Assembly: GCA_963666205.1 (NCBI GenBank)
Contig: OY762654.1
Location: forward strand, 1,776,752-1,840,751
Source of the DNA: Synergistales bacterium
Lineage (GTDB): Bacteria > Synergistota > Synergistia > Synergistales > JAFGMB01
DNA: 64,000 nucleotides
Direction: 5' to 3'
Part shown: positions 1-64,000 of the stretch, piece by piece
Layout of the letters: the number at the start of each line of letters is the position of its first letter
Position numbering within the stretch: position 1 is the stretch's first letter
Translations under genes and position numbers: made by a program
The notes under the pieces: model-generated
The model's input: only the letters and a program-made list of their open reading frames with translations
Told to the model about the DNA's origin: nothing
Database searches by the model: none

Positions 1-235
1 CAGCTGCAATAAGGTTCATATTTTCAACAGAAGCACCTGTTGACTGGGCGGTGATATTTACATCTGATACATGATTGCTGATGATCTGGGCGATTGCCCC
101 TCCAAGTGGATAGTATGTTCCTGCTGTTCCACCTGTAGCAAGGGTCCACTGAAGAGTACGTGCAGATGCTCCACCTGCTATGGACATGATGCATAGTGTT
201 ACAAGAAGAATCCTGATCCAGTTTTTTCTTAACAT
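1..235 (-). CDS. TAXI-family TRAP transporter solute-binding protein, N-terminal part (gene runs off the left edge)
   Basis: Own minus-strand translation from ATG at 235-233: MLRKNWIRILLVTLCIMSIAGGASARTLQWTLATGGTAGTYYPLGGAIAQIISNHVSDVNITAQSTGASVENMNLIAA. Signal peptide followed by the GGTxGxYYPxGGA motif typical of TAXI receptors. GGAGG lies 5 nt upstream. Absent from the ORF track because it has no stop in the window. Confidence 0.7.
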   Translation of the reverse strand, partial: MLRKNWIRILLVTLCIMSIAGGASARTLQWTLATGGTAGTYYPLGGAIAQIISNHVSDVNITAQSTGASVENMNLIAA

Positions 236-298
236 TTTGTCCCCTCCTTTTAATTTTTGTAACGGTGTCAAGGAAATTGAAAAAGCCTCATTTCTTAT

Positions 299-1294
299 TT
301 ATGACGTTACATTAAATTTATAAAATTCAGGATTTAAGAGCCCGGGGATCTTCTCTCCTTTCAGGTAAGAAACTGTAGATAGTACAGCCCCGCTGACTTC
401 TCTGTAAAGAGCCTCTTCCGTCCATGCGGCTACATGGGGCGTCATTATAATATTGTTCTGTTTGGCCAAGGGGTGGCTTGAATTGACGGGTTCTTTGGAA
501 TATACATCTATTGCAGCTGAAGCAATGCTTCCTTTTTTCAGGGCCTTTATCAAAGCAGTCTCTTCTATAATTGGACCTCTGGCAGTATTTATTATTATCG
601 AATTCGGCTTCATGAGGTTAAATTCCGGGTCTGAGATGAAACTTTCAGTTTCTTCCGTGAGAGAACAGTTTACTGAAATTACATCTGATTCCCTTAAGAG
701 GAAGGCAAGTTCTCCCGTTGAGGTCATATTGCCGAATTCATTTTCTTTGATATCAACATAGGGATCGTAAACAATAACCTGGCAATCAAACCCCTGTAAT
801 TTTCTTGCCACTTCTTTACCTACTGCACCATAGCCTATAATGCCAACCGTTTTATTCCTTAGTTCAAAGCCAAGAAGCGTATCACTCGTTCTCCATTTGT
901 CTCTGTGTATTGTCTCAGCATGGATCTGAAGTTTCCTCAAAGAAGCAAGGATCAATAGTATGCAGTATTCGGCCACAGTTGTGTTATTAGCTCCGGGGAC
1001 ATACGAAACTGCAATCCCTTTCTTTGTTGCTTCCCTGATATCCACATTTGAAGGTTTGCCTCCACACTTTGCAATTATTCCAAGATTCCGGGCATACTTC
1101 ATATCTTCCTTGTCAACACCGCACCTTGAAGTAATTATTATGCCATTGGTTGTCTCAAGGATCTCCCTGAGGTCAGTCTTGGAAAAAGTGTCATCGGGAT
1201 AAACAAACCGGATGGTGGTCAATTCTTCGAGAGGTCTGAACCATTCCATAGGACCTTCTGGTTCAATGACGTGAATCAGTGGTTTTTCAGCCAA
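299..1294 (-). CDS. D-isomer-specific 2-hydroxyacid dehydrogenase (phosphoglycerate/glycerate dehydrogenase-like)
   Basis: ORF track 299..1405. Rossmann motif GIIGYGAVGKEVARKL plus NTARGPIIEE and HVAAWT motifs of the D-2-hydroxyacid dehydrogenase family. The first 37 aa of the ORF look non-coding. An in-frame TTG at 1294 lies 8 nt after AGGAGG, so the start is set there. Confidence 0.8.
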   Translation of the reverse strand: MAEKPLIHVIEPEGPMEWFRPLEELTTIRFVYPDDTFSKTDLREILETTNGIIITSRCGVDKEDMKYARNLGIIAKCGGKPSNVDIREATKKGIAVSYVPGANNTTVAEYCILLILASLRKLQIHAETIHRDKWRTSDTLLGFELRNKTVGIIGYGAVGKEVARKLQGFDCQVIVYDPYVDIKENEFGNMTSTGELAFLLRESDVISVNCSLTEETESFISDPEFNLMKPNSIIINTARGPIIEETALIKALKKGSIASAAIDVYSKEPVNSSHPLAKQNNIIMTPHVAAWTEEALYREVSGAVLSTVSYLKGEKIPGLLNPEFYKFNVTS

Positions 1295-1597
1295 ACATAT
1301 CTCCTCCTTGAAGTGTGAGAAAAGGATCAATGGTATATAGCTGTAATAAATCAGAGCAGTTTCCTGGTCAGAATATTTGACTGACAGCTTAAGTACATAT
1401 ATCATGTCAGATATACGATGTCAAATATTGATGCATTTGAAAGTAGCTTTCAGATTTTTGAGATAATTTGCAGAAACTCTTTTATCGGCCAGTTTTCAAA
1501 TGGCATTTATGGTAAATGTAATCTCTGATCAAGGTCTTTGCATTGCACATGATTTTTTGTACAAATAGACCTTTATATAGGGAGGAATAATTATTCC

Positions 1598-2425
1598 ATG
1601 ACAGAGAATGGTTCAATTGGTTTTTTTGATTCCGGACTTGGAGGCCTTACTGTAGTAAAAGAGGTAATGAGACTTCTCCCGGGAGAAAACATCCTTTATT
1701 TCGGAGATAACGGTCGATCTCCCTATGGAGAGTACAGTAGAGAAATTCTGCAGACCCTGTCTCTCCAGATCTCCGGGTTTCTTCTAAAGAGGAGGGCTAA
1801 AATGATAGTTGTTGCCTGTAATACTGCAACAGCTGCATCCCTGGATCTTCTTCAGTCGACTTTTTCGATTCCTGTGATCGGTGTCATTGAGCCTGGTTCA
1901 AGGGCCGCCGTTCGAGCTACGAAAAACGGGAGGATTGGTCTTCTGGCAACGAACTACACTGTTAACAGCGGTTTTTATCAGAAAGAGATTACTGATCTTC
2001 TCCCTGAAGCGGAAGTATTTTCTGAACCAGGCCCAGAATTTACACCATTGATAGAATCTGGCAAGATCGAAGATAGTGAAACCGAAGAAGCTGTGTTGAG
2101 ACATTTGAAACCATTGAAAGATAAGGATATCGATACTCTTCTTCTTGGATGTACAATTTTCCCGATTATCAATCCTTTATTCATTAAACATCTGGATAAA
2201 AAAGTTTCTATTATTGACCCTTCAATGGAAACTGCAATTTCTGTCAGGGAAATACTGCTGGAATATGGACTTGTCAATGAAGGGGAGACTTCTCCCCGAA
2301 GGGAATTTTATACCACGGGAGATCCGGATAGATTCAAAGGTTTCGGAGATCGTTTTTTGCCTGGAGCACCTATTCAGGTTTCCAATGTTGATCCGTATAC
2401 CCTTGTTCCATCTCTTAATATCTGA
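1598..2425 (+). CDS. murI: glutamate racemase
   Basis: 275 aa. FFDSGLGGLTV, VVACNTATA and LLGCTIFP motifs, which include both catalytic cysteines of MurI. AGGGAGGA lies upstream of the ATG. Confidence 0.9.
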   Translation: MTENGSIGFFDSGLGGLTVVKEVMRLLPGENILYFGDNGRSPYGEYSREILQTLSLQISGFLLKRRAKMIVVACNTATAASLDLLQSTFSIPVIGVIEPGSRAAVRATKNGRIGLLATNYTVNSGFYQKEITDLLPEAEVFSEPGPEFTPLIESGKIEDSETEEAVLRHLKPLKDKDIDTLLLGCTIFPIINPLFIKHLDKKVSIIDPSMETAISVREILLEYGLVNEGETSPRREFYTTGDPDRFKGFGDRFLPGAPIQVSNVDPYTLVPSLNI

Positions 2426-2574
2426 TAGAAAAGACAGATTAATGAATCTGTCTTTTCACGGAGTTAATTTGGTTTGTATTTTGGAAATTGATCTCGGCAA
2501 TATCTGGATTACAGGGAATGCGGGTTCCATGCATATCCTGGAAATATAATAAAACAATAAAGGAGTGTTCTGAA

Positions 2575-3468
2575 TTGAAAATAGCAGGGATGTTCGCACC
2601 GGTTCCGACTCCATTTAAGGATAATGAGGAGATCGATTTCGGAAGGTTTAAGGAAAATCTTGGGAAATGGGAAAAAACAGGGCTTGCAGGTGTTGTTGTA
2701 CTGGGATCCAATGGGGAGTTCGTTTCTCTTACCCATGAAGAAAAGGTGCAGATGATATCCTTTGTGAGAGAAAATATTTCAAAGGAAAAGATGGTTATCG
2801 CCGGAACAGGCTGTGAATCCACAAGAGAAACTATCCAGCTGACGAGAGAAGCTGCCGAATGTGGGGTTGATGCCGCTCTTGTAGTCAATCCTACTTATTT
2901 CAAGGGGAGTCTGAAAGAGGATGTATTGGAGGCACACTTCAAAAAAATTGCCGATGCATCTCCGATACCGGTAATGATCTACAACATGCCAGGAAACACA
3001 GGGATCAATATGTCTGCCAGACTTCTGGTCAGGCTTTCCAGACATCCCAATATTGTGGGATTGAAGGATAGTGGAGGAAATATTGTCCAGATCTCTAATG
3101 TTATTAACGGTGCATCAAGGGATTTTTCGGTTTTTGCAGGCTCCGGAAGTTATCTTCTGACCACCCTTGTGATGGGGGGAGTAGGTGCCACAATGGCAGT
3201 TGCTAACGTGGTTCCGAACTATTGTGTCGAAATTGAAAAGGTATTTCAGGAGGGAAATATTGAAAAAGCCAGGGATATGCAGCTAGCGCTTTTAGATCTA
3301 AATGCTGCAGTGACAAGCGGGTTTGGAATTCCCGGTCTGAAATATGCCCTTGACAGGATCGGCTATTACGGAGGACCTGTACGTTCTCCCCTGCTGCCTG
3401 TTTCCGATATTCAGAAGAAGGAAATCGATAGATTGCTTGAAGAAATTAATGCTTCTGCATGGGCATAA
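2575..3468 (+). CDS. DapA/N-acetylneuraminate-lyase family class I (Schiff-base) pyruvate aldolase
   Basis: ORF track 2488..3468. Motifs GSNGEF, IYNMPGNTG and the Schiff-base lysine in VGLKDSGGN. An in-frame TTG at 2575 lies 9 nt after AAGGAG and gives MKIAGMFAPVPTPF. An ATG at 2590 is the alternative start. Confidence 0.8.
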   Translation: MKIAGMFAPVPTPFKDNEEIDFGRFKENLGKWEKTGLAGVVVLGSNGEFVSLTHEEKVQMISFVRENISKEKMVIAGTGCESTRETIQLTREAAECGVDAALVVNPTYFKGSLKEDVLEAHFKKIADASPIPVMIYNMPGNTGINMSARLLVRLSRHPNIVGLKDSGGNIVQISNVINGASRDFSVFAGSGSYLLTTLVMGGVGATMAVANVVPNYCVEIEKVFQEGNIEKARDMQLALLDLNAAVTSGFGIPGLKYALDRIGYYGGPVRSPLLPVSDIQKKEIDRLLEEINASAWA

Positions 3469-3482
3469 GGTGGTGAACATCC

Positions 3483-4649
3483 TTGCCAATTGAATCTGCA
3501 CGTAAAATGGAAGAAATAAGACCTTCTGCTACAGTGGCAGTTTCAGATAAAGCAAGAGAACTGGCTCTGGAAGGCAGGGATATCATCAATCTTGGCGGAG
3601 GAGAACCGGATTTTGATACCCCGGAGCATGTTACTGAAGCGGGAATAAAAGCGATAAAAGATGGCAGGACCCATTATGTTTCCAGTCTTGGTATTCCGGA
3701 ACTCCGAACAGCGGTTTCCAGGAAGCTGTATGTAGAGAATGGTTTAACCTACACCCCGGATGAAATTATGGTCAATCCAGGTGCGAAGCTTGGGTTATAT
3801 GCAGCGATAATGGCATTGATCGATCATGGAGATGAGGTCCTGATCTTTGATCCAAGCTGGGTTTCATATGATGCCATAATTCGTCTTGCGGGAGGAACAC
3901 CAGTACATGTACCACTTGACAGGGGAGATAACTTCACCATAAGGAGAGAGGTTCTTTCAGAAAAGATAACACCCAATTCCAGGATGATCCTTATCAACAG
4001 TCCTAATAATCCTACAGGACGTATTCTGACACTGAAGGAGTTAGAGGTGGTAGCAGCGGCAGCAGAGCAGCACGATCTTTTTGTTCTTTCGGATGAGATA
4101 TATGAAAAGATAGCCTATGACGGTAATAAGCCGGTAAGTTTTGGGACCGTGGATGGAATGCTTGAGCGGACCATCGTTATCAATGGTTTTTCCAAGGCCT
4201 ATGCCATGACAGGTTGGCGTCTGGGATATGTAGCAGCAAAGAAAGCTCTTATGAAAGAACTTTTGAAAGTACAGCAGCATTCTGTAACATGTGCAGCAGC
4301 CTTTACTCAATATGCTGGAGTAGCTGCACTTGAAGGTCCCCAGGAAGTAATTGAAGATATGGTCTCTGTTTATGATACCCGTAGAAGGATAATAACTGAT
4401 GGTCTGAATAGTCTGCCAGGAGTTTCCTGTGAGACGCCTGAAGGAGCATTTTATTCTTTCCCGGATATTTCAGGTACTGGAATGTCATCAATGGAGTTTA
4501 CCAATTTACTTCTTACAGAAGCAGGAGTGGCTGTTACACCGGGCATAGCCTTTGGAGAATGCGCAGATGGCCACGTAAGACTCTCTTTTGCCAATTCTAC
4601 AAAGCTCATTGAAAATGCCATAGCTCGAATGAAGACATTGTTAACCTGA
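3483..4649 (+). CDS. class I/II pyridoxal-phosphate aminotransferase (aspartate aminotransferase-like)
   Basis: 388 aa. LGGGEPDFDTP, NSPNNPTG and the PLP-lysine motif SFSKAYAMTGWRLGY. Confidence 0.85.
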   Translation: MPIESARKMEEIRPSATVAVSDKARELALEGRDIINLGGGEPDFDTPEHVTEAGIKAIKDGRTHYVSSLGIPELRTAVSRKLYVENGLTYTPDEIMVNPGAKLGLYAAIMALIDHGDEVLIFDPSWVSYDAIIRLAGGTPVHVPLDRGDNFTIRREVLSEKITPNSRMILINSPNNPTGRILTLKELEVVAAAAEQHDLFVLSDEIYEKIAYDGNKPVSFGTVDGMLERTIVINGFSKAYAMTGWRLGYVAAKKALMKELLKVQQHSVTCAAAFTQYAGVAALEGPQEVIEDMVSVYDTRRRIITDGLNSLPGVSCETPEGAFYSFPDISGTGMSSMEFTNLLLTEAGVAVTPGIAFGECADGHVRLSFANSTKLIENAIARMKTLLT

Positions 4650-4746
4650 AAGAATCATTTTGAACAGCAATTGAGAGAGCATACAAGTTTTATCGATGAA
4701 TAGTCAGTTTTCACAGGATTTTTCACTACAAAGGAGGCAGGAAGAA

Positions 4747-5907
4747 ATGATAAAGACCAGGAAACTTGTAATGATCCCGGGACCGACTCCGGTGGTTCGT
4801 TCGATCCAGGATCAGATGGGCAGGGAAACGGTGGCCTTTGGAGATTCGGGTTTTGTGGAAGATTTTTCTGAGGTTCTTGCAGATCTTAAAGAATTGTGGA
4901 AATGCGATGGAGAAGTGTTTGTGGTGGCAGGGTCGGGAACGTTAGCTATGGAAATGGCAATAGCCAATACGACCAAACGTGGTGACAGCATACTGATCTG
5001 TTCCAATGGATTTTTTGGTGATCGTTTTATAGATATGTGCGAGAGGAAAGGCCTTGATGTAGATGTTCTTTCTGCCGAGTGGGGAAGCAGCGTGACCCCT
5101 GAAATGGTAGAGGCAAAACTTGAAGAGAAGAAATATGATGCGGTAACGGTAACCCATGCGGAGACTTCCACTGGAGTTGTAGCGCCGATAGGAGCTATTG
5201 GAGAGGTTCTGAAAAAACATCCTGAAACTATTTATATTGTGGATGCGGTAGCCGCAGCCGCAGGAATAGAAGAGAAGGTAGACCCCATGGGAATAGATAT
5301 ACTTCTTACATGTTCCCAGAAAGCTTTCGGAGTTGCCCCCGGACTTGGGATAGTATGGGCCAGCAGAAAGGCAATGGCCAGAAGGGAAAGCCTTGGAAAG
5401 ATCCCCGAGTCATATATAGATTTTGATAAATGGCTTCCTGTAATGCATGACCCCAGGAAATACTGGGGAACTCCTCCCATTAACATGATATGGGCTTTTA
5501 AGGAAGCTATCCGCATAATCAGGGAAGAGGGAATAGAGGAGCGATATGCCCGTCACATAAGGCAGGCAGCGATGTTTGACGGAGCTATGGAAAGTCTTGG
5601 TTTTGAAGTGGCAGCCGAGGAAGGATACCGGGCTCCGACCCTTTCTGTATATAAGTATCCTGGGGGTGCTGAAGTGGATGATGCCAGTTTCCGATCGGTA
5701 CTTGGGGAAGAGGGAGTAGAGTCGGCAGGCTGCCTTGGCAAGTACAAGGGAGTAGCCTTCAGAATGGGTCATATGGGCAATATAGACAAGCACACCCTGG
5801 TTTCTGCAATAGCAGCAGTGGAGAGGGCCTGCATGAGATGCGGAGTGGAGATAGAACCCGGCAGGGCTGTGGGAACCCTTCAGAGGGGTCTCGTCAACGA
5901 ACACTGA
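4747..5907 (+). CDS. class V aminotransferase (serine-pyruvate / alanine-glyoxylate aminotransferase family)
   Basis: ORF track 4696..5907. MIPGPTPV N-terminus and SQKAFGVAPGLG PLP-lysine motif. The ATG at 4747 lies 9 nt after AGGAGG, so the upstream 17 aa are treated as a spurious extension. Confidence 0.85.
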   Translation: MIKTRKLVMIPGPTPVVRSIQDQMGRETVAFGDSGFVEDFSEVLADLKELWKCDGEVFVVAGSGTLAMEMAIANTTKRGDSILICSNGFFGDRFIDMCERKGLDVDVLSAEWGSSVTPEMVEAKLEEKKYDAVTVTHAETSTGVVAPIGAIGEVLKKHPETIYIVDAVAAAAGIEEKVDPMGIDILLTCSQKAFGVAPGLGIVWASRKAMARRESLGKIPESYIDFDKWLPVMHDPRKYWGTPPINMIWAFKEAIRIIREEGIEERYARHIRQAAMFDGAMESLGFEVAAEEGYRAPTLSVYKYPGGAEVDDASFRSVLGEEGVESAGCLGKYKGVAFRMGHMGNIDKHTLVSAIAAVERACMRCGVEIEPGRAVGTLQRGLVNEH

Positions 5908-5965
5908 TATCCTGCTAAAACATAGGAATTATATAACTGAAAACCTGTAGGCAAAGAAGTGATTT

Positions 5966-6007
5966 AAAAAACCGGGAATGAAGGCATGCCTTTTTCCCGG
6001 TTTTTTA
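5966..6007 (+). terminator. rho-independent terminator after the aminotransferase operon
   Basis: ACCGGGAA (5971-5978) pairs with TTCCCGGT (5994-6001). An inner AAGGCATGCCTT palindrome lengthens the stem. A T-run follows at 6001-6006 and an A-run precedes the stem. Confidence 0.7.
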
Positions 6008-6212
6008 AAGATACAAAACAAACAAGCACCTGCGGGTGTTACGGGCATTGGGTTTAATGAAGGGCCTGATGTTGAAATGGAGGTACTGTGTTATCCCCCA
6101 AAGATACTGAGGAATTGCTTATTGTTCTGAAACAGATGATTGCTACAGGCCACACTGTCCTTGTATACAGATGGATTGATCCTCTAAAAAGTGAACAAGG
6201 GAGGTTCCTGTT

Positions 6213-7427
6213 ATGAAAGACTTTATGTACAGATGTTGTGGATGTGGAAAGAGTTTTCCCGGAACCAGGCTTCACTTTCGCTGCGAAGATTGTGGAGAAC
6301 CCATGGAGGTAGATTATGTCCGCCATGGAAAGATTGCCAAAGATTCTTTTTTGGGAAATACAATATTGGAAAGATTTGCAGATTTTTTCCCCTTTTCCGA
6401 AACCTGTAAAAATATATCAATGAGAGAAGGATTTACGCCACTGGTAGAATCAGAAAAACTGGAAAACGAGTTCGGAGTCAAAAAAGTATATCTTAAAAAT
6501 GAAAGTCAGAATCCAACCTGGTCTTTTAAAGATCGTGGTACTGTTGCTGGATTGAACCATGCTCTTTCTCTGGGATATAAAGCCATAGGAACAGTTTCAA
6601 CCGGTAATATGGCAGCTTCTGTAGCCGCATATGGTTCGAGGGCGGGATTAAAAACATTTATCCTTGTTGATCATAAACTTCCCCCGGAAAAACTGAATCC
6701 CATCGTAGTATATGGAGCAGATGTAATAAAGGTTGAAGGAGATTATGGAAATCTTTATTTTGAGAGTCTCAAAATCGGGAAGGACTTGGGGATATATTTC
6801 ATTAACTCCGATTCGCCCTTCCGGGTAGAAGGATCAAAGACCATAGCTTTTGAAATATATGAACAGATGAAAGGGGATAATCCTGATTTTGTTATAGTTC
6901 CAACCAGTGCAGGAGGCAATATAAGAGGAATAGCTAAAGGTTTTAAAGAGTTGAAGCAATGTGGCCTGATAGATAATATCCCGATTATTATATGTGCACA
7001 GGCTGAAGGTTGTTCCCCCATTGCTTCTGCCTGGGAAAAAGGGGAAAGTATGATTAACAGGGTAAACCATCCTGAAACTATTGCCCATGCCATAGAGAAT
7101 CCATTTCCTCCCAGTGGCAATGAAGTGTTGAGGATGCTGGTTTCTGTAAAGGGGATGTGTGTATCAGTATCAGACAATGAAATTCTTGATGCCCAGAAGA
7201 AACTGGCTCATGAAGGGATCTTTATACAGCCAGCCTCAGCCACCCCCATTGCAGTAATGGCAAAACTCAAGGAAAGGGGTTATTGGAAAGGGAATGAAAA
7301 AGTGGCTTGTGTTCTTACAGGAAGTGGTTTGAAGTTTACAGCCGTGTTCGAAAAATTGGGCTTATCCTCCCAAAATTGTAAAATCAGGGAACTGGGGAAT
7401 GTGATTGCAGAATTAATGGATAAATAG
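6213..7427 (+). CDS. thrC: threonine synthase family PLP enzyme (fold type II) with N-terminal zinc ribbon
   Basis: 404 aa. N-terminal CCGCG...CEDCG ribbon, PLP-lysine motif NPTWSFKDRG and a glycine-rich loop SAGGNIRG. GGGAGG RBS upstream. The exact reaction is not provable from sequence. Confidence 0.7.
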   Translation: MKDFMYRCCGCGKSFPGTRLHFRCEDCGEPMEVDYVRHGKIAKDSFLGNTILERFADFFPFSETCKNISMREGFTPLVESEKLENEFGVKKVYLKNESQNPTWSFKDRGTVAGLNHALSLGYKAIGTVSTGNMAASVAAYGSRAGLKTFILVDHKLPPEKLNPIVVYGADVIKVEGDYGNLYFESLKIGKDLGIYFINSDSPFRVEGSKTIAFEIYEQMKGDNPDFVIVPTSAGGNIRGIAKGFKELKQCGLIDNIPIIICAQAEGCSPIASAWEKGESMINRVNHPETIAHAIENPFPPSGNEVLRMLVSVKGMCVSVSDNEILDAQKKLAHEGIFIQPASATPIAVMAKLKERGYWKGNEKVACVLTGSGLKFTAVFEKLGLSSQNCKIRELGNVIAELMDK

Positions 7428-7537
7428 AAACTCTGGAGTTAGTTTTTCTTTCTGGACATAACTGTAAGGGTGGATAATTAGAACTTCGTCGAATATTGTC
7501 TTTTCTTTATGTCATGATAGATTTCTAAAAAGAGGTC

Positions 7538-8224
7538 TTAATTCTGATTATTTTTAAATCTTCTGATCGCATCTAGAGTTCTTTCCATGGCTTTTAACAG
7601 GTGTTCCTCAACTTTCTGTTGAGCAAGATCAGGATCATGTTTCTTAAAGGCCTCTATTATCTCAAGATGTTCTTTTGTTATAGTTACTATCACTTCTTCA
7701 ATCCTGAGATATCCGGTTGCTTTTTCTGTAGTAAAATACATAATCCTTTCGGATTTCTGCTTCAGGTTTTCAAGGGTTTCTTTTATGAGTTTATTCTCGG
7801 TATATTTAAAGAGCAATTCATCAAGCTGTTTTTCTGTTTTGATGTAAAGGGTCATGTTACCAGGATCTTTAAGGAGGTTCAGAAATTCTGTCTTCAGCTT
7901 TTCCAGATCGGAATTTTCGGAAAGATGGGCGACAGACCTGGCGGCACTGCTTTCCAGGAGAATGCGCAACCCCCATAGATCCCTTACACTGCTTTCATCA
8001 ACTTGAGTTACGATAGCACTTTTATTTGGGGAAATCTCAACAAGGCCCTGGCTTTCAAGTTTGAGCAGGGCTTCCCTTACCGGAGTAGTACTGACATCAA
8101 ATTCATTCGCAAGGCGATCGATCTGAAGGGTTTCTCCCGGTATGTATTTATGACTGATTATCATCTGTTTTATGGAATGAAAAATCTGGTCAGACAATTT
8201 TATTTTGGTAATTTTATTACCCAT
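7538..8224 (-). CDS. GntR family transcriptional regulator (FadR/FCD subfamily)
   Basis: 228 aa. N-terminal winged helix (LANEFDVSTTPVREALLKLESQGLVE) and an all-helical C-terminal FCD-like domain. Confidence 0.85.
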   Translation of the reverse strand: MGNKITKIKLSDQIFHSIKQMIISHKYIPGETLQIDRLANEFDVSTTPVREALLKLESQGLVEISPNKSAIVTQVDESSVRDLWGLRILLESSAARSVAHLSENSDLEKLKTEFLNLLKDPGNMTLYIKTEKQLDELLFKYTENKLIKETLENLKQKSERIMYFTTEKATGYLRIEEVIVTITKEHLEIIEAFKKHDPDLAQQKVEEHLLKAMERTLDAIRRFKNNQN

Positions 8225-8677
8225 ATGAGCACGCCACTTTCATTCGGAAAGATGTAAAAAATTATTTATATTATGGATCCTTAAGGGTTTCTTATTAGTG
8301 GGATTGAATAGAAATATATGTGACATCATATATACTATATTTTAATAATTCAAAAAAATCAAGAACATTATTTACCTTCATTGCTGCAGTCTTTTTCTCT
8401 GAAAAACAGCCATACTCCCTGTTTCCAACCATCGGTTCTTATATGATTCGATATAGTCCTGAATCTGTATGGTCCTGATCTGTGGGACATTTGACGACAA
8501 AATTATCTATAAGAATAAAAACAGATCATTGAAGGTAAGTTTACACTTTTCTGATAAACAAGTTATACTACTATAACTTCAGTAATAATTCAATAATATG
8601 CTCAGGACAGATATTCTTCTGCTTTTAAATGGTTTTTTAATAAAATTAAATCTGCTGATAAAGAAGGTGTATCTTTC

Positions 8678-9055
8678 GTGTCAGAAAAAAATACCTATGT
8701 TATCTGGACAAGGGAAACATTGCTGGAAATGGCTGAAAAGGCGACCCATGGCAGTAACCCCGAGGGTGGAGTGTCCATCTCTTTTCTTCGTCAGGAGAAC
8801 GAGTGTGCTGTAAACGTTGTAGAACTGAAGAAGGGGATCCCTTCTCATAGGCATGTGAGACATGATGAGATAATCCAGATACTTGAAGGAGAGGGAAAAG
8901 CCGTAATTGATGGAGAGGAAAAACAACTCAAACCTGGAGATGTACTGTTCTGCCCGAGAAATATCTCTCATTCCCTCCATTTTCCAGTCAAACTTCTTTC
9001 CATATACACACCCTCCTTTGATCCACGGAATCCGGACAGGATCTTCGATAATTAA
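8678..9055 (+). CDS. cupin domain protein
   Basis: 125 aa, GTG start. Cupin motifs HRHVRHDEIIQILEGEG and PGDVLFCPRNISHSL. Confidence 0.7.
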   Translation: MSEKNTYVIWTRETLLEMAEKATHGSNPEGGVSISFLRQENECAVNVVELKKGIPSHRHVRHDEIIQILEGEGKAVIDGEEKQLKPGDVLFCPRNISHSLHFPVKLLSIYTPSFDPRNPDRIFDN

Positions 9056-9068
9056 AAGAGAATCATTT

Positions 9069-9101
9069 AATGGGCTGTCCTGAATGGGATAGCCCATTTT
9101 T
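9069..9101 (+). terminator. rho-independent terminator after the cupin gene
   Basis: AATGGGCT (9069-9076) pairs with AGCCCATT (9091-9098), followed by a T-run. Confidence 0.5.
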
Positions 9102-9272
9102 ACAGACAGGTTTCGGGAGTGATCTGTAAAAGGGGCCAAGCGTAATAATTTGCAGGACCATAGTGTTTGAAGGGATATGGATAAAATGAAAAAAACCCGC
9201 AAGATAAAAATATACATGGAAAGACCCTACTCTTCCGTTTGCTGAAGTAATTTCTGCTATGGAGAGGAAGAG

Positions 9273-9527
9273 ATGAAATCCTTTCCCATGAAGGACAGCC
9301 GTGTGCTGGTCGGTAATATTCTGGGGAAAATAAGGGAAAAATATGGATCCAGGGTGAGCATAAACATATATGATCCAAGGTGCTACCTCTGGTTTTTCGA
9401 TCTTGTAAGGTTCAACGTAAGGGCTACTGAAGCAACATGGATCATGGATGGGAAACTTCTGGCCAGGGGCGTTCCATCCTGGGAGGATCTTGAAATATCC
9501 ATTGATGAAAGGCTTGAGAAAGAATGA
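9273..9527 (+). CDS. small hypothetical protein, possibly a thioredoxin-fold protein lacking CxxC
   Basis: 84 aa with a GAGGAAGAG RBS. The C-terminal stretch TWIMDGKLLARGVPSWEDLEISIDERL resembles the end of small Thioredoxin_3-type proteins (..ALVIDGKVV.SGRVPS.EEI..). No redox cysteine pair is present. The similarity was judged by eye only. Confidence 0.4.
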   Translation: MKSFPMKDSRVLVGNILGKIREKYGSRVSINIYDPRCYLWFFDLVRFNVRATEATWIMDGKLLARGVPSWEDLEISIDERLEKE

Positions 9528-9606
9528 GCTGTGGTAAAATAATCCTGCCTTAATCGAGTTTTCCATCAGGTTGGTTTCATCCTTTTTCTTTGAAGGTGGG
9601 TTTGTT

Positions 9607-12360
9607 ATGACCGGAGACGAAAGAAACAGAATTTCCTCAGAACGGAGTCCCTCCGTGGAAAAACCCGTCCTTGAAAGTGAAAAGGTGCCCTGCTCTTCTG
9701 AAGAGAAAGGTAGCGGCCTCCGTCGGGAGATGCATATACCCCTGGGATTAAGCAGTCTGATATCCTTCCTCATAACCGATATTCAGGGAGAGGAAGCTTC
9801 TATAATGTCAACAAGCAGCGGAGCAGAACGACTTTTCGGTTATGGTCCGTCTGAAATGGCGGGTCAGCTCCTTTCGTCCATTATGGTTCCAGACAGGGTG
9901 TGCCGCCTTCCTGTTATTTTCGGCAAACTATCGGCCACTAAAGAGGGATACAGTTCAGAGACAGTCCTTGCAAAGCGATCGGGAGAACTTTTTCCTGCGC
10001 ATCTTAAGGTCTATCCTGTGCATGATAAAGATGGTAATGTGGTACAGGCCCTTTTTTTTATCACCGACCTTTCCTCCCGTAAAAAACTTGAAAAGGAACT
10101 CTCCAGGAGCGAGGAAAAATTCCGTATTCTCATTGAGAATTCTCTTGATATCATAACCATCCTTGATCACGATGGAACAGTGACCTATCACAGCCCTTCT
10201 GTCAGGGATGTCCTCGGTTATGAAAAGGGTGAACTGCAAAGAGCCAATATTTTTGACAACATACATCCTGAAGATTTCCCTGCGACTATGTCCGCCCTCG
10301 CTGAAGTATCTAAAGATCCAGGTATTCCAAAGGTCCTTGAACATCGTTTCAGAGATAGTTCCGGGGCCTGGAAGATATTTGAGAGCCGGGGTAAGGCTCT
10401 TATATCCGGTTCTGGCCTTGAAGGGATAATTGTAAATTCCAGGGATATTTCCGACAGAAAGGAAGCAGAGAGGGAACTTTCCCGCCGTCTTCATTTTGAG
10501 GAGACCCTTTCGGAAATATCAACAAGATTTGTCCTGACACAATATCTGGATGAAGCGATCAACACTTCCCTTGAACAGCTCGGTCTTTTCAGTTGCGCAA
10601 GTCGTGCCTATATTTTTACAATTGACAGGAAATCCGGAACAATGAGCAATACCCATGAATGGTGTTACAAGGATATAGAGCCCCAGATAGATCATCTCCA
10701 GTTCCTTCCTCTCAATAGCTTTCCATGGTGGATGAAAAGACTTGAAGAAGATGGAGAGATAGTTATTCAGGATGTATCCAGCCTTCCTCCGGAGGCATCT
10801 GCCGAGAAGACTATCCTCCAGGAACAGGGGATAAGATCCATCCTCGTACTTCCCTTTTATTGTGCCAATTCGATCAGGGGTTATGTGGGTTTCGACAATG
10901 TGATCTCCACCTGGGCCTGGGAAAAGAAGGACATAAGACTTCTCAAGGTCTATGCACATATCCTTGGCCAGGCTTTTGAAAAAAATGAAACTTTCCGTTC
11001 CTATCAGTCCAGCCTCCAGTTCAACCTCAGTCTTCTCAACAGTTCTCCAAACCCGATAATGGTTCTTGATGCACAAGGTTCAATAACCTATGTAAATCCT
11101 TCCTTTGGCAGGGTATCAGGCTATACCTTAAAGGAAGTCAGGGGCATGAGAGCCCCTTATCCCTGGTGGCCTGAAGATGACGTGGAGGATTGCCTCCGGG
11201 AACATGAAGCCCTCTTAAGAGGTAATAGTACAGCAGGAGAGAAACGGTTTATATCCAGCAAGGGAGAGACTTTCCGGGTTTACATAAATAGCTCTCTTAT
11301 AAATGGAGAAGAAGGGGAGAACCATTTCCTGGTTAACTGGCTCGATATCACAGAGCGGTATCGGGCAGAGAGGGCTCACAGGGCTTCAGAGGAAAAATAC
11401 AGATCTCTCGTGGAAAACCTGAATGAAATAATTTATTCACTCAACAGGGAAGGACATATCACTTTTATAAGCCCTGTTGTAAAAGCATTGCTTGGATATG
11501 AAACATCGGAGATGGAGGGATGCGCCTTTACTTCCTTTGTTCACGAAGATGACAGTTACGCTGTGGAGGCAAGCCTGAAGGACCGGTGGGCTGGCATTCC
11601 GGAAAAGTATGAGCTCCGCATGATCAGCAATGAAGGTAAAGTACATCACGTGCTGGTTTCGTCAAGACCCCAGTTTGACGGAAATAACGTAGTTGGTGTT
11701 ATCGGCTCCCTCAGCGATATCACAGCCCAGAGGGAAACGGAGATCAAACTGGAGGCAAGTTACAGAAAGCTTGATGAATTGATGGATGGAGCCGCATCTT
11801 CCATAGTGTCTCTTCTGGAGATAAGAGATCCCTATTCAGCCGGACATCAGAGACGGGTATCCATACTCGCTACGGCAATTGCAAAGGAAATGAAGCTTAA
11901 GGAAGAACAGGTGGAAAATGTAAGAATTTCCAGCCTTGTCCACGATATAGGAAAGATCCATATACCAGCTGAGATACTCAGTAAGCCATCAAAGCTGAGA
12001 AAAACGGAATTCGAACTTCTCAAGGCTCATCCCCGCTCGGGTTCTGAGGTCATACATAAATTCGCTTTCCCTGAGATCATCGGAGAAATAGTGCTCCAGC
12101 ATCATGAGAGATTCGACGGTTCGGGTTATCCGGATGGTCTGAAGGGACAGGAAATACTGCTTGAGGCCAGGATCCTTGCCGTGGCAGATGTTGTGGAAGC
12201 TATGGTTTCCCATAGACCCTATCGTCCGGCCCACAGTTTTGATGAAGCCCTGGAGGAGATCTCTTCAAAGAGCGGCATTCATTTCGACCCTGAAGTTGTA
12301 GTTGCCTGTATCAGTGTCTTTTCAAAAAAAGGGTTCTTCGCAGGGTCTTCCAGTATCTGA
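9607..12360 (+). CDS. multidomain sensor, PAS-PAS-GAF-PAS-PAS-HD-GYP (putative c-di-GMP phosphodiesterase)
   Basis: ORF track 9571..12360. The ATG at 9607 lies 7 nt after AAGGTGG. Four PAS-like segments, for example ENSLDIITILDHDGTVTYHSP and NLNEIIYSLNREGHITFISP. A GAF-like segment, then C-terminal HDIGKIHIP and HHERFDGSGYPDGL (HD-GYP). Confidence 0.85.
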   Translation: MTGDERNRISSERSPSVEKPVLESEKVPCSSEEKGSGLRREMHIPLGLSSLISFLITDIQGEEASIMSTSSGAERLFGYGPSEMAGQLLSSIMVPDRVCRLPVIFGKLSATKEGYSSETVLAKRSGELFPAHLKVYPVHDKDGNVVQALFFITDLSSRKKLEKELSRSEEKFRILIENSLDIITILDHDGTVTYHSPSVRDVLGYEKGELQRANIFDNIHPEDFPATMSALAEVSKDPGIPKVLEHRFRDSSGAWKIFESRGKALISGSGLEGIIVNSRDISDRKEAERELSRRLHFEETLSEISTRFVLTQYLDEAINTSLEQLGLFSCASRAYIFTIDRKSGTMSNTHEWCYKDIEPQIDHLQFLPLNSFPWWMKRLEEDGEIVIQDVSSLPPEASAEKTILQEQGIRSILVLPFYCANSIRGYVGFDNVISTWAWEKKDIRLLKVYAHILGQAFEKNETFRSYQSSLQFNLSLLNSSPNPIMVLDAQGSITYVNPSFGRVSGYTLKEVRGMRAPYPWWPEDDVEDCLREHEALLRGNSTAGEKRFISSKGETFRVYINSSLINGEEGENHFLVNWLDITERYRAERAHRASEEKYRSLVENLNEIIYSLNREGHITFISPVVKALLGYETSEMEGCAFTSFVHEDDSYAVEASLKDRWAGIPEKYELRMISNEGKVHHVLVSSRPQFDGNNVVGVIGSLSDITAQRETEIKLEASYRKLDELMDGAASSIVSLLEIRDPYSAGHQRRVSILATAIAKEMKLKEEQVENVRISSLVHDIGKIHIPAEILSKPSKLRKTEFELLKAHPRSGSEVIHKFAFPEIIGEIVLQHHERFDGSGYPDGLKGQEILLEARILAVADVVEAMVSHRPYRPAHSFDEALEEISSKSGIHFDPEVVVACISVFSKKGFFAGSSSI

Positions 12361-12381
12361 GGAACATATCTCATGGGGTCA

Positions 12382-12921
12382 TCACCGCCATCGACCTCTA
12401 CCTCCCGGACCCCGGCCATGACCGCCCTTTCTTCCAGGACCGAAACCTGAACATGGAGGTCCTGCGATGTCATTTTCGGGGAAATTTCTATGGCATTCAT
12501 CGCAGACGGCCGCTATTTCCAGTGTCTGGGGGAGGAAGTGAAATGCCTCTTCCTCAACCCATTTCCTGACCATAGCCTCTTTGCCTGTTTCATCCTCCAT
12601 GTGTATTACCTTGCCGCAGATCCTGCAGTATACGTGAAAGTGCATCTTTTGACCTGGAAGTTCAAAACGGTAAAACCCTTCCTCCAAATTAACCAGGTTC
12701 AGGAGCCCAAGCCTGGATAGAAGGTTTACAGTACGGTAGATGGTGGCGATCCCGATAGTCGGGTCCTCTGCCTGCGCCAATTCCCTGAGATCGTTAACGC
12801 TGCAATGTTTTCCCGAGTTTTCGATGAGGGTCCTTATGATGATTTCCCGCTGACTGGTAAGGCGGAAGCCCCTTTTTTTCAGTTCTTCCCTATATTGGTC
12901 GCTCAGCTTTCCAGGTAACAT
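12382..12921 (-). CDS. fur: Fur family transcriptional repressor with an unusual C-terminal Gly/Arg-rich extension
   Basis: 179 aa. Fur-type winged helix (LTSQREIIIRTLIENSGKHCSVNDL..IATIYRTVNLL) and CRIC...CDEC structural zinc motifs. About 30 extra residues end in AGPPCSGFGPGRKGGHGRGPGGRGRWR. GGAGGA RBS. A near-consensus Fur box lies in its own promoter region. Confidence 0.85.
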   Translation of the reverse strand: MLPGKLSDQYREELKKRGFRLTSQREIIIRTLIENSGKHCSVNDLRELAQAEDPTIGIATIYRTVNLLSRLGLLNLVNLEEGFYRFELPGQKMHFHVYCRICGKVIHMEDETGKEAMVRKWVEEEAFHFLPQTLEIAAVCDECHRNFPENDIAGPPCSGFGPGRKGGHGRGPGGRGRWR

Positions 12922-12970
12922 CTTGTTCCTCCAGAAGGTTATGTTCTCTTTATGAATTTTACATTGACCC

Positions 12971-13000
12971 TTGACAATATAACATATACAGGTCTAGAAT
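12971..13000 (+). promoter_or_regulatory. sigma70-type promoter of the DUF5320 / MinD-Fer4 operon
   Basis: TTGACA (12971-12976), an 18-nt spacer, then TAGAAT (12995-13000). It overlaps the divergent fur promoter face to face. Confidence 0.55.
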
Positions 13001-13005
13001 GCTAA
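12976..13005 (-). promoter_or_regulatory. candidate promoter of the fur-family gene
   Basis: Minus strand reads TTAGCA (13005-13000), an 18-nt spacer, then TGT-TATATT (extended -10; TATATT at 12981-12976). The -35 element directly abuts the Fur box at 13006-13020. Confidence 0.45.
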
Positions 13006-13020
13006 TGATAATCATTATCA
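13006..13020. promoter_or_regulatory. Fur box (operator site 1)
   Basis: TGATAATCATTATCA is a perfect 7-1-7 palindrome. The 19-mer at 13001-13019, GCTAATGATAATCATTATC, matches the classical Fur consensus GATAATGATAATCATTATC at 18 of 19 positions. The box starts 6 nt after the -10 hexamer. Confidence 0.75.
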
Positions 13021-13234
13021 CTAATTGAATCTCCTGATATGCGATACATGAGTAATGATCCTGTATTTCCGACTCTGGTTTTGCTGACACTATTTTTGTA
13101 AGTATTGTACTGGAGTTTCCAGAGAAACGGGTTTCTTCTGGCCATTCTGAATTTACTTATCCTGATCATGTATTGCTATAAGAGGACAATACATCTTTCC
13201 AAAGGGAGAGATGAACTTCAAGGAGGCGATACAA

Positions 13235-13510
13235 ATGCCGAGATTTAACGGAAGAGGGCCAAGAGGTATGGGTCCCGGAACAGGATGGGGCCTTGGTCCC
13301 TGTGGAGCAGGCAGAGCCTGGGGCCGTGGAGGCGGATATGGGTATGGCTGGAGAGTGCCTATGGCAGACAGTGGTTATTATCCTCCATATGCTGCGCCTG
13401 TACAGCCTGCACCCCAGGATGAAAAGGTCTTTCTTCAGGATCAGCTGGACTATCTTGAATCTGAAGTCAGGCGGATACGGGAAAGAATGGATGATCTCGA
13501 TAAGGCTTAA
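13235..13510 (+). CDS. DUF5320-like protein (Gly/Arg-rich N-terminus plus C-terminal coiled coil)
   Basis: ORF track 13211..13510. The ATG at 13235 lies 8 nt after AAGGAGG. Starts MPRFNGRGPRGMGPGTGWGLGPCGAGRAWGRGGGYGYGWR and ends with the helical LQDQLDYLESEVRRIRERMDDLDKA. This is the DUF5320 architecture as I recall it. Confidence 0.7.
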   Translation: MPRFNGRGPRGMGPGTGWGLGPCGAGRAWGRGGGYGYGWRVPMADSGYYPPYAAPVQPAPQDEKVFLQDQLDYLESEVRRIRERMDDLDKA

Positions 13511-13548
13511 CCCTGATCTTTTCTTCTTACCCCATGTTAACTTTCTTT

Positions 13549-13584
13549 AAGAGAGGGGAGTTTTCTCTCCTCTCTTGATTTTGT
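13549..13584 (+). terminator. hairpin / partial terminator between DUF5320 and the first ATPase gene
   Basis: AAGAGAGGGGAG (13549-13560), loop TTTT, CTCTCCTCTCTT (13565-13576). This gives 12 bp including one G-U pair. T-rich GATTTTGTCTGTTT follows. Confidence 0.5.
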
Positions 13585-13629
13585 CTGTTTCTCCGATACA
13601 ATCAGGGAATGCCAATTGCCAACTGAACA

Positions 13630-13644
13630 GAATAATCAATATCA
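13630..13644. promoter_or_regulatory. Fur-box-like operator site 2
   Basis: GAATAATCAATATCA is 13/15 identical to site 3 (15888-15902). It lies 44 nt upstream of the first ATPase gene. A possible weak promoter is TTGCCA (13616-13621) with TATCAA (13640-13645). Confidence 0.4.
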
Positions 13645-13687
13645 ATAAACCATTATTTTAGATGGAACAAGAAAATCAACGGAGGAC

Positions 13688-14542
13688 GTGATCTCGGAAA
13701 TGTTTCGAATAGCAGTTGCAAGCGGCAAGGGAGGTACCGGAAAAACGTGTGTTGCCTCATCACTTGCATTGACGGCAGGTCAGGCTGTTGCCGTTGATGT
13801 GGATGTGGAAGAACCCAACCTTGCTATTCTTATGGGAACAGAAATGAGACATCATCTTGATGTTACAGTACCTCTTCCCGTAATAAATGAAGATAAATGT
13901 ACAAAATGTGGTAAATGTGCCGAGGCCTGCCGTTTTGGAGCCCTGGCCATTTTTCCTGACAAATATCCTATCCTTAACAGTTCTCTCTGTAATGGTTGCG
14001 GTACATGTTCTATTGTCTGTCCATATTCTGCCATAACTGAAACGAAAAGAGTAGTTGGAGAATTGAATTACGGGGAAGAAGGATCTATCAGGATACTTGA
14101 AGGGCGTCTTAATGTAGGTGTCTACAATGCCATACCTATCATCGAGAAGACTCTTAATGAAGCTGAAAAATGGGACACTACCCATGTGATAGACTGTTCT
14201 CCCGGCACATCCTGTCCCATGGTGGCAGCGGTGGGGCGGGCCGATTATGTGGTTTTAGTGACAGAACCGACTCCCTTTGGCCTGGCGGATCTTGCTCTTG
14301 CCCTTACGGTGGTCAGGGATCTTGGCATACCGGCAGGAGTAGTGGTCAACAGGGCAGATCTTTCCGGAGGGGATCTGGGTCCTCTATGTGACAAGTTCGG
14401 AGTGGATGTTATTGCCAGTCTGCCCTTTTCAAGACAGGTCGCGAAAGCCTATGCCAGTGGTATTTCCCCAATCAGGGTCGATGCAAACTGGCGGGAGGCT
14501 ATGAAAAAAGTATTAAACAGGGCAGAGGAGGCACTTCAATGA
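13688..14542 (+). CDS. MinD/ParA-type P-loop ATPase with inserted 2x[4Fe-4S] ferredoxin domain
   Basis: 284 aa. Deviant Walker A ASGKGGTGKT, then CTKCGKCAEACRFGAL and CNGCGTCSIVCPYSAI cluster motifs. GTG at 13688 or ATG at 13700 are possible starts. Confidence 0.85.
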   Translation: MISEMFRIAVASGKGGTGKTCVASSLALTAGQAVAVDVDVEEPNLAILMGTEMRHHLDVTVPLPVINEDKCTKCGKCAEACRFGALAIFPDKYPILNSSLCNGCGTCSIVCPYSAITETKRVVGELNYGEEGSIRILEGRLNVGVYNAIPIIEKTLNEAEKWDTTHVIDCSPGTSCPMVAAVGRADYVVLVTEPTPFGLADLALALTVVRDLGIPAGVVVNRADLSGGDLGPLCDKFGVDVIASLPFSRQVAKAYASGISPIRVDANWREAMKKVLNRAEEALQ

Positions 14543-15414
14543 GACCTCGTGAAGTTGTTATTGTAAGCGGCAAGGGGGGTACGGGAAAGACATCCCTTTC
14601 TTCGGTTCTCTGTGCAAAGGCAGCCGGAAAAGCCGTTTTTGCAGATACTGACGTTGACGCGCCGGATCTCTGGATACTTCTTAAGCCCGAAGAAAAGAAG
14701 CGTTTTGTTTTCCACGGTCTTGAAAAGGCAAAGGTTGATCAGGGAAAATGTATAGGCTGCGGAAAATGTGCCCGAACCTGCCGATTCAACGCCATAGAAC
14801 TCCAGGATGGAAAGGCTTTTGTTAACACCACTTTCTGTGAGGGCTGTGCGGCCTGCACTTATGTTTGCCCCACGAAATGTATTTCCCTTGAGCAGATAAC
14901 ACAGGGGCATTACTTTTACGGTGAGACAGAGCATGGTCCCATGTGGCATGCTCTCCTTGATCCGGGTGGAGAGAATTCTGGAATGCTTGTTTCACTCATC
15001 AGAAGATCTTCAGCTGAAACCGCAGAGGATATGGGGCTTCCCCTGATAGTGATTGATGGACCTCCCGGAGTTGCCTGTCCGGCTATATCGACCCTCACAG
15101 GAGCTGACCTGGCGGTTGTTGTAACGGAGCCGACCCTTTCGGGCTGGCACGATCTCAAAAGAGTCGGAGAACTCTGTCGGCAGTTGAGAGTTCCCATGAC
15201 CGTAGTGATAAACAAGTACGATCTTGCCCCCGATGAAGCCGAAAATATTTCCCGGAAATGCCAGGATAGCAATTGGCCTGTTCTGGGTATGATACCCTTC
15301 CGCAGGGAAGTTGTAGATGCTGTTTCACAGGCCCGGATCCCGGTGGAGGAACTATCTCCGGAGATCAACGTGATCTGGAGGGCAATAAAAACTCATACAG
15401 GTTTAGATATCTGA
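14539..15414 (+). CDS. MinD/ParA-type P-loop ATPase with inserted 2x[4Fe-4S] ferredoxin domain (paralogue)
   Basis: 291 aa. SGKGGTGKT, CIGCGKCARTCRFNAI and CEGCAACTYVCPTKCI. Its start overlaps the previous stop (ATGA at 14539-14542), which implies translational coupling. Confidence 0.85.
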   Translation: MRPREVVIVSGKGGTGKTSLSSVLCAKAAGKAVFADTDVDAPDLWILLKPEEKKRFVFHGLEKAKVDQGKCIGCGKCARTCRFNAIELQDGKAFVNTTFCEGCAACTYVCPTKCISLEQITQGHYFYGETEHGPMWHALLDPGGENSGMLVSLIRRSSAETAEDMGLPLIVIDGPPGVACPAISTLTGADLAVVVTEPTLSGWHDLKRVGELCRQLRVPMTVVINKYDLAPDEAENISRKCQDSNWPVLGMIPFRREVVDAVSQARIPVEELSPEINVIWRAIKTHTGLDI

Positions 15415-15443
15415 CAAATACTTAAAAAGGAGTTGAGGTAATT

Positions 15444-15776
15444 ATGATAGCAGTATCATCCGATGGTAATTCCCTTTCAAGCATGATAGCCTCCCGTTTT
15501 GCAAGGGCGGCCTTCTTCCTCATTTTTGACGATGAGGGCAAGCTGCTGGAGGCCATGCCTAACGATACTTCAGATGTGGCTCATGGCGCTGGAGGCAGGG
15601 CTGTTCAACTGCTTTCAGCTAAAAAGGTGACATCTGTGGTGGGTCCCATGTTCGGCCCCAATGCCTGTGTAGCCCTCAAGGCTGCGGGCATAAAGGCCTT
15701 TGAGGCCAGGGATATGACTGTTGAAGATGCAGTCAAAAAGGTTCTCCAGGGCGAAATGAAGGAAATGGTTTTTTAG
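15444..15776 (+). CDS. NifB/NifX/NifY-fold protein (dinitrogenase FeMo-cofactor-biosynthesis domain, 'orange protein'-like)
   Basis: 110 aa. IAVSSDG...SRFARAAFFLIFD...GAGGRAVQLL..KVTSVV...GPNACVALKAAGIKAF pattern typical of the NifX/NifB C-terminal family. Confidence 0.75.
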   Translation: MIAVSSDGNSLSSMIASRFARAAFFLIFDDEGKLLEAMPNDTSDVAHGAGGRAVQLLSAKKVTSVVGPMFGPNACVALKAAGIKAFEARDMTVEDAVKKVLQGEMKEMVF

Positions 15777-15814
15777 AATAATCCATCATCTCCCATTATA
15801 TAAATAATCTTCAT

Positions 15815-15842
15815 GGCCCCACTACGGTGGGGTCTTTTTTTT
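15815..15842 (+). terminator. rho-independent terminator after the NifX-fold gene
   Basis: CCCCAC (15817-15822), loop TACG, GTGGGG (15827-15832), followed by a run of T ending at 15842. Confidence 0.7.
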
Positions 15843-15853
15843 GGGGAAAGTAC

Positions 15854-15882
15854 TTGCTATATACCCCTTAGGAGCATATAAT
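15854..15882 (+). promoter_or_regulatory. sigma70-type promoter of the twin ferredoxin genes
   Basis: TTGCTA (15854-15859), a 17-nt spacer, then TATAAT (15877-15882). Confidence 0.6.
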
Positions 15883-15887
15883 GCTAT

Positions 15888-15902
15888 TGATAATCAATAT
15901 CA
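15888..15902. promoter_or_regulatory. Fur-box operator site 3
   Basis: TGATAATCAATATCA is 14/15 identical to site 1. It starts 6 nt after the -10 hexamer, the same spacing as site 1. It is embedded in TTGATAATCAATATCAATATTCAATATC. Confidence 0.65.
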
Positions 15903-15954
15903 ATATTCAATATCGCTGTTATAGATTTCCTGTAGCAGGTCAGGAGGATTAGAA

Positions 15955-16200
15955 ATGCCATGGGTGAGAGATGATCTTTGTGTTAATTGTGGTAAGTGTA
16001 TAGAGTCCTGTTCTTCGGGAGCCATATCCATGAAGGGTGGAAAAGCCTTGGTATCTCAGGAAAAATGTATTAAATGTGGGGCATGTATGCCTGTTTGTCC
16101 TGAGGGTGCTATAAGGCCGAATTCAGAAAATCCGGCCTTGGCTGGTAGATCTGGAGCGGGATATGGTTTTGGCCAGGGAATGAGCCGTTTGAGAAAGTAG
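15955..16200 (+). CDS. 2x[4Fe-4S] ferredoxin with Gly-rich C-terminal tail
   Basis: 81 aa. CVNCGKCIESC and CIKCGACMPVCP motifs. Tail AGRSGAGYGFGQGMSRLRK. AGGAGG RBS. Confidence 0.8.
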   Translation: MPWVRDDLCVNCGKCIESCSSGAISMKGGKALVSQEKCIKCGACMPVCPEGAIRPNSENPALAGRSGAGYGFGQGMSRLRK

Positions 16201-16211
16201 AGAGGTCTATT

Positions 16212-16565
16212 ATGCCCTGGATATCCCCTGAAAAATGCGTTGGTTGTGGAATATGCGTACATAAGTGTCCTGTCGGAGCGATCTCCATCAGGTATAGTGC
16301 CGCAGAACTGGATATGGACCAGTGTATTCGCTGTGGAATATGTCATGACGTATGTCCCAGAATGGCAATAAGACATGATAGTGAGCGGATTCCACGGGAG
16401 ATTCAGTCTAATCTTGAAAAAGCGGAAAGATCAATGGCGGAATGTGTAAGGTTGCTGGGAAATCCCAATGAAAGAATTAAGTGTCATGAAAGGCTGGTAA
16501 AACATTTCAACAAGGAAAAGATAGTTATCGAAGAAACCCTTAAAGAACTTGAGAGAATCAGGTAG
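16212..16565 (+). CDS. 2x[4Fe-4S] ferredoxin-domain protein with helical C-terminal extension
   Basis: 117 aa. CVGCGICVHKCP and CIRCGICHDVCP motifs. It starts MPW like its neighbour. The C-terminal 55 aa or so are charged and helical. Confidence 0.8.
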   Translation: MPWISPEKCVGCGICVHKCPVGAISIRYSAAELDMDQCIRCGICHDVCPRMAIRHDSERIPREIQSNLEKAERSMAECVRLLGNPNERIKCHERLVKHFNKEKIVIEETLKELERIR

Positions 16566-16716
16566 GGTCCGTTAAATACAGTTTTTATGATGTATAGGGG
16601 ACTTCTCCAATCGGTCAGCATGAATCCTGTAAGCAGACCAATAATCAAGGTTGCGCAGGCCTATGTACCTGCTCCGCCTTGTTGTTAACTTTAGAGAAAC
16701 AGGAGTGTGATGAAGT

Positions 16717-17670
16717 TTGAACAAGGAGCGTATCAGGAATTTCCCCATTTCCTTTTTTGCGGTTTCCATGGGGATCACCGGAGTTGTTCTTATGGTCGAA
16801 AAGATGGAACATCTGATTCTCATTCCCCACATTTTTTCGAGTTTCCTTTTATTGTTTTCCCTTGCCCTTTTCGTAATCATCAGTGGTTTGTATTTTACAA
16901 AGGTCTTTTCCTATCCCCGTGTTGTGGCAGAAGAACTTCTGCATCCCATAAAAATGCACTTTCTTCCCACTTTTTCGGTGAGCCTTCTTCTTCTGTCAGT
17001 AGCTTTTCTTGGAGAATATCCCGTCCTTTCGAAATCATTCTGGATACCAGGGACGGTTTTACATTTGATCATTACCCTTTACACATTATCCAGCTGGGTA
17101 CAGCGCCAGGATTTTGAAATTCAGCATGCCAATCCATCCTGGTTCATACCCATCCTTGGAAATCTGATAATTCCGGTTGCGGGAGTGATCCATGCCCCTC
17201 TTGAATTGAACTGGTTTTTCTTTAGTGTGGGTTTATTTTTCTGGGTACTCCTTTTTGCTGTATTGCTCAACAGGATCATATTTCATCATCCCATTCCAGA
17301 AAAACTTATCCCAACCTTCTTCATTCTCATGGCTCCGCCTGCAGTTGCTTTTATCTCCTATGTCAAGCTTACCGGAAGGATAGATCTCTTTGCCCAATCT
17401 CTCTATTCCCTTGCTCTTTTCATGTTTCTCTTTGTGATCAGCCAGTTGAAACTTTTTGCAGGGATCAGGTTTTATCTGTCATGGTGGGCCTATTCCTTTC
17501 CCCTCGCAGCCCTGGGACTTGCCTCTTCCCTTATTTTTTCGAAAACGGAGAGGGTCTATTACCAGTATGGAGCCATATTTTTCTTTATCATCCTTCTGGG
17601 GGTGGCCGGCTTTCTCGTATTCCTCACAATAGGACAGATTAAGGCAGGCAGGATCTGCGTTGAAGAATAA
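16717..17670 (+). CDS. TehA/TDT (tellurite-resistance / dicarboxylate, SLAC1-like) family anion channel/transporter
   Basis: 317 aa, TTG start. About 10 hydrophobic helices. N-terminal IRNFPISFFAVSMGITG is typical of the TDT family. Confidence 0.75.
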   Translation: MNKERIRNFPISFFAVSMGITGVVLMVEKMEHLILIPHIFSSFLLLFSLALFVIISGLYFTKVFSYPRVVAEELLHPIKMHFLPTFSVSLLLLSVAFLGEYPVLSKSFWIPGTVLHLIITLYTLSSWVQRQDFEIQHANPSWFIPILGNLIIPVAGVIHAPLELNWFFFSVGLFFWVLLFAVLLNRIIFHHPIPEKLIPTFFILMAPPAVAFISYVKLTGRIDLFAQSLYSLALFMFLFVISQLKLFAGIRFYLSWWAYSFPLAALGLASSLIFSKTERVYYQYGAIFFFIILLGVAGFLVFLTIGQIKAGRICVEE

Positions 17671-17811
17671 ATCACGGATCTTTCTGGATAGCATATGAGG
17701 GTGGAATTTCTTCAGACATGAAAACTAAGGCTTAGATATTCAATGGTATTTGTTTGAAAGTTGTCCATGCTCCAGGTTTTCCGGGAGGATGTGGGATCAT
17801 AAAAGTCATAA

Positions 17812-17842
17812 AAAGGGGGCCGGAAAAGATCCGGTCCCCTTT
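17812..17842. terminator. bidirectional terminator between convergent genes
   Basis: GGGGGCCGG (17815-17823) pairs with CCGGTCCCC (17831-17839), with one G-U pair. An A-run lies before the stem and a T-run after it. Confidence 0.5.
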
Positions 17843-17860
17843 TATCGTCCTGCATGTTCT

Positions 17861-18421
17861 TTACAGTATGTTTTTCCCAGCTTCTTTAAGGTCTGCGATG
17901 AGTACTTCATCTTCAGATGCTTCATTTTTAGTGTACAGGTCAGGGTAGCAGAATTCTCCGGTTATCTCCATTTCCAGGAGCTTGCACGATTCCCTGAAAG
18001 AAAATAGAAGTCCGTCAAAGCAGCTCTCATGACTATCTCCTGCACTTGCAACAAGAATGGCCTTTTTCCCTTTAAGTGCCGAAAGAGCTTCATCAGAAAC
18101 GAAGGGTACCAGTCTGTCAAGAACCGGTTTTATCTGAGAGCTCCATGAGTACCAGTACAAGGGTGTAGCAAAGATAACAGTATCAGCTTCTGCGAGGGAT
18201 TCATAGATATTATCCATCTCATCGTCTATTATGCAGGGACGTCCTCCGCTCCAGCATTTCCGGCAGTCAAGGCATCCATCGATGGTCATGTCTCCCAGGC
18301 GGAACCTGTCTATCTCAACATCTCCATCGAACTCTGATACCAGAGCTTCGGCCATGGTTTCACTGTTCCCGCCCTTTCGGGGACTTCCAAGAAGCAAGCA
18401 GATCCTTTTCATAGTTTTCAT
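17861..18421 (-). CDS. flavodoxin-like fold FMN reductase / iron-sulfur flavoprotein family
   Basis: 186 aa. ICLLLGSPRKGGNSETMAEAL FMN-binding N-terminus and a compact Cys motif CLDCRKCWSGGRPC. Confidence 0.8.
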   Translation of the reverse strand: MKTMKRICLLLGSPRKGGNSETMAEALVSEFDGDVEIDRFRLGDMTIDGCLDCRKCWSGGRPCIIDDEMDNIYESLAEADTVIFATPLYWYSWSSQIKPVLDRLVPFVSDEALSALKGKKAILVASAGDSHESCFDGLLFSFRESCKLLEMEITGEFCYPDLYTKNEASEDEVLIADLKEAGKNIL

Positions 18422-18825
18422 CTCCTTTTTTCTTTTTTCTCTATCCTCAGAAAAACGCCTTTCCTGTAACTGTTGTTCTCAAGATCTTTCCTGATATTCT
18501 CTGTTGCTTCGATAAGCCTGGCTATGTCTACCTGTCTGAAACAGGGTCCGTATTGTTGAAGAAGTCCTGTTCCTGAATCAAGCAGGGTCTTCGCACCTCT
18601 TGTATTATCTCTGCTGAGATGATACATCGCAACAGCTAAATGGAGCAATCCCTGGTAAAAGGATCGTATTTGGGAATCTCCGAACCCCCACAGGTGTTCC
18701 ATAACATCATGACAACGGTAAAATTCCCCTTTGTTGAAAAGATCTATTCCGTAATCGAGGATTTCAGTTTCTTTCCACAAGACCAGATCATCAATGGGAG
18801 TATTTCCATTTATTCTTTCCAGCAT
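18418..18825 (-). CDS. DUF309 domain protein
   Basis: ORF track 18418..18906. FNKGEFYRCHDVMEHLW...FYQGLLHLAVAMYHL matches the DUF309 pattern. The first 27 aa of the ORF are translated AT-rich promoter-like DNA, so the start is moved to the ATG at 18825. It overlaps the downstream gene by 4 nt. Confidence 0.6.
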   Translation of the reverse strand: MLERINGNTPIDDLVLWKETEILDYGIDLFNKGEFYRCHDVMEHLWGFGDSQIRSFYQGLLHLAVAMYHLSRDNTRGAKTLLDSGTGLLQQYGPCFRQVDIARLIEATENIRKDLENNSYRKGVFLRIEKKEKRR

Positions 18826-18885
18826 GGGTTTCACCGTCCCTTTGTAACAGTTTAGGAAAAATATTTGAAATAGTAAAACTTTTTC

Positions 18886-18914
18886 TTGACTTATTGAAGA
18901 ATACATAATACATT
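18886..18914 (+). promoter_or_regulatory. candidate promoter of the orphan gene at 18952
   Basis: TTGACT (18886-18891), a 17-nt spacer, then TACATT (18909-18914). Confidence 0.35.
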
Positions 18915-18951
18915 ATCCTGCATATCGGTATTTATCAAAACAGGCCGTTTA

Positions 18952-19644
18952 ATGGAGTTGATTTCAATGCAGAATAATCTGGCCAAAAACAGCATGTACA
19001 ACCTTCCTGAAAGTTTCCTCATGGGTGCAGGAGAAAAACGTGAAAAGACGGGCAATATGCCTGGTCTTGTCTATCCCTCCTTCTTCAAGGGTTCCTGGAT
19101 AGCCGTTGATTTCATAGGTTTCATGAAAGAGGCAGCATCAGTTGGGATTTCGTGGCCTGCTCTCCTGCTCAGAAAAGTCGTTGTAGATCTGATCAGGGAA
19201 AACCCGGCCCCGAACACCCTCGTATGTTACATGAGATTCGCCCACATGCTTAAAGTTCTTTTTCTCTCGGACGAAGGCTGTCGTGATAATAATTGCGGAC
19301 ATAGTCTTTTCAGGGAATATAAGGGATATCTGGCCGAGGGGAATAAGATTTCCAGGCCCGTTATTATAAGACCTGTTGCTTTCTGGGATGGAAAGGGCAT
19401 GGTAATGGCCCTCTGGCCCGGAGGGAAAGATGGATGTGCCCACTATGCCAGTGATCCAAGGATCCTTGATGCCGGCAATTTCCTGGACTATTCCAGTTTT
19501 CCCAGATCCATGTTCAGTATGCCTTCCAATATTGACCGGCCAGGATCAGATCAGACGAGCATTCCCCTGGAACCTGTCTCCATGTTCGAATATGATGGAG
19601 TTATATATACACACGGTAACATCTGGTTTTCCTATCCATCCTGA
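18952..19644 (+). CDS. hypothetical protein (no family recognised)
   Basis: 230 aa single ORF, bracketed by a candidate promoter and a strong terminator on the same strand. No motif I can assign. Confidence 0.5.
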   Translation: MELISMQNNLAKNSMYNLPESFLMGAGEKREKTGNMPGLVYPSFFKGSWIAVDFIGFMKEAASVGISWPALLLRKVVVDLIRENPAPNTLVCYMRFAHMLKVLFLSDEGCRDNNCGHSLFREYKGYLAEGNKISRPVIIRPVAFWDGKGMVMALWPGGKDGCAHYASDPRILDAGNFLDYSSFPRSMFSMPSNIDRPGSDQTSIPLEPVSMFEYDGVIYTHGNIWFSYPS

Positions 19645-19671
19645 TTCCCTGTTCTTTCTCCTCCTTTTGAA

Positions 19672-19699
19672 AGGCGCCTCTGTATAGAGGCGCCTTTTT
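19672..19699 (+). terminator. rho-independent terminator
   Basis: AGGCGCCTC (19672-19680), loop TGTATA, GAGGCGCCT (19687-19695), then TTTTT. Confidence 0.75.
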
Positions 19700-19722
19700 A
19701 ATGTTGACAGATATTGACATAA

Positions 19723-19745
19723 CAAACAATATATTATATTGTTTG
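19723..19745. promoter_or_regulatory. perfect 11-1-11 palindromic operator candidate upstream of the DUF2087 regulator
   Basis: CAAACAATATA-T-TATATTGTTTG. Tandem TTGACA hexamers lie at 19704 and 19714. A third AAACAAACA copy lies at 19751-19759. Confidence 0.5.
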
Positions 19746-19774
19746 CATATAAACAAACATAAGGAGGTTATATT

Positions 19775-20530
19775 GTGAATTATTCCGGTGATGTTTTCTG
19801 GAGTGCCCAAATAGAAGATATGGTCAGGGGGTATGTTTTCCGTAAGGAAAATGCTGTTTTCCTCTGCCTGCTCTGTGGTAAGTCCTTTGAACAGGGAGTT
19901 ATTTATCCCAATGGAACAGAACTTTTGGATGCGGAAAAGGCTATCTGCCGTCATATTGCGGATGAACATGGAGGAGTTTTCAGATCCCTTGTAGAGATGG
20001 ATAGAAAGTATACTGGTCTTTCAGAAATCCAGCAATCCATACTTAAAGCTTTTCATGAAGGCAAGGGAGATAATGAAATTGCCAGGGAAATGGATATAGA
20101 AAAGTCTACGGTCAGGAATCATCGCTTTAAAATGAGAGAAAAGACAAAACAGGCACGGGTTTTTCTTGCCCTGATGGAGCTCGCCGAAAAAAAGCAGAAA
20201 GAGAATGAAAAACTTGTTGAGATGCACAGAAATGCCCGGATGGTGGATGAGAGATATGCTATTACCATGGAAGAAGAGAAAAAACTTCTGAAAAAATATT
20301 TCAGGGAAGATGGAAAACTTGATCGCTATCCCATAAAGGCGAAGGATCAGATAGTTGTGCTCAGAAGAGTGGTGACTCTTTTTGAGACAGGGGAAAAATA
20401 TTCCGAAAAACAAGTGAACGCTATTATCGAAGGTATTTTTGAAGATTACGCTATTCTCAGGAGAAACCTTATTGAACACGGTTTTATGCAGAGAAGACCT
20501 GATGGAAGTGAATACTGGATAGTTTTTTAG
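19775..20530 (+). CDS. DUF2087-domain transcriptional regulator with zinc-ribbon-like N-terminus and LuxR/sigma-70-region-4-type HTH
   Basis: 251 aa. GTG start 7 nt after AAGGAGG. LSEIQQSILKAFHEGKGDNEIAREMDIEKSTVRNHRF is an HTH. C-terminal KLDRYPIKAKDQIVVLRRVVTLFE..YSEKQVNAII matches the DUF2087 pattern. Confidence 0.7.
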   Translation: MNYSGDVFWSAQIEDMVRGYVFRKENAVFLCLLCGKSFEQGVIYPNGTELLDAEKAICRHIADEHGGVFRSLVEMDRKYTGLSEIQQSILKAFHEGKGDNEIAREMDIEKSTVRNHRFKMREKTKQARVFLALMELAEKKQKENEKLVEMHRNARMVDERYAITMEEEKKLLKKYFREDGKLDRYPIKAKDQIVVLRRVVTLFETGEKYSEKQVNAIIEGIFEDYAILRRNLIEHGFMQRRPDGSEYWIVF

Positions 20531-20635
20531 CACAATATATACAGTTTCTACCTGAATATTTCTGAAACCTTGTCCTTTGTGCTAGTGCTGCGTTAAAATA
20601 TAAAAGCAGAATTCAGGGCCAGGGGGGATGTGGAT

Positions 20636-21442
20636 ATGGACAAGTGCATAGGTTTTATTGGTGCCGGGCATATAACGGAGATGCTGATCTCAAGGATAAT
20701 AGAAACTGGAGCAGTTGTTCCTTCAAGGCTGTCTATAAGCGATATAAACAAGGACAGAGTCCTTTTTATGGAGGAAAAATTCGGACTCAGCGGAGCAATG
20801 AATAACAGGGAGCTTTTCCAGAAGTGCAAACATATTTTTTTCTGTATCCATCCGCCAGTTGTCCAGAAAATCCTTGATGATCTCTATGGCCTGGATTTTT
20901 CAGATAAGCTTATAGTTTCCATTGCTGCTGGAATACCCATGAAGACCTACTGTTACCTGGGGAATATTGCGGTCATAAGGGCTATTCCCAACCCTCCCAG
21001 CAAGGCCGGTTATGGCATAGTTCCCTACTCCCTTAACCCTTTTGTCACGGAAGAGCAGAAAAAGGAGATCCTGGAGCTTCTTTCTTCCCTCGGAGAGAGT
21101 TTTCCCATGAATGAGGATGCCATCAGTATTGTAACCTCCCTCAGCAGTCCCGTCACAACCTTCCTTTTTCTGGATTCCCTTGTTGAAGCGGGAGTTCTTG
21201 CAGGACTCAGCAGGAAAGATTCGATAAGGATAGTACATAAAACAGTCCTGGGTTGTCTTAAGATATGGGAAAAGGAGCCGGAAAAGACCTTTGCCGACCT
21301 CCTCTCGGAAGCCTGTACCCCAGGAGGTATTTCAGCAGAAACCCTTTTGACTCTGGACCGATACGCCTTCCGTGCAGCAGTCAAGGATGGAATCCTCGAA
21401 GGAGTAGAAAAGGCCAGGGGGTTTTCCAGTTCTTATGAGTAA
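20636..21442 (+). CDS. proC: pyrroline-5-carboxylate reductase
   Basis: ORF track 20630..21442. IGFIGAGHITEML Rossmann motif and the C-terminal CTPGGISAETL dimerisation-domain motif. Start is the ATG at 20636 or the GTG at 20630. Confidence 0.75.
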   Translation: MDKCIGFIGAGHITEMLISRIIETGAVVPSRLSISDINKDRVLFMEEKFGLSGAMNNRELFQKCKHIFFCIHPPVVQKILDDLYGLDFSDKLIVSIAAGIPMKTYCYLGNIAVIRAIPNPPSKAGYGIVPYSLNPFVTEEQKKEILELLSSLGESFPMNEDAISIVTSLSSPVTTFLFLDSLVEAGVLAGLSRKDSIRIVHKTVLGCLKIWEKEPEKTFADLLSEACTPGGISAETLLTLDRYAFRAAVKDGILEGVEKARGFSSSYE

Positions 21443-21648
21443 TCACAGATCCTGAAAAGGAAGACTGCTGCAATAAGAGCCTTTTAGAATTGACTTGCCA
21501 GGTCCTGGGTTAACAAAATCCCCGGGACCTTTATAATGGTTCCTGTTGAAGCATGAATGCAATGAGATACAGGTGAAGTTATGGCATAACAATAGATTTT
21601 ATCACATGGATATTTAGCGTATCCCAATAAACCTGGGGGTGTATCATC

Positions 21649-22902
21649 ATGGAAGTGGAACTTGGTTACGGAAAGGGATCAGTATTGGTTAATGTAGATG
21701 AGAGCAGGCTTATGGGAGTGCTTGAACCTGCCTCTATTGAGGGTTCCGGCCTTTCTGAAAGGCAGGAAATAGAAAGGGCGCTTTTGAACCCCGTCAATTC
21801 TCCCCGACTTGAAACCATGGTGAAACCAGGAGAAAAGATCGTCGTAATTACCAGCGACATTACCAGACCATGTCCCTCATACAAGGTTCTGCCTCCCCTC
21901 ATGGAAGAACTGTGTCGTGCCGGAGCAAGGGATAATGACATAACCATCGTCTTTGCCCTTGGCAGCCACCGGAAACATTCCAAAGAAGAAATGAAAAAAC
22001 TCGTGGGTGAAAATATTTACAGCAGATATTCCTGTGTAGATCTGGATGTGGATGATTGCGTGAGCGTGGGAGTGACAAAGAGGGGAACCCCGGTGGATGT
22101 GTTCAGGCCGGTTGTCGAAGCGGACAGAAGAATATGTGTCGGCAACATTGAATACCACTACTTTGCCGGTTACAGTGGAGGAGCCAAGGCTATCCTGCCA
22201 GGAGTCTGTACCAAAGAGGCCATACAGGCCAACCATCGGATGATGGTCCGGGCTGATGCTGTAACGGGAACCCTCGATACTAACCCGCTGAGGTGTGACA
22301 TAGATGAGGTGAGTGATCTCATATCCATCGATTTCATTCTTAATGTGGTTCTTGATCCTCACAAGAAGATCCTTAAAGCTGTTGCAGGTCATTACATTGA
22401 TGCTCATCGTGAAGGCTGTCATTTCCTCGATAGCCTCTACAAGATCAGAATAGAGAAAGCGGCGGATATCGTTATTGTGTCGCCTGGAGGTTTTCCCAAG
22501 GATATCAATATGTACCAGGCTCAGAAGGCTCTTGACAATGCCCGCCATGCGGTGAGGGAAGGTGGGGTTATCATCTGGGTTGCTTCCTGTGGTGAAGGAT
22601 TCGGTTCTGCTGTTTTCGAGAAATGGATAAGGGGAGCAGATTCACCGGACCAGATAATTGAAGATATTCAGAAGAACTTTGAACTGGGAGGTCATAAGGC
22701 TGCTGCCATTGCCATGACCCTGAAAAAGGCCGGAATTTTTCTTGTTTCCGATCTCGATGCCGACCTCGTCAGGTCTATATTCCTTAAACCCTTTTCTGAT
22801 GTAGCGGAAGCCCAGAAAGAGGCTTATCGCCTTCTGGGAAGTGATGCTGAAACTCTGCTTATGCCCTATGGAGGTTCAACTCTACCGGTTTATAAGGGAT
22901 AA
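21649..22902 (+). CDS. larA: LarA family nickel-pincer-dependent 2-hydroxyacid racemase/epimerase
   Basis: 417 aa. N-terminal DUF2088-type domain, ALGSHRKH and NIEYHYFAGYSGGAKA. His and Lys residues occupy the positions used by lactate racemase for catalysis and cofactor attachment, judged by motif only. Confidence 0.75.
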   Translation: MEVELGYGKGSVLVNVDESRLMGVLEPASIEGSGLSERQEIERALLNPVNSPRLETMVKPGEKIVVITSDITRPCPSYKVLPPLMEELCRAGARDNDITIVFALGSHRKHSKEEMKKLVGENIYSRYSCVDLDVDDCVSVGVTKRGTPVDVFRPVVEADRRICVGNIEYHYFAGYSGGAKAILPGVCTKEAIQANHRMMVRADAVTGTLDTNPLRCDIDEVSDLISIDFILNVVLDPHKKILKAVAGHYIDAHREGCHFLDSLYKIRIEKAADIVIVSPGGFPKDINMYQAQKALDNARHAVREGGVIIWVASCGEGFGSAVFEKWIRGADSPDQIIEDIQKNFELGGHKAAAIAMTLKKAGIFLVSDLDADLVRSIFLKPFSDVAEAQKEAYRLLGSDAETLLMPYGGSTLPVYKG

Positions 22903-22922
22903 CAACCCTTAAGTAATTGTAA

Positions 22923-22961
22923 AACGAGCTTTCCCCCGGGTAGCAGAAGGGAAGGCTCGTT
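22923..22961. terminator. bidirectional terminator between convergent genes
   Basis: AACGAGCTTTCCC (22923-22935) pairs with GGGAAGGCTCGTT (22949-22961). This gives 13 bp with one G-U pair. Confidence 0.65.
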
Positions 22962-22971
22962 GTTCGTATTC

Positions 22972-24126
22972 CTATTTTCTCCAGAGGTCAGTGTTTTCCA
23001 GGTCTGCGGCAACGTCCTTGAGAAGAGATGGTATCTGGAGGTGCTGGGGGCATACCTCCATACATTTTCCGCAGTTTACACATAGAGAGGCGTGGGCTTT
23101 TTTGCCCATTATTCCGCCGAGCCAGAAATAATACTGACGTTTTGGGTCTTCCTGCCCGAGAAGATGATAGCGGTTATAGAACTCAAAACAGGTGGGAATA
23201 TCCACTCCTGCCGGACAGGGCATGCAGTAACGGCATCCAGTGCAGCCCACTTTTGTAAGGCGGCGGTATTCATCTCCAGCCCTCTTGACCATGTCAAGTT
23301 CTGTTTCTGTCATGGATTCAGGTTTAGCCTCGCTGGCTATCCTGATGTTTTCCTCGATATGTTCTTCTTCATTCATGCCTGACAGGACAACTTTCACCTC
23401 TGGATGGTTCCAGAGCCATCTGAGTCCCCACTCTGCCGGTGTTCTCTTTATCTCTGATTCATCCCATATTTCCGCTACTGAAGGAGGCACGATCCTGGTC
23501 AGACTCCCACCCCGGAGAGGTTCCATTATGATAACTCCAAGTCCCTTTGAAGCAGCATATCTGAGTCCTTCCGTTCCAGCCTGGAAATCTTTATCCAGGT
23601 AGTTATACTGGATCTGGCAGAAGTCCCAGTCAAAGGAATCAACTATTTCTTTGAATGTTCCCAGGTCATCATGAAAGGAGAACCCTGCATTTCTTACCTT
23701 TCCATTTTTTTTAGCTTCAACAAGAAAATCCAGTACTCCCAGATCCCTTATGTTTTCCCAGCTTTGTCTTGAAAGGGCATGAAGCAGGTAATAATCTATC
23801 CATTCTGTCTGAAGTCTTTCGAGCTGAAGGTCAAGCATTCTCTCAATATCATCCGGTTCTTTCATAAGCCAGCAGGGCAGCTTGGTGGCAAGCTTTACCT
23901 TCTCCCTGTAACCGTCTTTAAGAGCCTTTCCTACGAAGGGTTCGCCATCTCCATTGTGGTATGGATAAGCTGTATCAATATAGTTGATTCCCCTATCTAT
24001 CGCTGATTGGATATGCCGGGTTGCCCGTTCTTCATCGATGGAGCCATCCTTCTGGGCAAGTCTCATACATCCGAAACCCAGAATAGAAAGCTCATCACCG
24101 TTCTTTGGCATTTTTCTGTAAAGCAT
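22972..24126 (-). CDS. aldo/keto reductase with C-terminal 4Fe-4S ferredoxin domain
   Basis: 384 aa. AKR motifs (GINYIDTAYPY, KLATKL) and C-terminal CTGCRYCMPCPAGVDIP and CVNCGKCMEVCPQHLQIP. Confidence 0.85.
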   Translation of the reverse strand: MLYRKMPKNGDELSILGFGCMRLAQKDGSIDEERATRHIQSAIDRGINYIDTAYPYHNGDGEPFVGKALKDGYREKVKLATKLPCWLMKEPDDIERMLDLQLERLQTEWIDYYLLHALSRQSWENIRDLGVLDFLVEAKKNGKVRNAGFSFHDDLGTFKEIVDSFDWDFCQIQYNYLDKDFQAGTEGLRYAASKGLGVIIMEPLRGGSLTRIVPPSVAEIWDESEIKRTPAEWGLRWLWNHPEVKVVLSGMNEEEHIEENIRIASEAKPESMTETELDMVKRAGDEYRRLTKVGCTGCRYCMPCPAGVDIPTCFEFYNRYHLLGQEDPKRQYYFWLGGIMGKKAHASLCVNCGKCMEVCPQHLQIPSLLKDVAADLENTDLWRK

Positions 24127-24385
24127 TTTTCTCCCTCCCTGAAATATACGGTAGAAAATTCATTGAAATATCTCGTGAAACATAACCCTTAACATCAGTA
24201 CATCTCTATTTCTGATACCTTATTTGTTTTCTGTAGAGGATAGATGACACTATAACATAAAGTGTAAAAAATCATGAAAATAAAAATGAGAAATATTTCA
24301 CTAAGGGATGTTATAATAGGTTTAGTAGGTCAGACTGATACTCTTCTATTGAGAATTAACCGAAATTAGTCAAGGAGGAATTGTA

Positions 24386-24829
24386 ATGAAAAAAACTGAA
24401 CTCCTCTCTGCTGTTGCAGCCTGCGGGATCGATTGTATCAACTGCCCCATGCACGAAAAAAACATAACTGAAGATCTGAAAAACAGAGTTGCCGCCATGA
24501 TGGGGAAGGACCCCGATGAAATGATCTGCCATGGCTGCCGCTCGGATAAGCGGGCGGCCATATGTCCTGCCGACTGTTCCACCCTTACCTGCTCAAGGGA
24601 AAAGGGTGTTGACTTCTGTTTTGAATGTCCAGACTTCCCCTGCGAAAAGCTCAACCCGGCTTCAGACCGGGCTGAAAGACTTCCCCATAATCTTAAGGTA
24701 TATAATTCCTGCCGAATGAAAAAAATGGGTCCTGAAAAATGGCTGGAGGAAGATGCCGGACCAACTACTGCCAGGTATTACAAGGGAAAGATGGTCATCG
24801 GAAGGGGCCCCGTACTGGAAGGAGAGTAA
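24386..24829 (+). CDS. DUF3795 domain (Cys-rich) protein
   Basis: 147 aa. CGIDCINCP...CHGCRS...CSTLTCSREKGVDFCFECPDFPCEKL pattern. AAGGAGG RBS. Confidence 0.7.
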   Translation: MKKTELLSAVAACGIDCINCPMHEKNITEDLKNRVAAMMGKDPDEMICHGCRSDKRAAICPADCSTLTCSREKGVDFCFECPDFPCEKLNPASDRAERLPHNLKVYNSCRMKKMGPEKWLEEDAGPTTARYYKGKMVIGRGPVLEGE

Positions 24830-25016
24830 TTCTGCAAAAGAAGTTTCATGTATTTCTGTGCTTTCCTGAAAATATTTTATTCCATGATCTGAAGGGTTAT
24901 GCAGTATAGATAGGATCCATATAGAGGGACTCCTGTTTAGCGGGATGCATTTATAATTCTGCAGATGCAGGATATACTGGTATTCTACAGAATATCTCAG
25001 GAGGTGCGAATTCATT

Positions 25017-26222
25017 ATGGATACCAGGCTCCAGAAACTTCTTTCCCATGTCTCTACAGAAGAACTTGCAGAGTTGACAAGCCGTTTTATCAGGATCCCC
25101 AGCCACTGGGATGTGCCGGACAAGGAAGTCGAAATGGTAAAGGCTGTGGTTGCATTCCTTGATTCGGAAAATATACCCTATGAACTCGATCATGTCGAAG
25201 GAGAAAGGTACAATATAATCGCCTGTCTCAAGGGGACTGGCGGAGGCAGCAGCCTTTCCCTTGCCGGACATCTCGATACGGTACCGCCCTATAATATGAA
25301 GGTTGACCCCTTTGGAGGAAAGATCGAGGGGGACCGTGTATGGGGCCGTGGAACGGTAGACATGAAAGGTGCAGATGCATGTATGCTCCTGACATTGGCT
25401 GCATTCAAAAGGTCAGGAATAGAGCTTGCAGGGGACCTCTATTTTGCAGGTGTTCTTGCTGAAGAGACCAACAGCGATGGAGCCGAGTCCCTTATCGAAT
25501 CAGGATTCAGAACAGATGGCGTAATAATCGGAGAACCGTCAGGTATCCAGTATTCCATAGGACACCGTGGCCTGGAATGGATCGAAGTGGAATTCTTCGG
25601 AAAAACTGCACATGGCGGAGTTCCGGAAGAAGGAGTCAATGCCATCCTGCAAGCCACCAGATTTATTACAAGGGTCCAGGAAAAGATAGTACCCATGCTC
25701 AAAGAGCGTTACCATCCCCATATGGGCCCCTCAGTAATGAACTTCGGTAAAATTGAGGGAGGTCTTCAACCGAGTACAGTAGCAGGAAGTTGTACCCTCC
25801 AGCTTGATCGGCGATACCTGCCCTGGGAATCGGTAACCAGTCTTATGAAGGAATACCAGGATGTAATTGATGAACTATCTGCGGAAGATCCCACATTCAA
25901 AGCCGAACTCCGTCTTCTCGATATAGGAATTATGAACAAATATGAACATGTGGCCCTTGAAACTTCCCCCGACGAACCCATCGTAGATGCCATAAAATAT
26001 GCACTCTCCGAAGTTCACGGAAAGCCGGCAGAACTCTCCACCAAGCATGGCTGGACCGATGCCGCTCTTTTCAGACATTACGGAAATATGCCCACAGTAG
26101 TCTATGGTCCTGGAGACCTAGTCAGGGCCCACGGACCGGAGGAATATATAACTTTCAAAGAACTTGAGGATGGTTTCAGGACATATCTTCTTGCGTCCAT
26201 GAAGTTTTGTGGAGTCTGCTGA
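25017..26222 (+). CDS. M20 family metallohydrolase (ArgE/DapE/acylase-type deacylase)
   Basis: 401 aa. LAGHLDTVP, GRGTVDMKG and LAEETNSDG metal-ligand motifs. Confidence 0.85.
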   Translation: MDTRLQKLLSHVSTEELAELTSRFIRIPSHWDVPDKEVEMVKAVVAFLDSENIPYELDHVEGERYNIIACLKGTGGGSSLSLAGHLDTVPPYNMKVDPFGGKIEGDRVWGRGTVDMKGADACMLLTLAAFKRSGIELAGDLYFAGVLAEETNSDGAESLIESGFRTDGVIIGEPSGIQYSIGHRGLEWIEVEFFGKTAHGGVPEEGVNAILQATRFITRVQEKIVPMLKERYHPHMGPSVMNFGKIEGGLQPSTVAGSCTLQLDRRYLPWESVTSLMKEYQDVIDELSAEDPTFKAELRLLDIGIMNKYEHVALETSPDEPIVDAIKYALSEVHGKPAELSTKHGWTDAALFRHYGNMPTVVYGPGDLVRAHGPEEYITFKELEDGFRTYLLASMKFCGVC

Positions 26223-26242
26223 AAAAAGGGACCATTATTCCA

Positions 26243-27622
26243 ATGAGCATTTCCAGTATTTTCGAGATAATAGGGCCTGTCATGATAGGCCCTTCCAGTT
26301 CCCATACCGGAGGGGCCTACAGAATGGGAATAAAGGCCAGAACACTCCTAAAAGAAGAACCGGTCCAGATCAGGATTGTTCTGTATAATTCCTACGCCAG
26401 AACATGTCAGGGTCATAAGACACATGTGGCTATCCTTGCCGGCTGCCTCGGTTTTGGACCAACTGATCATAGAATAATCGGATCCTTCGAGTACGCTTCA
26501 AATTCCAATATCAGGGTTATCCTTTCCCACTCCTTTGATGAATCCCTTCATCCCAATACAGCCGATATTGAATTGACTTCAACTTCAGGAAGATCCCTTC
26601 GGCTAAGAGCAATATCCATCGGAGGAGGGGCTATTCAGGTTCAGGAAGTTGCGGAATCACATTCATCAGATAGAGGGAGCTTTTATCCTGTTGAACGGGA
26701 AAATGAAGATTTTACCGGAATCGAAGATATTCCCGTTATCTGCGGTCTCGAAAGTTTTTCCGAGCTTCTTGAAGAAGCTGAAAACAAGGGGATCAGTCTT
26801 TCGGAAATAATCCTTAACCAGGAATCCAGGGCTGCCGGGGCTCTGGAAGAAGACATTCTGGCCAAGGTATCAGAGATCCTGAATGTAATGAAAAAAGCGA
26901 TAAATAGAGGTGTAAAAGGGAATGTGTCTACTCTTGGCGGATTATCAGGGAAAGATGCATCCCTTATATCAGACAGAAAAGGCAGCAAACAGGTTCTCAG
27001 AGATCCTGCTTTTTCGAAAACCCTTGCTTATGCTCTTGCCGTGAATGAGGTCAATGCTTCCATGGGGGTAGTTGCGGCAGCCCCTACAGGTGGTGCGTGT
27101 GGAGTTCTTCCTGCGGTGCTGCTTGCGATGGCAGAATCCCATAACCTGGAGGAAGAAAATATCATAAGAGCCCTGGTAACAGCAGGAGGTATTGGTGCAA
27201 GGATAGCGAAAAAAACCTCACTTTCTGCTTCTGTCGCAGGGTGTCAGGTTGAGGTAGGTGTGGCCGTGGCGATGGCTTCTGGTGCACTGGTAGAACTTCT
27301 CGGAGGAACTCCACGGGAGGCAATTGAAGCTTCAGCAATAGGACTCAAAAGTTATCTGGGGCTCGCCTGCGATGCCATTGCAGGCCTGGTGGAAGTTCCC
27401 TGTATAAAACGGAATGCGATTGGAGGCAGTGCATCTCTTGCAGCAGCCCAGATGGCTCTCCTGGGGATAAAGAGCCAGGTTCCTATGGATGAAGTGGTCT
27501 GGGCCCTGGCTGACATTGGCAGTAAGATGCCCCTCTGTTTCAGGGATACCGTCTCTGCAGGCCTTGCCCTTACTGAAACTGGGAAAAAAGTTTACAGTAA
27601 TATTTATGGTGAAGAACTCTAG
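26243..27622 (+). CDS. sdaA: L-serine ammonia-lyase, iron-sulfur-dependent, fused beta-alpha single chain
   Basis: ORF track 26207..27622. The ATG at 26243 gives MSISSIFEIIGPVMIGPSSSHTGG, the canonical N-terminus. A C-terminal alpha-type domain is present (AAPTGGACGVLPAVL). Confidence 0.85.
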   Translation: MSISSIFEIIGPVMIGPSSSHTGGAYRMGIKARTLLKEEPVQIRIVLYNSYARTCQGHKTHVAILAGCLGFGPTDHRIIGSFEYASNSNIRVILSHSFDESLHPNTADIELTSTSGRSLRLRAISIGGGAIQVQEVAESHSSDRGSFYPVERENEDFTGIEDIPVICGLESFSELLEEAENKGISLSEIILNQESRAAGALEEDILAKVSEILNVMKKAINRGVKGNVSTLGGLSGKDASLISDRKGSKQVLRDPAFSKTLAYALAVNEVNASMGVVAAAPTGGACGVLPAVLLAMAESHNLEEENIIRALVTAGGIGARIAKKTSLSASVAGCQVEVGVAVAMASGALVELLGGTPREAIEASAIGLKSYLGLACDAIAGLVEVPCIKRNAIGGSASLAAAQMALLGIKSQVPMDEVVWALADIGSKMPLCFRDTVSAGLALTETGKKVYSNIYGEEL

Positions 27623-27716
27623 CTTATAACTTTAACCCTCTATCTACGGGGTTGTTCCTTTCTGAGAATTGATTTTTCCAAATGAAGAAAATATTTACAT
27701 TTTGTTTCCTTTCTTG

Positions 27717-27747
27717 TTGACTTAAAACATATTGATATCTATTATCA
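27717..27747 (+). promoter_or_regulatory. promoter with overlapping Fur-box-like site 4
   Basis: TTGACT (27717-27722), a 17-nt spacer, then TATTAT (27740-27745). TGATATCTATTATCA (27733-27747) is 12/15 identical to site 1 and covers the -10. Confidence 0.45.
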
Positions 27748-27867
27748 TTAGTGGTCTTTTGGAAAACTTAAAACTGAGAATTTGATATAAAGAAGGGAAA
27801 AGTTTTTATAACTGTTCCGGCCTTGAAAATATTTGCAACGCCATTTCTTTCCTAGGGGGAACGACAA

Positions 27868-29166
27868 ATGTTTACAATCAGGGAATTTTTGAGATCGGAA
27901 GTGAAGCCTGCATTGGGATGTACTGAGCCCGGTGCGGTGGCACTGGGCGTAGCGAGGGCCGTAGAGGAACTTGGAGGAGCCCCCGTTAAAGAGATCGAGG
28001 TAGTGGTAAGCGACAGCATATACAAGAACGGCATGTACGTAGGTATTCCAGGTACAGGAGGCCTCAAGGGCAACGACATAGCAGCAGCCATGGCAGCCCT
28101 TCAGGGAAAGTCGGAATACGGCCTTGAAGTTCTCAAGGACTGCGATGCTGATACTGTGAAAAAGTCCCAGGCCATGGTGGATTCAGGGAAGGTGGTCATA
28201 ATCCCCGACCTTGACCGCCACGGAGTATATGTGGAATCCAGGGTGAGCAGTGAAAATGACACAGCAGTGACGGTCATAGAGAGCACCCACACCAATATAA
28301 CGAAGGTTACCCTCAACGACAGGGTCATATTTGAAACAGAAAAAGGGACAGAGGACAAGAACGGCAGTAAGACCCTATCCATCCCCGAGCAGGTGGAAAG
28401 GATGAACTACTCGGAGCTGGTCAGTATGGCTGAGGACATGGACGCAGAGGACGTGGACTACGTCATGAACGGAGTGGACATGAACCTCACCATAGCCGAA
28501 TACGGATTCACTCACAACGTAGGCATCAACCTCGGATCCACCATAAAGAAACTGGCAGGTGAGCATTACGACTCCGATGACCTGAGCAGCAGGATCAAGG
28601 CAGTGGCGGCGGCAGCCTCCGACGCACGAATGGACGGAGCACCCTATCCCGTTATGAGCAGTGCCGGAAGCGGCAACCACGGGATCACCGCCATCCTTCC
28701 CGTATACGTAGCAGGAGATCATTATGGCAAGAGCAGGGAAGAGATAGCGAAAGCCATAGCCTTCAGCCACCTCACCACATCCTTCATAAAGAGCAGGATG
28801 GGCAGGCTCAGCCCCGTATGCGGATGCAGCGTAGCTGCAGGGGCAGGAGCGGCATCGGGGATCGTCTATCTTCTGAGTAAAGACATAGCAAAGGCAGAGA
28901 AGGCAGTGGAGATGGTGCTTGGCAACCTGGTGGGGATGGTATGTGACGGAGCGAAGGAGACCTGTGCCCTGAAGGTAGGGACGGGAGCCCTTGAATCCTA
29001 CCATGCGGCCATGATCGTGATGGGAGGCAATGGCCTGAACGGACCCCAGGGAGTGGTGGACGATACCATAGAGAAGACCGTGGCAAACGCTGCTTCCATC
29101 AATGTGGAAGGAATGACGGAAGTCGACAGTATTATCATTGATTTCATAAAACAAAGGTTCGCATAA
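27868..29166 (+). CDS. UPF0597 / YhaM(CyuA)-type L-cysteine desulfidase family protein (serine dehydratase alpha-like)
   Basis: 432 aa. N-terminal EVKPALGCTEPGAVALG and later SSAGSGNHG and CGCSVAAGAG motifs typical of the family. Confidence 0.8.
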   Translation: MFTIREFLRSEVKPALGCTEPGAVALGVARAVEELGGAPVKEIEVVVSDSIYKNGMYVGIPGTGGLKGNDIAAAMAALQGKSEYGLEVLKDCDADTVKKSQAMVDSGKVVIIPDLDRHGVYVESRVSSENDTAVTVIESTHTNITKVTLNDRVIFETEKGTEDKNGSKTLSIPEQVERMNYSELVSMAEDMDAEDVDYVMNGVDMNLTIAEYGFTHNVGINLGSTIKKLAGEHYDSDDLSSRIKAVAAAASDARMDGAPYPVMSSAGSGNHGITAILPVYVAGDHYGKSREEIAKAIAFSHLTTSFIKSRMGRLSPVCGCSVAAGAGAASGIVYLLSKDIAKAEKAVEMVLGNLVGMVCDGAKETCALKVGTGALESYHAAMIVMGGNGLNGPQGVVDDTIEKTVANAASINVEGMTEVDSIIIDFIKQRFA

Positions 29167-29190
29167 GAGTCTTCCTTTAGCTTGAAATGC

Positions 29191-29229
29191 AAAGTAAGGT
29201 CTGTTCCTTCAAGGAGCAGACCTTACTTT
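29191..29229. terminator. bidirectional terminator between convergent genes
   Basis: AAAGTAAGGTCTG (29191-29203) pairs perfectly with CAGACCTTACTTT (29217-29229). Confidence 0.7.
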
Positions 29230-29243
29230 GTTATCAAAGTTAT

Positions 29244-29777
29244 TTAAATTCTTGCAATAGAGTTTGCGAAGGGGTGGCCTGCCTCGAGGATCTCTATGGC
29301 TATTTCGGCTGCGAATCGGGCAGCTTCTCCGCATACGTCCGGGCAGCCCTCTTCGGCGTCGACCATGATATCGTGAAGTTCATCCCGCTGTTTTTCATCA
29401 GTGAGGTCGAAGACCCTTCCGTAGAGTTTTTCGTGTATTTCCGTACAGATAACTGTTCCGTATTTCTCTTCAAACTTATTGAAGAGCTTGTCCATGTAAC
29501 CCATTCCCCGAACAGCCTGGTCCTTCATCTCCAGGTCATCCCGACCTGCGAGGAGACCGAGGAACATGAGAGCTCCGGCAAGGGCTCCGCAGATATTGCC
29601 GTGTCTTACACAACCGCCGGCAAAGGCGGTTGATGACCGCAGAACGTCGGGATTGTGAATACCGAATCCTGTCATGAGGGCAGCCAGGGTTCCCTGGCTG
29701 CAGAGGTGATATTCAGCCTCATTATGATTTGCCATTTCAGCTACAGCTTCAATTATCTCATTGTAATATTCGTCCAT
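29244..29777 (-). CDS. C_GCAxxG_C_C family redox-active protein
   Basis: 177 aa. LCSQGTLAAL and GNICGALAGALMFLG motifs. Confidence 0.8.
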   Translation of the reverse strand: MDEYYNEIIEAVAEMANHNEAEYHLCSQGTLAALMTGFGIHNPDVLRSSTAFAGGCVRHGNICGALAGALMFLGLLAGRDDLEMKDQAVRGMGYMDKLFNKFEEKYGTVICTEIHEKLYGRVFDLTDEKQRDELHDIMVDAEEGCPDVCGEAARFAAEIAIEILEAGHPFANSIARI

Positions 29778-29985
29778 GGTTGACCTCCAGTGGGTGGAAA
29801 TAATAATTTGATGGAACCTATTGTAGCAGTATAAACATTCAACTGTAATCCTTAAACCATTATCGATCAGTAATTTATTCTTCCTGAATGATAAAACGGG
29901 ATAACCTTTTTTCTGCTAAAATAGGGTTCTTGTGTTTTTCTCGGGTGTTATACAGAATGCTCTGCCCGGAGAATAGGAATATATA

Positions 29986-31155
29986 ATGACAAAAATGCTT
30001 AAACCCACTATTCTTTCACTATCGCTCCTCACAGTGATATCCACATCTGCAATATCGCCTGCCCTTGGAGAAATAGCAGATTATTTCCCATCTGCCGAGA
30101 GGTTCATGATACAGCTGATCGCTGTAATGCATGCCCTTGCTATTGTTCCCTCTCTATTCTTTGCAAGCTGGCTTACTGCAAGATTTCCCAAAAAGAGAGT
30201 CCTTCTTGCCGGTCTCCTTGTCTTTGCCTTTGGTGGAATATCAGGAGGGCTTGCAGAGAATATTTATATGCTCCTTCTATCCAGGATCGTACTGGGGATA
30301 GGTCTTGGTATGGTCATTCCCTTTTCCACAGCCCTCATCGCTGATTTTTTCGAAGGAGAAGAAAAGACCAGAATGATGGGCCTTTCAAGTTCCTTCAATA
30401 TGCTGGGGGGAATGATAGCATTGACAATATCCGGTCAGTTGGCCATCCTGTCATGGAAACTTCCATTCCTGATCTATGCCTTGGGAATTCCTGTGCTCCT
30501 TCTTAATGCAAGATATCTGCCCCAGGTGCAGAGCAAAAAAAATGAACAGCATTCATCTGCTGTTGAACCCCTTCCCCGTCGTGTTTACCTGGTCGCCTTC
30601 GTAATGTTTCTTTTCTGTATGATGTTCTTTATTCTCACTCCTACCATGGCCCTTTTCCTGAGAGATAATGCCTTTGGGGATGCAAGAATGGCAGGAACAG
30701 CCATATCTTTTGCTTCCCTTGGAGGATTTACATCCGGTTTCGTTCTCCCATGGACCAGGAAATTTACAGGGAAATTCTTTCTTGCGGCCATGCTTGCAGT
30801 TACCAGTACTGGTTTTCTGTCTCTTTACCTTTCGGATGTAATAGGAATGGTCTTTGCCGGGGCATTATGTATAGGTTTTGCCAACAGATCTGTCTATCCC
30901 CTTTTCTTTCTTAAGGTTACCCAGGGAATTACTCCAGACCAGTCTGTACGGGCAACTGCAGTTCTGAGCGCCATGATCTATGTAGGCCAGTTCATGGCAC
31001 CACCCTTCCAGCGTCTGGTAAGATTTGTTTTCCACCATCCAGAGATCCGCTTTCTTTATCTTTTTGTAGCTTCAGTGACCATGTCTGTTGCAATTGCACT
31101 TTTTCTCCACGCATTTTTCAATAAAAAAGAAGACCTGGGTTATATCAGCGAGTAG
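29986..31155 (+). CDS. MFS transporter
   Basis: 389 aa with about 12 hydrophobic helices. The loop motif between TM2 and TM3 is LTARFPKKRVLL. Confidence 0.8.
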   Translation: MTKMLKPTILSLSLLTVISTSAISPALGEIADYFPSAERFMIQLIAVMHALAIVPSLFFASWLTARFPKKRVLLAGLLVFAFGGISGGLAENIYMLLLSRIVLGIGLGMVIPFSTALIADFFEGEEKTRMMGLSSSFNMLGGMIALTISGQLAILSWKLPFLIYALGIPVLLLNARYLPQVQSKKNEQHSSAVEPLPRRVYLVAFVMFLFCMMFFILTPTMALFLRDNAFGDARMAGTAISFASLGGFTSGFVLPWTRKFTGKFFLAAMLAVTSTGFLSLYLSDVIGMVFAGALCIGFANRSVYPLFFLKVTQGITPDQSVRATAVLSAMIYVGQFMAPPFQRLVRFVFHHPEIRFLYLFVASVTMSVAIALFLHAFFNKKEDLGYISE

Positions 31156-31268
31156 CCTTCTTCTTTAAGTTGTTACCATCCGGGAGATTAATATTCAGTT
31201 GCCCCATGTCAGATTTACCGAAATCCTCTCCTTTAAAACCCGATAATACCCTCTTGTTGTTCTTTGAG

Positions 31269-31297
31269 TTGACAAATCCGGTTACTGTGCCTATATT
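31269..31297 (+). promoter_or_regulatory. sigma70-type promoter of the opine-dehydrogenase-family / symporter operon
   Basis: TTGACA (31269-31274), a 17-nt spacer, then TATATT (31292-31297). Confidence 0.6.
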
Positions 31298-31337
31298 TTT
31301 AAGTATATTTTGAAGTATACTTAAAAATATACTTAAA
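31298..31337. promoter_or_regulatory. 40-bp near-perfect palindromic operator (four AAGTATA half-sites)
   Basis: TTTAAGTATATTTT (31298-31311) is the exact reverse complement of AAAATATACTTAAA (31324-31337). They flank the perfect palindrome AAGTATACTT (31313-31322). Overall, 19 of 20 position pairs are symmetric. The element starts immediately after the -10. Confidence 0.65.
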
Positions 31338-31360
31338 TTACGGGGGGAGGAGTGATATTT

Positions 31361-32446
31361 TTGGATAAAGTTACCGTAATTGGTGCGGGAAATGGAGGTC
31401 AGGCTGTAAGTGCATTTCTTTCGACTCAGGGTCTGGATGTAGCTCTTTTTGAACACCCTGATTTTGAGTCAAATCTTGATGGAATAAGAGAAAACGGCGG
31501 AGTTCAGTTCGAAGGACCCATAATGCAGAACTTTGCAAGGATACCTCTGGTTACAGTTGAAATTGAGGAAGCCCTTTCAGATTCTCAGATGATCATTATG
31601 ATCGTTCCTTCCTATGCCCAGGAAAACATGTTCCGCCTTGCCCTTCCTTATCTCAGAGATGGACAGGTAGTTTTTGTTCTTCCAGGGAATTTTGCGTCCC
31701 TGTGTTTTGCCAGAATAGCGAAGGAGGCTGGAAAACAGCTTTTCTTTGCTGAAGGGGCCACTATCCCCTTTGCCTGTCGAATAACGGATCCCGGGAAGAT
31801 CTATGTGGGCGGTCTTAAAGAAACATTCCCGGTCGGTTGTTTTCCAGGCGGGTGTAACAATTCCGTAAAATCCTGGATCCACAAATACTTTCCTTTTAAC
31901 TTCTTTTTTGCAGAAAATGTACTTGAGGCTGCTCTTTCGAACGGGAACATGATAGTCCATCCAACCACGGCAGCACTGAACACTGGCTGGATAGAGAGTA
32001 CTGGGGGAAATTTCTGTTTTTACAGGGAAGGCATGTCAGAATCGGTCTGCAGGGTAGAAGAAGCCATAGACAGGGAAAGGGTCGCCGTAGGTAAAGCCCT
32101 TGGACTGAAAATACCTCCATTTGTAGAACTTATTAACAGGTGGTACAGACTTAATGTCAGTTCTATAAGGGAATTTGCATCTACCTCTGCTACCCATAAT
32201 AATTTCGGTCATGATGCACCTTCATCTCTGAATAACAGGTATGTATCGGAGGATATCCCCTTTCTTATGGTTCCGGTTATGAGTCTTGGCAGGGTCCTGG
32301 AAATAGAGTGTCCCCTGATAGAAAGTTTTGTACGTCTTGGCTCTGTTATCAATGGTGTTGATTATCTGCAACAGGGCAGGACCCTGCAGCAAATGGGTCT
32401 GGAAGGTATGACAAAAGGAGAAATAATAGATTTTGTAGGTGTTTGA
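31361..32446 (+). CDS. NAD(P)-dependent octopine/nopaline (opine) dehydrogenase family protein
   Basis: ORF track 31352..32446. A TTG at 31361 is better spaced from GGGGGAGGAG. VTVIGAGNGGQAVSAFL Rossmann motif. A central NMIVHPTTAALNTGWIE...FYREGMSESV segment is typical of the opine dehydrogenase C-terminal domain. Confidence 0.7.
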   Translation: MDKVTVIGAGNGGQAVSAFLSTQGLDVALFEHPDFESNLDGIRENGGVQFEGPIMQNFARIPLVTVEIEEALSDSQMIIMIVPSYAQENMFRLALPYLRDGQVVFVLPGNFASLCFARIAKEAGKQLFFAEGATIPFACRITDPGKIYVGGLKETFPVGCFPGGCNNSVKSWIHKYFPFNFFFAENVLEAALSNGNMIVHPTTAALNTGWIESTGGNFCFYREGMSESVCRVEEAIDRERVAVGKALGLKIPPFVELINRWYRLNVSSIREFASTSATHNNFGHDAPSSLNNRYVSEDIPFLMVPVMSLGRVLEIECPLIESFVRLGSVINGVDYLQQGRTLQQMGLEGMTKGEIIDFVGV

Positions 32447-32496
32447 ACCTTGATAAGAGAGCAGGAATGGAACATAGTTTAAAAGGAGGTGTCAAC

Positions 32497-33918
32497 TTGA
32501 ATATTCCGGTAATAGTGGGAGCTCTTGCATTTATGGGACTGATAGTGGGAATAGGTTTCTGGTCAGGGCTCAATGTTAAATCCAGTAAATCCTTTTTCCT
32601 CGGTGGGGGAAGCCAGGGTTTCTTCCCCATAATTGCGACCCAGGCCGCCACCAGTATAGGAGGAGGATGCATGATAGGCTGGGCCGGTTTTGGATATACC
32701 TTTGGATTCGGTGTCGCCTGGTACGGAATAGTATGTATCATTGGTCTGGCTATCCTGGTTTTTACGGTAGCTTCCTTTTTTCAGAAGAACGGATTTTATA
32801 CAATACCTGACTGGATCTGTCATTCCCTCGGAGAAGACAAGTTCTTAAGAGGTATAGCTGCTCTTCTTGCCATGTGGATGCTTGTTGGAGCCTGGGCGGG
32901 GAATGCTGTTGCCACAGGTACCATAGTGAATCAGCTCACTGGATTGCCTGTAAAAATGGGAGCCCTTATAGGCGGTCTTCTTGTCCTTGGTTATTGTTCC
33001 GTTGGTGGTCTTCAGTCAGTAATAAAGGTGGATATGTTCAATTTCGTAATACTCTGGCTTGGAGTAATTATCCTGATTCCTGCAACCCTGATCATGGCTG
33101 GCGGTTTTTCGAATATCCTTGCTTCAAATCCGGTCGTGAATCATGATATCTGGCCTGGAATGAAAGCAGGCCTTGGCTGGTTCATTGCAGTTACACCTGG
33201 AATGATGACCATGCAGACGGCCTATCAGAGATTTTCCGCCTCAAAGAACGAAAAGGTCGCGAAATGGGGTATTTACGGAACTATAATTTCCATTGTCATT
33301 ATAGTAGCCTATGCTTCAATAACGGGAATGGCCATTCGCACAATAAACCCGGAAATAGCAAGGGGACAGATGGCTGTTCCATGGTTTGTTGTCAATAAGC
33401 TTAATCCTGTTTTTGCCATATTTATTCTTGGCGGTATCCTGGCCGCGCTTTTCTCCACCTCCGATTCAGTCCTCAATTCAGCCTCGGCAAATATTGCCAA
33501 GGATTTTTATGCAGGCATATTCAACCCTAAAGCCACCGATAAGGATATGCTCAGGGCAGGAAGGATAGCAACCATTGTTATAGGTATAGTCGGAATAGCA
33601 ATTGCCCTTTACATTCCCTATATCATGAAACTGCTTATAGCAGGTTACGGTGTCAGTGCGGGAGGATTGCTTTTCCCCATATTCCTTGCCCATTACTGGA
33701 AAAGGACCACCCGAAATGGAGCCCTGGCCGGTATGATAGGCGGTTTTATCATCGCGTTTCCCGGGGCATTTATACCATCTGTTGGAAAGGTGCTCAGCAG
33801 TTACTTCTATAATCCCATCCTTGCCGCTCTTATGATATCCCTTATCCTGACTGTTATAGTAAGTCTTGGGACCAAAAAGGAAAAAGAACCCGTTCCCAGC
33901 GAAGCGATCGCTTCCTGA
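32497..33918 (+). CDS. sodium:solute symporter (SSS) family transporter
   Basis: ORF track 32443..33918. A TTG at 32497 lies 7 nt after AAGGAGG. About 13 TM helices with SSS-like segments (FFLGGGSQGFFPIIATQAAT). Confidence 0.8.
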   Translation: MNIPVIVGALAFMGLIVGIGFWSGLNVKSSKSFFLGGGSQGFFPIIATQAATSIGGGCMIGWAGFGYTFGFGVAWYGIVCIIGLAILVFTVASFFQKNGFYTIPDWICHSLGEDKFLRGIAALLAMWMLVGAWAGNAVATGTIVNQLTGLPVKMGALIGGLLVLGYCSVGGLQSVIKVDMFNFVILWLGVIILIPATLIMAGGFSNILASNPVVNHDIWPGMKAGLGWFIAVTPGMMTMQTAYQRFSASKNEKVAKWGIYGTIISIVIIVAYASITGMAIRTINPEIARGQMAVPWFVVNKLNPVFAIFILGGILAALFSTSDSVLNSASANIAKDFYAGIFNPKATDKDMLRAGRIATIVIGIVGIAIALYIPYIMKLLIAGYGVSAGGLLFPIFLAHYWKRTTRNGALAGMIGGFIIAFPGAFIPSVGKVLSSYFYNPILAALMISLILTVIVSLGTKKEKEPVPSEAIAS

Positions 33919-33940
33919 TACTGATTTTATGTCTGCATCT

Positions 33941-33980
33941 TTCCTGACCCTGATCATACTGATCGTATCAGGGTCAGGAA
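33941..33980 (+). terminator. strong hairpin terminator after the symporter gene
   Basis: TTCCTGACCCTGAT (33941-33954) pairs perfectly with ATCAGGGTCAGGAA (33967-33980). TTGTTATTT follows. Confidence 0.65.
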
Positions 33981-34087
33981 TTGTTATTTCCAGAAGACAC
34001 GCATTTGACATATCAGGTCCTGATAATGCACTATTATTCCATGTAGTAAAGTTAATGAAGACCACCATGGGGTGTGGAGGGGAAATA

Positions 34088-34780
34088 ATGAATAAAACCG
34101 TTAAGGCAGAGGATAGAGCCCACAGGGAAATACTGAACCTCATCATTCAACAGAAATTTGGTCCTGGTGAGGTGATAATGGAAGCGGAGCTCACCCCCAT
34201 GCTTGAAATGAGCAGAACTCCTGTCAGGGCAGCCCTTGGAAGGCTTGCTACAGAAGGTCTGATCGAAAAACATCCTGGGACAAAAAGTTATATTATCCCC
34301 CCTGTAACTCCTGAAGACCTCAGACAGGTATTTCACGTAAGAAGCGTGCTTGAATCTGATGCGGCATCGCAAGCCGCTATTTGCGCTTCAGAAAATGAAA
34401 AGAAAAGACTCAAGGAGATACTGGAGCAGGAGAACAGCTATGACTTTTCCAGGAATTCTTTTGATTATTCTGCTTTCAGCCAGTATTTTGAACCTTCCCA
34501 GCGACTTCATTTTGCAATCGCTGATGTCTGTCACAATGCCTATCTCAAAAGATTTATCCTTCCAGCGTACTGGAGGTCTCAGCTCTATTTCTATTTCTTT
34601 GACAGTTTCTCTTTTTTGAGCAGGAAACAGGCAGCAGATCCTATTAATATCCATCTTGAAAAAAGTGTGGAAGAACACAATCGTATAGTTGATGCAATTC
34701 TTTCCAGAGATAGTGAAGGTGCCCGAAAGGCGATGAAGGAACATCTTGAAACTACCATGTCCATTCTCAGGCCTTTCTGA
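34088..34780 (+). CDS. GntR family transcriptional regulator (FCD subfamily)
   Basis: ORF track 33866..34780, where the upstream part spans the terminator. The ATG at 34088 follows GGAGGGG. AELTPMLEMSRTPVRAALGRLATEGLIE winged helix and a helical C-terminal domain. Confidence 0.8.
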   Translation: MNKTVKAEDRAHREILNLIIQQKFGPGEVIMEAELTPMLEMSRTPVRAALGRLATEGLIEKHPGTKSYIIPPVTPEDLRQVFHVRSVLESDAASQAAICASENEKKRLKEILEQENSYDFSRNSFDYSAFSQYFEPSQRLHFAIADVCHNAYLKRFILPAYWRSQLYFYFFDSFSFLSRKQAADPINIHLEKSVEEHNRIVDAILSRDSEGARKAMKEHLETTMSILRPF

Positions 34781-34839
34781 AGGAGGTCCCCAAAAAGCAG
34801 ATATCAGAATAAGAAACAACCAGGGAAAAAGGAAGGATC

Positions 34840-35418
34840 ATGGCCATGAATGAAGTGATAAGTAACATCAAAACCCGAAGGAGTATCCGAAAATATCAGC
34901 CTGTCCAGGTGGAGCAGGAAAAGCTGGATGCCATTCTTGACGCTGCCATACATGCTCCAAGCGGGAACAACCAGCAGCCCTGGCACTTCCTGTTAGTTCA
35001 GGACAATGGCATTATCGAAGATCTGGACCTCAGGATCAGGAAAAGCATGGCGGAAAGTGGAATTTCCAGGATGGTTAAATTGGGCGAAGATCCGAAGTAT
35101 CGTGTCTTTTTCCATGCCCCTATAATCGTAATAGTATCTGGCAATGAGATTAATTATGCCCCGGAGGGGCACCTCATTCCCTTTGCTGACTGCTGCGCAG
35201 CCATACAGAACATGCTCCTGGCTGCCCACAGCCTGGGAGTAGGGTCCTGCTGGATCGGCCTCGCCCGTTACCTTTTCCGACATCCTGAAAGAATGAAAGA
35301 TCTACCTATCCCCGAAGGATTCAAACCATATTATGCCGTCTGCCTCGGTTATCCGGATCCATCCTTCAGGACAAACTGTCCGAAGAGAAAAGAGGGAGTA
35401 GTGGATTATCTGAGATAA
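34840..35418 (+). CDS. nitroreductase family protein
   Basis: 192 aa. IKTRRSIRKY, HAPSGNNQQPW and GVGSCWIG motifs. Confidence 0.85.
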   Translation: MAMNEVISNIKTRRSIRKYQPVQVEQEKLDAILDAAIHAPSGNNQQPWHFLLVQDNGIIEDLDLRIRKSMAESGISRMVKLGEDPKYRVFFHAPIIVIVSGNEINYAPEGHLIPFADCCAAIQNMLLAAHSLGVGSCWIGLARYLFRHPERMKDLPIPEGFKPYYAVCLGYPDPSFRTNCPKRKEGVVDYLR

Positions 35419-35447
35419 TGTCAATCAGTTTGTTTATCAATAAAAAT

Positions 35448-35493
35448 TTCAGAAGCATACTATAGAATATAAAGTTTCCTGTATGCTTCTGAA
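35448..35493. terminator. bidirectional terminator between convergent genes
   Basis: TTCAGAAGCATAC (35448-35460) pairs perfectly with GTATGCTTCTGAA (35481-35493). Confidence 0.6.
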
Positions 35494-35519
35494 TTCTTAT
35501 AAGTTTGTGTTTAAATTTA

Positions 35520-36410
35520 TTAATCGACAAATTTGGGGAGAAATTCCTTTTCCAGTTCTCTGAATTGAGGGAACCCCACAAGATCCTTAAAATCTGAGAA
35601 TGGAACTACGAGGTCTGTCCTCTCAGGAGCTATTTTATCTCCTTTTATTACTTCCAGATAGTTGATCATTCCCTGTACAGCTGCAAAGAGTGGTCCCACT
35701 GGCAAGCTTATTCGGGCCACTCCCATCTCGCGAAGTTTTTCTATGGCAATTAGTGGGGTTTTACCTCCTACCACAGCATCCATAAGATTGATACTTACAG
35801 GGGCATTTATTCCCTTGACTATTTCATTTATCTGTTTAGGGGAGCGGGGAGCTTCTACAAAAATAAGATCTGCCCCTGCTTCTGCATATGCGTTCCCCCT
35901 CCGGATAGCTTCATCAACTCCTGACACAGCTATAGCATCAGTCCTTGCATTGATTACAAAGTCCGGATCTAAATTTTTCTTTACGGATTTGCAGGCTTTT
36001 ATCTTGAGGACCATTTCATCAAGAGAGACTATCTGTTTTCCTTCAAGGTGCCCACATCGTTTAGGAAAAAACTGGTCCTCAATATTCATTCCCGCTGCAC
36101 CCGCCCTGATAAGCTTTTCTGTTACATATCTCGCATTGATGGCATTGCCGAATCCAGTGTCAGCATCAGCCATTACCGGAATATTCACTGCATCGATGAT
36201 ATTTCTTGTAAATTCCAGCATCTCACTGAAACTCAAAAAAGCCATGTCAGGCATTCCAAGATAGGTTGCAGCAAGGCCAAAACCACTGACTTGAAGGGCT
36301 TTAAAACCTGCTTTTTCTATCAATTTGGCGGAGAGGGCATCCTGTGCTCCAGGACAAACAAGGGCCTGTTTATCCAGGAGCATGTTTTTCAATTGCGTTG
36401 TTTTTCTCAT
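35520..36410 (-). CDS. isocitrate lyase / PEP mutase family C-C lyase (methylisocitrate lyase / dimethylmalate lyase-like)
   Basis: 296 aa. ADADTGFGN, NIEDQ and the family signature KRCGH. Confidence 0.85.
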   Translation of the reverse strand: MRKTTQLKNMLLDKQALVCPGAQDALSAKLIEKAGFKALQVSGFGLAATYLGMPDMAFLSFSEMLEFTRNIIDAVNIPVMADADTGFGNAINARYVTEKLIRAGAAGMNIEDQFFPKRCGHLEGKQIVSLDEMVLKIKACKSVKKNLDPDFVINARTDAIAVSGVDEAIRRGNAYAEAGADLIFVEAPRSPKQINEIVKGINAPVSINLMDAVVGGKTPLIAIEKLREMGVARISLPVGPLFAAVQGMINYLEVIKGDKIAPERTDLVVPFSDFKDLVGFPQFRELEKEFLPKFVD

Positions 36411-36481
36411 CCGTTTCCTCCTGTTTATATTGACCGTGATGTATGGTTTTAAGGTTTAATCCGAGTTTCTGTAATCATAAT

Positions 36482-36982
36482 TTATAGTGAATTTCCATAG
36501 CCCTTTCTCTTTCTAAGAAAGCCCACGAGGCCACCTTCTTTAAGGATATCAATCATAACGTTGGGCATGGATTCTACTCTTGTTTCAGTTCCCTTTGTAA
36601 TATTGAAAAGGGTTCCTGACTCTACATTGTATTCCAGTTCATCCTCATCTGATATGGCAGAAGTATCACATTCCACAATAGACAGTCCAACATTTATTGC
36701 GTTCCTGAAAAATATTCTGCCGAAGGAAGAGGCTACAATGCAGCCGACGCCTGCGTTCTTTAGCGCGAGAGGGGCCTGTTCTCTTGACGAACCGCACCCG
36801 AAATTTTCTCCCCCTACAACAAAATCACCTTTACTTAGTCTGCTATGAAAATCAGGGTCCAGATCTTCCATGGCATGTTCGGCTAGAATGGACATGTTTA
36901 GAGTTTTTGTATATTTGCCGGCAATAATAAGGTCTGTATTGATATCATCACCGTATTTCAGAGCTTTCCCATATAGTTTCAT
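36482..36982 (-). CDS. aconitase-family hydratase small subunit (LeuD-like)
   Basis: 166 aa. GENFGCGSSREQAPLALK motif. A 2-nt gap separates it from the large subunit. Confidence 0.85.
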   Translation of the reverse strand: MKLYGKALKYGDDINTDLIIAGKYTKTLNMSILAEHAMEDLDPDFHSRLSKGDFVVGGENFGCGSSREQAPLALKNAGVGCIVASSFGRIFFRNAINVGLSIVECDTSAISDEDELEYNVESGTLFNITKGTETRVESMPNVMIDILKEGGLVGFLRKRKGYGNSL

Positions 36983-36984
36983 TT

Positions 36985-38211
36985 TTAGGCCTCCATCTTG
37001 CGGGGATCAGTAATTTTCCCTGTCAGGGAACTTGCTGCTGCTGTAGCCGGAGAGGCAAGATATATACAGGCTTTATTATTTCCCATCCTTCCCTTGAAGT
37101 TTCTGTTCGTTGTTGAGAGAACATTTTCATTGTCTCCAGGAATTCCATTATGTGTACCAACGCAGGCTCCACAGCCTATAGGAGCCAGGGTTGCACCGGC
37201 ATTGAGAAGAGTGGAAATGATTCCTTCTTCAATGGCCTGTAACAATATTTTTTTTGAAGCTGGAGCGACCAGAAACCTTACAGAGGGGTGGATTTTCCTA
37301 CCCTCAAGGATTTTTGCCGCAATCCTGAGATCATCGACCCGGGCATTTGTACAGCTTCCCAGGAATATCTGTTGGATTGGAATCCCTTCAACCTCAGGAA
37401 TTGAACAAACATTATCTACCGTATGGGGTTTTGCTACCATAGGGGAAAGTTTTGAGAGATCAACTTCCACATATCTCTCTATCACAGCTCCGGCATCTGA
37501 TTGAAGGCCTGTCGAGGAATCACAGATAACACCGCATTTCGCTCCCATCTCTACCACCATATTGCAAATGGTCATTTTTTCAGAAAGAGAGATCGCTTCA
37601 AGGAAGTCTCCATGAAATTCTATAGCTTTATATACAGCACCCTGTGCACCTAAAGTTCCGACTATTGAAAGAATAAGGTCTTTGGCAAAGACTCCATCTG
37701 GTAGATTTCCATTGAGGTTTATCTTGATAGTCTGTGGAATCCTGAACCATGATTTACCTGTAAACATGGCTGCAGCGAGATCAGTTGAACCGACACCAAT
37801 GGAGATAGTCCCGACTGCTCCATAGGTACATGTATGGGAATCAGCACCAAGGACAAGATCTCCTGCTTTAACGTACTCATTTTCTATAATAAGTTGGTGA
37901 CATATCCCTTCCCCAATGTCATGAAACAGGCATGCCTGTTTCATGGAGAATTCCCGAATGAGACTGTGCAGGTTGGCAATATTCTGATTCGGAGCGGGGG
38001 TGGCATGGTCAAGAATAAACACAGTGCCTCGGGGTTTTGCGATATAGAGACCTCCCATTTCTTCGAAAGCCTTGATCGCAAGAGGGCCTGTAGTGTCAGA
38101 AGCCATAACAAGATCAACATCACATATGTGGTATGACCCCGACCTGGCGAGGGATCCTGAGTGTTTAGAAAAAACCTGTTCAGTTATTGTAAGGGGAGTA
38201 ACCTTGTTCAT
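36985..38211 (-). CDS. aconitase-family hydratase large subunit (LeuC/homoaconitase-like)
   Basis: 408 aa. GADSHTCTYGA, GSCTNARVDDL and GCGACVG (Fe-S cysteine ligands). Confidence 0.85.
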   Translation of the reverse strand: MNKVTPLTITEQVFSKHSGSLARSGSYHICDVDLVMASDTTGPLAIKAFEEMGGLYIAKPRGTVFILDHATPAPNQNIANLHSLIREFSMKQACLFHDIGEGICHQLIIENEYVKAGDLVLGADSHTCTYGAVGTISIGVGSTDLAAAMFTGKSWFRIPQTIKINLNGNLPDGVFAKDLILSIVGTLGAQGAVYKAIEFHGDFLEAISLSEKMTICNMVVEMGAKCGVICDSSTGLQSDAGAVIERYVEVDLSKLSPMVAKPHTVDNVCSIPEVEGIPIQQIFLGSCTNARVDDLRIAAKILEGRKIHPSVRFLVAPASKKILLQAIEEGIISTLLNAGATLAPIGCGACVGTHNGIPGDNENVLSTTNRNFKGRMGNNKACIYLASPATAAASSLTGKITDPRKMEA

Positions 38212-38972
38212 TTGTTCCCATCCTTGTAACCAAGGGATCTTGATATATCTCCGGTTGCTTTAAGAATGAGATCAACAAATTGATTGACACGTTCAGGGGT
38301 AAATCTTATTGTTGCTCCTGAGATGGTTAATCCTGCAACTACAGTTCCATCCCACCTTCTGATAGGGGCAGATACGGTTGAGGCCCCAGGTATTCTTTCA
38401 CCATGTGAAACAGCAAAACCTTTTTTTATGATTTCGTCCAACTGCTTGTTTATTTCAATCATAGTCTGGTCTAACTCTCCCAGATTGTCTTTAATTATTT
38501 TATGAGCGTCCTCTCTATTCATATATGCGAGCAGAAGCTTTCCGGATGCAGCCGAATATAAGGGGAGTCTTTTCCCTATTGTTGCAGAATATCTCAAGGT
38601 ATGAGAGCTGTCGATCTTATCTATGCAGAGCCTGGAACCTTCCATCACAATATTGATCTCTATGGTTTCCTGGGTAAGCATTGATAGTTCTTCCATGACT
38701 GGTCTGGATACTTCCCGGAGTCTTAGTTTGGATTCAGCAACCTTCCCAAGCTGGAAAAGAGCCATACCTAGAGAATATTCCTGTGTGGCCTGATCTCGTT
38801 GGAGGAAGGCTTGATCATGTAGAGATGCTACAAGTCGGATAATTGTTGTTTTTGGTAATTTTACAGATTCAACTATTTCAGAAAGCTGCATCTGAGGTTT
38901 ATCAAAACTGAAACACTTAAGGATGCTTAAAGCTCTTTCGACAGATCTTACCGGGTTATGAGAGTTTTTCAT
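38208..38972 (-). CDS. IclR family transcriptional regulator
   Basis: 254 aa. N-terminal HTH (SVERALSILKCF..MQLSEIVESVKLPKTTIIRLVASL) and a C-terminal IclR effector domain. It overlaps the hydratase gene by 4 nt. Confidence 0.85.
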   Translation of the reverse strand: MKNSHNPVRSVERALSILKCFSFDKPQMQLSEIVESVKLPKTTIIRLVASLHDQAFLQRDQATQEYSLGMALFQLGKVAESKLRLREVSRPVMEELSMLTQETIEINIVMEGSRLCIDKIDSSHTLRYSATIGKRLPLYSAASGKLLLAYMNREDAHKIIKDNLGELDQTMIEINKQLDEIIKKGFAVSHGERIPGASTVSAPIRRWDGTVVAGLTISGATIRFTPERVNQFVDLILKATGDISRSLGYKDGNK

Positions 38973-38995
38973 TTTATATCTCCTCTCTGAGTTAA

Positions 38996-39008
38996 GTCCA
39001 TTAAATGG
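38996..39008. promoter_or_regulatory. GTCCAT-type half-palindrome near the iclR start
   Basis: GTCCATTAAATGG contains CCATT-A-AATGG and shares the GTCCAT half-site with 39171-39185. It lies 24 nt upstream of the IclR start codon. Confidence 0.35.
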
Positions 39009-39170
39009 TTTTAAATACCATAATAATAGTTAGATTATAGGTATGTTCCAGGGCATTTGTCAAATAGATAGGATTGTAATATTGCTAACATATAGATTTA
39101 AAAAGTGCAAACTTGACAAAAACGCTATGCCATAGGATATTATACCCATGGTCTATAGAACGGGAACAAA

Positions 39171-39185
39171 GTCCATCTAATGGAC
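39171..39185. promoter_or_regulatory. perfect palindrome, candidate IclR operator
   Basis: GTCCAT-CTA-ATGGAC lies in the divergent iclR/tctC intergenic region, downstream of TTGACA at 39113-39118. Confidence 0.45.
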
Positions 39186-39280
39186 CTAATCCACTTGTAA
39201 CAAAATTCATCTTGATTTGAGATAAGTTATTAAGGAATGAGAAACATAAAATTAAAGTATGTCAGGGAGGTAAGTGAAAT

Positions 39281-40216
39281 ATGAGGAAAAGTATTTTGGC
39301 GTTCTTGATGATGTCTTTGGCTATTGTGGTTATCTTTCCTCTAACGTCAGGAGCGGCTCCGTTTCCAGAGAAGGAGATAAATTTTATCGTAGCGTATAAT
39401 CCTGGTGGGGGTTCTGATACGACTGCAAGAATTTTTGCGAAGTTTGCTAACAAATATCTTGCTAAACCCATCATAATTGTCAATTATCCTGGCGGTGGTG
39501 GTTCCATAGGTCAGCAGAGGGGTGCTCTTGCCGAGCCCGACGGATATACCCTAACCCTTATTACTACGTCTCTTACTATTCATCCTTTAACAAAGAAGCT
39601 TCAGTATGATTATTCTTCATTCAAGCCTGTAGTACAGTTAACGAATGTCCCGGACATTCTCATGGTAAGAGGTAATGACGAGGATCTAAATTCTGCTGAA
39701 AAATTCCTTGCATATGCCAAAGAAAAACCTAATGCCATAACTGTATCTACTTCCGGCGTAGGAGCCACAGATCATTTTACTGCCCAGGTACTTCAGGAGG
39801 AGGCTGATATTAAACTTACTCTTGTTCCATACGGTGCAGATGCAAAGGTGGGTCTTCTTGGCGGACATGTCAGTGCTGCAGTGGGGGGTCCCGAGGATGT
39901 CTTTGATCTTCCCGATCTGAAGGCCATACTTGTTTTTGCTGAGGAGAGGCTCGATACTCTTCCTGATGTTCCCACTGCCAGGGAATTGGGGATAAAATGG
40001 GAAAGCTCAGTATGGAGAGGAATTGCTGTTCCCAAGGATACTAATGCTGAAGTAATTGAATATCTTGGGAAAATATGTAAACAGACAATGGATGATCCTG
40101 AGTATCAGAAAACGATGGCCGATCTTGGACTAGGTTTCCAATATCTCGATGGGCCTTCTTTTGCGAATAAAATAAAGAATCAGGCTGACACTTACAAGCG
40201 CCTTATGGGCAAGTAG
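39281..40216 (+). CDS. tctC: tripartite tricarboxylate transporter substrate-binding protein (Bug/TctC family)
   Basis: 311 aa. Signal peptide and the NYPGGGGSIGQ and GGSDTTARIF motifs. GGGAGG RBS. Confidence 0.85.
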   Translation: MRKSILAFLMMSLAIVVIFPLTSGAAPFPEKEINFIVAYNPGGGSDTTARIFAKFANKYLAKPIIIVNYPGGGGSIGQQRGALAEPDGYTLTLITTSLTIHPLTKKLQYDYSSFKPVVQLTNVPDILMVRGNDEDLNSAEKFLAYAKEKPNAITVSTSGVGATDHFTAQVLQEEADIKLTLVPYGADAKVGLLGGHVSAAVGGPEDVFDLPDLKAILVFAEERLDTLPDVPTARELGIKWESSVWRGIAVPKDTNAEVIEYLGKICKQTMDDPEYQKTMADLGLGFQYLDGPSFANKIKNQADTYKRLMGK

Positions 40217-40240
40217 TCGTAGCAATATTATGAAAACATG

Positions 40241-40278
40241 GGTTGGCGAAGGTCAAGTAAACTTTGCCAACCTTTTTT
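40241..40278 (+). terminator. intra-operon hairpin/attenuator between tctC and tctB
   Basis: GGTTGGC (40241-40247) pairs with GCCAACC (40266-40272), followed by TTTTTT. Confidence 0.5.
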
Positions 40279-40306
40279 CTAGAAAGCGAGGAAGATCTAA
40301 AATATT

Positions 40307-40750
40307 ATGTTACGTAAAAATGGAGAATTAATAATATATGGAGTTTGTGTCATTCTTTGCGTATTTTTTCTTTTTGTTATCAAAGATCTTCCGGCAACGG
40401 CACGAAACTTTCCTCAATTCAGTTTAATATCCCTGATTGTTGTAGCCGGTTTGGGTTTTATCAAAACATTACTGTCTCTGCAAAAATCTGATAAAGAGAA
40501 GGCAGCTGCGGATTGTGGAGGAGAAAGGAAATTCCTATTTACCCTTCTATTATCAGTTCTTTTTGTTTTTTCAATGAAATATCTTGGGTTTTATACAGCA
40601 TCTTTACTGTACCTTACATCACTTATGTATCTCTTAAATATCAGGAAGATCAAGGTTGTCTTAATGGCGAACATTGTGTTTCTTACAGGGATTTACCTGG
40701 TATTTTCTCTTTTTCTCAACGTTCCTGTTGAGAAAGGGATATTTTTTTAA
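40307..40750 (+). CDS. tctB: tripartite tricarboxylate transporter small membrane subunit (TctB family)
   Basis: 147 aa with four hydrophobic helices. It sits between tctC and tctA. Confidence 0.75.
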   Translation: MLRKNGELIIYGVCVILCVFFLFVIKDLPATARNFPQFSLISLIVVAGLGFIKTLLSLQKSDKEKAAADCGGERKFLFTLLLSVLFVFSMKYLGFYTASLLYLTSLMYLLNIRKIKVVLMANIVFLTGIYLVFSLFLNVPVEKGIFF

Positions 40751-40765
40751 GAGTCACAGGAGGAA

Positions 40766-42247
40766 ATGATATTGAGTATTCTTTCAGCTTTTGCTACTGC
40801 TTTTTCCTTTTGGGGTCTTGTTGCGTCTTTTGGTGGAGTTTTTGGTGGTATTGTCATAGGTTCACTCCCGGGCTTATCAGCTACAATGGCAGTAGCTCTC
40901 CTGATACCGGTTACCTTTGCCATGTCTCCAGGCATAGCTCTTATCCTTCTTGTAGGGATTTACTGTGGTTCTGTTTATGGTTCGTCCATTTCTGCCATTC
41001 TTATAGGTGTTCCAGGAACACCTTCGGCTGCGGCTACCTGGATGGATGGTTATCCCATGACAAAGAACGGCGAGGCATCAAAGGCACTGGGTGGTTCAAT
41101 TATAGGATCTTTTATTGGGGGTATCTTCAGTGCTTTCGCTCTAGCTCTCCTTGCCCCTGTCCTGGCCAAAGTTGCCCTTAAGTTCGGGCCTCCTGAATAT
41201 TTCTCTTTGGCCATTTTCGGACTTTCAATAATAGTCAGTCTGGTTTCCAAATCTTTCCTCAAAGGCCTAGTGTCTGCTTTACTTGGTCTAATCCTTGCAT
41301 CAGTCGGGATGGATCCGATCTTGGGAGAGGTCCGAATGACCTTTGATAGCATAAACTTAATGAGTGGTATACCCTTTGCCTGTGCAATAATTGGTATTTT
41401 CGGTTTTTCTCAAGTTCTCCAGCTCTGTCAACAGAATATCATTGCAGAATCATCAGAAAATGATATTTCAGATAGAAGGCTTCCCAACCTGAAAGAAATA
41501 TTCAAATTCACCCCAACTATTATCAGATCTTCTATTATTGGCACTATTATTGGAATAATACCAGGTGCTGGAACAAGTATGGCTTCTTTTATAGCCTATA
41601 ACGAAGCTAAACGTTTTTCAAAGAACAGAGAAAAATTTGGCACAGGGTATCTGGAAGGAGTAATTGCGCCAGATACAGCAAATAATGCTGTAACAGGTGG
41701 ATCAATGGTTCCTATGCTTGCTTTAGGTGTTCCCGGGAACGGCGTTTCAGCCATTTTCATTGGAGCCCTTATGATCCATGGAATAGCCCCAGGTCCATTA
41801 CTTTTTAAAAATCATGCGGACCTTGTCAATACAATCTTTCTTGGTTTTTTTGTAGCAAATTTCTTCATGCTCATAATTGGGTTGCTGGTCGCTAAATATA
41901 TGTCCAGGGTTACTCTTATCCCGACGGGTATTCTTACTCCGATGATATGTGTACTTTGTGTCATAGGATCCTATGCCATCCGTAATAATCTTTTTGATGT
42001 ATGGGTAATGCTTTTCTTTGGATTGGGAAGCTATTTCCTTTCAAAGTTTAAATTTTCTCTCATACCCTTTGTTTTGGCCTTGATATTAGCTCCCATTGCT
42101 GAAAAATCATTCTACCAGTCTCTTCTTATTTCTCAGGGTAGTTATTCAATCTTTTTCACCAAGCCCATAAGTCTTGTCCTGATTGTACTGGCAGTCCTTT
42201 CTGTTGTAATACCACTTTTCAAAAAAGGACTTAAAGAACAGGAATAA
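40766..42247 (+). CDS. tctA: tripartite tricarboxylate transporter large permease (TctA family)
   Basis: 493 aa polytopic protein. GSLPGLSATMAVALLIP and IIPGAGTSMASFIAYNEAKR motifs. AGGAGGA RBS. Confidence 0.85.
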   Translation: MILSILSAFATAFSFWGLVASFGGVFGGIVIGSLPGLSATMAVALLIPVTFAMSPGIALILLVGIYCGSVYGSSISAILIGVPGTPSAAATWMDGYPMTKNGEASKALGGSIIGSFIGGIFSAFALALLAPVLAKVALKFGPPEYFSLAIFGLSIIVSLVSKSFLKGLVSALLGLILASVGMDPILGEVRMTFDSINLMSGIPFACAIIGIFGFSQVLQLCQQNIIAESSENDISDRRLPNLKEIFKFTPTIIRSSIIGTIIGIIPGAGTSMASFIAYNEAKRFSKNREKFGTGYLEGVIAPDTANNAVTGGSMVPMLALGVPGNGVSAIFIGALMIHGIAPGPLLFKNHADLVNTIFLGFFVANFFMLIIGLLVAKYMSRVTLIPTGILTPMICVLCVIGSYAIRNNLFDVWVMLFFGLGSYFLSKFKFSLIPFVLALILAPIAEKSFYQSLLISQGSYSIFFTKPISLVLIVLAVLSVVIPLFKKGLKEQE

Positions 42248-42283
42248 ACAATATCTGAATGCAGCCCGAAAGGTAGGGATCAA

Positions 42284-43546
42284 ATGGGTAAGACCTTTGC
42301 GGAAAAAGTTTTGGGAAATGCAGCGGGAAAAGATGTTGAACCAGGTGAGATAGTAAATGTCTACCCTCACTTTTGCATGAGTCATGACAATGCTGCTGCT
42401 GTAAGAAAAATATTCAGCAGGATAAATACTGCAAAAGTCTGGGACCCTGAGAGGCTAGTATTTATCCTGGATCATGCCATACCTGCACCAAGTGACAAAC
42501 ATGCATTGAACCACCAACAGATCAGAGAATTTGTAATGCAACAGAATCTTGTCCATTTCTATGATGTTACCAGTGAGGGTGGAGTATGCCATCAGGTGAT
42601 GTGTGAAGAAGGGTATGCTCTTCCGGGGTTGATAAATGTGGGAACTGATAGTCATACTTGTACCCATGGTGCCTTTGGGACATTTTCTACCGGAATTGGC
42701 AGAACTGAAATGGCAGCAGTCTGGGCAACAGGGCATATATGGTTCAGAGTGCCAGAATCGATCAAGATAATTCTTGAAGGATCTTTTGCTCCAGGGGTAG
42801 TGGTTAAAGATCTTATTCTCCGGATCATTGGTGATATAAAAGCTGATGGAGCCGATTATCGTTCTCTGGAGTTCCATGGTTCTGCCGTAGAAAAGATGAG
42901 CCTTGCAGAGAGAATGACCCTGTGCAATATGGGTATCGAAATGGGTGCCAAAAATGCTGCTTGTCCTCCAGATAAAAAGGTTCTAACACATATAGAAATA
43001 TGTGCCAAGAGGAATGACTGGAAGGTTCTTTGGGCGGATGACAATGCAAAATATGCCCGAATACTTAATTATGATCTTGGAACAGTCGAACCAGGGGTAG
43101 CTAAACCCCATACGGTAGATAATTACTCTCAAGTTTCTGTGTTGTTTGGAACTCCAATCCACCAGGCATTCATAGGAACCTGTACCAACGGTAGATTCGA
43201 AGATCTTTACGCTGCTGCTCAGATCCTTAAAGGTCAGAGAGTATCAGTAAGAACTATCGTTATACCTGCCTCATGGAAGGTATACAGAAAAGCTATGAAG
43301 GAAGGGCTCCTTGACATATTCCTGGATTCAGGTTGTGTTATCGCAAATCCCGGATGTGGGCCCTGCCTAGGAAATCATGAAGGAGTATTGGCTCCTGGAG
43401 AGGTATGTGTATCTACTGCCAATCGCAATTTCAGAGGTCGAATGGGCAACAGAGACAGCTATATATACCTGGCAAGTCCGTTAACTGTAGCCGCGTCTGC
43501 ACTGAAGGGAGAAATTGCTGACCCAAGAGAGGTGCATAAGGGATGA
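42284..43546 (+). CDS. aconitase-family hydratase large subunit (second LeuC-like paralogue)
   Basis: 420 aa. GTDSHTCTHGAFG, GTCTNGRFEDL and GCGPCLG. Confidence 0.85.
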   Translation: MGKTFAEKVLGNAAGKDVEPGEIVNVYPHFCMSHDNAAAVRKIFSRINTAKVWDPERLVFILDHAIPAPSDKHALNHQQIREFVMQQNLVHFYDVTSEGGVCHQVMCEEGYALPGLINVGTDSHTCTHGAFGTFSTGIGRTEMAAVWATGHIWFRVPESIKIILEGSFAPGVVVKDLILRIIGDIKADGADYRSLEFHGSAVEKMSLAERMTLCNMGIEMGAKNAACPPDKKVLTHIEICAKRNDWKVLWADDNAKYARILNYDLGTVEPGVAKPHTVDNYSQVSVLFGTPIHQAFIGTCTNGRFEDLYAAAQILKGQRVSVRTIVIPASWKVYRKAMKEGLLDIFLDSGCVIANPGCGPCLGNHEGVLAPGEVCVSTANRNFRGRMGNRDSYIYLASPLTVAASALKGEIADPREVHKG

Positions 43547-44037
43547 ATATAACCGGTAAGGTGTGGAAATATGGTGACAATGTAGATACTGACGTGATTT
43601 TTCCCGGGAAATATACGTATACAATTACCGATGAAAAGGAAATGGGAAAACATGCACTTGAAGACCTTGATCCTGACTTTGTTTCCAATGTGCAGCCCGG
43701 AGATATTATTGTTGGAGGGAGAAACTGGGGGTGCGGATCTTCCAGACAGCAAGCCGTAACTTGTTTAAAAGTGAATGGGATTGCTGCTATTGTTGTTAAG
43801 GGAGTTTCCAGAATCCATTACAGGAACGCTATCAATGAAGCTCTTCCTGTCATAGTCTGTCCTGAAGCTGTAGATTCTATAGAGCAGGGAGATACTATTA
43901 GTATCGATCTTTCTAACGGAAAAGTCTACACGAGAAAAGGTGAATTTTCATTTAAACCCTTTCCTCCTGTAATTACTGGTCTTATTGAAAGTGGCGGACT
44001 CATCCCTTTTGTTAATGAGAACCTTGGTAAAAGATAG
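43543..44037 (+). CDS. aconitase-family hydratase small subunit (second LeuD-like paralogue)
   Basis: 164 aa. GRNWGCGSSRQQAVTCLK. A 4-nt overlap (ATGA) with the large subunit. Confidence 0.85.
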   Translation: MNITGKVWKYGDNVDTDVIFPGKYTYTITDEKEMGKHALEDLDPDFVSNVQPGDIIVGGRNWGCGSSRQQAVTCLKVNGIAAIVVKGVSRIHYRNAINEALPVIVCPEAVDSIEQGDTISIDLSNGKVYTRKGEFSFKPFPPVITGLIESGGLIPFVNENLGKR

Positions 44038-44070
44038 ATTAAGAATTCTATATCATCCTGGCGATTGAAT

Positions 44071-44108
44071 AAAGAAGGGCGAAGCCTGTAACTGCTTCGC
44101 CCTTCTTT
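44071..44108. terminator. bidirectional terminator between convergent operons
   Basis: AAAGAAGGGCGAAGC (44071-44085) pairs perfectly (15 bp) with GCTTCGCCCTTCTTT (44094-44108). Confidence 0.75.
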
Positions 44109-44148
44109 ATTCTGTAGTTTCTGTCTTCAATTATTTGAAACATAAATA

Positions 44149-45261
44149 TTATTTCAATGTTTCCCTTGCGGCCCTGGTAAGATTGGCAAGACCTTCCTTC
44201 AGGTCCGGGATATGAGGCCATCCGTAACCCACCCTCATGAAGCGGCGGGGCATCTCGAACCAGTGTCCCGGTCCGACGTAGGTTCCGTATTTTTCGTTGA
44301 GGATCCGGTAAAAGTCGTCCATGTCCATATTCAGTCCTGAAGATATCCTCGGGAAACATACGACCCCGCCCGAAGGTTCCACCCATTCGAATTCAGTCTG
44401 GTTTTTCATCCAGTCCCTGATAATCGAGAAGGCTTCAGAAATGTGAAGGTTGTTCGATTTGAGCCATTCTTCCCGGCCCAGAAGGGCTCTGTAGGCAATC
44501 TCCTCGTCCACTACGCTGCCGCAGATACCGATCTGCTCCTTCGCGGAAAGCAGGGTTTCCATAAGTTCACGATCCCTGCAGACTATCCATCCTGTCCTTA
44601 TTCCCGGTATCCCATAGGTTTTTGAAAGGGATGATACACTTATGGCCTTTTTTGACAGGGATGCAGCCACCGGCAGTGGTTCTCCGAAGGTCATTTCCCT
44701 GTATGTCTCGTCCACAAGCAGACGACATCCTTTATGTTCCACCAGATCAATGGTGTTTTCCAGGTCATTTATCGTCATTAACGTACCTGTGGGGTTATGG
44801 GGAGAGGTCAGGCTCACATACTTTGTTTCGGGTCGGATCATGGAAGCTATGCGGCTGGTATCAAGGGCAAAACCTTCTTCAAAGACCAGGTCCAGAAAAC
44901 TGATATCTGCCCCTATGGCCCGGGGAGTTTCTATATTGGTGGAGTAGTTGGGTCTCTCCACAACCAGATGATCCCCCTTTTCGAGAAGGGACGTTGCAAT
45001 GATGAATAGGGCCCCGGCAGCCCCTGCTGTTATCAGTACATCATCTGGAGTAATGTTTTCACCGGATATGCTGGCTATTTTTTCCCTGAGCCCGGGATGG
45101 CCCGCGTGGTCACCGTAGAACAGGGTCATATCCTCCAGGGTAAATCCAAGGTCAGATATCTTTCTGTCTCTGACGGAACTCTCAGTAAGGTTGTAACGGA
45201 TGAGATCATATCCGAGCTGTTCAGGTGATTCCTTTTCAATAGGCATGCGAAGGTATTTCAA
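44149..45261 (-). CDS. class I/II PLP-dependent aminotransferase
   Basis: 370 aa, TTG start after AGGGGGA. TSPHNPTG and SLSKTYGIPGIRTGW (PLP lysine). Confidence 0.8.
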   Translation of the reverse strand: MKYLRMPIEKESPEQLGYDLIRYNLTESSVRDRKISDLGFTLEDMTLFYGDHAGHPGLREKIASISGENITPDDVLITAGAAGALFIIATSLLEKGDHLVVERPNYSTNIETPRAIGADISFLDLVFEEGFALDTSRIASMIRPETKYVSLTSPHNPTGTLMTINDLENTIDLVEHKGCRLLVDETYREMTFGEPLPVAASLSKKAISVSSLSKTYGIPGIRTGWIVCRDRELMETLLSAKEQIGICGSVVDEEIAYRALLGREEWLKSNNLHISEAFSIIRDWMKNQTEFEWVEPSGGVVCFPRISSGLNMDMDDFYRILNEKYGTYVGPGHWFEMPRRFMRVGYGWPHIPDLKEGLANLTRAARETLK

Positions 45262-45290
45262 AGTGAGTCCCCCTTTTCTGTACTGCTATA

Positions 45291-46340
45291 TCAGTATCCG
45301 CAGGTCAATGTCATGAGATCGCTCAGCACTCCATAAGCCGTATCATACAAACTGGGGTCTTCCTGGGTTATCAGTACGGGGCCCATGAGGTCCGTTTCTA
45401 TACGTATCACGGCCCCTCCACCCGTGACGGAATTATAATGGTGTCCGCCAGGAATCTCTTCAACTTTTACGCTTGCCCTGACCTCTTCCTCTTCTCTCCA
45501 TGCCCTGCAGATAAGCTTGAGCCTTTTTCCTGAATCGACAGCTTTTCTCACATCATCAGTGCTCAGGCCGGTAATACCCTTCCTGTCGACGTCGAAAGGT
45601 GTAATTGATGCATCCATGAGGGCATTTGCAAGAACGGATATTTTTGCAGAGGGGTCCCAGCCTTCCAGATCGTGGCGGGGGTCTGCTTCAGCAACTCCTA
45701 TTTCCTGGGCTTCCTTAACAGCACTCTCAAGATCCTGCCCTTCTTCCATCCTGGTGAGGATGTAGTTGGTGGTTGAATTAAGGATCCCGTCAATTCCTTT
45801 AACGGTACATCCTTTCAGGGAACAGCGGGCCATGTTGAAGACGGGAGCGCCATCCATTACGGTGGTCTCGTAGAGAAAGACAGAGCCCTTATTTTCAGCC
45901 AGGGTATTCAGTTCACGAAAGGCGAAGGCCACTGGCCCCTTGTTGGCCGTTATGGCATGGCTGCCTCGCTCCAGGGCTGTCCTTATGTGACTTATGGCTG
46001 GTTCTCCCTTTTTTTCAATGCTAAGGGTAGAAAGTTCAACAAGAACGTCATAGTCAAGGGTACGGGCGGCCTCTATCCCGGTCATGGAAGTGATGTCCGG
46101 GTTTGAAGGAGAAAAGTTTCCCAACTCTTCCACTTCCTCAAGGGCTTTCTGTAGATCGACACCACTCTTTTCATTAACCAGGCTCCCTTTGGATCTCCCT
46201 ATAATACCCACTACTTTGAGATCCAGAGGTGCAAGCCCGGGAAAACTGTTCTTTTCTCTGGTCAGTATACGGGCTACCTGTTGACCCACGTTACCGAAAC
46301 CAATAAACAGGGCTTTAAGGGTTTTTGTGTGTTTATCCAT
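45291..46340 (-). CDS. hom: homoserine dehydrogenase (short form without ACT domain)
   Basis: 349 aa. FIGFGNVGQQVARIL Rossmann motif and a central catalytic domain (ANKGPVA, DGILNSTTNYIL). Confidence 0.75.
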   Translation of the reverse strand: MDKHTKTLKALFIGFGNVGQQVARILTREKNSFPGLAPLDLKVVGIIGRSKGSLVNEKSGVDLQKALEEVEELGNFSPSNPDITSMTGIEAARTLDYDVLVELSTLSIEKKGEPAISHIRTALERGSHAITANKGPVAFAFRELNTLAENKGSVFLYETTVMDGAPVFNMARCSLKGCTVKGIDGILNSTTNYILTRMEEGQDLESAVKEAQEIGVAEADPRHDLEGWDPSAKISVLANALMDASITPFDVDRKGITGLSTDDVRKAVDSGKRLKLICRAWREEEEVRASVKVEEIPGGHHYNSVTGGGAVIRIETDLMGPVLITQEDPSLYDTAYGVLSDLMTLTCGY

Positions 46341-46342
46341 CT

Positions 46343-47587
46343 TTATTCTGATCCTGCAATTTCTTTAACGGTGTTTACCAGGCGTTCCACTTCCTCCATG
46401 GTGTTGTAAAGGGAAACGCCCACCCTTGTCACTCCACCCCTTTCCATAAGGCCGAGGACCTCTATGGGACGCATGGCGTAGAAATGACCGTCCCAGGCAC
46501 AGATACCCTTTTCATTAAGGGCCCTGCACACATCTATGGGATCCATGCCTTCCAGGGTAAAGGAAACGGTAGGAGCCCTTCTCTCTGTTTCGAAGGAAGG
46601 CCCGATGAGGGTAAGGCCCGGAATTTTGCCGAGTCCTGTATATATCTCCCGGGCAAGAAGATGTTCATATTTCCTTATTCGTTCCATCCCGGTTATTATT
46701 TTTTCCCTAAGGGATCCACCCATACCGAAGGTGGCAATATACTCAACTGCTGCCTTGACCCCTTCGATGGCGGCATGATTGAGGGTTCCTGTCTCTATAC
46801 AGTATGGAGCATGCTGTTCCTGGCTTCGGAGGGTATAGACGGGAAGCTGGCCAAGAACACCGTCTTTCGCGTAAAGAATGCCCACGTGGGGGCCATAGAA
46901 TTTATAAGCAGAGCAGACCAGGAAATCCACGCCCAGGGATGTTACGTCAATGGGGAAGTGTGGGGCATAATGAACTGCATCCACCAGAAGCCATGCTCCT
47001 ACTTCATAGGTCAGTTTTCTTATTAGGGCAATATCGTTTACTGTACCAATCGCATTGGACGAAAAACCAACCGCCACCAGGCGGGTGTTCTCGTTGATCT
47101 TTTCCCGAAGATCGTCATAATCCAGAGTACCTTCGGGGGTGATCCCTATCTCTCTAACCTCAATGTCCAGCTCTCGAAGGGCAAGCCAGGGACCCCTGTT
47201 AGCCTCATGATCCAGCTGGGTTACCAGTATTTCGTCGCCAGGCTGAAAAAATCTTCCCATGGCCCGGCTCAGGGTGAAATTAAGGGTGGTCATGTTGTGT
47301 CCGAAGGAAATGTTCTTCCCGCTTCCAGCTCCTAGAAAAGCTGCTACAACTTCCCGGGTATCCTCGATCATCTGGTCTGATTCATTTGTGGTTACAAAAA
47401 AACCATGGGTGTTCGAATTATGGGTGGTGTAATAATGGCTCACTCCGTCGATCACTGCCTGTGGGACCTGTGTGCCTCCCGGACCGTCAAAATAGGCCAG
47501 GGGATAATCGTTGTGGGTCCTTGCCAGGGATGGAAATTCCTCTCTTCTTCCCCATACGTCCTTGTAATCCTGAAACCAGTTATCCAT
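46343..47587 (-). CDS. class V-fold PLP enzyme (cysteine desulfurase / SufS-like family, function unassigned)
   Basis: 414 aa. HEANRGPW, LLVDAVHYAPH and SAYKFYGPHVG (PLP lysine). Confidence 0.8.
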   Translation of the reverse strand: MDNWFQDYKDVWGRREEFPSLARTHNDYPLAYFDGPGGTQVPQAVIDGVSHYYTTHNSNTHGFFVTTNESDQMIEDTREVVAAFLGAGSGKNISFGHNMTTLNFTLSRAMGRFFQPGDEILVTQLDHEANRGPWLALRELDIEVREIGITPEGTLDYDDLREKINENTRLVAVGFSSNAIGTVNDIALIRKLTYEVGAWLLVDAVHYAPHFPIDVTSLGVDFLVCSAYKFYGPHVGILYAKDGVLGQLPVYTLRSQEQHAPYCIETGTLNHAAIEGVKAAVEYIATFGMGGSLREKIITGMERIRKYEHLLAREIYTGLGKIPGLTLIGPSFETERRAPTVSFTLEGMDPIDVCRALNEKGICAWDGHFYAMRPIEVLGLMERGGVTRVGVSLYNTMEEVERLVNTVKEIAGSE

Positions 47588-47683
47588 TCAGATTCCTCCC
47601 CGTAGAATAGTGTTTGAAAAAAGCGATAATTCAGATGCCTCTACTTTTATAACACATCAGGGGAATTATGAGGGTAAATCTCA

Positions 47684-47732
47684 TTAAAAAAGGGCTGGAA
47701 CAGTGGTAACTTCAATGCCCACTTTCCAGCCC
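47684..47732 (-). terminator. rho-independent terminator after the aldolase gene
   Basis: GGGCTGGAA (47692-47700) pairs with TTCCAGCCC (47724-47732). On the minus strand the stem is followed by TTTTTTAAT. Confidence 0.65.
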
Positions 47733-47784
47733 CGCTTAATTACTGGATTGATGAAGTCCACACCTGATATTTCCAGGAAGGATA

Positions 47785-48768
47785 TCAATTCAATTTTTTT
47801 GCAGAGGATCGGATCAGTTCCTCTGAAGGATTGCTTTTTTCTTTTTTTGAAACTTCTACGATCAGTTGTTTAAGATCCACCTTTTCTTCTTCAGCTATTG
47901 ATCTGAAAAGAGGTAAAAAATTTGAATGAAATCCTGCAAATCCAAAGGTCAGATCAAGGGGCGTAATTCCGCTTTTGGGCGCAAAAACCGGTAAGAGGTC
48001 TTTTTCTATGAACCTGAACAGGGTATAAATATCAACATTCTCCAGATGGCCTGTTCTTTTCAAAGCTGCTACCAGCACTTCTGTCGGAGCATTTCCTGCA
48101 CTTCGTGCAAGTCCCATAAGACTGCAGTCAAGGGAGAAGGCTCCTTCCCGGTATGCAGCAAGGGCGTTGGCAACAGAAAGCCCCATATTATTGTGGCCAT
48201 GGAATCCTACCGGAATTGTAACGGCATTCACCATGGTCTTTACGTAGGATCCTGTTTCTTCAGGAAGCATGTATCCTGCAGAGTCCATAATTGTTACACC
48301 CTGGGCACCGTAGGATTCCACTTTTCTTGCATCCTCCGCAAGTTTCCGGCTGTCAAGGGCATAAGCTTTCATAAGGCTGTAGCGTACTTCCAAACCCAGG
48401 TTTCGGGCCTTGTTTATGACCTCTTCAGACTGTTCAACTTCGCCTGCGTTCGTTCCAATCCGCAGGAAACCCAGTTTGTATCCGGCAGCCAGTTCAAGAT
48501 CTTCATCTCTTACAAATCTTGGCTGACAGAACATTCCCAGGTTTGCCTCGGAAAGATATGGTGATATGCATTCCAGGTATTCAGTATCAGAGGCCGAAGC
48601 CATTTTAGGACTTGTGAAATTGCCCCCTATACTGGAACTGTGTCCAAGTTCTATGGTTTTGATTCCAGAGGAGATAAGGCCTTTTACTACCTTTTCTGTT
48701 ATCTCAAGGTCAAATCCAGCTCCAATAATATTTGCGCCATCACGAAGAGTACAATCGAGTAACTCCAT
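47785..48768 (-). CDS. HMGL-like / DmpG-type 4-hydroxy-2-oxoacid aldolase
   Basis: 327 aa. LDCTLRDGAN N-terminus and FHGHNNMGLSVANALAAYREGAFSLDCSLMGLARSAGNAPTEVLVAAL, close to the DmpG/BphI metal-binding region. Confidence 0.8.
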   Translation of the reverse strand: MELLDCTLRDGANIIGAGFDLEITEKVVKGLISSGIKTIELGHSSSIGGNFTSPKMASASDTEYLECISPYLSEANLGMFCQPRFVRDEDLELAAGYKLGFLRIGTNAGEVEQSEEVINKARNLGLEVRYSLMKAYALDSRKLAEDARKVESYGAQGVTIMDSAGYMLPEETGSYVKTMVNAVTIPVGFHGHNNMGLSVANALAAYREGAFSLDCSLMGLARSAGNAPTEVLVAALKRTGHLENVDIYTLFRFIEKDLLPVFAPKSGITPLDLTFGFAGFHSNFLPLFRSIAEEEKVDLKQLIVEVSKKEKSNPSEELIRSSAKKLN

Positions 48769-48804
48769 CTGATAAATGTCAACTCCTTCAAATAACCGGT
48801 GATC

Positions 48805-50322
48805 TTAAGTTTTCATGTTACGTGCCTGATCTGATGTTCTTATCCTTGACTTTTTAATCTCCTTGTAAAGAGGAAAGAAGACGGATAGCACGATAAGCAC
48901 TATTATTGCCAGAGACAAAGGTCTCTGGAAAAAGGGAATAAAACTTCCATGGAACAGGATAAGAGACCGCCTCAGTTCGGCTTCAGCCATGGGGCCAAGA
49001 ATAAGGGCAAGGACTATTGGTGCTGGGGAGAAATCGTACCTTTCCATAAGGTATCCCAGGATGCCGAATCCGAACAAAAGCCCGACATCAAACAGATTGT
49101 TCCTGATAGCAAAGGATCCTATCACGCTCAATACACAGATAACCGGTGCCAGGATCCTTGTGGGGGTCTTTATGACCTTTACAAAATATTTAGCAAAGGC
49201 TATTCCGATGATAAAGAACATGATGTTGGCAATAAAAAGAGAAAGTATAAGGGTATAGGTTATGTCTGCATATTTTATAAAAAGGTTTGGCCCTGGGATC
49301 AGGCCATGAATGGTAAGGCCCCCTATGAAAACTGCAGTTACCGCATTGCCAGGGATCCCCAGGGTAAGAGCAGGCACAAGAGAGCCTCCAGTGACAGCGT
49401 TATTTGCCGCTTCTGAGGCGGCAACTCCTTCGGGGTTTCCCTTGCCGAAACTCTCAGGTTCTTTAGAAGCTCTTCTGGCTTCGTTATAACTTATGAAAGA
49501 AGCTATGCTTGTGCCGGCTCCAGGCATTATTCCCACAATGGTACCTATAACTGACGATCTGATGGTAGTAACCCAGGTTCTGGACATATCAGCCAGGGTA
49601 GGTAGGACCCTGTCTGAAAAGGAGACATCTTTTTTTACGATGGAGGACTCCTTTGAGATGGCAATTTTTATAGCCTGGGAAAGGGAAAAAAGACCTATTA
49701 ATGCTGGAAGGATCGGAATTCCATCAAGCAGGGAATCAGAATTGAAGATAAACCTTGGATAGCCGGTAAAACTGTCCATCCCTACTGTTGCTATCAGGAG
49801 TCCGAAAACTCCTGAAATGAGTCCGTTAAGATAGGAATTGGATGAAACGCTGATAATGATTGAAAGACCGAAAATGGCCACCAGGAAATATTCGGGGGGG
49901 CCGAACTTCAACGCTATCTTTGCCAGGAGGGGTGCTATCAGGAGAAGAGCGACGGTACTTATAATTCCTCCGATAAAGGAAGCTGTTGTTGATATCCCGA
50001 TGGCCTTACCTCCAAGCCCCTGCTGTGTCATTGGGAAACCGTCAAAAGTTGTAGCGATAGAGGCATCGGTTCCAGGGGTTCGGAGAAGAATGGCTGTAAT
50101 AGATCCGCCGTAGACAGAACTGCAATATATGGCTCCAAGAAGGATCAATCCGGTTTTTGGATCCATCCCGAAGGTAAGGGGAATAGCAAGGGCAACCCCC
50201 ATGGTTGAAGAAAGGCCTGGTAGTGCTCCTATAACAAGCCCTGCTACCGTACCAAGAAACAGGACTAGGAAGGAATGGGGGGTAAAAACATATCCGAGAG
50301 CTATTGCTAAATGGTCAAGCAT
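48805..50322 (-). CDS. tctA: tripartite tricarboxylate transporter large permease (TctA family), second copy
   Basis: 505 aa. GALPGLSSTMGVALAIP and IMPGAGTSIASFISYNEARR. Confidence 0.85.
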   Translation of the reverse strand: MLDHLAIALGYVFTPHSFLVLFLGTVAGLVIGALPGLSSTMGVALAIPLTFGMDPKTGLILLGAIYCSSVYGGSITAILLRTPGTDASIATTFDGFPMTQQGLGGKAIGISTTASFIGGIISTVALLLIAPLLAKIALKFGPPEYFLVAIFGLSIIISVSSNSYLNGLISGVFGLLIATVGMDSFTGYPRFIFNSDSLLDGIPILPALIGLFSLSQAIKIAISKESSIVKKDVSFSDRVLPTLADMSRTWVTTIRSSVIGTIVGIMPGAGTSIASFISYNEARRASKEPESFGKGNPEGVAASEAANNAVTGGSLVPALTLGIPGNAVTAVFIGGLTIHGLIPGPNLFIKYADITYTLILSLFIANIMFFIIGIAFAKYFVKVIKTPTRILAPVICVLSVIGSFAIRNNLFDVGLLFGFGILGYLMERYDFSPAPIVLALILGPMAEAELRRSLILFHGSFIPFFQRPLSLAIIVLIVLSVFFPLYKEIKKSRIRTSDQARNMKT

Positions 50323-50346
50323 GGTAGTTCACCTCTAAATCCACCT

Positions 50347-50775
50347 TTAGAAAAGTAGTCCTCTGGGGATGGGTATATGGAGCATAAGGTCGAAGAAAGT
50401 GTATATCAATCCCGTTGTTGAAAGGGAAATTATAATGACAGTTATGGTTTTGGCTGCTTTAAGCATAAACATGAATGACAGCAGGAAAATCAGTGTGGAA
50501 CTGTAAAATCCCAGAAAACGTACAAGTATTATGTAAAGAAGAATAGAAGCAGTGACCATGAAAAACTTGCTGTAAGACGCATGTTCACCGGTCTCTTTTT
50601 CTGTCTTGTTGTTTTTCAATGATCTCTTAATGAGGAACATTGAAAGAAAGATCAGCAGGGCGGAATAAACAGTTGGCATTACCCTGGATTCCTTCGGATA
50701 TTCCTGGGCTGCTACTATTGCTGCAACACCGCATATAATCAAAATGGCCGCTATCAATAAATCCCGTTTCTTCAT
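50347..50775 (-). CDS. tctB: tripartite tricarboxylate transporter small subunit (TctB family), second copy
   Basis: 142 aa with four hydrophobic helices. It sits between tctC and tctA. Confidence 0.75.
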   Translation of the reverse strand: MKKRDLLIAAILIICGVAAIVAAQEYPKESRVMPTVYSALLIFLSMFLIKRSLKNNKTEKETGEHASYSKFFMVTASILLYIILVRFLGFYSSTLIFLLSFMFMLKAAKTITVIIISLSTTGLIYTFFDLMLHIPIPRGLLF

Positions 50776-50800
50776 CCTTAAAACCCCTTTTGTATCAGAG

Positions 50801-50823
50801 GGGCAGGGGAATACCCCCTGCCC
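50801..50823 (-). other. GC-rich hairpin between tctC and tctB (second locus)
   Basis: GGGCAGGGG (50801-50809) pairs with CCCCTGCCC (50815-50823). No clear U-tract. Confidence 0.4.
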
Positions 50824-50834
50824 GCTGTTAATAG

Positions 50835-51815
50835 CTATTTCTTGATCCAGGGATCTGCTTCCCAGAGACCCTTCCAGAATTCATGCTGTTCCAGAAGGAA
50901 TTTGCCGTAATCGTCACCGGCCATGAAATCGAGAGGCATGTTAAGTTTTTTAAGCTCCGCGAGGTATGTCGGGTCACTGGCGATCTTTGTCATTGCATTG
51001 ATAAGAACTTCAAGCTGTTCCTTTGCCATATCCTTAGGGGCCGCAAATCCCCTGGAGGAAGCCTGAAGGACGGTGAAACCAAGTTCCGGGAAGGTGGGTA
51101 CATCGGCAACTTCAGGAGACCTCTTGCTGTTCTCTACTGCCAGTCCGCGAAGCTGACCGTTCTGTATCATGTCTGCTACTTCGGAGACGTTTACTGCCAT
51201 TGCGTCAATATGACCTCCCATCAAAGCTGCCTTTGCAGGAGCATCACCATCGAAGGGCACGCCGTTCAGGGTTATGCCAGCTTCCTTTTCGAAAGCAAGG
51301 ATTCCCAGATGATCGCCGCCGCCTTTGCCTTCATGGGAGATGGATATCTTGCCAGGATTCTTTTTTGCATCATCGATAAGGTCCTGAAGTGTTTTGTAAG
51401 GGCTGTCAGCTCCGACACAGATTATGCCGGGGTCTGTAACTACATTTGCAATGGGGGCAAAATCAGTGATCCTGTACCTTACGACTTTAGGTCTTGTGAT
51501 AGGATTAACCACTACCGGAGATACATTGATAAGTCCAATGGTGTAGCCATCCGCTTTTGCTTTGGCAAGGGCAGTGAAACCTATATCTCCGCCTGAACCG
51601 TCCTTATTTACTACGACAAAGGGCTGACCCAGTTCTGCTTCAAGATATTTGGCGGTAATTCGTGCGAGTGTATCAGTGCTGCCGCCTGGAGCGTAAGCCA
51701 CTACCATTGTTACTGCTTTGGAGGGATAGTCACCTGCGAAAGATATTCCAAAGGCCAATGCAAGGCAAACAAGGGCCATCATGGTTATCATGCAAAACTT
51801 TCTGGATCTGGACAT
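50835..51815 (-). CDS. tctC: tripartite tricarboxylate transporter substrate-binding protein (Bug/TctC family), second copy
   Basis: ORF track 50835..51857. The ATG at 51815 lies 9 nt after AGGAGG and gives a signal peptide MSRSRKFCMITMMALVCLALAFG. YAPGGSTDTLAR motif. Confidence 0.85.
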   Translation of the reverse strand: MSRSRKFCMITMMALVCLALAFGISFAGDYPSKAVTMVVAYAPGGSTDTLARITAKYLEAELGQPFVVVNKDGSGGDIGFTALAKAKADGYTIGLINVSPVVVNPITRPKVVRYRITDFAPIANVVTDPGIICVGADSPYKTLQDLIDDAKKNPGKISISHEGKGGGDHLGILAFEKEAGITLNGVPFDGDAPAKAALMGGHIDAMAVNVSEVADMIQNGQLRGLAVENSKRSPEVADVPTFPELGFTVLQASSRGFAAPKDMAKEQLEVLINAMTKIASDPTYLAELKKLNMPLDFMAGDDYGKFLLEQHEFWKGLWEADPWIKK

Positions 51816-51992
51816 TCTTTTACACCTCCTGAGAATTATTACAAAAATCTTTTTCATACAGGAATCTGATCAGACCATTCCTCATTGGCCAGCCGTTCCT
51901 GCGATAAAACCGCTTCTCCTCTATGATTCTGCAACAAATAAAGCACCTTTACTCACTACCACCTCCTAAACGCTATATGGACTCCAATTGTT

Positions 51993-53195
51993 TCAATTTT
52001 CCATTTCTGAAAGGAATTCCTTCAGTCGTGACATCCCTTCAATAATATTTTCATCTGATACAGAGTAGGCGATCCTGAAAAACCCCGGCATAAGAAAAGC
52101 GGTACCCGGTACGAGGGCTATGTTTTTTGAATCCAGCAGTATCTCGCAGAATGCTATATCGTCGGTGATCTTCGCGTCTTTGAATTTCATTCCCTGGCAT
52201 TTCTTTATGTTTACAAATACATAAAAGGCACCATCCGGAGGGGTATAACTGATCAAAGGCATTTCATCCAGTAGTCCAAGGATAAGATGTCTTCTTCGCT
52301 CAAAATTCTGTCTCATCCATTCAACATCGGACTGAGCTTCTTTTAGAGCTCCAAGGGCTGCCCATTGAGATATGGTGCTGGTATTGGATGTCAGGTGGCT
52401 CTGGAATGAGACGATCTTTTCCATAAGTTCTTTCGGACCCAGGGCAAAACCAAGTCTCCAGCCTGTCATTGCATAGCTCTTGCTGGCTCCGTTGATATTG
52501 ATGACATGTTCCCGGGCTTCAGGTGCAGCCTGCAGGATCTGACAATATTTTCTATTGCCGAAAACCAGTCTTTCATAGACTTCATCGTTGATAATCAGGA
52601 GATCCCTATCCATTGCCAGGTGGGCAAGATCTTTGAGAAAATTGGCGGTGTAGACAACCCCTGTAGGGTTATTGGGCGAGTTTATTATGATGGCCACTGT
52701 ATTGATGTTTATTTTTTCATTTATGGCTTCTATTGTGGGAACAAAGTCAGTATTTTCTGTATTCACTATTACGGGAATGCCGTCGAAAAGTCTGATCTGT
52801 TCAACATAGCTTACCCATGCCGGAGCAATAACTATTACTTCTTTTGCCTCTTCCACAATACATCCCAGTGCCTCATAAAGAAGTTGCTTTGCTCCTGTTC
52901 CTATAACTACTTCCGAGACAGGATAGGATATGTCGAAACGGGATCTGTAATAATCTGCAACAGCCTGTTTAAGTTCATTAATTCCGCTTGTAGAGGTATA
53001 GTGGGTATGTCCGTCATCCATAGCCTTCTTTGCATATTCAAGAGCTGGTTTGGGAGAAGTGTAGTCAGGTTCCCCCGTAGAAAAAGAGATTACCGGGTAA
53101 CCCTGTTCCTTTTTAAGCCGTGCCTTACTTGCCATGGCCGTTGTGGCTGATGGTTCCATCCTTTCGATCCTTGAAGTGAACTTCAATAAAGACAC
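51993..53195 (-). CDS. class I aminotransferase (aspartate aminotransferase-like)
   Basis: 400 aa. SFSTGEPDYTSP, NSPNNPTG and GASKSYAMTGWRLGF. Confidence 0.85.
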   Translation of the reverse strand: MSLLKFTSRIERMEPSATTAMASKARLKKEQGYPVISFSTGEPDYTSPKPALEYAKKAMDDGHTHYTSTSGINELKQAVADYYRSRFDISYPVSEVVIGTGAKQLLYEALGCIVEEAKEVIVIAPAWVSYVEQIRLFDGIPVIVNTENTDFVPTIEAINEKININTVAIIINSPNNPTGVVYTANFLKDLAHLAMDRDLLIINDEVYERLVFGNRKYCQILQAAPEAREHVININGASKSYAMTGWRLGFALGPKELMEKIVSFQSHLTSNTSTISQWAALGALKEAQSDVEWMRQNFERRRHLILGLLDEMPLISYTPPDGAFYVFVNIKKCQGMKFKDAKITDDIAFCEILLDSKNIALVPGTAFLMPGFFRIAYSVSDENIIEGMSRLKEFLSEMEN

Positions 53196-53220
53196 GCTCC
53201 TTTAACTGACTGTTAAAATC

Positions 53221-54066
53221 TTATTCATCTGTGTCCATAAGTATGTTCCAGCGTTTACATATCTCGCTATTTTTCCCTACCCGTTGAAGAGCTTCTGTTT
53301 TATTGGCCAGGGCCACCCCTGTAGCCAGGGCGTTCAGTACAGCATTTGCTGCAACGGTGGAATTAAAGAAACTCTGACTTTCATATTCTGTGGGTATTAC
53401 AACATCGGCCATAAGGCCCACCGGAGAAAGAGCTCCATCGGTAATGGCTATGATCCTGCATCCCAGCCTTTCTGCTTCTTCCACGATTGATACGGTAAAC
53501 TTTGCATATCGGGGGAAGCAGATAGCAACCATTACATCCGCGGAGGTCATTCTCAGGAGTTGTTCGGGATATCTTCCTTCATTCAGTGTTATAAGGTTTA
53601 CACCTCCCCGGACCTGTTCAAGGACAAGGCTGAAAAACGATGCAGCACCGTATTGAGTCCTCATGCCTGCTACATTAACCTCTCTGGCCTCGCAGAGGAG
53701 TTTTACTGCCTGGTTGAAGGTTTTTTCGGAGATCCTCTCTGCAGTCATCTTTATATTCTCAATATCTTTAGAAAGGGATTCCCTGAAGCCAAAACTTCCC
53801 TCTGATATGGATGCCCTCTCGAGTCTTTCACTGGGAAGAAGGCGTTGTTTCAGAAACACCCTGACTTCTTCCTGCATTTCAGGAAAACCCCTGTATCCCA
53901 TTTCCGCTGCTGCCCTGGATACTGTCGAAGCGCTCACTCCCACGCTGCTGGCAAGTTCATCAATAGTCATAAAAGCCACCGTATCCGGATTGGAAAGAGT
54001 GAAAACAGCAACTTCCTGTTTGGCCCCACTCAGGTTTTTGCAGGCTTTCTTGATTTTATTCAGCAT
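53221..54066 (-). CDS. MurR/RpiR family transcriptional regulator (HTH + SIS domain)
   Basis: 281 aa. MTIDELASSVGVSASTVSRAAAEMGYRGFPEMQ is an HTH. A C-terminal SIS-like domain is present. Confidence 0.85.
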   Translation of the reverse strand: MLNKIKKACKNLSGAKQEVAVFTLSNPDTVAFMTIDELASSVGVSASTVSRAAAEMGYRGFPEMQEEVRVFLKQRLLPSERLERASISEGSFGFRESLSKDIENIKMTAERISEKTFNQAVKLLCEAREVNVAGMRTQYGAASFFSLVLEQVRGGVNLITLNEGRYPEQLLRMTSADVMVAICFPRYAKFTVSIVEEAERLGCRIIAITDGALSPVGLMADVVIPTEYESQSFFNSTVAANAVLNALATGVALANKTEALQRVGKNSEICKRWNILMDTDE

Positions 54067-54096
54067 CTACGGTATCCCCCTTGAAGAGTTGGAAAT

Positions 54097-54125
54097 ATTG
54101 TACCAAGTATAAAGATATGTTGCAA
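54097..54125 (-). promoter_or_regulatory. sigma70-type promoter of the rpiR-led operon
   Basis: Minus strand reads TTGCAA (54125-54120), a 17-nt spacer, then TACAAT (54102-54097). Confidence 0.55.
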
Positions 54126-54137
54126 ATATTTTTTCAT

Positions 54138-54149
54138 TTGTATATACAA
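54138..54149. promoter_or_regulatory. perfect 12-bp palindrome upstream of the rpiR promoter
   Basis: TTGTATATACAA lies 12 nt upstream of the -35 element on the minus strand. Confidence 0.35.
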
Positions 54150-54167
54150 TTACCAAATTGCCAGTAT

Positions 54168-54192
54168 AGAAAAGGGGGGCATTACGCCCCGC
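54168..54192 (-). terminator. terminator after the isochorismatase-family gene
   Basis: Minus strand reads GGGGC-GTAAT-GCCCC followed by CCTTTTCT (plus-strand coordinates 54176-54190). Confidence 0.45.
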
Positions 54193-54234
54193 CAGGAAAA
54201 GTTCCTGTTACTTAAGCTCAAAATAGTCTTGTTT

Positions 54235-54798
54235 CTAGAGTTCTCCCTTTTCCAGTCCTTTAAGAATATCCTCTGTTGAAAGGACCTGTGCGAAGGTTCC
54301 GTTGAGGGCTGACATGAAAGAGAAATGAACATTTGCAGCGGACAGTTTCTGATCCCTGAAGATAAGATCCCTGGTGGTGCATCCATCATCTGCAACGATG
54401 CATGGAAAACCTATATCGAAGGCAGCCCTTACAGTTGAATCTATGCACATATGTGACATGGCGCCGCAGATCACGAGCTGAACAATATTTTTTTCAAAGA
54501 TCAGGTCCACCAGGCTTGTAGCTCGGAAACTGTTGGGAAAATGTTTTTCGATAACCGGTTCTGATCCCTCTGGTTTTACACGATCATGTATTTCTGCTCC
54601 GGCGCTTCCAGGGAGAAAGAAGGTCGAACCAGGATAGGTGGATATGTGCTGAACATGGAAGCGGGACATATCTCTTTTTCGAAAATAATCCAGCAGCTTT
54701 CGGGCATTATCTGCCGCTTTTTCCATTTCAACCAGTTCCATGGATCCTCCCTCGAAATAATCTTTCTGGATATCTACGAGAACAAGACCAGTCTTCAT
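54235..54798 (-). CDS. isochorismatase-family cysteine hydrolase
   Basis: ORF track 54235..54816. The ATG at 54798 lies 7 nt after GGAGG. GLVLVDIQKDYF and ICGAMSHMCIDSTVRAA (catalytic Cys). Confidence 0.85.
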   Translation of the reverse strand: MKTGLVLVDIQKDYFEGGSMELVEMEKAADNARKLLDYFRKRDMSRFHVQHISTYPGSTFFLPGSAGAEIHDRVKPEGSEPVIEKHFPNSFRATSLVDLIFEKNIVQLVICGAMSHMCIDSTVRAAFDIGFPCIVADDGCTTRDLIFRDQKLSAANVHFSFMSALNGTFAQVLSTEDILKGLEKGEL

Positions 54799-54862
54799 GT
54801 TATTACCTCCAGTCATTTATCTTTTCCCGATGATTTCCATATCCGGGAAAGGACGAATCTTC

Positions 54863-56299
54863 TCAGAGTATTGGACTCAGGAGTTTTGCTATGCCCTGGA
54901 CCGTCTTTACCCGGATGGGTCGTTTCTCCCATTGTTCGATATCGACCTTCGTGGCTCTTGATAGATATTTCTCCTGAGCCTTCCTGAGTTCTGATATCTC
55001 TTCCTTACCGTATAGCAGCATGTTCAGTTCAAAGTTGAGGGCAAAGGAGCGGATATCAAAATTACTTGACCCGAAAAAGGCAAGATCATCATCTACAGTC
55101 ATTGTCTTTGCATGTAAAAGGTCTGGCTGGTAGAGGTATATATCTATACCTATCTCCATCAGTTTTGAGTAGTAGGCTCTGGCAGCATTACCCACCAGAA
55201 ACTGGTCAGACTTTTCAGGAACTATAAGGTCTACCTTTGCGCCATTAAGGCAGGCAACTTCCAGGGCCTGGAGAAGGCCTTCATCGGGTATCAGGTATGG
55301 AGTAGTTATGGTTACCCTTTCTCTCGCCTGGAACAGCGCAGAAGCAACAAGTCTCTGGTAGTTCTGGGTTTCATAGGCTGGACCGCTGGGAACCATCTGC
55401 AGGGGATATGTGCCACTCTCTTCTTTCGTAATATCCGCCAGGCATTGTGTCAATACCTGGTCAGTTTCCACATACCAGTCCTCAATAAAAACCCCCTGGA
55501 TCTGCTCTACGATGGGTCCGGTAACTCTCATAGTAAGATCTTTCCATTCCCTCCCCTTTCCTTTTCCTCCGTAGGAAGGTTCGATCATATTGTGAGATCC
55601 CATGTAACCTGTGGTGCAGTCGATGACGGCAAGTTTACGGTGGTTCCTGAGGTCAAACCTTGCGGTCAGGGGAGTCCTCCTCAATCGTGACAGGGGAAGG
55701 GTTCTCTGCAGATTTATTCCTGCCTTCAGAAGATCAGGTCCTTCCTTCTTCAGAAACTTTTTTGAGCCCAGTTCGTCTAAAAGAAGATAACAGTTTATGC
55801 CCCTTCCTGCGGCGTTTTTAAGTGCATCGATGAGTGGGGCGGTCACATGGTCTTTCATAAATATGTAATAGAGAAGGGTCACATTCTTCCTGGCATTATC
55901 AATATCTTTAACCAGTTTCTCAACCAGCACCTCTGTGGAATCAATAAGTTCCATCTCCCTGGCATACTGAACAGGCCAGTGACCTAATTTCTCTCCCATG
56001 TTACTTATGGATTCAAGTTTTTCTGTAAAAACAGGTTTTCGAGGGGAAGGCCACATTTTAAGGGTTTCCTTCAGTCTGTTCACTGCATTTTCGTGACGCT
56101 CCCTTCGCTTCTGGGGAAGTCTTGTGGACCCAAGGGAAAGATAAAGCAGGCCTCCGGGAAGGGGCCAGAAAAGAATTACCATCAGCCAGGTCATTGCCAC
56201 AGAAGGATTGTGTCTCAAGGGCAATACGCATATTGCTGCCAGGCGAACGGTGAAAAAGAAGATGTTGTAAAAACCAAGAACAAGAACGTTTAAAGTCAT
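54863..56299 (-). CDS. cls: cardiolipin synthase (phospholipase D superfamily, ClsB-like context)
   Basis: ORF track 54863..56341 (GTG). The ATG at 56299 avoids overlap with the upstream gene. Two HKD motifs are present, HRKLAVID and LHAKTMTVDD. Two N-terminal TM helices. Confidence 0.85.
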   Translation of the reverse strand: MTLNVLVLGFYNIFFFTVRLAAICVLPLRHNPSVAMTWLMVILFWPLPGGLLYLSLGSTRLPQKRRERHENAVNRLKETLKMWPSPRKPVFTEKLESISNMGEKLGHWPVQYAREMELIDSTEVLVEKLVKDIDNARKNVTLLYYIFMKDHVTAPLIDALKNAAGRGINCYLLLDELGSKKFLKKEGPDLLKAGINLQRTLPLSRLRRTPLTARFDLRNHRKLAVIDCTTGYMGSHNMIEPSYGGKGKGREWKDLTMRVTGPIVEQIQGVFIEDWYVETDQVLTQCLADITKEESGTYPLQMVPSGPAYETQNYQRLVASALFQARERVTITTPYLIPDEGLLQALEVACLNGAKVDLIVPEKSDQFLVGNAARAYYSKLMEIGIDIYLYQPDLLHAKTMTVDDDLAFFGSSNFDIRSFALNFELNMLLYGKEEISELRKAQEKYLSRATKVDIEQWEKRPIRVKTVQGIAKLLSPIL

Positions 56300-56309
56300 A
56301 TTAACTATC

Positions 56310-57056
56310 TCATCCTCTCCGTTTTTCAATGTTGAAATCACATACCAGGGGCAGATGATCCGAGAGATGCACCCTTGGGATCTCCATAGTCTCTATCTTC
56401 ACCTCTTTACTGGTAAGGAGGTAATCCAGCCTCAGTTTAGGCATGCGGCTCGGGAAAGTTGGTCTGGCAATGGTATCAGCATCCCTTAATCCTGTGGTTA
56501 TTGTCAGAGGGTTGAGTTCGGAATGACCATGGAGAAGGTTGAAGTCTCCCCCGAGAAGGACAGGTTTTGATAAGACCTTACATCGGCCTGCTATTTCCTG
56601 AAGCTGGGTCTTTCGTGCCCTTTTCCCGAGGGAGAGATGGGCAAGAATAACATGAAATTCGGTAAATTCAACCTCAAGGTATGTGTTCTTGATACCCCTG
56701 GAAAAGTGATGCTCTTTCGATGAAAGAATGGGCAGTCCGGAAAGAACTGCATTTCCATGAGAAGAGAGTATAGGCAGATAGTTCAGAGGAGATTTAGTCC
56801 CGTACTTATTGGAGAAGGTGTGTTCCCATCCTTTAAGAGAAGCCAGGTGACGGGCCTGGCAGTGTTTTCTGTGACGATATGATCCCCCGTCCACCTCCAG
56901 AAGACATACGATATCTGCTTGCAGGGAATCGAGAAACTCGGCTATTCGCCTTATTCTTGTGGTCGAAAAACGGAAGAAACCGGAGAAAGGAAAGGGGAAG
57001 TGGTAATTCCAGTCGCTCCCCGTGCCATAACGGATATTATAAAAAACGATCCTCAT
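56310..57056 (-). CDS. endonuclease/exonuclease/phosphatase (EEP) family protein
   Basis: ORF track 56310..57074 (GTG). An ATG at 57056 gives MRIVFYNIRYG. C-terminal LSDHLPL motif. Confidence 0.8.
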   Translation of the reverse strand: MRIVFYNIRYGTGSDWNYHFPFPFSGFFRFSTTRIRRIAEFLDSLQADIVCLLEVDGGSYRHRKHCQARHLASLKGWEHTFSNKYGTKSPLNYLPILSSHGNAVLSGLPILSSKEHHFSRGIKNTYLEVEFTEFHVILAHLSLGKRARKTQLQEIAGRCKVLSKPVLLGGDFNLLHGHSELNPLTITTGLRDADTIARPTFPSRMPKLRLDYLLTSKEVKIETMEIPRVHLSDHLPLVCDFNIEKRRG

Positions 57057-57198
57057 ATTATTTGCCCTTTCCACATCTACAGATATGCATCCAGGTCATT
57101 CGTCATCTTTGTAAAGTATGCAGTCTTATCTGTAATATGACAAGATATTTGTCTTGAGAAAGGACAGATTCTCCCCGGAATTGAATAAAATTAAGAAT

Positions 57199-58386
57199 TT
57201 ATTCGTTTCCCCATCTTCGAAGGATAATAATAACGTTAAAAAAAGGAAAGATCAGTACAATAGAAAAGGCATAAAGAAGCCCCTGGCGGTCTACTACCAT
57301 CCCCACAAGGGTCATCATCAACCCGCTGAGACCGAAGGCGACTCCCATTAGAAGAGATGTAGCTGTACTTTTTGATCCGGGAGCAAGTTCCTGTGCCCTG
57401 GCAACTAAAAGAGGAGAAGATGAAACCAGTAGTGCGTTTCCAAGCATGAACAGAATAAAGGGAATCCAGCCTTCGTAGAACAGCTCAGGGAAAAGCAGCA
57501 GGGGTGACATACCCTGGGCGAAGAGTAATACCCTTCTTTTGCCGTAGATAAGGGCGGCCTTACCGGCCAGAAGAGGAGACATAACCTTTGCCAGCTGAAC
57601 GAAAAAAAGTGTTAAACCTACCTTTTCTATACCTCCGCCTCTGAGCACGACCAGGAGGGGCAGAAGGAACTTTATTCCGTGATTGGTTATGTCCCTGAGA
57701 AATGTAACGGTCCATACGGGCCAGATATCATGAAGGATATCCCTCACTATTTTCAGGAAGTTTTTGGATTTTCCAGGTTTATCGATCTTGCCTTTGATAG
57801 AGGGGATCAGTATCCAGAACAGAATACCAGTTGCGGTTACAGGTATTATCGGGAAAAGATTCAAAGGCAGATCTCTGAAGTGCTTGAAAAGAAAAGCTGC
57901 ATATAGGGGGCTTAGGGAGCTTCCGAGTATTCCCACCATGCTGAAAAAGGCCAGTTGCAGGGGTATCTTCTCAATATTTCCAATATATCCTACAGACCCG
58001 TGTCCCTGGGGATGAAAAACAGCGCTTCCCAGCCCCCAGATGGAGACAAGAAGCAGGGCTGTCCCATAGGATGGAGAAGATGGGATAAGCGAAGCACCAA
58101 GGGCCGTCAGGACAGGACCCCAGACTATCATAAAAGGGCGGGAACTTGCATCCGAAATAAAGCCCAATAATGGTTGAAGGAACATATTGAACAGCCCTGG
58201 CAGGGATGTAAGGATACCCGCTTGAGTTACTGAAATACCAAGGTTTTCGATCAGAAAGGGTAGAAAGGTCTGCAGAAAAGCTGTATGCAGGTCATTCAGA
58301 AAATGCTGAAGGTAAATTAATGAAAGTTTTCTTTGAGTGCCAGGGATAACGTTTTGAGAACTGATCAATATGGTCTCCTTGTTCAT
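57199..58386 (-). CDS. MFS transporter
   Basis: 395 aa with about 12 TM helices. It is the last gene of the tightly packed minus-strand operon. Confidence 0.8.
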   Translation of the reverse strand: MNKETILISSQNVIPGTQRKLSLIYLQHFLNDLHTAFLQTFLPFLIENLGISVTQAGILTSLPGLFNMFLQPLLGFISDASSRPFMIVWGPVLTALGASLIPSSPSYGTALLLVSIWGLGSAVFHPQGHGSVGYIGNIEKIPLQLAFFSMVGILGSSLSPLYAAFLFKHFRDLPLNLFPIIPVTATGILFWILIPSIKGKIDKPGKSKNFLKIVRDILHDIWPVWTVTFLRDITNHGIKFLLPLLVVLRGGGIEKVGLTLFFVQLAKVMSPLLAGKAALIYGKRRVLLFAQGMSPLLLFPELFYEGWIPFILFMLGNALLVSSSPLLVARAQELAPGSKSTATSLLMGVAFGLSGLMMTLVGMVVDRQGLLYAFSIVLIFPFFNVIIILRRWGNE

Positions 58387-58410
58387 AGGTTTTCAGAAGG
58401 TGTTGTGAAA

Positions 58411-59595
58411 TTAACTAATGCAGTCCTTTTTAATGGCTTTACTGATCCTTGTGAGACCTTCTGTTAACGTCGACCTGGGAGTTGCAATGGTCAACCTGGC
58501 AAATCCCTCTGTTACCTTGCCGAATTCTGCTCCTCTATTCATTCCTACCCTTGCTTCATGGACCAGAAAGTCCTGCAGTTTTTCTGAAGACAATCCCAGT
58601 TTTCTGAAATCTATAAGAGGGACATATGTGCCTTCAGGTTTTATGAGGTTTATCCCGGGCATATTCTTTTTCAGAAATTTTTCGGTAAAATTCAGGTTTT
58701 CTTCCAGATATTCAATCAATTCTTTCAGCCACTCTTCACCGGAACCGTAGGCAGCAGCAATTGCTTCCGAACCAAAGACGGTGACCCCTGCAAGGTGCAT
58801 GCCCGAGATAAGGCTGTTGTATCGTTCCCGGAGATGTTCATCAGGGATAACTACTATGGCCGACCGAAATCCGGCAAGGTTGAAAGTCTTGCTGGGTGAA
58901 AAACTTGTTATCGTTCTATTTCCGATATCCTCTGAAAGACTTGCTATTGGGATATGTTTATTCCCTCCATATATGATATCGGAATGAACCTCATCCGATA
59001 CAATGATGATGTTCTTTTCAAGGCAGATTTCAGCCAGTTCTGTCAGTTCTTTTTCCCGCCAGACCCTGCCTGAAGGATTATGGGGATTACAGAGGAATAA
59101 CATCCTTACCCCGGAATCCAGTTTATCTCTCAGGTCATCGAGGTCCATGGTAAAACGTCCATCATTGAGAACCAAGGTATTATCAACGATCCTTCGGCCA
59201 TTCTCTTCAATGATATGGTAGAAAGGAGAGTAGATCGGAGACTGTATCATGATCCTGTCTCCCGGTCTTGTAAGAGCAAGCATGGAAAAGACAAGGGAAG
59301 GTGTTACTCCTGGAGAGTGGCAGATCCATTCTTTCTCTATCTTCCAGCCATGGCGGCGCATCATCCAGGAGATTATTACATCATAAAAATCGTCCGGCCT
59401 GTTAGGATACCCGAAAATACCATGATCAAGCCTTTTCTGGAGCCGTTCTATCACCTCAGGGGGAGCCTGAAAATCCATATCCGCCTTCCACAGGGCCAGA
59501 ATATCAGGATCACCGAACACTTTTCCGAGATTATCCCATTTCTGACAGGCCGTATTCTTTCTGTTTATAATCCTGTCAAAGTTGTATTTCCTCAT
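58411..59595 (-). CDS. MalY/PatB family PLP-dependent C-S lyase (cystathionine beta-lyase-like)
   Basis: 394 aa. YNFDRIINRKNTACQKWD N-terminus, CNPHNPSG and SPSKTFNLAGFR (PLP lysine). Confidence 0.85.
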   Translation of the reverse strand: MRKYNFDRIINRKNTACQKWDNLGKVFGDPDILALWKADMDFQAPPEVIERLQKRLDHGIFGYPNRPDDFYDVIISWMMRRHGWKIEKEWICHSPGVTPSLVFSMLALTRPGDRIMIQSPIYSPFYHIIEENGRRIVDNTLVLNDGRFTMDLDDLRDKLDSGVRMLFLCNPHNPSGRVWREKELTELAEICLEKNIIIVSDEVHSDIIYGGNKHIPIASLSEDIGNRTITSFSPSKTFNLAGFRSAIVVIPDEHLRERYNSLISGMHLAGVTVFGSEAIAAAYGSGEEWLKELIEYLEENLNFTEKFLKKNMPGINLIKPEGTYVPLIDFRKLGLSSEKLQDFLVHEARVGMNRGAEFGKVTEGFARLTIATPRSTLTEGLTRISKAIKKDCIS

Positions 59596-59634
59596 AAACG
59601 GTGTCCCCCTTTCACAGTAATATCAATTTCTATA

Positions 59635-61011
59635 TCAATTTAAGAATTCAGTATCGCTGACACACTGTTTCCTGGAAAGAGCTATGACCGCATCAACCTG
59701 TTCAGCTGATTTGCCTATATGCTTGGTGTAGTCCATAACTGAATCAAGTTCTTCTTTTGTTAAATTTGCGCCTATTTCGGGATCTTCCAGAAGGAGTTCT
59801 CTGAATGTCTTATTGCCGGTGTTGGCCGCAAGTATGGCATCCCGGATCAGGTGATGGGCAGTCTGCTTTCCCATTTTTTCCCCGAGATGGAACATTAGGG
59901 CTTCTGAAAAGAGCATTCCGTGGAGCATGTCCAGATTCTCGCTTATCCTGGGTTCATTAATATCGAGACCTTCAACGACAACAGTACATGCCTGCAGGGC
60001 TTTTGCCATCATGATGCTGCTTTCGGGGATGGAATGCCAGTCAAGTCTCCAGCTCCGGGTGTCCCTCTCGTGTTCAGCTATCATTCCCTGAAGGCCAAGG
60101 CTGGCATTATTCATTATCACCCTGGTCATGGCTACTACGAATTCAGATGTTTCGGCATTCCTCTTATGGGGCATGGTGCTGCTGCCGACATAGTGTTTGC
60201 CCAGAGGTTCCTGAAGTTCAAGGATCTCTGTTCTGCTCAACTGGTAGATCTCATTCGCAATTCTCCCTATAGTTCCGGCAATAATGCCGAGGAGGGACTG
60301 GTATTCTGCAAAGTTATCCCTGGAACTTCCCCATCCGGTAACGGGGACTTCAAGGGCTAATCTCTCCATGACACCCTCTATAATTGGGTAGGCCTTTTCT
60401 CCCAGACCGGCCATGGTTCCTGTTCCGCCATGAAGCATTCCCACGAACAGCCTTTGACTGGTATCCTTCATCCGTTCAATATCCCGTCTGACCTCTGCGG
60501 CCCAGCCGGCGAACTTGAGTCCGAGTGTTATGGGCAGACCCTGCTGGTTATGGGTCCTGCCTGCCATGGGGAAGGCCTTGTATCGATCTGCCAGTTCCAG
60601 AATTGCCTTTTCAAGTCTGCAGAGATCTCTGAAAATGATACGGAAGGCATCCTTTATCTCAAGGACCATTCCTGTATCCTCTATATCCTGGGTAGTTGGT
60701 CCGTAATGAATATATTCACCTAGGGAACCATCGCATATCTTCTGTACTGCACGAAGAAGGGGGACCAGGGAGTGTCCTGTCTGGGCGAGACCTTCCTTCA
60801 CAAAATCCAGGTCCAGAAGTTCCACTTTGGCTTTTTTTGCGATCTCATCAGCTGCTTCTGAAGGAATTATTCCAAGCCCTGCCTGGACTTCTGCCAGTAC
60901 GATCTCGATATCCAGCCATCTCTGGTATCTTTTCCTGTCGGAAAAGACATTGCGCATCTCCTCCGTGCCCCATCCATTTTTATAAAATTCCGAATCAATA
61001 ATATGTGCCAT
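59635..61011 (-). CDS. adenylosuccinate lyase / 3-carboxymuconate cycloisomerase-like member of the aspartase-fumarase superfamily
   Basis: 458 aa. GPTTQDIEDT, MAGRTHNQQGLP and the superfamily signature GSSTMPHKRNA. Confidence 0.85.
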   Translation of the reverse strand: MAHIIDSEFYKNGWGTEEMRNVFSDRKRYQRWLDIEIVLAEVQAGLGIIPSEAADEIAKKAKVELLDLDFVKEGLAQTGHSLVPLLRAVQKICDGSLGEYIHYGPTTQDIEDTGMVLEIKDAFRIIFRDLCRLEKAILELADRYKAFPMAGRTHNQQGLPITLGLKFAGWAAEVRRDIERMKDTSQRLFVGMLHGGTGTMAGLGEKAYPIIEGVMERLALEVPVTGWGSSRDNFAEYQSLLGIIAGTIGRIANEIYQLSRTEILELQEPLGKHYVGSSTMPHKRNAETSEFVVAMTRVIMNNASLGLQGMIAEHERDTRSWRLDWHSIPESSIMMAKALQACTVVVEGLDINEPRISENLDMLHGMLFSEALMFHLGEKMGKQTAHHLIRDAILAANTGNKTFRELLLEDPEIGANLTKEELDSVMDYTKHIGKSAEQVDAVIALSRKQCVSDTEFLN

Positions 61012-61044
61012 TTTTACAACTCCTCCATGTACTTGTTTTTCTTT

Positions 61045-62409
61045 TTACAGGATGCCTGAAACTTCAGGCATGTATAGTCCTTTGTAGGTTCTCATCTGAT
61101 CCAGGGTGTAGATCCGGTTCAGGATCCTTTCCCTTTCTTCTTTTTCAAGGATTTGAGAGGTGAGTTCCGTAAACTTGTCAGTCATGGAAGTCTTGTCCAT
61201 TGGGTTCTCGGGGTCACCTTTCCTGAATCGGTTCTCAGCGCTCAGGACAGTTCCATCCTTGAGAGTTACCGAGATACCACAGGGTCTGCAGGCGGGGAAG
61301 AGTCTGTCCAGCTCCGGATCGAATATGAGTTCTATTTTTGACATAAGATCCCTGATAACAGGGTCCTGGAGATCCTTCTCCGAAAGATTGGTAAAGGTTA
61401 TATCCTTTTTTGTAATAAGGGCGGCCATGCAGAAGGGATTGCTGAATTTAGCCTCTTCAAAGGAAGAGGGGTCTGTAATTCCAGCTACATCGATGGCTTT
61501 CTGGTAAACCCTTGCTTCGATCTTTTCTATTTCTTCGGGTATCAGGTCATGGGTTTCCATGATCTTTTTCACTGCATCTATCATGCTATGGGTCTGGCCG
61601 CAGGTGGGATATCCCTTGAAATTAACTTCATCGACCTTGAAATGCGAACCCAGTCTGTCTGCCAGGTATAAAAGGTCATAACTTGGAGATACTGACCTGC
61701 AGAATCCTTTTTCGCCTTCAAAAATATGTTCCGGCCCCTCGATTCCCTGGGAAGCAAGTTCAGCGGCGATAATACCGTTAAAAACCGCTTTGCCCGGATG
61801 GAAGGCTTTTGCCATAACTGCACCATCAAGAAGAAACTGCCAGAGACCGGCAGCCTGGGTCCCGGTATGTCCAAGGGTCCAGACGATCTCCTCTTCGCTC
61901 AGTTTCAGCATTTTTGCAGCAGCAGCAGCAGCGCCGAAAGTTCCGGCTGTCGCCGTAGTGTGCCATATGGAGTAATGGTCCTTGCCAAGACATTCTCCTA
62001 CCCTGATGGCCAGATCATACGCGCAGACAGCGGCCTCGATCATCTCTTTTCCGGAGGAAGAGAGTTTTTCCGCATAGGCAAAAACCACAGGAAGGACAAC
62101 TGTTCCAATGTGCATTATGGACATCCTGTGACCGTCATCAACTTCGGTTATATGGCCCAGGCATGCATTCGCAAAGGCTGCCCAGGGAAGGGTGGTCTTT
62201 TTCCCGGAACCGATGATGGTGCTGTATCCTTCCCCGCCCATTCTGGAAGCAAAATCCAGGTATGATGTGGAAAGGTCATTCGTATATGAATTGTAGACTG
62301 CAGCAAGCCAGTCGGTAAAACAGTGCTCTGTTTTAAGTATTGTATTTTCAGGTAGTTTATCTAATTCCAGGCTTGAAATATATCTTGCAAACTGTCGGGA
62401 ATAACTCAT
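61045..62409 (-). CDS. MmgE/PrpD family protein (2-methylcitrate dehydratase-like fold, activity unassigned)
   Basis: 454 aa. Family-typical N-terminus (FARYISSLELDKLPENTI) and central TFGAAAAAAKMLKL segment. Confidence 0.8.
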   Translation of the reverse strand: MSYSRQFARYISSLELDKLPENTILKTEHCFTDWLAAVYNSYTNDLSTSYLDFASRMGGEGYSTIIGSGKKTTLPWAAFANACLGHITEVDDGHRMSIMHIGTVVLPVVFAYAEKLSSSGKEMIEAAVCAYDLAIRVGECLGKDHYSIWHTTATAGTFGAAAAAAKMLKLSEEEIVWTLGHTGTQAAGLWQFLLDGAVMAKAFHPGKAVFNGIIAAELASQGIEGPEHIFEGEKGFCRSVSPSYDLLYLADRLGSHFKVDEVNFKGYPTCGQTHSMIDAVKKIMETHDLIPEEIEKIEARVYQKAIDVAGITDPSSFEEAKFSNPFCMAALITKKDITFTNLSEKDLQDPVIRDLMSKIELIFDPELDRLFPACRPCGISVTLKDGTVLSAENRFRKGDPENPMDKTSMTDKFTELTSQILEKEERERILNRIYTLDQMRTYKGLYMPEVSGIL

Positions 62410-62425
62410 TTTGATCTCTATCCCT

Positions 62426-63808
62426 TTAACCTGGAAAGACCATTTTTTCGGGCTTCAGGTATTTATTGAATTCTTCTTCCGTCATATAGCCAAGGGCCAT
62501 AGCAGATTCCTTCAGGGTGGAACCTTCCTTATGGGCTTTTTTGGCAATCTCTGCTGCCCTGTCATAGCCGATGTGAGGGGTCAGTGCAGTTACGAGCATG
62601 AGTGATTCATTAAGGTATTTCTCAATTCTGTTCCTGTCAGCTTCTATTCCCCTGACTGCATTTTTCTCGAAGGAAGCCATTACATCAGTGAGCAGGCGAC
62701 ATGACTGAAGGAAGTTGTAAATGATCACAGGCATGAATACATTGAGCTCGAAGTTGCCCTGGCTGGCAGCCATACCGATAGCTGCATCGTTACCCATTAC
62801 CTGGACCGAAACCATTGTTACGGCTTCGCACTGGGTGGGATTTACCTTTCCAGGCATGATGGAACTGCCCGGTTCGTTGGCTGGTATGGTTATCTCCCCA
62901 AGTCCGCAGCGGGGTCCGGAGGCAAGCCAGCGGACATCGTTAGCGATCTTCATGAGGTCAGCAGCGAGTGCCTTCAGGGCTCCATGGGCAAAGACCATCT
63001 CATCCTTGCTTGTCAGGGAATGGAACTTGTTGGGAGCCGTTCGGAACTGTTTCCCAGTCAGTTCAGAAATTTCTCCGGCTACGGATGTACCGAATTCAGG
63101 ATGGGAATTCAGACCGGTTCCCACGGCTGTTCCACCAAGGGCAAGATCTTTCAGGAAATCCACACTGTTAAGGATCATTTCCCTGCTTCTCTCCAGCATC
63201 CTTACCCAGCCGCTGATCTCCTGACCAAGGGTCAGAGGGGTCGCATCCTGCAGGTGTGTCCTTCCTGTCTTTATGATGTCCGAAAATTCCAGGGACTTGT
63301 CCTGAAATGTTTTCAGGAGCCTGTCAAGAGAGGGGAGCAGTTCATCCTCAATCACCATTACAGCGGCCAGGTGCATGGCTGTTGGAAAGGTATCGTTGGA
63401 ACTCTGGGATCTGTTCACATGATCATTCGGATGGATCTGGAGATCATTTTCACATATTTCCGAAGCTCTTCTGGAAAGGACTTCGTTCATGTTCATGTTT
63501 GACTGGGTACCGCTGCCCGTCTGCCATACTGCCAGGGGGAAATTGCCATCCAGCTTTCCTTCCAGAACTTCATCAGCAGCCCTGCATATGGCATCAGCCC
63601 TTGCCTCATCGACAAGACCAAGGGACGCATTAGCTTTTGCCGCAGCTTTTTTTAGAATTGCAAAGGCCCGGATGACCTCATGAGGCATTTTTTCAATACC
63701 TATTTCGAAATTCTGCAGACTTCTCTGGGTCTGGGCTCCCCATAATTTATCCGAAGGTACCCTGATTTCTCCCATGGAATCCTTCTCAATTCTGTAATTA
63801 CCTTCCAA
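62426..63808 (-). CDS. fumC: class II fumarate hydratase
   Basis: 460 aa. TTG start 7 nt after [30 protein letters not shown]-terminus and [16 protein letters not shown] signature. Confidence 0.9.
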
Positions 63809-63835
63809 AATAAGTCCCTCCTTCAGATATTATCT

Positions 63836-64000
63836 TCAGATCCGTGCTGTACCAGTTTTTCTTGCGGCTTCCGCAACAGCTCTGGCAACGGCAGGGACAA
63901 CCCTTTCGTCAAGGGCTCCCGGAATAATATATTCGGCATTGAGTTCTTCATCAGAGACGAGTTCGGCAAGGGCCTTTGATGCAGCAAGTTTCATTTCCTC
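63836..64000 (-). CDS. NAD(P)-dependent malic enzyme, C-terminal end (gene runs off the right edge)
   Basis: Own minus-strand translation: EEMKLAASKALAELVSDEELNAEYIIPGALDERVVPAVARAVAEAARKTGTARI, then a stop at 63838-63836. This matches the typical malic enzyme C-terminus. The call rests on only 54 aa. Confidence 0.6.
   Translation of the reverse strand, partial: EEMKLAASKALAELVSDEELNAEYIIPGALDERVVPAVARAVAEAARKTGTARI

Follow-up and report, generated by a model that had tools for sequence, protein, structure and literature searches.

An Acetomicrobium form of the ORP-type gene cluster with predicted control by the iron regulator Fur

Results

Gene and regulatory content of the locus

The window, a 64,000-nt stretch of DNA from a Synergistales bacterium whose genome is Acetomicrobium-like, contains a Fur-family gene that diverges from six genes on the plus strand. 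All seven ORFs proved real at the coordinates given in the original prediction when they were checked, and a Pfam search and sequence scans placed the domains, the gene overlap and the terminator where that prediction had put them. The features are as follows, with coordinates counted from the first base of the window.

12382-12921, minus strand: Fur-family regulator, 179 aa (FUR, PF01475, E 4e-25)
12971-13000, plus strand: promoter P1 for the DUF5320 gene, -35 TTGACA (12971-12976), 18-nt spacer, -10 TAGAAT (12995-13000)
12976-13005, minus strand: putative fur promoter, -35 TTAGCA (13005-13000), 18-nt spacer, extended -10 TG-TATATT (12981-12976)
13000-13020, unstranded: Fur operator 1, perfect 7-1-7 box TGATAATCATTATCA (13006-13020), 0 mismatches
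13235-13510, plus strand: DUF5320 protein, 91 aa (DUF5320, PF17253, 65.5 bits, cut-off 27)
13547-13578, plus strand: GC-rich hairpin of 14 pairs, then a T-rich tract, between the DUF5320 and ATPase-1 genes
13630-13644, unstranded: weak Fur-box-like site GAATAATCAATATCA, 3 mismatches, before the ATPase genes, of uncertain status
13688-14542, plus strand: ATPase-1 (Orp3-type), CbiA/ParA P-loop with a 2x CxxCxxCxxxC ferredoxin insert
14539-15414, plus strand: ATPase-2 (Orp4-type), CbiA/ParA P-loop with a 2x CxxCxxCxxxC ferredoxin insert
15444-15776, plus strand: NifX-fold protein, 110 aa (Nitro_FeMo-Co, PF02579, E 7e-16)
15815-15842, plus strand: strong intrinsic terminator after the NifX gene, hairpin GGCCCCAC-TACG-GTGGGGTC (15815-15834), then T8
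15854-15882, plus strand: promoter P3 for the ferredoxin pair, TTGCTA, 17-nt spacer, TATAAT, sigma70-like at 10/12 positions
15882-15902, unstranded: Fur operator 3, TGATAATCAATATCA (15888-15902), 1 mismatch
15955-16200, plus strand: ferredoxin 1, 81 aa, N-terminus MPW, 2x[4Fe-4S]
16212-16565, plus strand: ferredoxin 2, 117 aa, N-terminus MPW, 2x[4Fe-4S] with a C-terminal extension of ~60 aa

The ATPase pair and the NifX-fold protein

The gene calls of close relatives start ATPase-1 at ATG 13700 (280 aa) rather than at GTG 13688. The two ATPase genes overlap in an ATGA at 14539-14542, indicating translational coupling; a 4-nt overlap is also the commonest arrangement of the pair in other loci, where the order is fixed, with the ATPase-1 ortholog first in 32 of 32. 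ATPase-1 is a MinD/SIMIBI P-loop protein whose Walker A motif is deviant (SGKGGTGKT). It has a 2x[4Fe-4S] ferredoxin domain as an insert (C71/74/77/81, C101/104/107/111), and seven residues past the Walker B Asp169 lies an invariant Cys, Cys176; the same interval separates Asp125 and Cys132 in NifH. ATPase-2 has the same architecture. The nearest solved folds to the AlphaFold2 model of ATPase-1 (pLDDT 93.7) were MinD, ApbC, HypB, NifH and BchL, all matching in the P-loop core only, and structure comparison found no solved structure with a ferredoxin domain inserted after switch I. The pair resembles the SIMIBI/MinD metallocentre ATPases (Mrp/ApbC/Nbp35, CooC, ATPase-type HypB, NifH/BchL) in its deviant Walker A, signature lysine and predicted fold, but differs from them in carrying that insertion.

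Assignment of the ATPases to ordinary Mrp/ApbC was rejected, as the NCBIfam MrpORP match reached 44 bits against a cut-off of 450 and covered the first ~50 residues; no Mrp-type CxxC motif was identified in them. Loci with the orthologous ATPase pair include clusters whose Mrp passes the NCBI MrpORP equivalog cut-off. The NifX-fold protein matched 1RDU (9e-19), 2WFB, the D. gigas ORP (3e-12), and 1EO1 (1e-11) in the PDB and, because it has neither a tail nor a conserved Cys, is of the orange-protein/TM1816/MTH1175 type. The proposal of an ORP-type module is thus borne out by the orthology of the ATPase pair and by the 2WFB match. Ordinary Mrp/ApbC proteins among unlinked genes are not what we found, since the ATPases fall outside Mrp/ApbC, and the gene linkage extends across genomes, the module recurring in other loci. 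Recurrent neighbors over these loci encode Fe-S assembly or metal proteins (NifU_N, Mrp, radical SAM, DUF364, CGGC). Within the 64 kb there is neither an Mrp nor a second, Cys-bearing NifX-type (Orp5-like) protein, so that parts of the D. vulgaris set are missing.

The Fur protein and its tail

The core of the Fur protein is canonical, with the structural CxxC...CxxC site and the HxH motif; C98/C101/C139/C142 and H93/H95 are invariant in alignments, and in NCBIfam the protein comes closest to Bacillus-type Fur without reaching the equivalog cut-off. It ends in a 30-residue cationic tail (residues ~144-179, window ~12385-12492) that the original prediction had missed, with a pI of 11.7, 31% Gly, 17% Arg, one Cys, one His and a terminal RWR. 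The tail is kept through the Synergistota Fur clade down to 45% identity and was absent from more distant Fur proteins in the same comparison. Very similar Arg/Gly/Cys/His/Trp tails occur on the DUF134 regulators that accompany the module (OR 7.4, P 0.0025), against only ~1% of ordinary proteins. Order-level similarity of the Fur tail to DUF5320 is marginal (P ~0.01-0.03). In Thermovirgaceae-like contigs the tailed Fur does not lie next to the module, so the tail may have a general role.

DUF5320

For the DUF5320 gene, start 13235 is favored over 13211 because of the conserved family N-terminus MPRF and the AAGGAGG ribosome-binding site. Alignments of residues 1-40 give the motif MPRFNGxGPxGxGPGTGWGLGPCGAG, with an invariant Cys, in a disordered Gly/Arg/aromatic region; the N-terminal half has 40% Gly and a pI of 11.7. 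A Pro-rich linker (residues 41-60) and a single coiled-coil helix (60-90) follow, and AlphaFold2 gave pLDDT <50 for residues 1-51 and >90 for the helix. The family has 5,339 cluster representatives among 1.84 billion proteins. It is present in genuine MrpORP-containing clusters, including deltaproteobacterial orp, and is fused to NifX in seven lineages, with both domains over Pfam thresholds and an IssA-like layout, while two further lineages have NifX with a Gly/Arg tail. DUF5320 is no extension of the module, as had been supposed, but a widespread and probably ancestral member; of the proposed dedicated additions only the ferredoxin pair is lineage-specific, being found only in the closest relatives and absent from L088 and A. 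mobile. The usual neighbor of DUF5320 is the DNA-binding DUF134 (56/83 loci, mostly adjacent and co-oriented). Fur takes its place in the window, and the two are nearly mutually exclusive beside DUF5320 (P 0.013).

Promoters and Fur operators

P1 is the best sigma70-like match of its region in a consensus scan (11/12 positions). Operator 1 begins on the last base of its -10, and the perfect box overlaps a 2-mismatch box (13000-13014), the two together making a classical 19-mer. The operator also spans the -35 of the putative divergent fur promoter, which comes from the consensus scan only and overlaps both P1 and operator 1; because this promoter shares operator 1, autoregulation of fur is implied. 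Operator 3, a 1-mismatch box overlapping a 3-mismatch box (15882-15896), matches operator 1 in placement and sequence (-10, then GCTAWTGATAATCAWTATCA), P1 and P3 being near-identical 26-nt cassettes in which the Fur box starts at the end of the -10. Canonical Fur boxes, which the original prediction lacked, thus occur at two of the three promoters. The weak site before the ATPases has the 13-mer ATAATCAATATCA in common with operator 3 and is kept with one change in L001 and L007. Scanning for Fur boxes gave 15 matches in the window versus 5.5 +/- 2.3 in shuffles, and five of the six boxes with <=1 mismatch fell within the 7.4% of bases upstream of core genes, against a null that ignores intergenic AT-richness.

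The window, L001, L007 and L088 have exactly the same P1 promoter/operator block, while its flanks diverge and the leader differs in L088, whose Fur is only 63% identical to that of the window. Operator 3 is kept in L002 and L007. A perfect box identical to that of operator 1 lies in the spacer between DUF5320 and a divergent fur in A. mobile, and the DUF5320 gene of L003, which has no fur beside it, is preceded by a 1-mismatch box. Fur boxes upstream of the module were also seen in other Synergistota, and boxes or fur genes lie directly upstream of it in Syntrophobacterales, Omnitrophota, Calditrichaceae and Spirochaetaceae loci. No sigma54 promoter or element was found at the module. Predicted Fur control of the module is well supported by these comparisons, which agree with the earlier suggestion of Fur-family rather than sigma54 control. 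Because the operators adjoin the -10s, holo-Fur should repress at plentiful Fe(II) and release at scarce Fe(II); we infer this repression of P1 and P3 from operator position only. The hairpin at 13547-13578, which has a counterpart built from other sequence at the equivalent position in L088, could act as a partial terminator or stabilise the mRNA, and DUF5320 would in that case be expressed above the ATPases.

Discussion

The locus is an ORP-type cluster, a kind of gene group specific to anaerobes, in the form carried by Acetomicrobium (Synergistota), and it probably belongs to the Fur iron regulon. To call it an undescribed system is an overstatement, as the cluster type was described in 2011 and has been partly characterised (PMC6345978, PMC8359166). 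Fur control, the part played by DUF5320 and the tails of the regulators seem to be new, in that we found no report of them in the literature searched. The set in D. vulgaris Hildenborough comprises Orp3, Orp4, Orp5, Orp8 and Orp9/MrpORP, with OrpR as regulator (PMC6345978, PMC8359166). Both clusters are restricted to anaerobes and encode, in translationally coupled genes, two MinD-like ATPases that each carry two [4Fe-4S] ferredoxin motifs; both also have a NifX-fold relative of the orange protein (2WFB) and a dedicated, adjacent, divergently transcribed regulator. However, the window lacks Mrp/MrpORP and an Orp5-like gene in its 64 kb, has sigma70-type promoters and Fur operators in place of sigma54/OrpR/IHF control, has a ferredoxin pair under predicted Fur control, and includes DUF5320, which is not among the five complex members listed in PMC6345978.

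A second relative is IssA (PF2025) of Pyrococcus furiosus, in which a NifX domain with a cationic Gly/Arg/aromatic tail stores thioferrate (PMC5524996). The window also has a NifX-like IPR003731 domain, and its DUF5320 resembles IssA in that a cationic, disordered Gly/Arg/aromatic segment contains one Cys and adjoins a Pro-rich stretch; this similarity is compositional, the IssA tail having been compared by its description. Comparison with relatives suggests that DUF5320 may be a detached version of the iron-sulfur-binding tail of IssA. The cationic segment of the window is encoded by a gene of its own, unlike in IssA and in the IssA-like one-polypeptide form of seven related loci, and it comes with a strongly conserved motif at the N-terminus and a coiled coil, neither of which is mentioned in the description of IssA. 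Moreover, two Fe-S ATPases stand alongside it, whereas IssA nanoparticles are homomeric.

We see about an even chance that the module is a Fur-repressed, ATP- and electron-driven system for iron-sulfur binding and delivery, induced at scarce Fe(II), the chemistry of which we infer. The tail-less NifX-fold protein and the DUF5320 protein would form a split IssA-like unit that binds anionic iron-sulfide species or cluster precursors non-covalently. Because Orp3 co-purifies with Orp4, the two deviant-Walker-A ATPases are proposed to form an ATP-dependent heterodimer. Low-potential electrons would be supplied by the ferredoxin inserts of these ATPases, which would in turn receive them from the two co-regulated ferredoxins; ATP and electrons together would allow iron-sulfur units to be assembled or reductively mobilised and passed to apo-proteins. 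The whole module would be an Fe-S salvage/delivery route switched on by Fe(II) shortage. Its regulatory logic would be analogous to that of the Fur-repressed sufABCDSE of E. coli, also a function of the Fe-S biogenesis type, which is de-repressed when iron is scarce, although the window proteins are unrelated to Suf.

Published work fits parts of this model. MrpORP passes Fe-S clusters to Orp3/4/8 in vitro (PMC6345978), and in the presence of a reductant IssA gives clusters to ferredoxin (PMC5524996). In strain G20 the orp genes Dde_3197-3199 co-vary with feoA and flavodoxin (PMC10533852), and IssA homologues are up with FeoB and DtxR in M. voltae sensing Fe(II) limitation (PMC8516115). Against the model, the window cluster has no Mrp, the sole ORP component with demonstrated cluster-transfer activity, and the weak box before the ATPases (13630-13644) was not conserved in L088 when relatives were compared. 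It is also counter-intuitive to make seven Fe-S-rich proteins during iron shortage (about 8 clusters per ATPase pair and 4 in the ferredoxins), when flavodoxin usually replaces ferredoxins. The phenotypes tied to the D. vulgaris ORP complex concern cell morphology and division rather than iron. Finally, IssA is induced by an abundance of iron and sulfide (PMC5524996), the opposite of classical Fur logic and of the Fur repression predicted here.

In an alternative that we consider unlikely, the module would store iron-sulfur in the manner of IssA and would be expressed at abundant iron and sulfide under a non-classical Synergistota Fur. The cationic Cys/His/Trp tail of Fur would bind the same Fe-S species, or a DUF5320/NifX complex, and Fe-S accumulation would release or inactivate the repressor through it. 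The NifX and cationic-tail architecture is that of IssA, the tail sets this Fur and its Synergistota clade apart from classical Fur, the module-accompanying DUF134 regulators are similarly tailed, and OrpR, the Desulfovibrio orp regulator, likewise senses through an Fe-S cluster (PMC8359166). However, the canonical 7-1-7/19-bp box and its position over -10/+1 point to ordinary holo-Fur repression, and these features, like the sigma70-type promoters and the putative fur autoregulation, are shared with classical Fur regulons; the G20 and M. voltae expression data group these genes with iron-limitation genes, the order-level similarity of tail and DUF5320 is marginal, and tailed Fur also occurs apart from the module.

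We give an equally small chance to DUF5320 being mainly a regulatory partner, a co-sensor or adaptor, of the adjacent DUF134 or, here, Fur, with the ATPase and NifX genes as one target. DUF5320 is linked most tightly to DUF134, the pair occurs without any ATPase or NifX gene in 38 loci, mainly of CPR and DPANN, the two regulators seldom coexist beside it, and in the window it comes first after the Fur operator in its own hairpin-bounded transcription unit. Yet DUF5320 was never seen fused to Fur or DUF134, whereas its fusion to NifX, known from seven lineages, speaks for a physical role alongside the cluster-binding protein. The two roles are compatible with each other.

That the MinD-like ATPases serve cell division or polar positioning, with the metal clusters as cofactors or redox sensors only, is very unlikely. 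MinD proteins are the closest solved folds, D. vulgaris without OrpR has morphological defects and MrpORP is polar (PMC8359166, PMC6345978), but the fold is common to the metallocentre-assembly ATPases ApbC, HypB, NifH and BchL, no linked division genes were found in the window or the 83 loci, the recurrent neighbors are Fe-S assembly or metal proteins, and the regulator here is an iron sensor. We would be still more surprised if the module supplied cofactors or served detoxification by handling a heterometal sulfide cluster (Mo/W/Cu-S), with the Fur-family protein sensing a non-iron metal. NifX-family proteins carry FeMo-co precursors. According to refs 21-22 of PMC6345978, the D. gigas orange protein binds [S2MoS2CuS2MoS2], and orp genes responded strongly in G20 copper-surface experiments (PMC10533852). 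Against this, no gene for transporting Mo, W or Cu, or for a cofactor of these metals, lies in the neighborhood. The operator fits the consensus of iron-Fur rather than a Zur or PerR variant, box specificities being known from B. subtilis work, and many regard the Mo-Cu cluster of the orange protein as possibly adventitious. It is extremely improbable that the boxes serve fur autoregulation only and adjoin the module incidentally, for although operator 1 is situated between the divergent genes, where it overlaps the putative promoter of fur, it also adjoins the -10 of the DUF5320-directed promoter, an independent, near-identical operator adjoins the ferredoxin promoter 2.9 kb away, L003 has its box though fur is not adjacent, and boxes precede the module in other phyla.

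Organization of the Gene Cluster

The reading frames, domains and signals that the original prediction had placed at 12382–16565 were all recovered by ORF calling, Pfam and NCBIfam searches, and promoter and terminator scans. They are arranged as follows:

12382–12921, minus strand: fur-family gene, divergent from the plus-strand array
13235–13510, plus strand: DUF5320 gene, first of the array
13688/13700–14542, plus strand: ATPase-1, P-loop ATPase with a double CxxCxxCxxxC insert
14539–15414, plus strand: ATPase-2, P-loop ATPase with a double CxxCxxCxxxC insert, ATGA overlap with ATPase-1
15444–15776, plus strand: Nitro_FeMo-Co/NifX-fold protein
15815–15842, plus strand: strong terminator, 3′ of the NifX-fold gene
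15854–15882, plus strand: sigma70-like promoter, serving the ferredoxin pair
15955–16200, plus strand: ferredoxin 1, 2x[4Fe-4S], starting MPW
16212–16565, plus strand: ferredoxin 2, 2x[4Fe-4S], starting MPW

No tRNA or Rfam feature was found in scans of the 64-kb window. Judged by DUF5320, the nearest named genome is an Acetomicrobium hydrogeniformans MAG (95% identical), and a contig of GCA_016841025.1 is fully syntenic with the cluster, which assigns the window to an Acetomicrobium-like member of Synergistota. Among the loci compared with the window (L001–L089), the relative L088 lacks the ferredoxins as well as ~170 nt of the DUF5320 leader (~13021–13234), so this long leader is probably not essential. 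Comparison with L088 also showed that a hairpin 3′ of DUF5320 is kept in position and not in sequence; such a hairpin may raise the ratio of DUF5320 to the ATPases.

A Variant of the ORP-Type Cluster

Few anaerobe-specific gene sets with an unsolved function are as widespread as the ORP cluster. MrpORP loads Orp3, Orp4 and Orp8 with Fe-S in vitro (PMC6345978), and in O. alaskensis G20 the orp genes co-vary with feoA and flavodoxin (PMC10533852). The proposal that the genes studied here form an ORP-type module holds for two of its defining parts, namely an ATPase pair of the Orp3/Orp4 kind, each member with two [4Fe-4S] ferredoxin motifs, and a homologue of the orange protein (Orp8). The latter, the NifX-fold protein (PF02579, E 7e-16), matched TM1816 (1RDU, E 9e-19), the D. 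gigas orange protein (2WFB, 3.4e-12, residues 2–105) and MTH1175 (1EO1, 1e-11) in the PDB. The remaining parts were not found. A homologue of Mrp (MrpORP, Orp9) is absent from the 64 kb; the window has one NifX-type gene, whose tail-less product (pI 5.8) is without conserved Cys, and thus no Cys-bearing NifX [2Fe-2S] protein of the Orp5/Dde_3197 type; and neither a credible -24/-12 element upstream nor an EBP gene nearby indicates regulation by sigma54, OrpR and IHF. Where D. vulgaris has sigma54 and OrpR, the window has sigma70-like promoters and Fur boxes. With the ATPases and the orange protein present, and Mrp, Orp5 and sigma54/OrpR missing, the cluster is a variant of the ORP-type cluster and not a copy of that in D. 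vulgaris. Both A. mobile and L003 have a P-loop-only MrpORP-like gene, and a "NifX2" family was found in 24 other loci. The DUF5320 protein was considered as a candidate for Orp5 (DVU2105/Dde_3197) and rejected, as Orp5 is described as a NifX-type homologue with several Cys versus one or two in DUF5320.

The ATPases belong to a very large family (~8,000 candidates at E ≤ 1e-10), annotated by JGI as "MinD superfamily P-loop ATPase". Alignment of ATPase-1 revealed as invariant the deviant Walker A motif SGKGGTGK, Asp37/Asp39, the eight ferredoxin Cys and Cys176, which lies seven residues past Walker B Asp169; this spacing presumably equals that of Asp125 and Cys132 in switch II of NifH, and we treat it as a lead only. 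For the AlphaFold2 model of ATPase-1 (pLDDT 93.7), the nearest solved folds were archaeal and bacterial MinD, ApbC, ATPase-type HypB, FleN/FlhG, NifH and BchL, with matches restricted to the P-loop core (TM ~0.58), and a structure search with this model returned no solved structure having the architecture of the ferredoxin insert. The MrpORP profile (NF041136, cut-off 450) gave 44 and 37 bits with the two ATPases, over the first ~50 residues only, versus 190–550 bits for true Mrp proteins from related loci, and the 25 best NCBIfam matches listed for each protein included no ApbC model. By these results the ATPases are not Mrp/ApbC carriers of the ordinary kind, the placement that was to have refuted the original prediction. 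The ATPase-1-type gene precedes the ATPase-2-type gene in 32/32 loci with a complete pair, usually with a 4-nt overlap. In three fetched loci, L050 (Desulfobacca), L082 and L013, Mrp passes the MrpORP equivalog cut-off (505–549 bits); the 32 loci take in the first two, while L013 has one ATPase gene within the fetched stretch. Because the order is the same in MrpORP-bearing clusters, the pair in the window is orthologous, judged by sequence and gene order, to the Orp3/Orp4-type genes found in genuine orp clusters.

Predicted Fur Operators at the Promoters

The regulator (PF01475) has the invariant residues C98, C101, C139, C142, H93 and H95 of the structural CxxC...CxxC and HxH motifs; it scores below every NCBIfam equivalog cut-off, and the profile does not separate Fur, PerR and Zur. 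When the 64 kb were scanned with the 7-1-7 Fur consensus TGATAATNATTATCA, allowing up to 3 mismatches, we obtained 15 sites versus 5.5 ± 2.3 in shuffles, and the two best both fall in this cluster. A perfect site (13006–13020) and an overlapping 2-mismatch site together make a classical 19-mer, which starts at the last base of the -10 element of the region's best promoter, that of DUF5320 (TTGACA-18-TAGAAT, 12971–13000). A 1-mismatch site (15888–15902) has exactly the same placement relative to the ferredoxin promoter, and the two promoter-operator cassettes are near-identical (TAGAATGCTAATGATAATCATTATCA and TATAATGCTATTGATAATCAATATCA). A weaker box before ATPase-1 (13630–13644, 3 mismatches) is not kept in L088; it was downgraded and is considered uncertain.

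The footprint is retained in relatives. In L088, whose Fur is 63% identical, the -35/-10/Fur-box block is almost invariant amid surroundings that have all diverged; A. mobile (ATPase 46% identical) combines a divergent fur with a perfect box located 19 bp ahead of DUF5320; and in L003 (54% identical), where fur is not adjacent, a 1-mismatch box lies 22 bp ahead of the same gene. Beyond Synergistota, DUF5320 has fur immediately upstream in one MAG each of Syntrophobacterales (L029, where a box precedes fur) and Omnitrophota (L059), and boxes precede the module in Calditrichaceae (L053, in tandem), in Spirochaetaceae (L060) and in one Paceibacteria locus. Across 1.0 Mb of non-redundant loci, the 300 bp upstream of core genes (7.4% of bases) held 5/6 of the boxes with ≤1 mismatch (P = 1e-5) and 10/21 of those with ≤2 (P = 8e-7), under a null that ignores AT-rich intergenic DNA, so that the true significance is lower.

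Taken at the level of sequence, we show an ORP-type module with predicted Fur operators on its promoters. Control by sigma54 was rejected, as no credible site was seen, and gating by a Fur-family protein in its place, as had been proposed, is upheld by the predicted operators and their retention in relatives. As judged from these operators, in Synergistota, and in scattered cases in other phyla, the cluster is part of the Fur regulon; this points to iron supply and not to cell division.

DUF5320 as a Core Component

DUF5320 was identified in the window with 65.5 bits (PF17253, gathering threshold 27) and belongs to a family of 5,339 cluster representatives (E ≤ 1e-3). In alignments, the N-terminal motif MPRFNGTGPxGxGPGTGWGLGPCGAG is almost invariant and contains a single invariant Cys; after it come a variable region rich in Arg, Gly and Trp, a linker rich in Pro and a C-terminal helix. 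In the window protein, AlphaFold2 predicted residues 1–51 to be disordered and 60–90 to form a single confident helix; the composition of residues 1–40 (pI 11.7) is 40% Gly, 15% Arg and 15% aromatic, with a single Cys, and a 30%-Pro stretch comes next.

We compared 83 non-redundant loci with DUF5320, drawn from many anaerobic phyla: the ATPase pair was found within 6 kb in 33, a NifX-type gene in 38 and Mrp in 21. DUF5320 is present in 3/3 loci with bona fide MrpORP, and in seven lineages (L032, L043, L054, L058, L064, L071 and L086, comprising Dehalococcoidia and other Chloroflexota, Bipolaricaulota and Syntrophobacterales) Nitro_FeMo-Co and DUF5320 are fused, in that order, in a single protein. 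Both domains of these fusions exceed their Pfam gathering thresholds, and the proteins consist of the NifX domain, GRGMGRGMGRG repeats and a coiled coil; two more lineages (L037 and L039) have NifX with a Gly/Arg tail only. DUF5320, which had been regarded as an extension of the module, is by its presence in all three of these MrpORP loci and its fusion to NifX a core component instead. Recurrence of the genes as a unit was seen for DUF5320, the ATPase pair and NifX, linked in many loci, and not for the ferredoxins, missing in L088. Genes for NifU_N, Mrp, radical SAM, DUF364 and CGGC proteins recur near the module.

Several other arrangements of DUF5320 were observed. A CGGC protein (PF08821) adjoins it in 7/83 loci; this gene is found in A. 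mobile (L005, 6130–6654), where it overlaps the 3′ end of fur to give a fur-CGGC operon, and also in L013, L026, L031, L035, L053, L057 and L077, and Desulfovibrionaceae and Desulfonatronum loci have DUF5320-CGGC without ATPases. In CPR (Patescibacteria) and DPANN, DUF5320 occurs alone with a short tail-less DUF134 protein (~91 aa), with no ATPase or NifX within the fetched flanks (L008, L011, L016–L022, L036, L040, L042, L048, L056, L073, L078, L083, L085 and others), and these two genes together may represent the smallest unit of the system that is conserved. A ~123-aa protein without a Pfam match (L043, 1784–2155; also L054, L063 and L080) combines a Gly/Arg-rich N-terminus (GLRGRNRGGFGRGLGYRFRG...) and one Cys with a Pro/Tyr-rich middle and a coiled coil at its C-terminus, and resembles a divergent DUF5320 lacking the MPxF(N/D)GTGP motif. 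Tandem DUF5320 genes occur in L082 (7103–7396 and 7431–7787), L032, L070 and L071; one of those in L082 is nearly all GRGWGRGWGRG repeats, and its neighbor has no coiled coil.

Exchange of Regulators and Their Cationic Tails

The commonest neighbor of DUF5320 is DUF134 (PF02001, predicted DNA-binding), located within 3 kb in 56/83 loci, mostly adjacent and co-oriented. Fur was found within 3 kb in 6 loci, and the two regulators occur together in one only (Fisher P = 0.013). As the orp regulator of Desulfovibrio is OrpR (PMC8359166), three unrelated regulator types serve one module.

The Fur proteins of Synergistota have a C-terminal tail of ~30 residues with a pI of 11.7 (e.g., PCSGFGPGRKGGHGRGPGGRGRWR, RRRCRRGHCGRIKQ and RRRYCGRRRGCFRHDDL), which persists in relatives with as little as 45% identity and is missing from Fur proteins further removed. 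Very similar tails terminate many DUF134 proteins (GRGGRCHRGG, RGCQGRGCRRHRHG, RHRRGWRGGF and SRGRGGRCHRGGRNR), the presence of which correlates with an ATPase/NifX module in the locus (13/19 vs. 7/31, OR 7.4, P = 0.0025); the same tail criterion selects only ~1% of ordinary proteins in these loci. The occurrence of similar cationic, Cys-containing tails on two unrelated regulator families suggests a candidate Fe-S-sensing peptide. Homology of the Fur tail to the DUF5320 N-region was marginal beyond composition (8.8 bits vs. 3.5 ± 2.3 in shuffles, 59/2000; A. mobile 23/2000), and we treat the resemblance as compositional. A tie between the Fur tail and adjacency to the module was also rejected: the tailed Fur of Thermovirgaceae-like contigs is encoded away from the module, making the tail a clade property of this Fur and not an adjacency marker. 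Apparent N-terminal extensions of Fur in L029 and L059 align with the normal Fur N-terminal helix. In the Thermovirgaceae-like contigs (L087, 7605–7988; L089, 2362–2754), the tailed fur is followed by an unannotated gene for a secreted-looking protein of ~128 aa with a signal-peptide-like N-terminus and then by glgB. L003 has this glgB as well, ~7 kb upstream of its DUF5320 gene.

DUF5320 is essentially absent from the literature, and the searchable papers yielded no account of what it does, of orp-type genes controlled by Fur or of tails on the regulators, nor anything relevant on COG1149 or DUF134. Relative to that literature, the predicted Fur control, the proposed DUF5320 role and the tails are new; the cluster type itself is known.

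Possible Roles in Iron-Sulfide Handling

In P. furiosus, the IssA tail comprises a Pro-rich stretch and then Gly/Arg/aromatic residues with the only Cys, and is proposed to wrap anionic thioferrate; IssA gives [4Fe-4S] to ferredoxin when reductant is supplied, and MTH1175 was the model used for its domain (PMC5524996). The window NifX protein shares the NifX-like domain of IssA (IPR003731), with MTH1175 among its matches. It differs from IssA in having no tail with pI ≥ 9 and ≥20% Gly in the last 40 residues on the same polypeptide: the equivalent segment sits on the separate DUF5320 protein. The two proteins would thus work like IssA with the tail in trans, without being an IssA, and we infer a split IssA-like unit, the IssA tail being compared by description. 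The DUF5320-NifX fusions and the IssA-tail-like chemistry link the ORP and IssA fields.

We propose that holo-Fur represses the module and that Fe(II) shortage would de-repress it; NifX and DUF5320 would then bind iron-sulfide species, while the ATPase heterodimer would spend ATP, and electrons from its ferredoxin inserts and the two co-regulated ferredoxins, on assembling or reductively mobilising Fe-S units for apo-proteins. A difficulty is that induction of many Fe-S proteins under iron shortage is counter-intuitive, and IssA is induced by abundance of iron and sulfide, the opposite of the predicted Fur repression here. Context in favour of the proposal comes from M. voltae, whose IssA homologues increase together with FeoB and DtxR under sensed Fe(II) limitation (PMC8516115), and from the MrpORP, G20 and neighboring-gene observations given above. 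Alternatively, and speculatively, the module may be a storage system with tail-mediated Fe-S sensing, which would resolve both of these induction difficulties.

We would give only a small chance to a joint reading of the tails. DUF5320 would act as an IssA tail in trans, disordered, cationic, with a single Cys and mounted on a coiled coil, catching anionic iron-sulfide for its NifX-fold partner; Fur (in Synergistota) and DUF134 (in Chloroflexota, Clostridia, Bipolaricaulota and others) would independently have gained like Arg/Gly/Cys/His/Trp tails, with which these regulators would sense iron-sulfide or Fe-S status directly, instead of or besides free Fe(II). This would be an unrecognised mode of iron-sulfur homeostasis sensing in sulfidic anaerobes, and would bypass the problem raised for M. 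voltae, where it has been suggested that Fe(II) sensors do not perceive FeS(aq). More broadly, the Fur regulation, the tie of DUF5320 to NifX and the regulator tails would together, if correct, describe how sulfide-dwelling anaerobes handle and sense iron as FeS and not as free Fe(II). The NifX-DUF5320 fusions, the DUF134/Fur swap and the shared regulator tails make the long-standing question of ORP function experimentally approachable.

Genes Surrounding the Module

A SLAC1/TehA-type anion channel gene (16717–17670, plus strand) begins 150 bp past ferredoxin 2 with no terminator detected between them, and may be co-transcribed with the ferredoxins; such a gene is also downstream in L001 and L002, and not in L088. 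Genes for an FMN_red/flavodoxin-like reductase and a DUF309 protein adjoin the module (window 17861–18906, minus strand; L001 12135–13755). The FMN_red gene of L088 directly follows the NifX gene on the opposite strand, and an OsmC gene is extra in L001 and missing from the window. On the other side, a 929-aa PAS x4-GAF-HD-GYP (HD_5) protein (9571–12360, plus strand) is convergent with fur and ends 22 bp from its 3′ end, an adjacency that is kept in L001; in L088, a PAS/HD protein is found ~6 kb away instead. Fur regulons of Desulfovibrio have been predicted to include an HD-domain gene.

A 2-mismatch Fur-box-like site (TGATATCTATTATCA, 27733–27747) lies ~120 bp upstream of the gene for a 432-aa SDH_alpha-only protein (27868–29166), which we take to be of the cysteine-desulfidase-like type (YhaM/CdsB family) and which comes after a single-chain L-serine dehydratase gene (26207–27622). 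A genuine site here would imply that a sulfide-releasing Fe-S enzyme is regulated together with the module. The surroundings contain many small Fe-S and redox proteins, including, within 15 kb, the small Cys-rich DUF3795 and C_GCAxxG_C_C proteins (24386–24829 and 29244–29777), the latter putatively redox-active, and an aldo-keto reductase fused to a 4Fe-4S dicluster domain (22972–24126).

What the first reader, a model, noticed from the sequence alone, without database searches (positions are those of the whole stretch)
12385..13354. The same Gly/Arg-rich, Cys-containing segment sits on the repressor tail, the DUF5320 N-terminus and a ferredoxin tail
Seen in the sequence:
- The Fur-family protein extends about 30 aa past its CDEC zinc motif. 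It ends AGPPCSGFGPGRKGGHGRGPGGRGRWR (12385-12465, minus strand).
- The divergent DUF5320-like protein begins MPRFNGRGPRGMGPGTGWGLGPCGAGRAWGRGGGYGYGWR (13235-13354).
- Both run P-C-(S/G)-(G/A), then GRG repeats, then G/R-W-R.
- Ferredoxin 15955-16200 ends AGRSGAGYGFGQGMSRLRK (16141-16197).

Inference: this may be a shared docking or cluster-binding peptide, for example for the MinD-type ATPases. It may instead be an RGG-like nucleic-acid or condensate motif. Either way, the regulator could sense or compete for the same partner as DUF5320. I do not know of a described Fur-family protein with such a tail. That is a statement about my own knowledge, not a search result.
Basis: partly seen in the sequence, partly recalled or inferred. 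Interest (0 to 1): 0.6.

Follow-up and report, generated by a model that had tools for sequence, protein, structure and literature searches.

The report
Iron regulator with cationic glycine-arginine tail
A Fur-type iron regulator in an Acetomicrobium genome carries a conserved, disordered, positively charged tail of the kind found on the metal-sulfide-handling proteins it controls, so the tail may tie gene control to that cargo, but it is not a copy of the neighbour's peptide.

Summary
The Fur-family gene (12382-12921, minus strand) extends 36 aa past its last CxxC, and this is not an assembly error. All 27 distinct members of this Fur subfamily carry a 26-51 aa tail (Arg 22%, Gly 17%, Cys 5.5%). 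Generic Furs stop within 18 aa.

Where contigs allow, the tailed Furs sit beside two MinD-ferredoxin ATPase genes and usually a Nitro_FeMo-Co gene, an orange-protein (ORP)-like cluster. Perfect and near-perfect Fur boxes lie 5 nt after the -10 of two promoters in the cluster.

"The same segment" is not supported as homology:
- The tail lacks DUF5320's invariant motif.
- It scores 2.6 bits against a DUF5320 N-terminal profile.
- The cysteine is not conserved.
- The ferredoxin tail is unexceptional in glycine content.

Gly/Arg/aromatic disordered segments are nevertheless a hallmark of this system. Nitro_FeMo-Co+DUF5320 fusions are widespread. The published IssA tail is proposed to bind anionic thioferrate. 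An unrelated regulator family, long DUF134, carries a similar C-terminal tail next to such clusters.

My best reading (confidence 0.38) is a cargo- or assembly-binding tail that modulates repression. The main rival is extra DNA affinity. Function is untested.

The parts
12382..12921 (-). Fur-family transcriptional regulator, 179 aa. The core (aa 1-152) has pI 5.9 and carries two CxxC pairs and an H-x-H.
   Evidence: Pfam PF01475 E=3.9e-25 over aa 16-135. PDB Fur hits 5e-21 and weaker. AF2 gives the Fur fold with pLDDT 70-90 in the core. pI.
12385..12492 (-). C-terminal tail after the last CxxC (aa 144-179). The Gly/Arg-rich part is aa 153-179 (12385-12465): AGPPCSGFGPGRKGGHGRGPGGRGRWR, pI 12.
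   Evidence: Read directly from the sequence. AF2 pLDDT is 32-44 for aa 155-179. The tail is conserved in cationic character in 27 distinct subfamily members. It is the top G+R/K 20-mer in the window.
12971..13000 (+). Sigma70-like promoter P1 (TTGACA-18 nt-TAGAAT) facing the DUF5320 operon.
   Evidence: Matches 11 of 12 consensus positions. The block is conserved in L010, L006 and L005 (alignment A4). This is a consensus match only; the transcription start is not shown.
13006..13020 (.). Perfect 7-1-7 Fur box TGATAATcATTATCA, 5 nt downstream of the P1 -10 element.
   Evidence: Zero mismatches. The window has 4 sites at <=2 mismatches against 0.47 expected. The box lies in columns invariant across four loci. 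Perfect boxes also lie upstream of tailed Furs in L004-7, L010, L020, L022 and L023.
13235..13510 (+). DUF5320 protein, 91 aa. It has a disordered Gly/Arg/aromatic N-terminal half (13235-13354), a Pro-rich linker and a C-terminal helix.
   Evidence: Pfam PF17253 E=7.8e-18. Family alignment A3 shows invariant G8 P9 G13 G17 W18 G19 G21 P22 C23. AF2 gives pLDDT about 42 for aa 1-50 and about 90 for the helix at 60-90.
13547..13578 (+). Terminator-like hairpin after the DUF5320 gene. It may act as an attenuator before the ATPase genes.
   Evidence: Pattern scan only.
13688..14542 (+). MinD/CbiA-type P-loop ATPase with an inserted 2x[4Fe-4S] ferredoxin domain (Orp3/Orp4-like).
   Evidence: Pfam CbiA, ParA and Fer4 hits. 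Conserved next to every tailed Fur with enough contig.
14539..15414 (+). Second MinD/CbiA-ferredoxin ATPase, overlapping the first gene by 4 nt.
   Evidence: Pfam.
15444..15776 (+). Nitro_FeMo-Co (NifX/IssA/orange-protein fold) single-domain protein, 110 aa, without a tail.
   Evidence: Pfam PF02579 E=7.1e-16.
15854..15902 (+). Second promoter P2 (TTGCTA-17 nt-TATAAT, 15854-15882) followed 5 nt later by Fur box TGATAATCAATATCA (15888-15902, 1 mismatch). A hairpin plus T-run at 15815-15842 precedes it.
   Evidence: Fur box. Promoter and hairpin were read from the sequence. The geometry matches P1.
15955..16200 (+). 2x[4Fe-4S] ferredoxin, 81 aa, with a 19-aa cationic tail AGRSGAGYGFGQGMSRLRK (16141-16197, pI 11.7).
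   Evidence: Pfam Fer4. The tail is kept in the L006 orthologue as AGRSGAGYGFGQGKNRF and in L010. pI.
16212..16565 (+). Second ferredoxin-like protein with a helical C-terminal extension and no Gly/Arg tail.
   Evidence: Pfam Fer4. Orthologues are present in L006 and L010.

Best explanation
The window comes from an Acetomicrobium-like member of the Synergistota. It holds an orange-protein (ORP)/IssA-type metal-sulfide-cluster-handling operon. The operon encodes DUF5320, two MinD-ferredoxin ATPases, a Nitro_FeMo-Co protein and two ferredoxins.

The operon is repressed by a dedicated Fur-family protein through canonical Fur boxes placed 5 nt after the -10 of two promoters. This regulatory layout is inferred from sequence geometry and conservation.

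In Synergistota this Fur has gained a 26-51 aa disordered, strongly cationic C-terminal tail. In the Acetomicrobium and Aminivibrio lineages the tail is Gly/Arg/Trp-rich. In most other lineages it is poly-Arg with a C-x3-4-C motif.

The tail is not a copy of the DUF5320 N-terminus. It belongs to the same physicochemical class as the Gly/Arg/aromatic disordered segments that mark this system: DUF5320, Nitro_FeMo-Co+DUF5320 fusions and the IssA tail.

Inferred mechanism: the tail binds the anionic metal-sulfide material (thioferrate-like or thiometallate), or the protein assemblies built around it, that the operon's proteins handle. Occupancy of the Fur boxes would then depend on the state of that cargo as well as on the metal site of the Fur core. 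The cargo could neutralise or sequester the tail.

What is shown: the tail, its conservation of character, its genomic linkage, its predicted disorder and the operators. What is inferred: the ligand and the regulatory effect.
For: - The tail is specific to this subfamily. All Synergistota members have it (L010-L023, P0001-8, and 7 of the 9 representatives at E<=1e-30). Sixty-six generic Furs end within 18 aa of the last CxxC, and solved Furs within about 10 aa.
- The subfamily always sits beside a MinD-Fer4 pair where the contig allows, usually with Nitro_FeMo-Co and DUF5320.
- What is conserved is charge and composition, not sequence: R 21.7%, G 16.7%, C 5.5%, W 2.1%, net +3 to +10 in the last 20 aa. 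That fits electrostatic binding to a polyanion without fixed geometry. This is how the IssA tail, rich in Gly, Arg and Trp with a single Cys, is proposed to bind (FeS2-)n (PMC5524996).
- DUF5320 is the free-standing form of a tail fused to Nitro_FeMo-Co in very many proteins. A search gave 7197 hits, and the best 120 all carry PF02579+PF17253 with (GMGRG)n repeats.
- An unrelated regulator family, long DUF134, carries a conserved tail PLPPFG.GRG.GRRFRGGRRW-COOH beside such clusters in Chloroflexota (59 variants). A Lys/Arg/Trp version occurs in a Patescibacteria-like contig.
- A ferredoxin, which does not bind DNA, sits in the same Fur-controlled unit and also has a cationic Gly-rich tail.
- The Aminivibrio Fur tail shares the octapeptide GMGRGWGG with its neighbouring DUF5320.
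- Cysteine enrichment is not expected for a plain DNA-binding tail.
- AF2 predicts both the tail and the DUF5320 N-half as disordered.
- Orange-protein-family proteins bind anionic metal-sulfide clusters non-covalently (PMC6345978).
Against: - There is no experimental or structural evidence for any ligand of the tail.
- Both tailed protein families are DNA-binding regulators, so extra DNA affinity explains the same distribution.
- Tail-less regulators control similar clusters: the Sporohalobacter Fur P0010, P0054 and a short DUF134. The tail is therefore not required for regulating such clusters.
- Thermovirgaceae keep a tail with no DUF5320 in the fetched flanks (up to 8 kb each side) and a tail-less Nitro_FeMo-Co protein.
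- The test for co-evolution of the tail with its own DUF5320 is not significant (p about 0.05-0.08) and is driven by one genome.
- Order-level similarity between Fur tails and DUF134 tails is not above shuffles.
- A canonical Fur box predicts ordinary Fe(II)-dependent repression without any need for a second input.
- I could not retrieve the IssA tail sequence itself for a direct comparison.
Confidence: 0.38

Rival explanations
1. The tail is a non-specific DNA-binding extension. The Arg-rich disordered tail contacts the phosphate backbone or minor groove next to the AT-rich Fur box. This raises affinity or changes search kinetics, and it has no link to the operon's cargo.
For: - The tail sits on a DNA-binding protein, and the second tailed family (DUF134) is also an HTH regulator.
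- Poly-Arg runs such as CRCRRRRRMRRGFM and CCGRRRRRC look like nucleic-acid binders.
- What is conserved is charge, not sequence.
- The tail persists in Thermovirgaceae without a nearby DUF5320.
- The operators are AT-rich.
Against: - None of 66 generic Furs and none of the solved Furs has such a tail. It is not a common solution for Fur-DNA binding.
- Cys (5.5%) and Trp enrichment are not explained.
- A non-DNA-binding ferredoxin and DUF5320 in the same unit carry the same kind of segment.
- There is no AT-hook core (R-G-R-P) in the window tail.
- The C-terminus of the Fur dimerisation domain points away from DNA in known complexes. This last point is from my own knowledge and was not tested here.
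Confidence: 0.3
2. The tail is a docking or ATPase-stimulating peptide for the two MinD-type ATPases. It would resemble the basic flexible termini of ParA/MinD partner proteins. DUF5320 (basic disordered N-terminus plus coiled coil) would be the normal partner and Fur would compete with it.
For: - The MinD-Fer4 pair is the one constant neighbour of all tailed Furs.
- DUF5320's layout, a disordered basic N-terminus followed by a coiled coil, resembles ParA partner proteins. That resemblance is from memory, not a test.
Against: - The tail diverges rapidly while the ATPases and the DUF5320 N-motif stay conserved in the same genomes. A site-specific docking peptide should co-vary with, or be conserved like, its partner.
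- The DUF5320 hallmark motif is absent from the tail.
Confidence: 0.12
3. The tail is a cysteine-based metal or Fe-S cluster site. In a Fur dimer, two tails with C-x3-4-C would give four thiolates to bridge a cluster, making the regulator a direct Fe-S sensor.
For: - Most non-Acetomicrobium members have C-x3-4-C inside the Arg run, for example RPKCGRLCRRRGRGW, RPICEKRCKK, GPCLRRRCRR and CTHCGCGRRRRGC.
- Cys makes up 5.5% of tail residues.
Against: - In the window's own clade the tail has one Cys (window, L010) or none (P0002-P0004, L006). The Aminivibrio tail has none in its Gly/Arg part.
- This therefore cannot be the conserved function of the window's tail. It may be an ancestral or parallel function in other lineages.
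Confidence: 0.1
4. The tail is a neutral low-complexity expansion (GGN/CGN codon slippage) at the gene's 3' end with no selected function. The resemblance to the neighbours reflects local sequence composition.
For: - The primary sequence turns over fast.
- Profile and alignment scores are close to shuffled controls.
Against: - The tail has been kept for the whole depth of the subfamily (36-96% identity, several Synergistota families). Its length is bounded at 26-51 aa, the net charge is always positive and an acidic linker precedes it.
- Generic Furs never have it.
- The window's G+C content is only about 45%, so Gly/Arg codon runs are not a compositional default.
Confidence: 0.08

Closest known systems
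C-terminal tail of IssA (Pyrococcus furiosus PF2025), the iron-sulfur storage protein (PMC5524996)
   Same: - Disordered, cationic and rich in Gly, Arg and aromatic/Trp residues, with a single Cys.
- Chemical character is conserved but sequence is not.
- Belongs to a Nitro_FeMo-Co (IPR003731) system.
- The window tail has 27.5% Gly in its last 40 aa and pI 12, which matches the compositional criteria used for the IssA clade.
   Different: - The IssA tail is about 70 aa and fused to the Nitro_FeMo-Co domain itself, not to a transcription factor.
- It has a Pro-rich spacer.
- Its thioferrate link is experimental, whereas nothing is known for the Fur tail.
- I could not obtain the IssA sequence for a direct alignment.
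DUF5320 (PF17253), the divergent neighbour
   Same: - A Gly/Arg/Trp-rich disordered segment containing a P-C-G element and ending near G-W-R.
- Encoded 313 bp away and controlled by the same operator.
   Different: - DUF5320 has an invariant N-terminal motif (G8 P9 G13 G17 W18 G19 G21 P22 C23) and a C-terminal coiled coil.
- The Fur tail has neither, gives no Pfam hit and evolves much faster.
Canonical Fur/PerR/Zur regulators (solved examples 9IRE, 4ETS, 2XIG, 2FE3)
   Same: - Winged-helix plus dimerisation fold and two CxxC pairs.
- His94 and His96 of the His cluster are kept.
- A textbook 7-1-7 Fur box overlaps the promoter.
   Different: - They end within about 10 aa of the last CxxC.
- Two of the four His/Asp positions of the H-H-D-H cluster are Met and Phe here.
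- This protein scores below every NCBIfam equivalog cut-off.
Orange-protein (ORP) complex of Desulfovibrio vulgaris (Orp3/4/8/9; PMC6345978, PMC3897727)
   Same: Two MinD-like ATPases with 2x[4Fe-4S] motifs plus a single-domain Nitro_FeMo-Co protein in one cluster, with divergent transcription from a shared control region.
   Different: - The Desulfovibrio cluster is activated by sigma54, the enhancer-binding protein DVU2106 and IHF. Here the cluster has sigma70-like promoters with Fur boxes.
- No MrpORP-type gene lies in the operon here.
- I could not check whether DUF5320 is part of the Desulfovibrio cluster.
Long-form DUF134 regulators found here (L091 4624-5097, L172-L174, L176)
   Same: - A DNA-binding regulator next to a DUF5320 / Nitro_FeMo-Co / MinD-Fer4 cluster.
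- A Cys4 zinc motif, then a spacer of about 10 aa, then P-P-F-G-x-G-R-G ... R-R-W at the C-terminus.
- Four of seven Acetomicrobium-clade Fur tails show the same two features, P[PS][FC]x0-2G and a Trp in the last four residues. Composition-matched shuffles show both features in 0.1-0.5% of cases. This comparison was chosen after seeing the data.
   Different: - The DNA-binding fold is unrelated.
- The DUF134 tail is well conserved in sequence, unlike the Fur tail.
- An HMM of DUF134 tails does not score Fur tails above shuffles.
Eukaryotic RGG/RG boxes, AT-hooks, and basic tails of ParA/MinD partner proteins (from my own knowledge)
   Same: Arg/Gly-rich disordered segments that bind polyanions, drive assemblies or stimulate P-loop ATPases.
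   Different: - There is no R-G-R-P AT-hook core.
- The window tail has only two RG dipeptides.
- These are analogies only and were not tested.

Membership tests
Fur family (PF01475) | Profile match to the winged-helix plus dimerisation domain | tested here: met
   Pfam E=3.9e-25 over aa 16-135. There are 23 PDB Fur/PerR/Zur hits. AF2 gives the matching secondary structure.
Fur family (PF01475) | Two CxxC pairs forming the structural Zn(Cys)4 site | tested here: met
   C99, C102, C140 and C143 are invariant or nearly invariant in alignments A1, A2 and A5.
Fur family (PF01475) | Regulatory metal site (His/Glu/Asp cluster around H-H-D-H) | tested here: inconclusive
   H39, E87, H94 and H96 are conserved. 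The positions aligned to the other His and Asp of C. jejuni Fur are M93 and F95. Metal identity cannot be decided from sequence.
Fur family (PF01475) | Cognate operator of Fur-box type at target promoters | tested here: met
   A perfect TGATAATnATTATCA lies at 13006-13020 and a 1-mismatch copy at 15888-15902, each 5 nt after a -10 element. The first box is conserved in orthologous loci. Actual binding was not tested.
DUF5320 (PF17253), applied to the Fur tail | Match to the family profile | tested here: not met
   No hit at E<=10 for the tail alone. The custom N-terminal HMM gives 2.6 bits, with 14 of 500 shuffles equal or better. Other Synergistota tails have z about 0.
DUF5320 (PF17253), applied to the Fur tail | Invariant motif G8 P9 G13 G17 W18 G19 G21 P22 C23 and a C-terminal coiled coil | tested here: not met
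   The motif was derived from 32 family members. The tail has only a loose G-P-P-C, its Cys is replaced by Phe in P0002-4, and there is no helix.
DUF5320 (PF17253), applied to the ferredoxin tail | Match to the family profile | tested here: not met
   No Pfam hit. The custom HMM gives 7.5-8.2 bits, above shuffles (1-2 of 500) but far below any threshold.
IssA-type tail (criteria of PMC5524996 supplement: IPR003731 domain, high pI, few Cys, >=20% Gly in last 40 aa) | Tail attached to a Nitro_FeMo-Co (IPR003731) domain | tested here: not met
   The tail is on a Fur domain. The operon's Nitro_FeMo-Co protein (15444-15776) has no tail.
IssA-type tail (criteria of PMC5524996 supplement: IPR003731 domain, high pI, few Cys, >=20% Gly in last 40 aa) | At least 20% Gly in the last 40 residues and cationic character | tested here: met
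   27.5% Gly in the last 40 aa and tail pI 12.0. Whole-protein pI is 8.2 (below the cut-off of 9) and the protein has 6 Cys, because of the Fur core.
IssA-type tail (criteria of PMC5524996 supplement: IPR003731 domain, high pI, few Cys, >=20% Gly in last 40 aa) | Binds thioferrate / iron-sulfide polyanion | not testable with these tools
   This needs anaerobic biochemistry.
ORP (orange protein) complex cluster | Two MinD-like ATPases with 2x[4Fe-4S] motifs plus a single-domain Nitro_FeMo-Co protein | tested here: met
   Pfam hits for 13688-14542, 14539-15414 and 15444-15776. The description of Orp3/4/8 is in PMC6345978.
ORP (orange protein) complex cluster | MrpORP (Mrp/NBP35 + Nitro_FeMo-Co) gene and sigma54/EBP control | tested here: not met
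   No such gene lies between 12.3 and 18.4 kb. The NCBIfam MrpORP model matches only the P-loop region of the ATPase, at 44 bits against a cut-off of 450. The promoters are sigma70-like with Fur boxes.
AT-hook | R-G-R-P core flanked by basic residues (definition from my own knowledge) | tested here: not met
   No RGRP occurs in AGPPCSGFGPGRKGGHGRGPGGRGRWR.

The most novel reading that the evidence does not exclude
Transcription factors of two unrelated folds (Fur in Synergistota; long DUF134 in Chloroflexota and Patescibacteria) have each acquired an IssA-like cationic Gly/Arg/Trp disordered tail. The tail lets them read out an inorganic iron-sulfide (thioferrate-like) polyanion, or the protein-mineral assemblies that DUF5320 and Nitro_FeMo-Co proteins build around it. 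This would be a signal-sensing principle based on electrostatic capture of a mineral-like ligand or on partitioning into an assembly, rather than on a folded ligand pocket.
Probability: 0.22. Interest if true: 0.8.

Novelty: new variant of a known kind. Interest (0 to 1): 0.58.

Why it matters
DUF5320, the MinD-ferredoxin ATPases and the Nitro_FeMo-Co proteins form one of the most widespread uncharacterised metal-cluster gene sets of anaerobes. Their function and control are largely unknown outside Desulfovibrio and Pyrococcus.

This locus offers a simple, testable regulatory handle: a Fur-type repressor with textbook operators. It also offers a separable 27-aa appendage whose composition matches the system's own disordered segments.

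If the tail couples repression to iron-sulfide cargo, three things would follow:
- A physiological ligand for the system would be identified.
- The IssA thioferrate idea would extend to bacteria.
- A new way for a transcription factor to sense an inorganic polymer or assembly would be shown.

If the tail only adds DNA affinity, the finding reduces to a lineage-specific Fur variant. It would still be useful for annotation, because gene callers mis-frame the Gly-rich genes.

Tried and rejected
- **Frameshift or assembly error at the 3' end.** Rejected. The tail is in frame in independent NCBI, JGI, ENA and Logan assemblies from 96% to 36% identity.
- **Tail as a DUF5320 fragment.** Rejected on four grounds: no Pfam hit, the custom HMM with shuffles, pairwise BLOSUM with shuffles, and the missing hallmark motif.
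- **Recent DNA duplication from the DUF5320 5' end.** Rejected. Local DNA score is 19 against 17.5+/-3.1 for codon shuffles. The ferredoxin tail versus DUF5320 comparison is marginal (24 against 16.4+/-2.8, 11 of 500).
- **Co-evolution of each Fur tail with its own DUF5320.** Not significant (p=0.05-0.08). Only Aminivibrio stands out.
- **A motif shared by Fur and DUF134 tails, tested by HMM.** Not above shuffles except for P0053. A feature-based comparison looks better but was defined after seeing the data.
- **Direct comparison with the IssA sequence.** I tried the paper's supplement and a homologue search seeded with a Nitro_FeMo-Co+DUF5320 fusion. Neither returned IssA itself.
- **Literature searches.** Searches for DUF5320, DUF134, Fur with Arg-rich extensions, and a Fur regulon including these genes returned nothing relevant. 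Fievet 2011 (PMC3133258) is not held.
- **AT-hook and twin-arginine readings.** Rejected on sequence and position.


Full report
**Observation**

The three peptides are present exactly as described. The Fur-family ORF (12382-12921, minus strand, 179 aa) matches Pfam FUR only over aa 16-135. It continues 36 aa past its last CxxC and ends AGPPCSGFGPGRKGGHGRGPGGRGRWR. The divergent gene (13235-13510) is a DUF5320 protein (E=7.8e-18), and the Pfam profile itself covers its Gly-rich N-terminus. Ferredoxin 15955-16200 ends AGRSGAGYGFGQGMSRLRK.

In the 64-kb window only two of 387 ORFs of at least 60 aa reach 10 Gly in a 20-aa stretch. These are the Fur tail and the DUF5320 N-terminus, which belong to neighbouring genes. 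The Fur tail is also the most Gly+Arg/Lys-rich 20-mer in the window. The ferredoxin tail has 6 Gly in 20 aa, which is unexceptional.

**The locus**

The closest genome match is an Acetomicrobium hydrogeniformans MAG of the Synergistota, with 94% identity for the Fur protein.

Downstream of DUF5320 lie, in order:
- two MinD/CbiA-type ATPases with inserted 2x[4Fe-4S] ferredoxin domains;
- a tail-less 110-aa Nitro_FeMo-Co protein;
- the tailed ferredoxin;
- a second ferredoxin-like protein;
- a SLAC1/TehA-type channel.

This is the gene content of the orange-protein (ORP) complex of Desulfovibrio, Orp3/4/8 (PMC6345978). There is no MrpORP gene here, and the control system differs.

**Regulation**

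A near-consensus promoter (TTGACA-18 nt-TAGAAT, 12971-13000) faces the DUF5320 operon. Five nucleotides after its -10 lies a perfect 7-1-7 Fur box, TGATAATcATTATCA (13006-13020). The block is invariant in three orthologous loci. Perfect boxes also lie upstream of tailed Furs in other Synergistota genera.

A second unit has the same geometry. After a hairpin plus T-run (15815-15842) comes TTGCTA-17 nt-TATAAT (15854-15882), then 5 nt, then TGATAATCAATATCA (15888-15902). This lies just upstream of the tailed ferredoxin.

So the Fur core looks like an ordinary repressor acting at two promoters of this cluster. That reading is inferred from geometry and conservation; binding was not tested.

**Is the tail real and conserved?**

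Yes. Eight protein clusters of 50-96% identity keep it. In a scan of one genome per species, every Synergistota member of the subfamily (L010-L023, 36-94% identity) has 26-51 aa after the last CxxC. The 66 generic Furs from Firmicutes and Campylobacterota have at most 18 aa.

A profile search of 1.84 billion representative proteins finds only nine at E<=1e-30. Seven of them carry such tails. Solved Fur structures end within about 10 aa of the CxxC.

Over 27 distinct tails the composition is Arg 21.7%, Gly 16.7%, Cys 5.5% and Trp 2.1%. Net charge in the last 20 aa is +3 to +10, and an acidic spacer precedes the tail.

The primary sequence is not conserved:
- The Acetomicrobium and Aminivibrio lineages have Gly/Arg(/Trp) tails.
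- Most other lineages have poly-Arg with C-x3-4-C, for example RPKCGRLCRRRGRGW.

AF2 predicts aa 155-179 as disordered, with pLDDT 32-44.

**Linkage**

Every tailed Fur on a long enough contig sits beside the MinD-Fer4 pair, usually with Nitro_FeMo-Co and DUF5320. The Thermovirgaceae loci show no DUF5320 in the stretch fetched around the Fur gene (up to 8 kb each side where the contig allows).

Sporohalobacter has a tail-less Fur at the head of a similar operon. The tail is therefore an addition to an already cluster-linked regulator.

**Is it the same segment as DUF5320?**

No, not as homology.
- Thirty-two DUF5320 proteins share an invariant motif (G8 P9 G13 G17 W18 G19 G21 P22 C23). This is followed by a variable Arg/Gly/aromatic stretch, a Pro-rich linker and a coiled coil. 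AF2 shows a disordered N-half and a confident C-terminal helix.
- The Fur tail lacks the motif and gives no Pfam hit at E<=10.
- It scores 2.6 bits against a DUF5320 N-terminal HMM, and 14 of 500 shuffles do as well. Other Synergistota tails have z about 0.
- Pairwise protein and DNA comparisons are within shuffle range.
- In the same genomes the DUF5320 N-terminus is nearly invariant while the Fur tail changes freely.
- The ferredoxin tail is slightly more DUF5320-like (7.5-8.2 bits, 1-2 of 500 shuffles; 4 of 1000 in pairwise alignment), but these scores are small.

**System-level picture**

In L015 a Nitro_FeMo-Co domain is fused to the Gly/Arg-plus-coiled-coil part of DUF5320 (Pfam 6.6e-25 and 9.3e-11). 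This architecture is very common. A homologue search gave 7197 hits, and the best 120 all carry PF02579+PF17253 with (GMGRG)n repeats.

The only characterised analogue is IssA of Pyrococcus furiosus. It is a Nitro_FeMo-Co domain with a disordered cationic tail rich in Gly, Arg and Trp and containing the protein's only Cys. The tail's chemical character is conserved but its sequence is not, and it is proposed to wrap anionic thioferrate electrostatically (PMC5524996).

Chloroflexota clusters hold three to five DUF5320 paralogues. They also hold small proteins that join the DUF5320 N-motif to a zinc ribbon.

Their regulator belongs to a different family. It is a long DUF134 with a zinc ribbon followed by PLPPFG.GRG.GRRFRGGRRW at the C-terminus. 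This tail is kept in 59 sequence variants. A Patescibacteria-like contig has a Lys/Arg/Trp version next to DUF5320.

An HMM of these DUF134 tails does not score Fur tails above shuffles. Four of seven Acetomicrobium-clade Fur tails do share two DUF134-tail features, P[PS][FC]x0-2G and a Trp in the last four residues. This comparison was chosen after seeing the data.

The Aminivibrio Fur tail shares GMGRGWGG with its own DUF5320. Over nine genomes, however, own-pair similarity is not significant (p=0.05-0.08).

**Mechanism**

The tail is a disordered polycation, so it almost certainly binds a polyanion.

I favour the system's anionic metal-sulfide cargo, or the assemblies built on it, as the ligand, with a modulating effect on repression (confidence 0.38). 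The reasons are:
- the tail's restriction to cluster-linked regulators of two unrelated folds;
- the same kind of segment on non-DNA-binding proteins of the unit;
- the Cys and Trp enrichment.

The main rival is plain extra DNA affinity (0.30), which fits equally well with the fact that both tailed families bind DNA. Docking to the MinD-type ATPases (0.12) is disfavoured by the tail's rapid divergence. Cys-ligated cluster binding (0.10) may hold in C-x3-C lineages but not in the window's clade. Neutral low-complexity drift (0.08) is disfavoured by deep retention with bounded length and constant charge.

**Comparison and novelty**

The protein is a member of the Fur family. Its tail is not a member of DUF5320, and it is not a formal IssA-type protein because it has no Nitro_FeMo-Co domain. 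It resembles the IssA tail in composition.

I found no description of a Fur with such a tail in the searched literature or among solved structures. I rate it a new variant of a known kind.

**Caveats**

All functional statements are inferences. The DUF134 loci are mostly one clade. No interaction modelling was possible.

Noticed in passing
window 15815-15902: Between the Nitro_FeMo-Co gene and the tailed ferredoxin there is a hairpin plus T-run, then TTGCTA-17-TATAAT, then a 1-mismatch Fur box. The -10-to-box spacing (5 nt) is the same as at the DUF5320 promoter. The ferredoxin genes look like a second Fur-controlled unit.
   Followed up: partly
window 27733-27747: A third Fur-box-like site (2 mismatches) lies between a serine dehydratase (alpha+beta, 26207-27622) and a second SDH_alpha-family protein (27868-29166). 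The first is an Fe-S enzyme and I assume the second is too; that is from my own knowledge, not tested. This hints that the regulator may have targets beyond the cluster.
   Followed up: partly
L015 9128-9685; proteins P0198-P0317: Nitro_FeMo-Co fused to the Gly/Arg-repeat and coiled-coil part of DUF5320 is a very common architecture (7197 hits, best 120 all with both Pfam domains). The fusions carry (GMGRG)n repeats. DUF5320 therefore looks like the detachable tail of IssA-like proteins.
   Followed up: partly
L091 4624-5097; L090 5141-5635; L172-L174; L176 6451-6936; L092-L171: Long-form DUF134 regulators carry a zinc ribbon and a conserved C-terminal tail PLPPFG.GRG.GRRFRGGRRW next to DUF5320 / Nitro_FeMo-Co / MinD-Fer4 clusters. 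In a Patescibacteria-like contig the tail is GHGFGKRWWGRKKWKGERK. A short DUF134 (L175 10084-10365) has neither the ribbon nor the tail.
   Followed up: partly
L090 6625-6855; L091 6829-7050; L172 5972-6196; L174 5821-6045: Small proteins join the DUF5320 N-terminal hallmark motif (MPxGDGTGPxGxGPGTGRG) to a C-terminal Cys4 zinc ribbon instead of a coiled coil. The N-motif is therefore a mobile module.
   Followed up: no
window 13285-13550 (+); L006 4935-5231 (-): The GGN-rich DUF5320 coding region opens long alternative-frame ORFs. In L006 and L007 the public gene call took the wrong frame (98 aa, no Pfam hit) and missed the real DUF5320 (4894-5181).
   Followed up: yes
L019 (Aminivibrio MAG): Fur tail and DUF5320: The Fur tail PAMGMGRGWGGRGRGRGRGRMGMGRGPAK and the neighbouring DUF5320 share the exact octapeptide GMGRGWGG. 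This could reflect local recombination or convergent selection.
   Followed up: partly
window 13547-13578: A terminator-like hairpin lies directly after DUF5320 and before the ATPase genes, followed by weak promoter-like sites. DUF5320 may be expressed at a higher level than the rest of the operon.
   Followed up: no
window 9571-12360 (+): A 929-aa multi-PAS HD-GYP-type (HD_5) protein converges on the Fur gene with 21 bp between the stop codons. The same neighbour is kept in L005 and L006, so it may be functionally linked.
   Followed up: no
L001-L003 6581-6991: In Thermovirga the slot after Fur holds a 136-aa Cys-rich protein with an N-terminal hydrophobic, signal-like segment and no Pfam match, instead of DUF5320. 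Its start overlaps the end of the Fur tail coding region.
   Followed up: no
L022 versus L023: A contig binned as 'uncultured Smithella sp.' carries the same Fur, DUF5320 and tail as a Synergistaceae MAG contig. This is probably a binning error.
   Followed up: no
window 16717-17670, 17861-18421, 18418-18906: A SLAC1/TehA-type anion channel, an FMN reductase/flavodoxin-like protein and a DUF309 protein flank the cluster. SLAC1 and the FMN reductase recur in orthologous loci (L006, L005).
   Followed up: no
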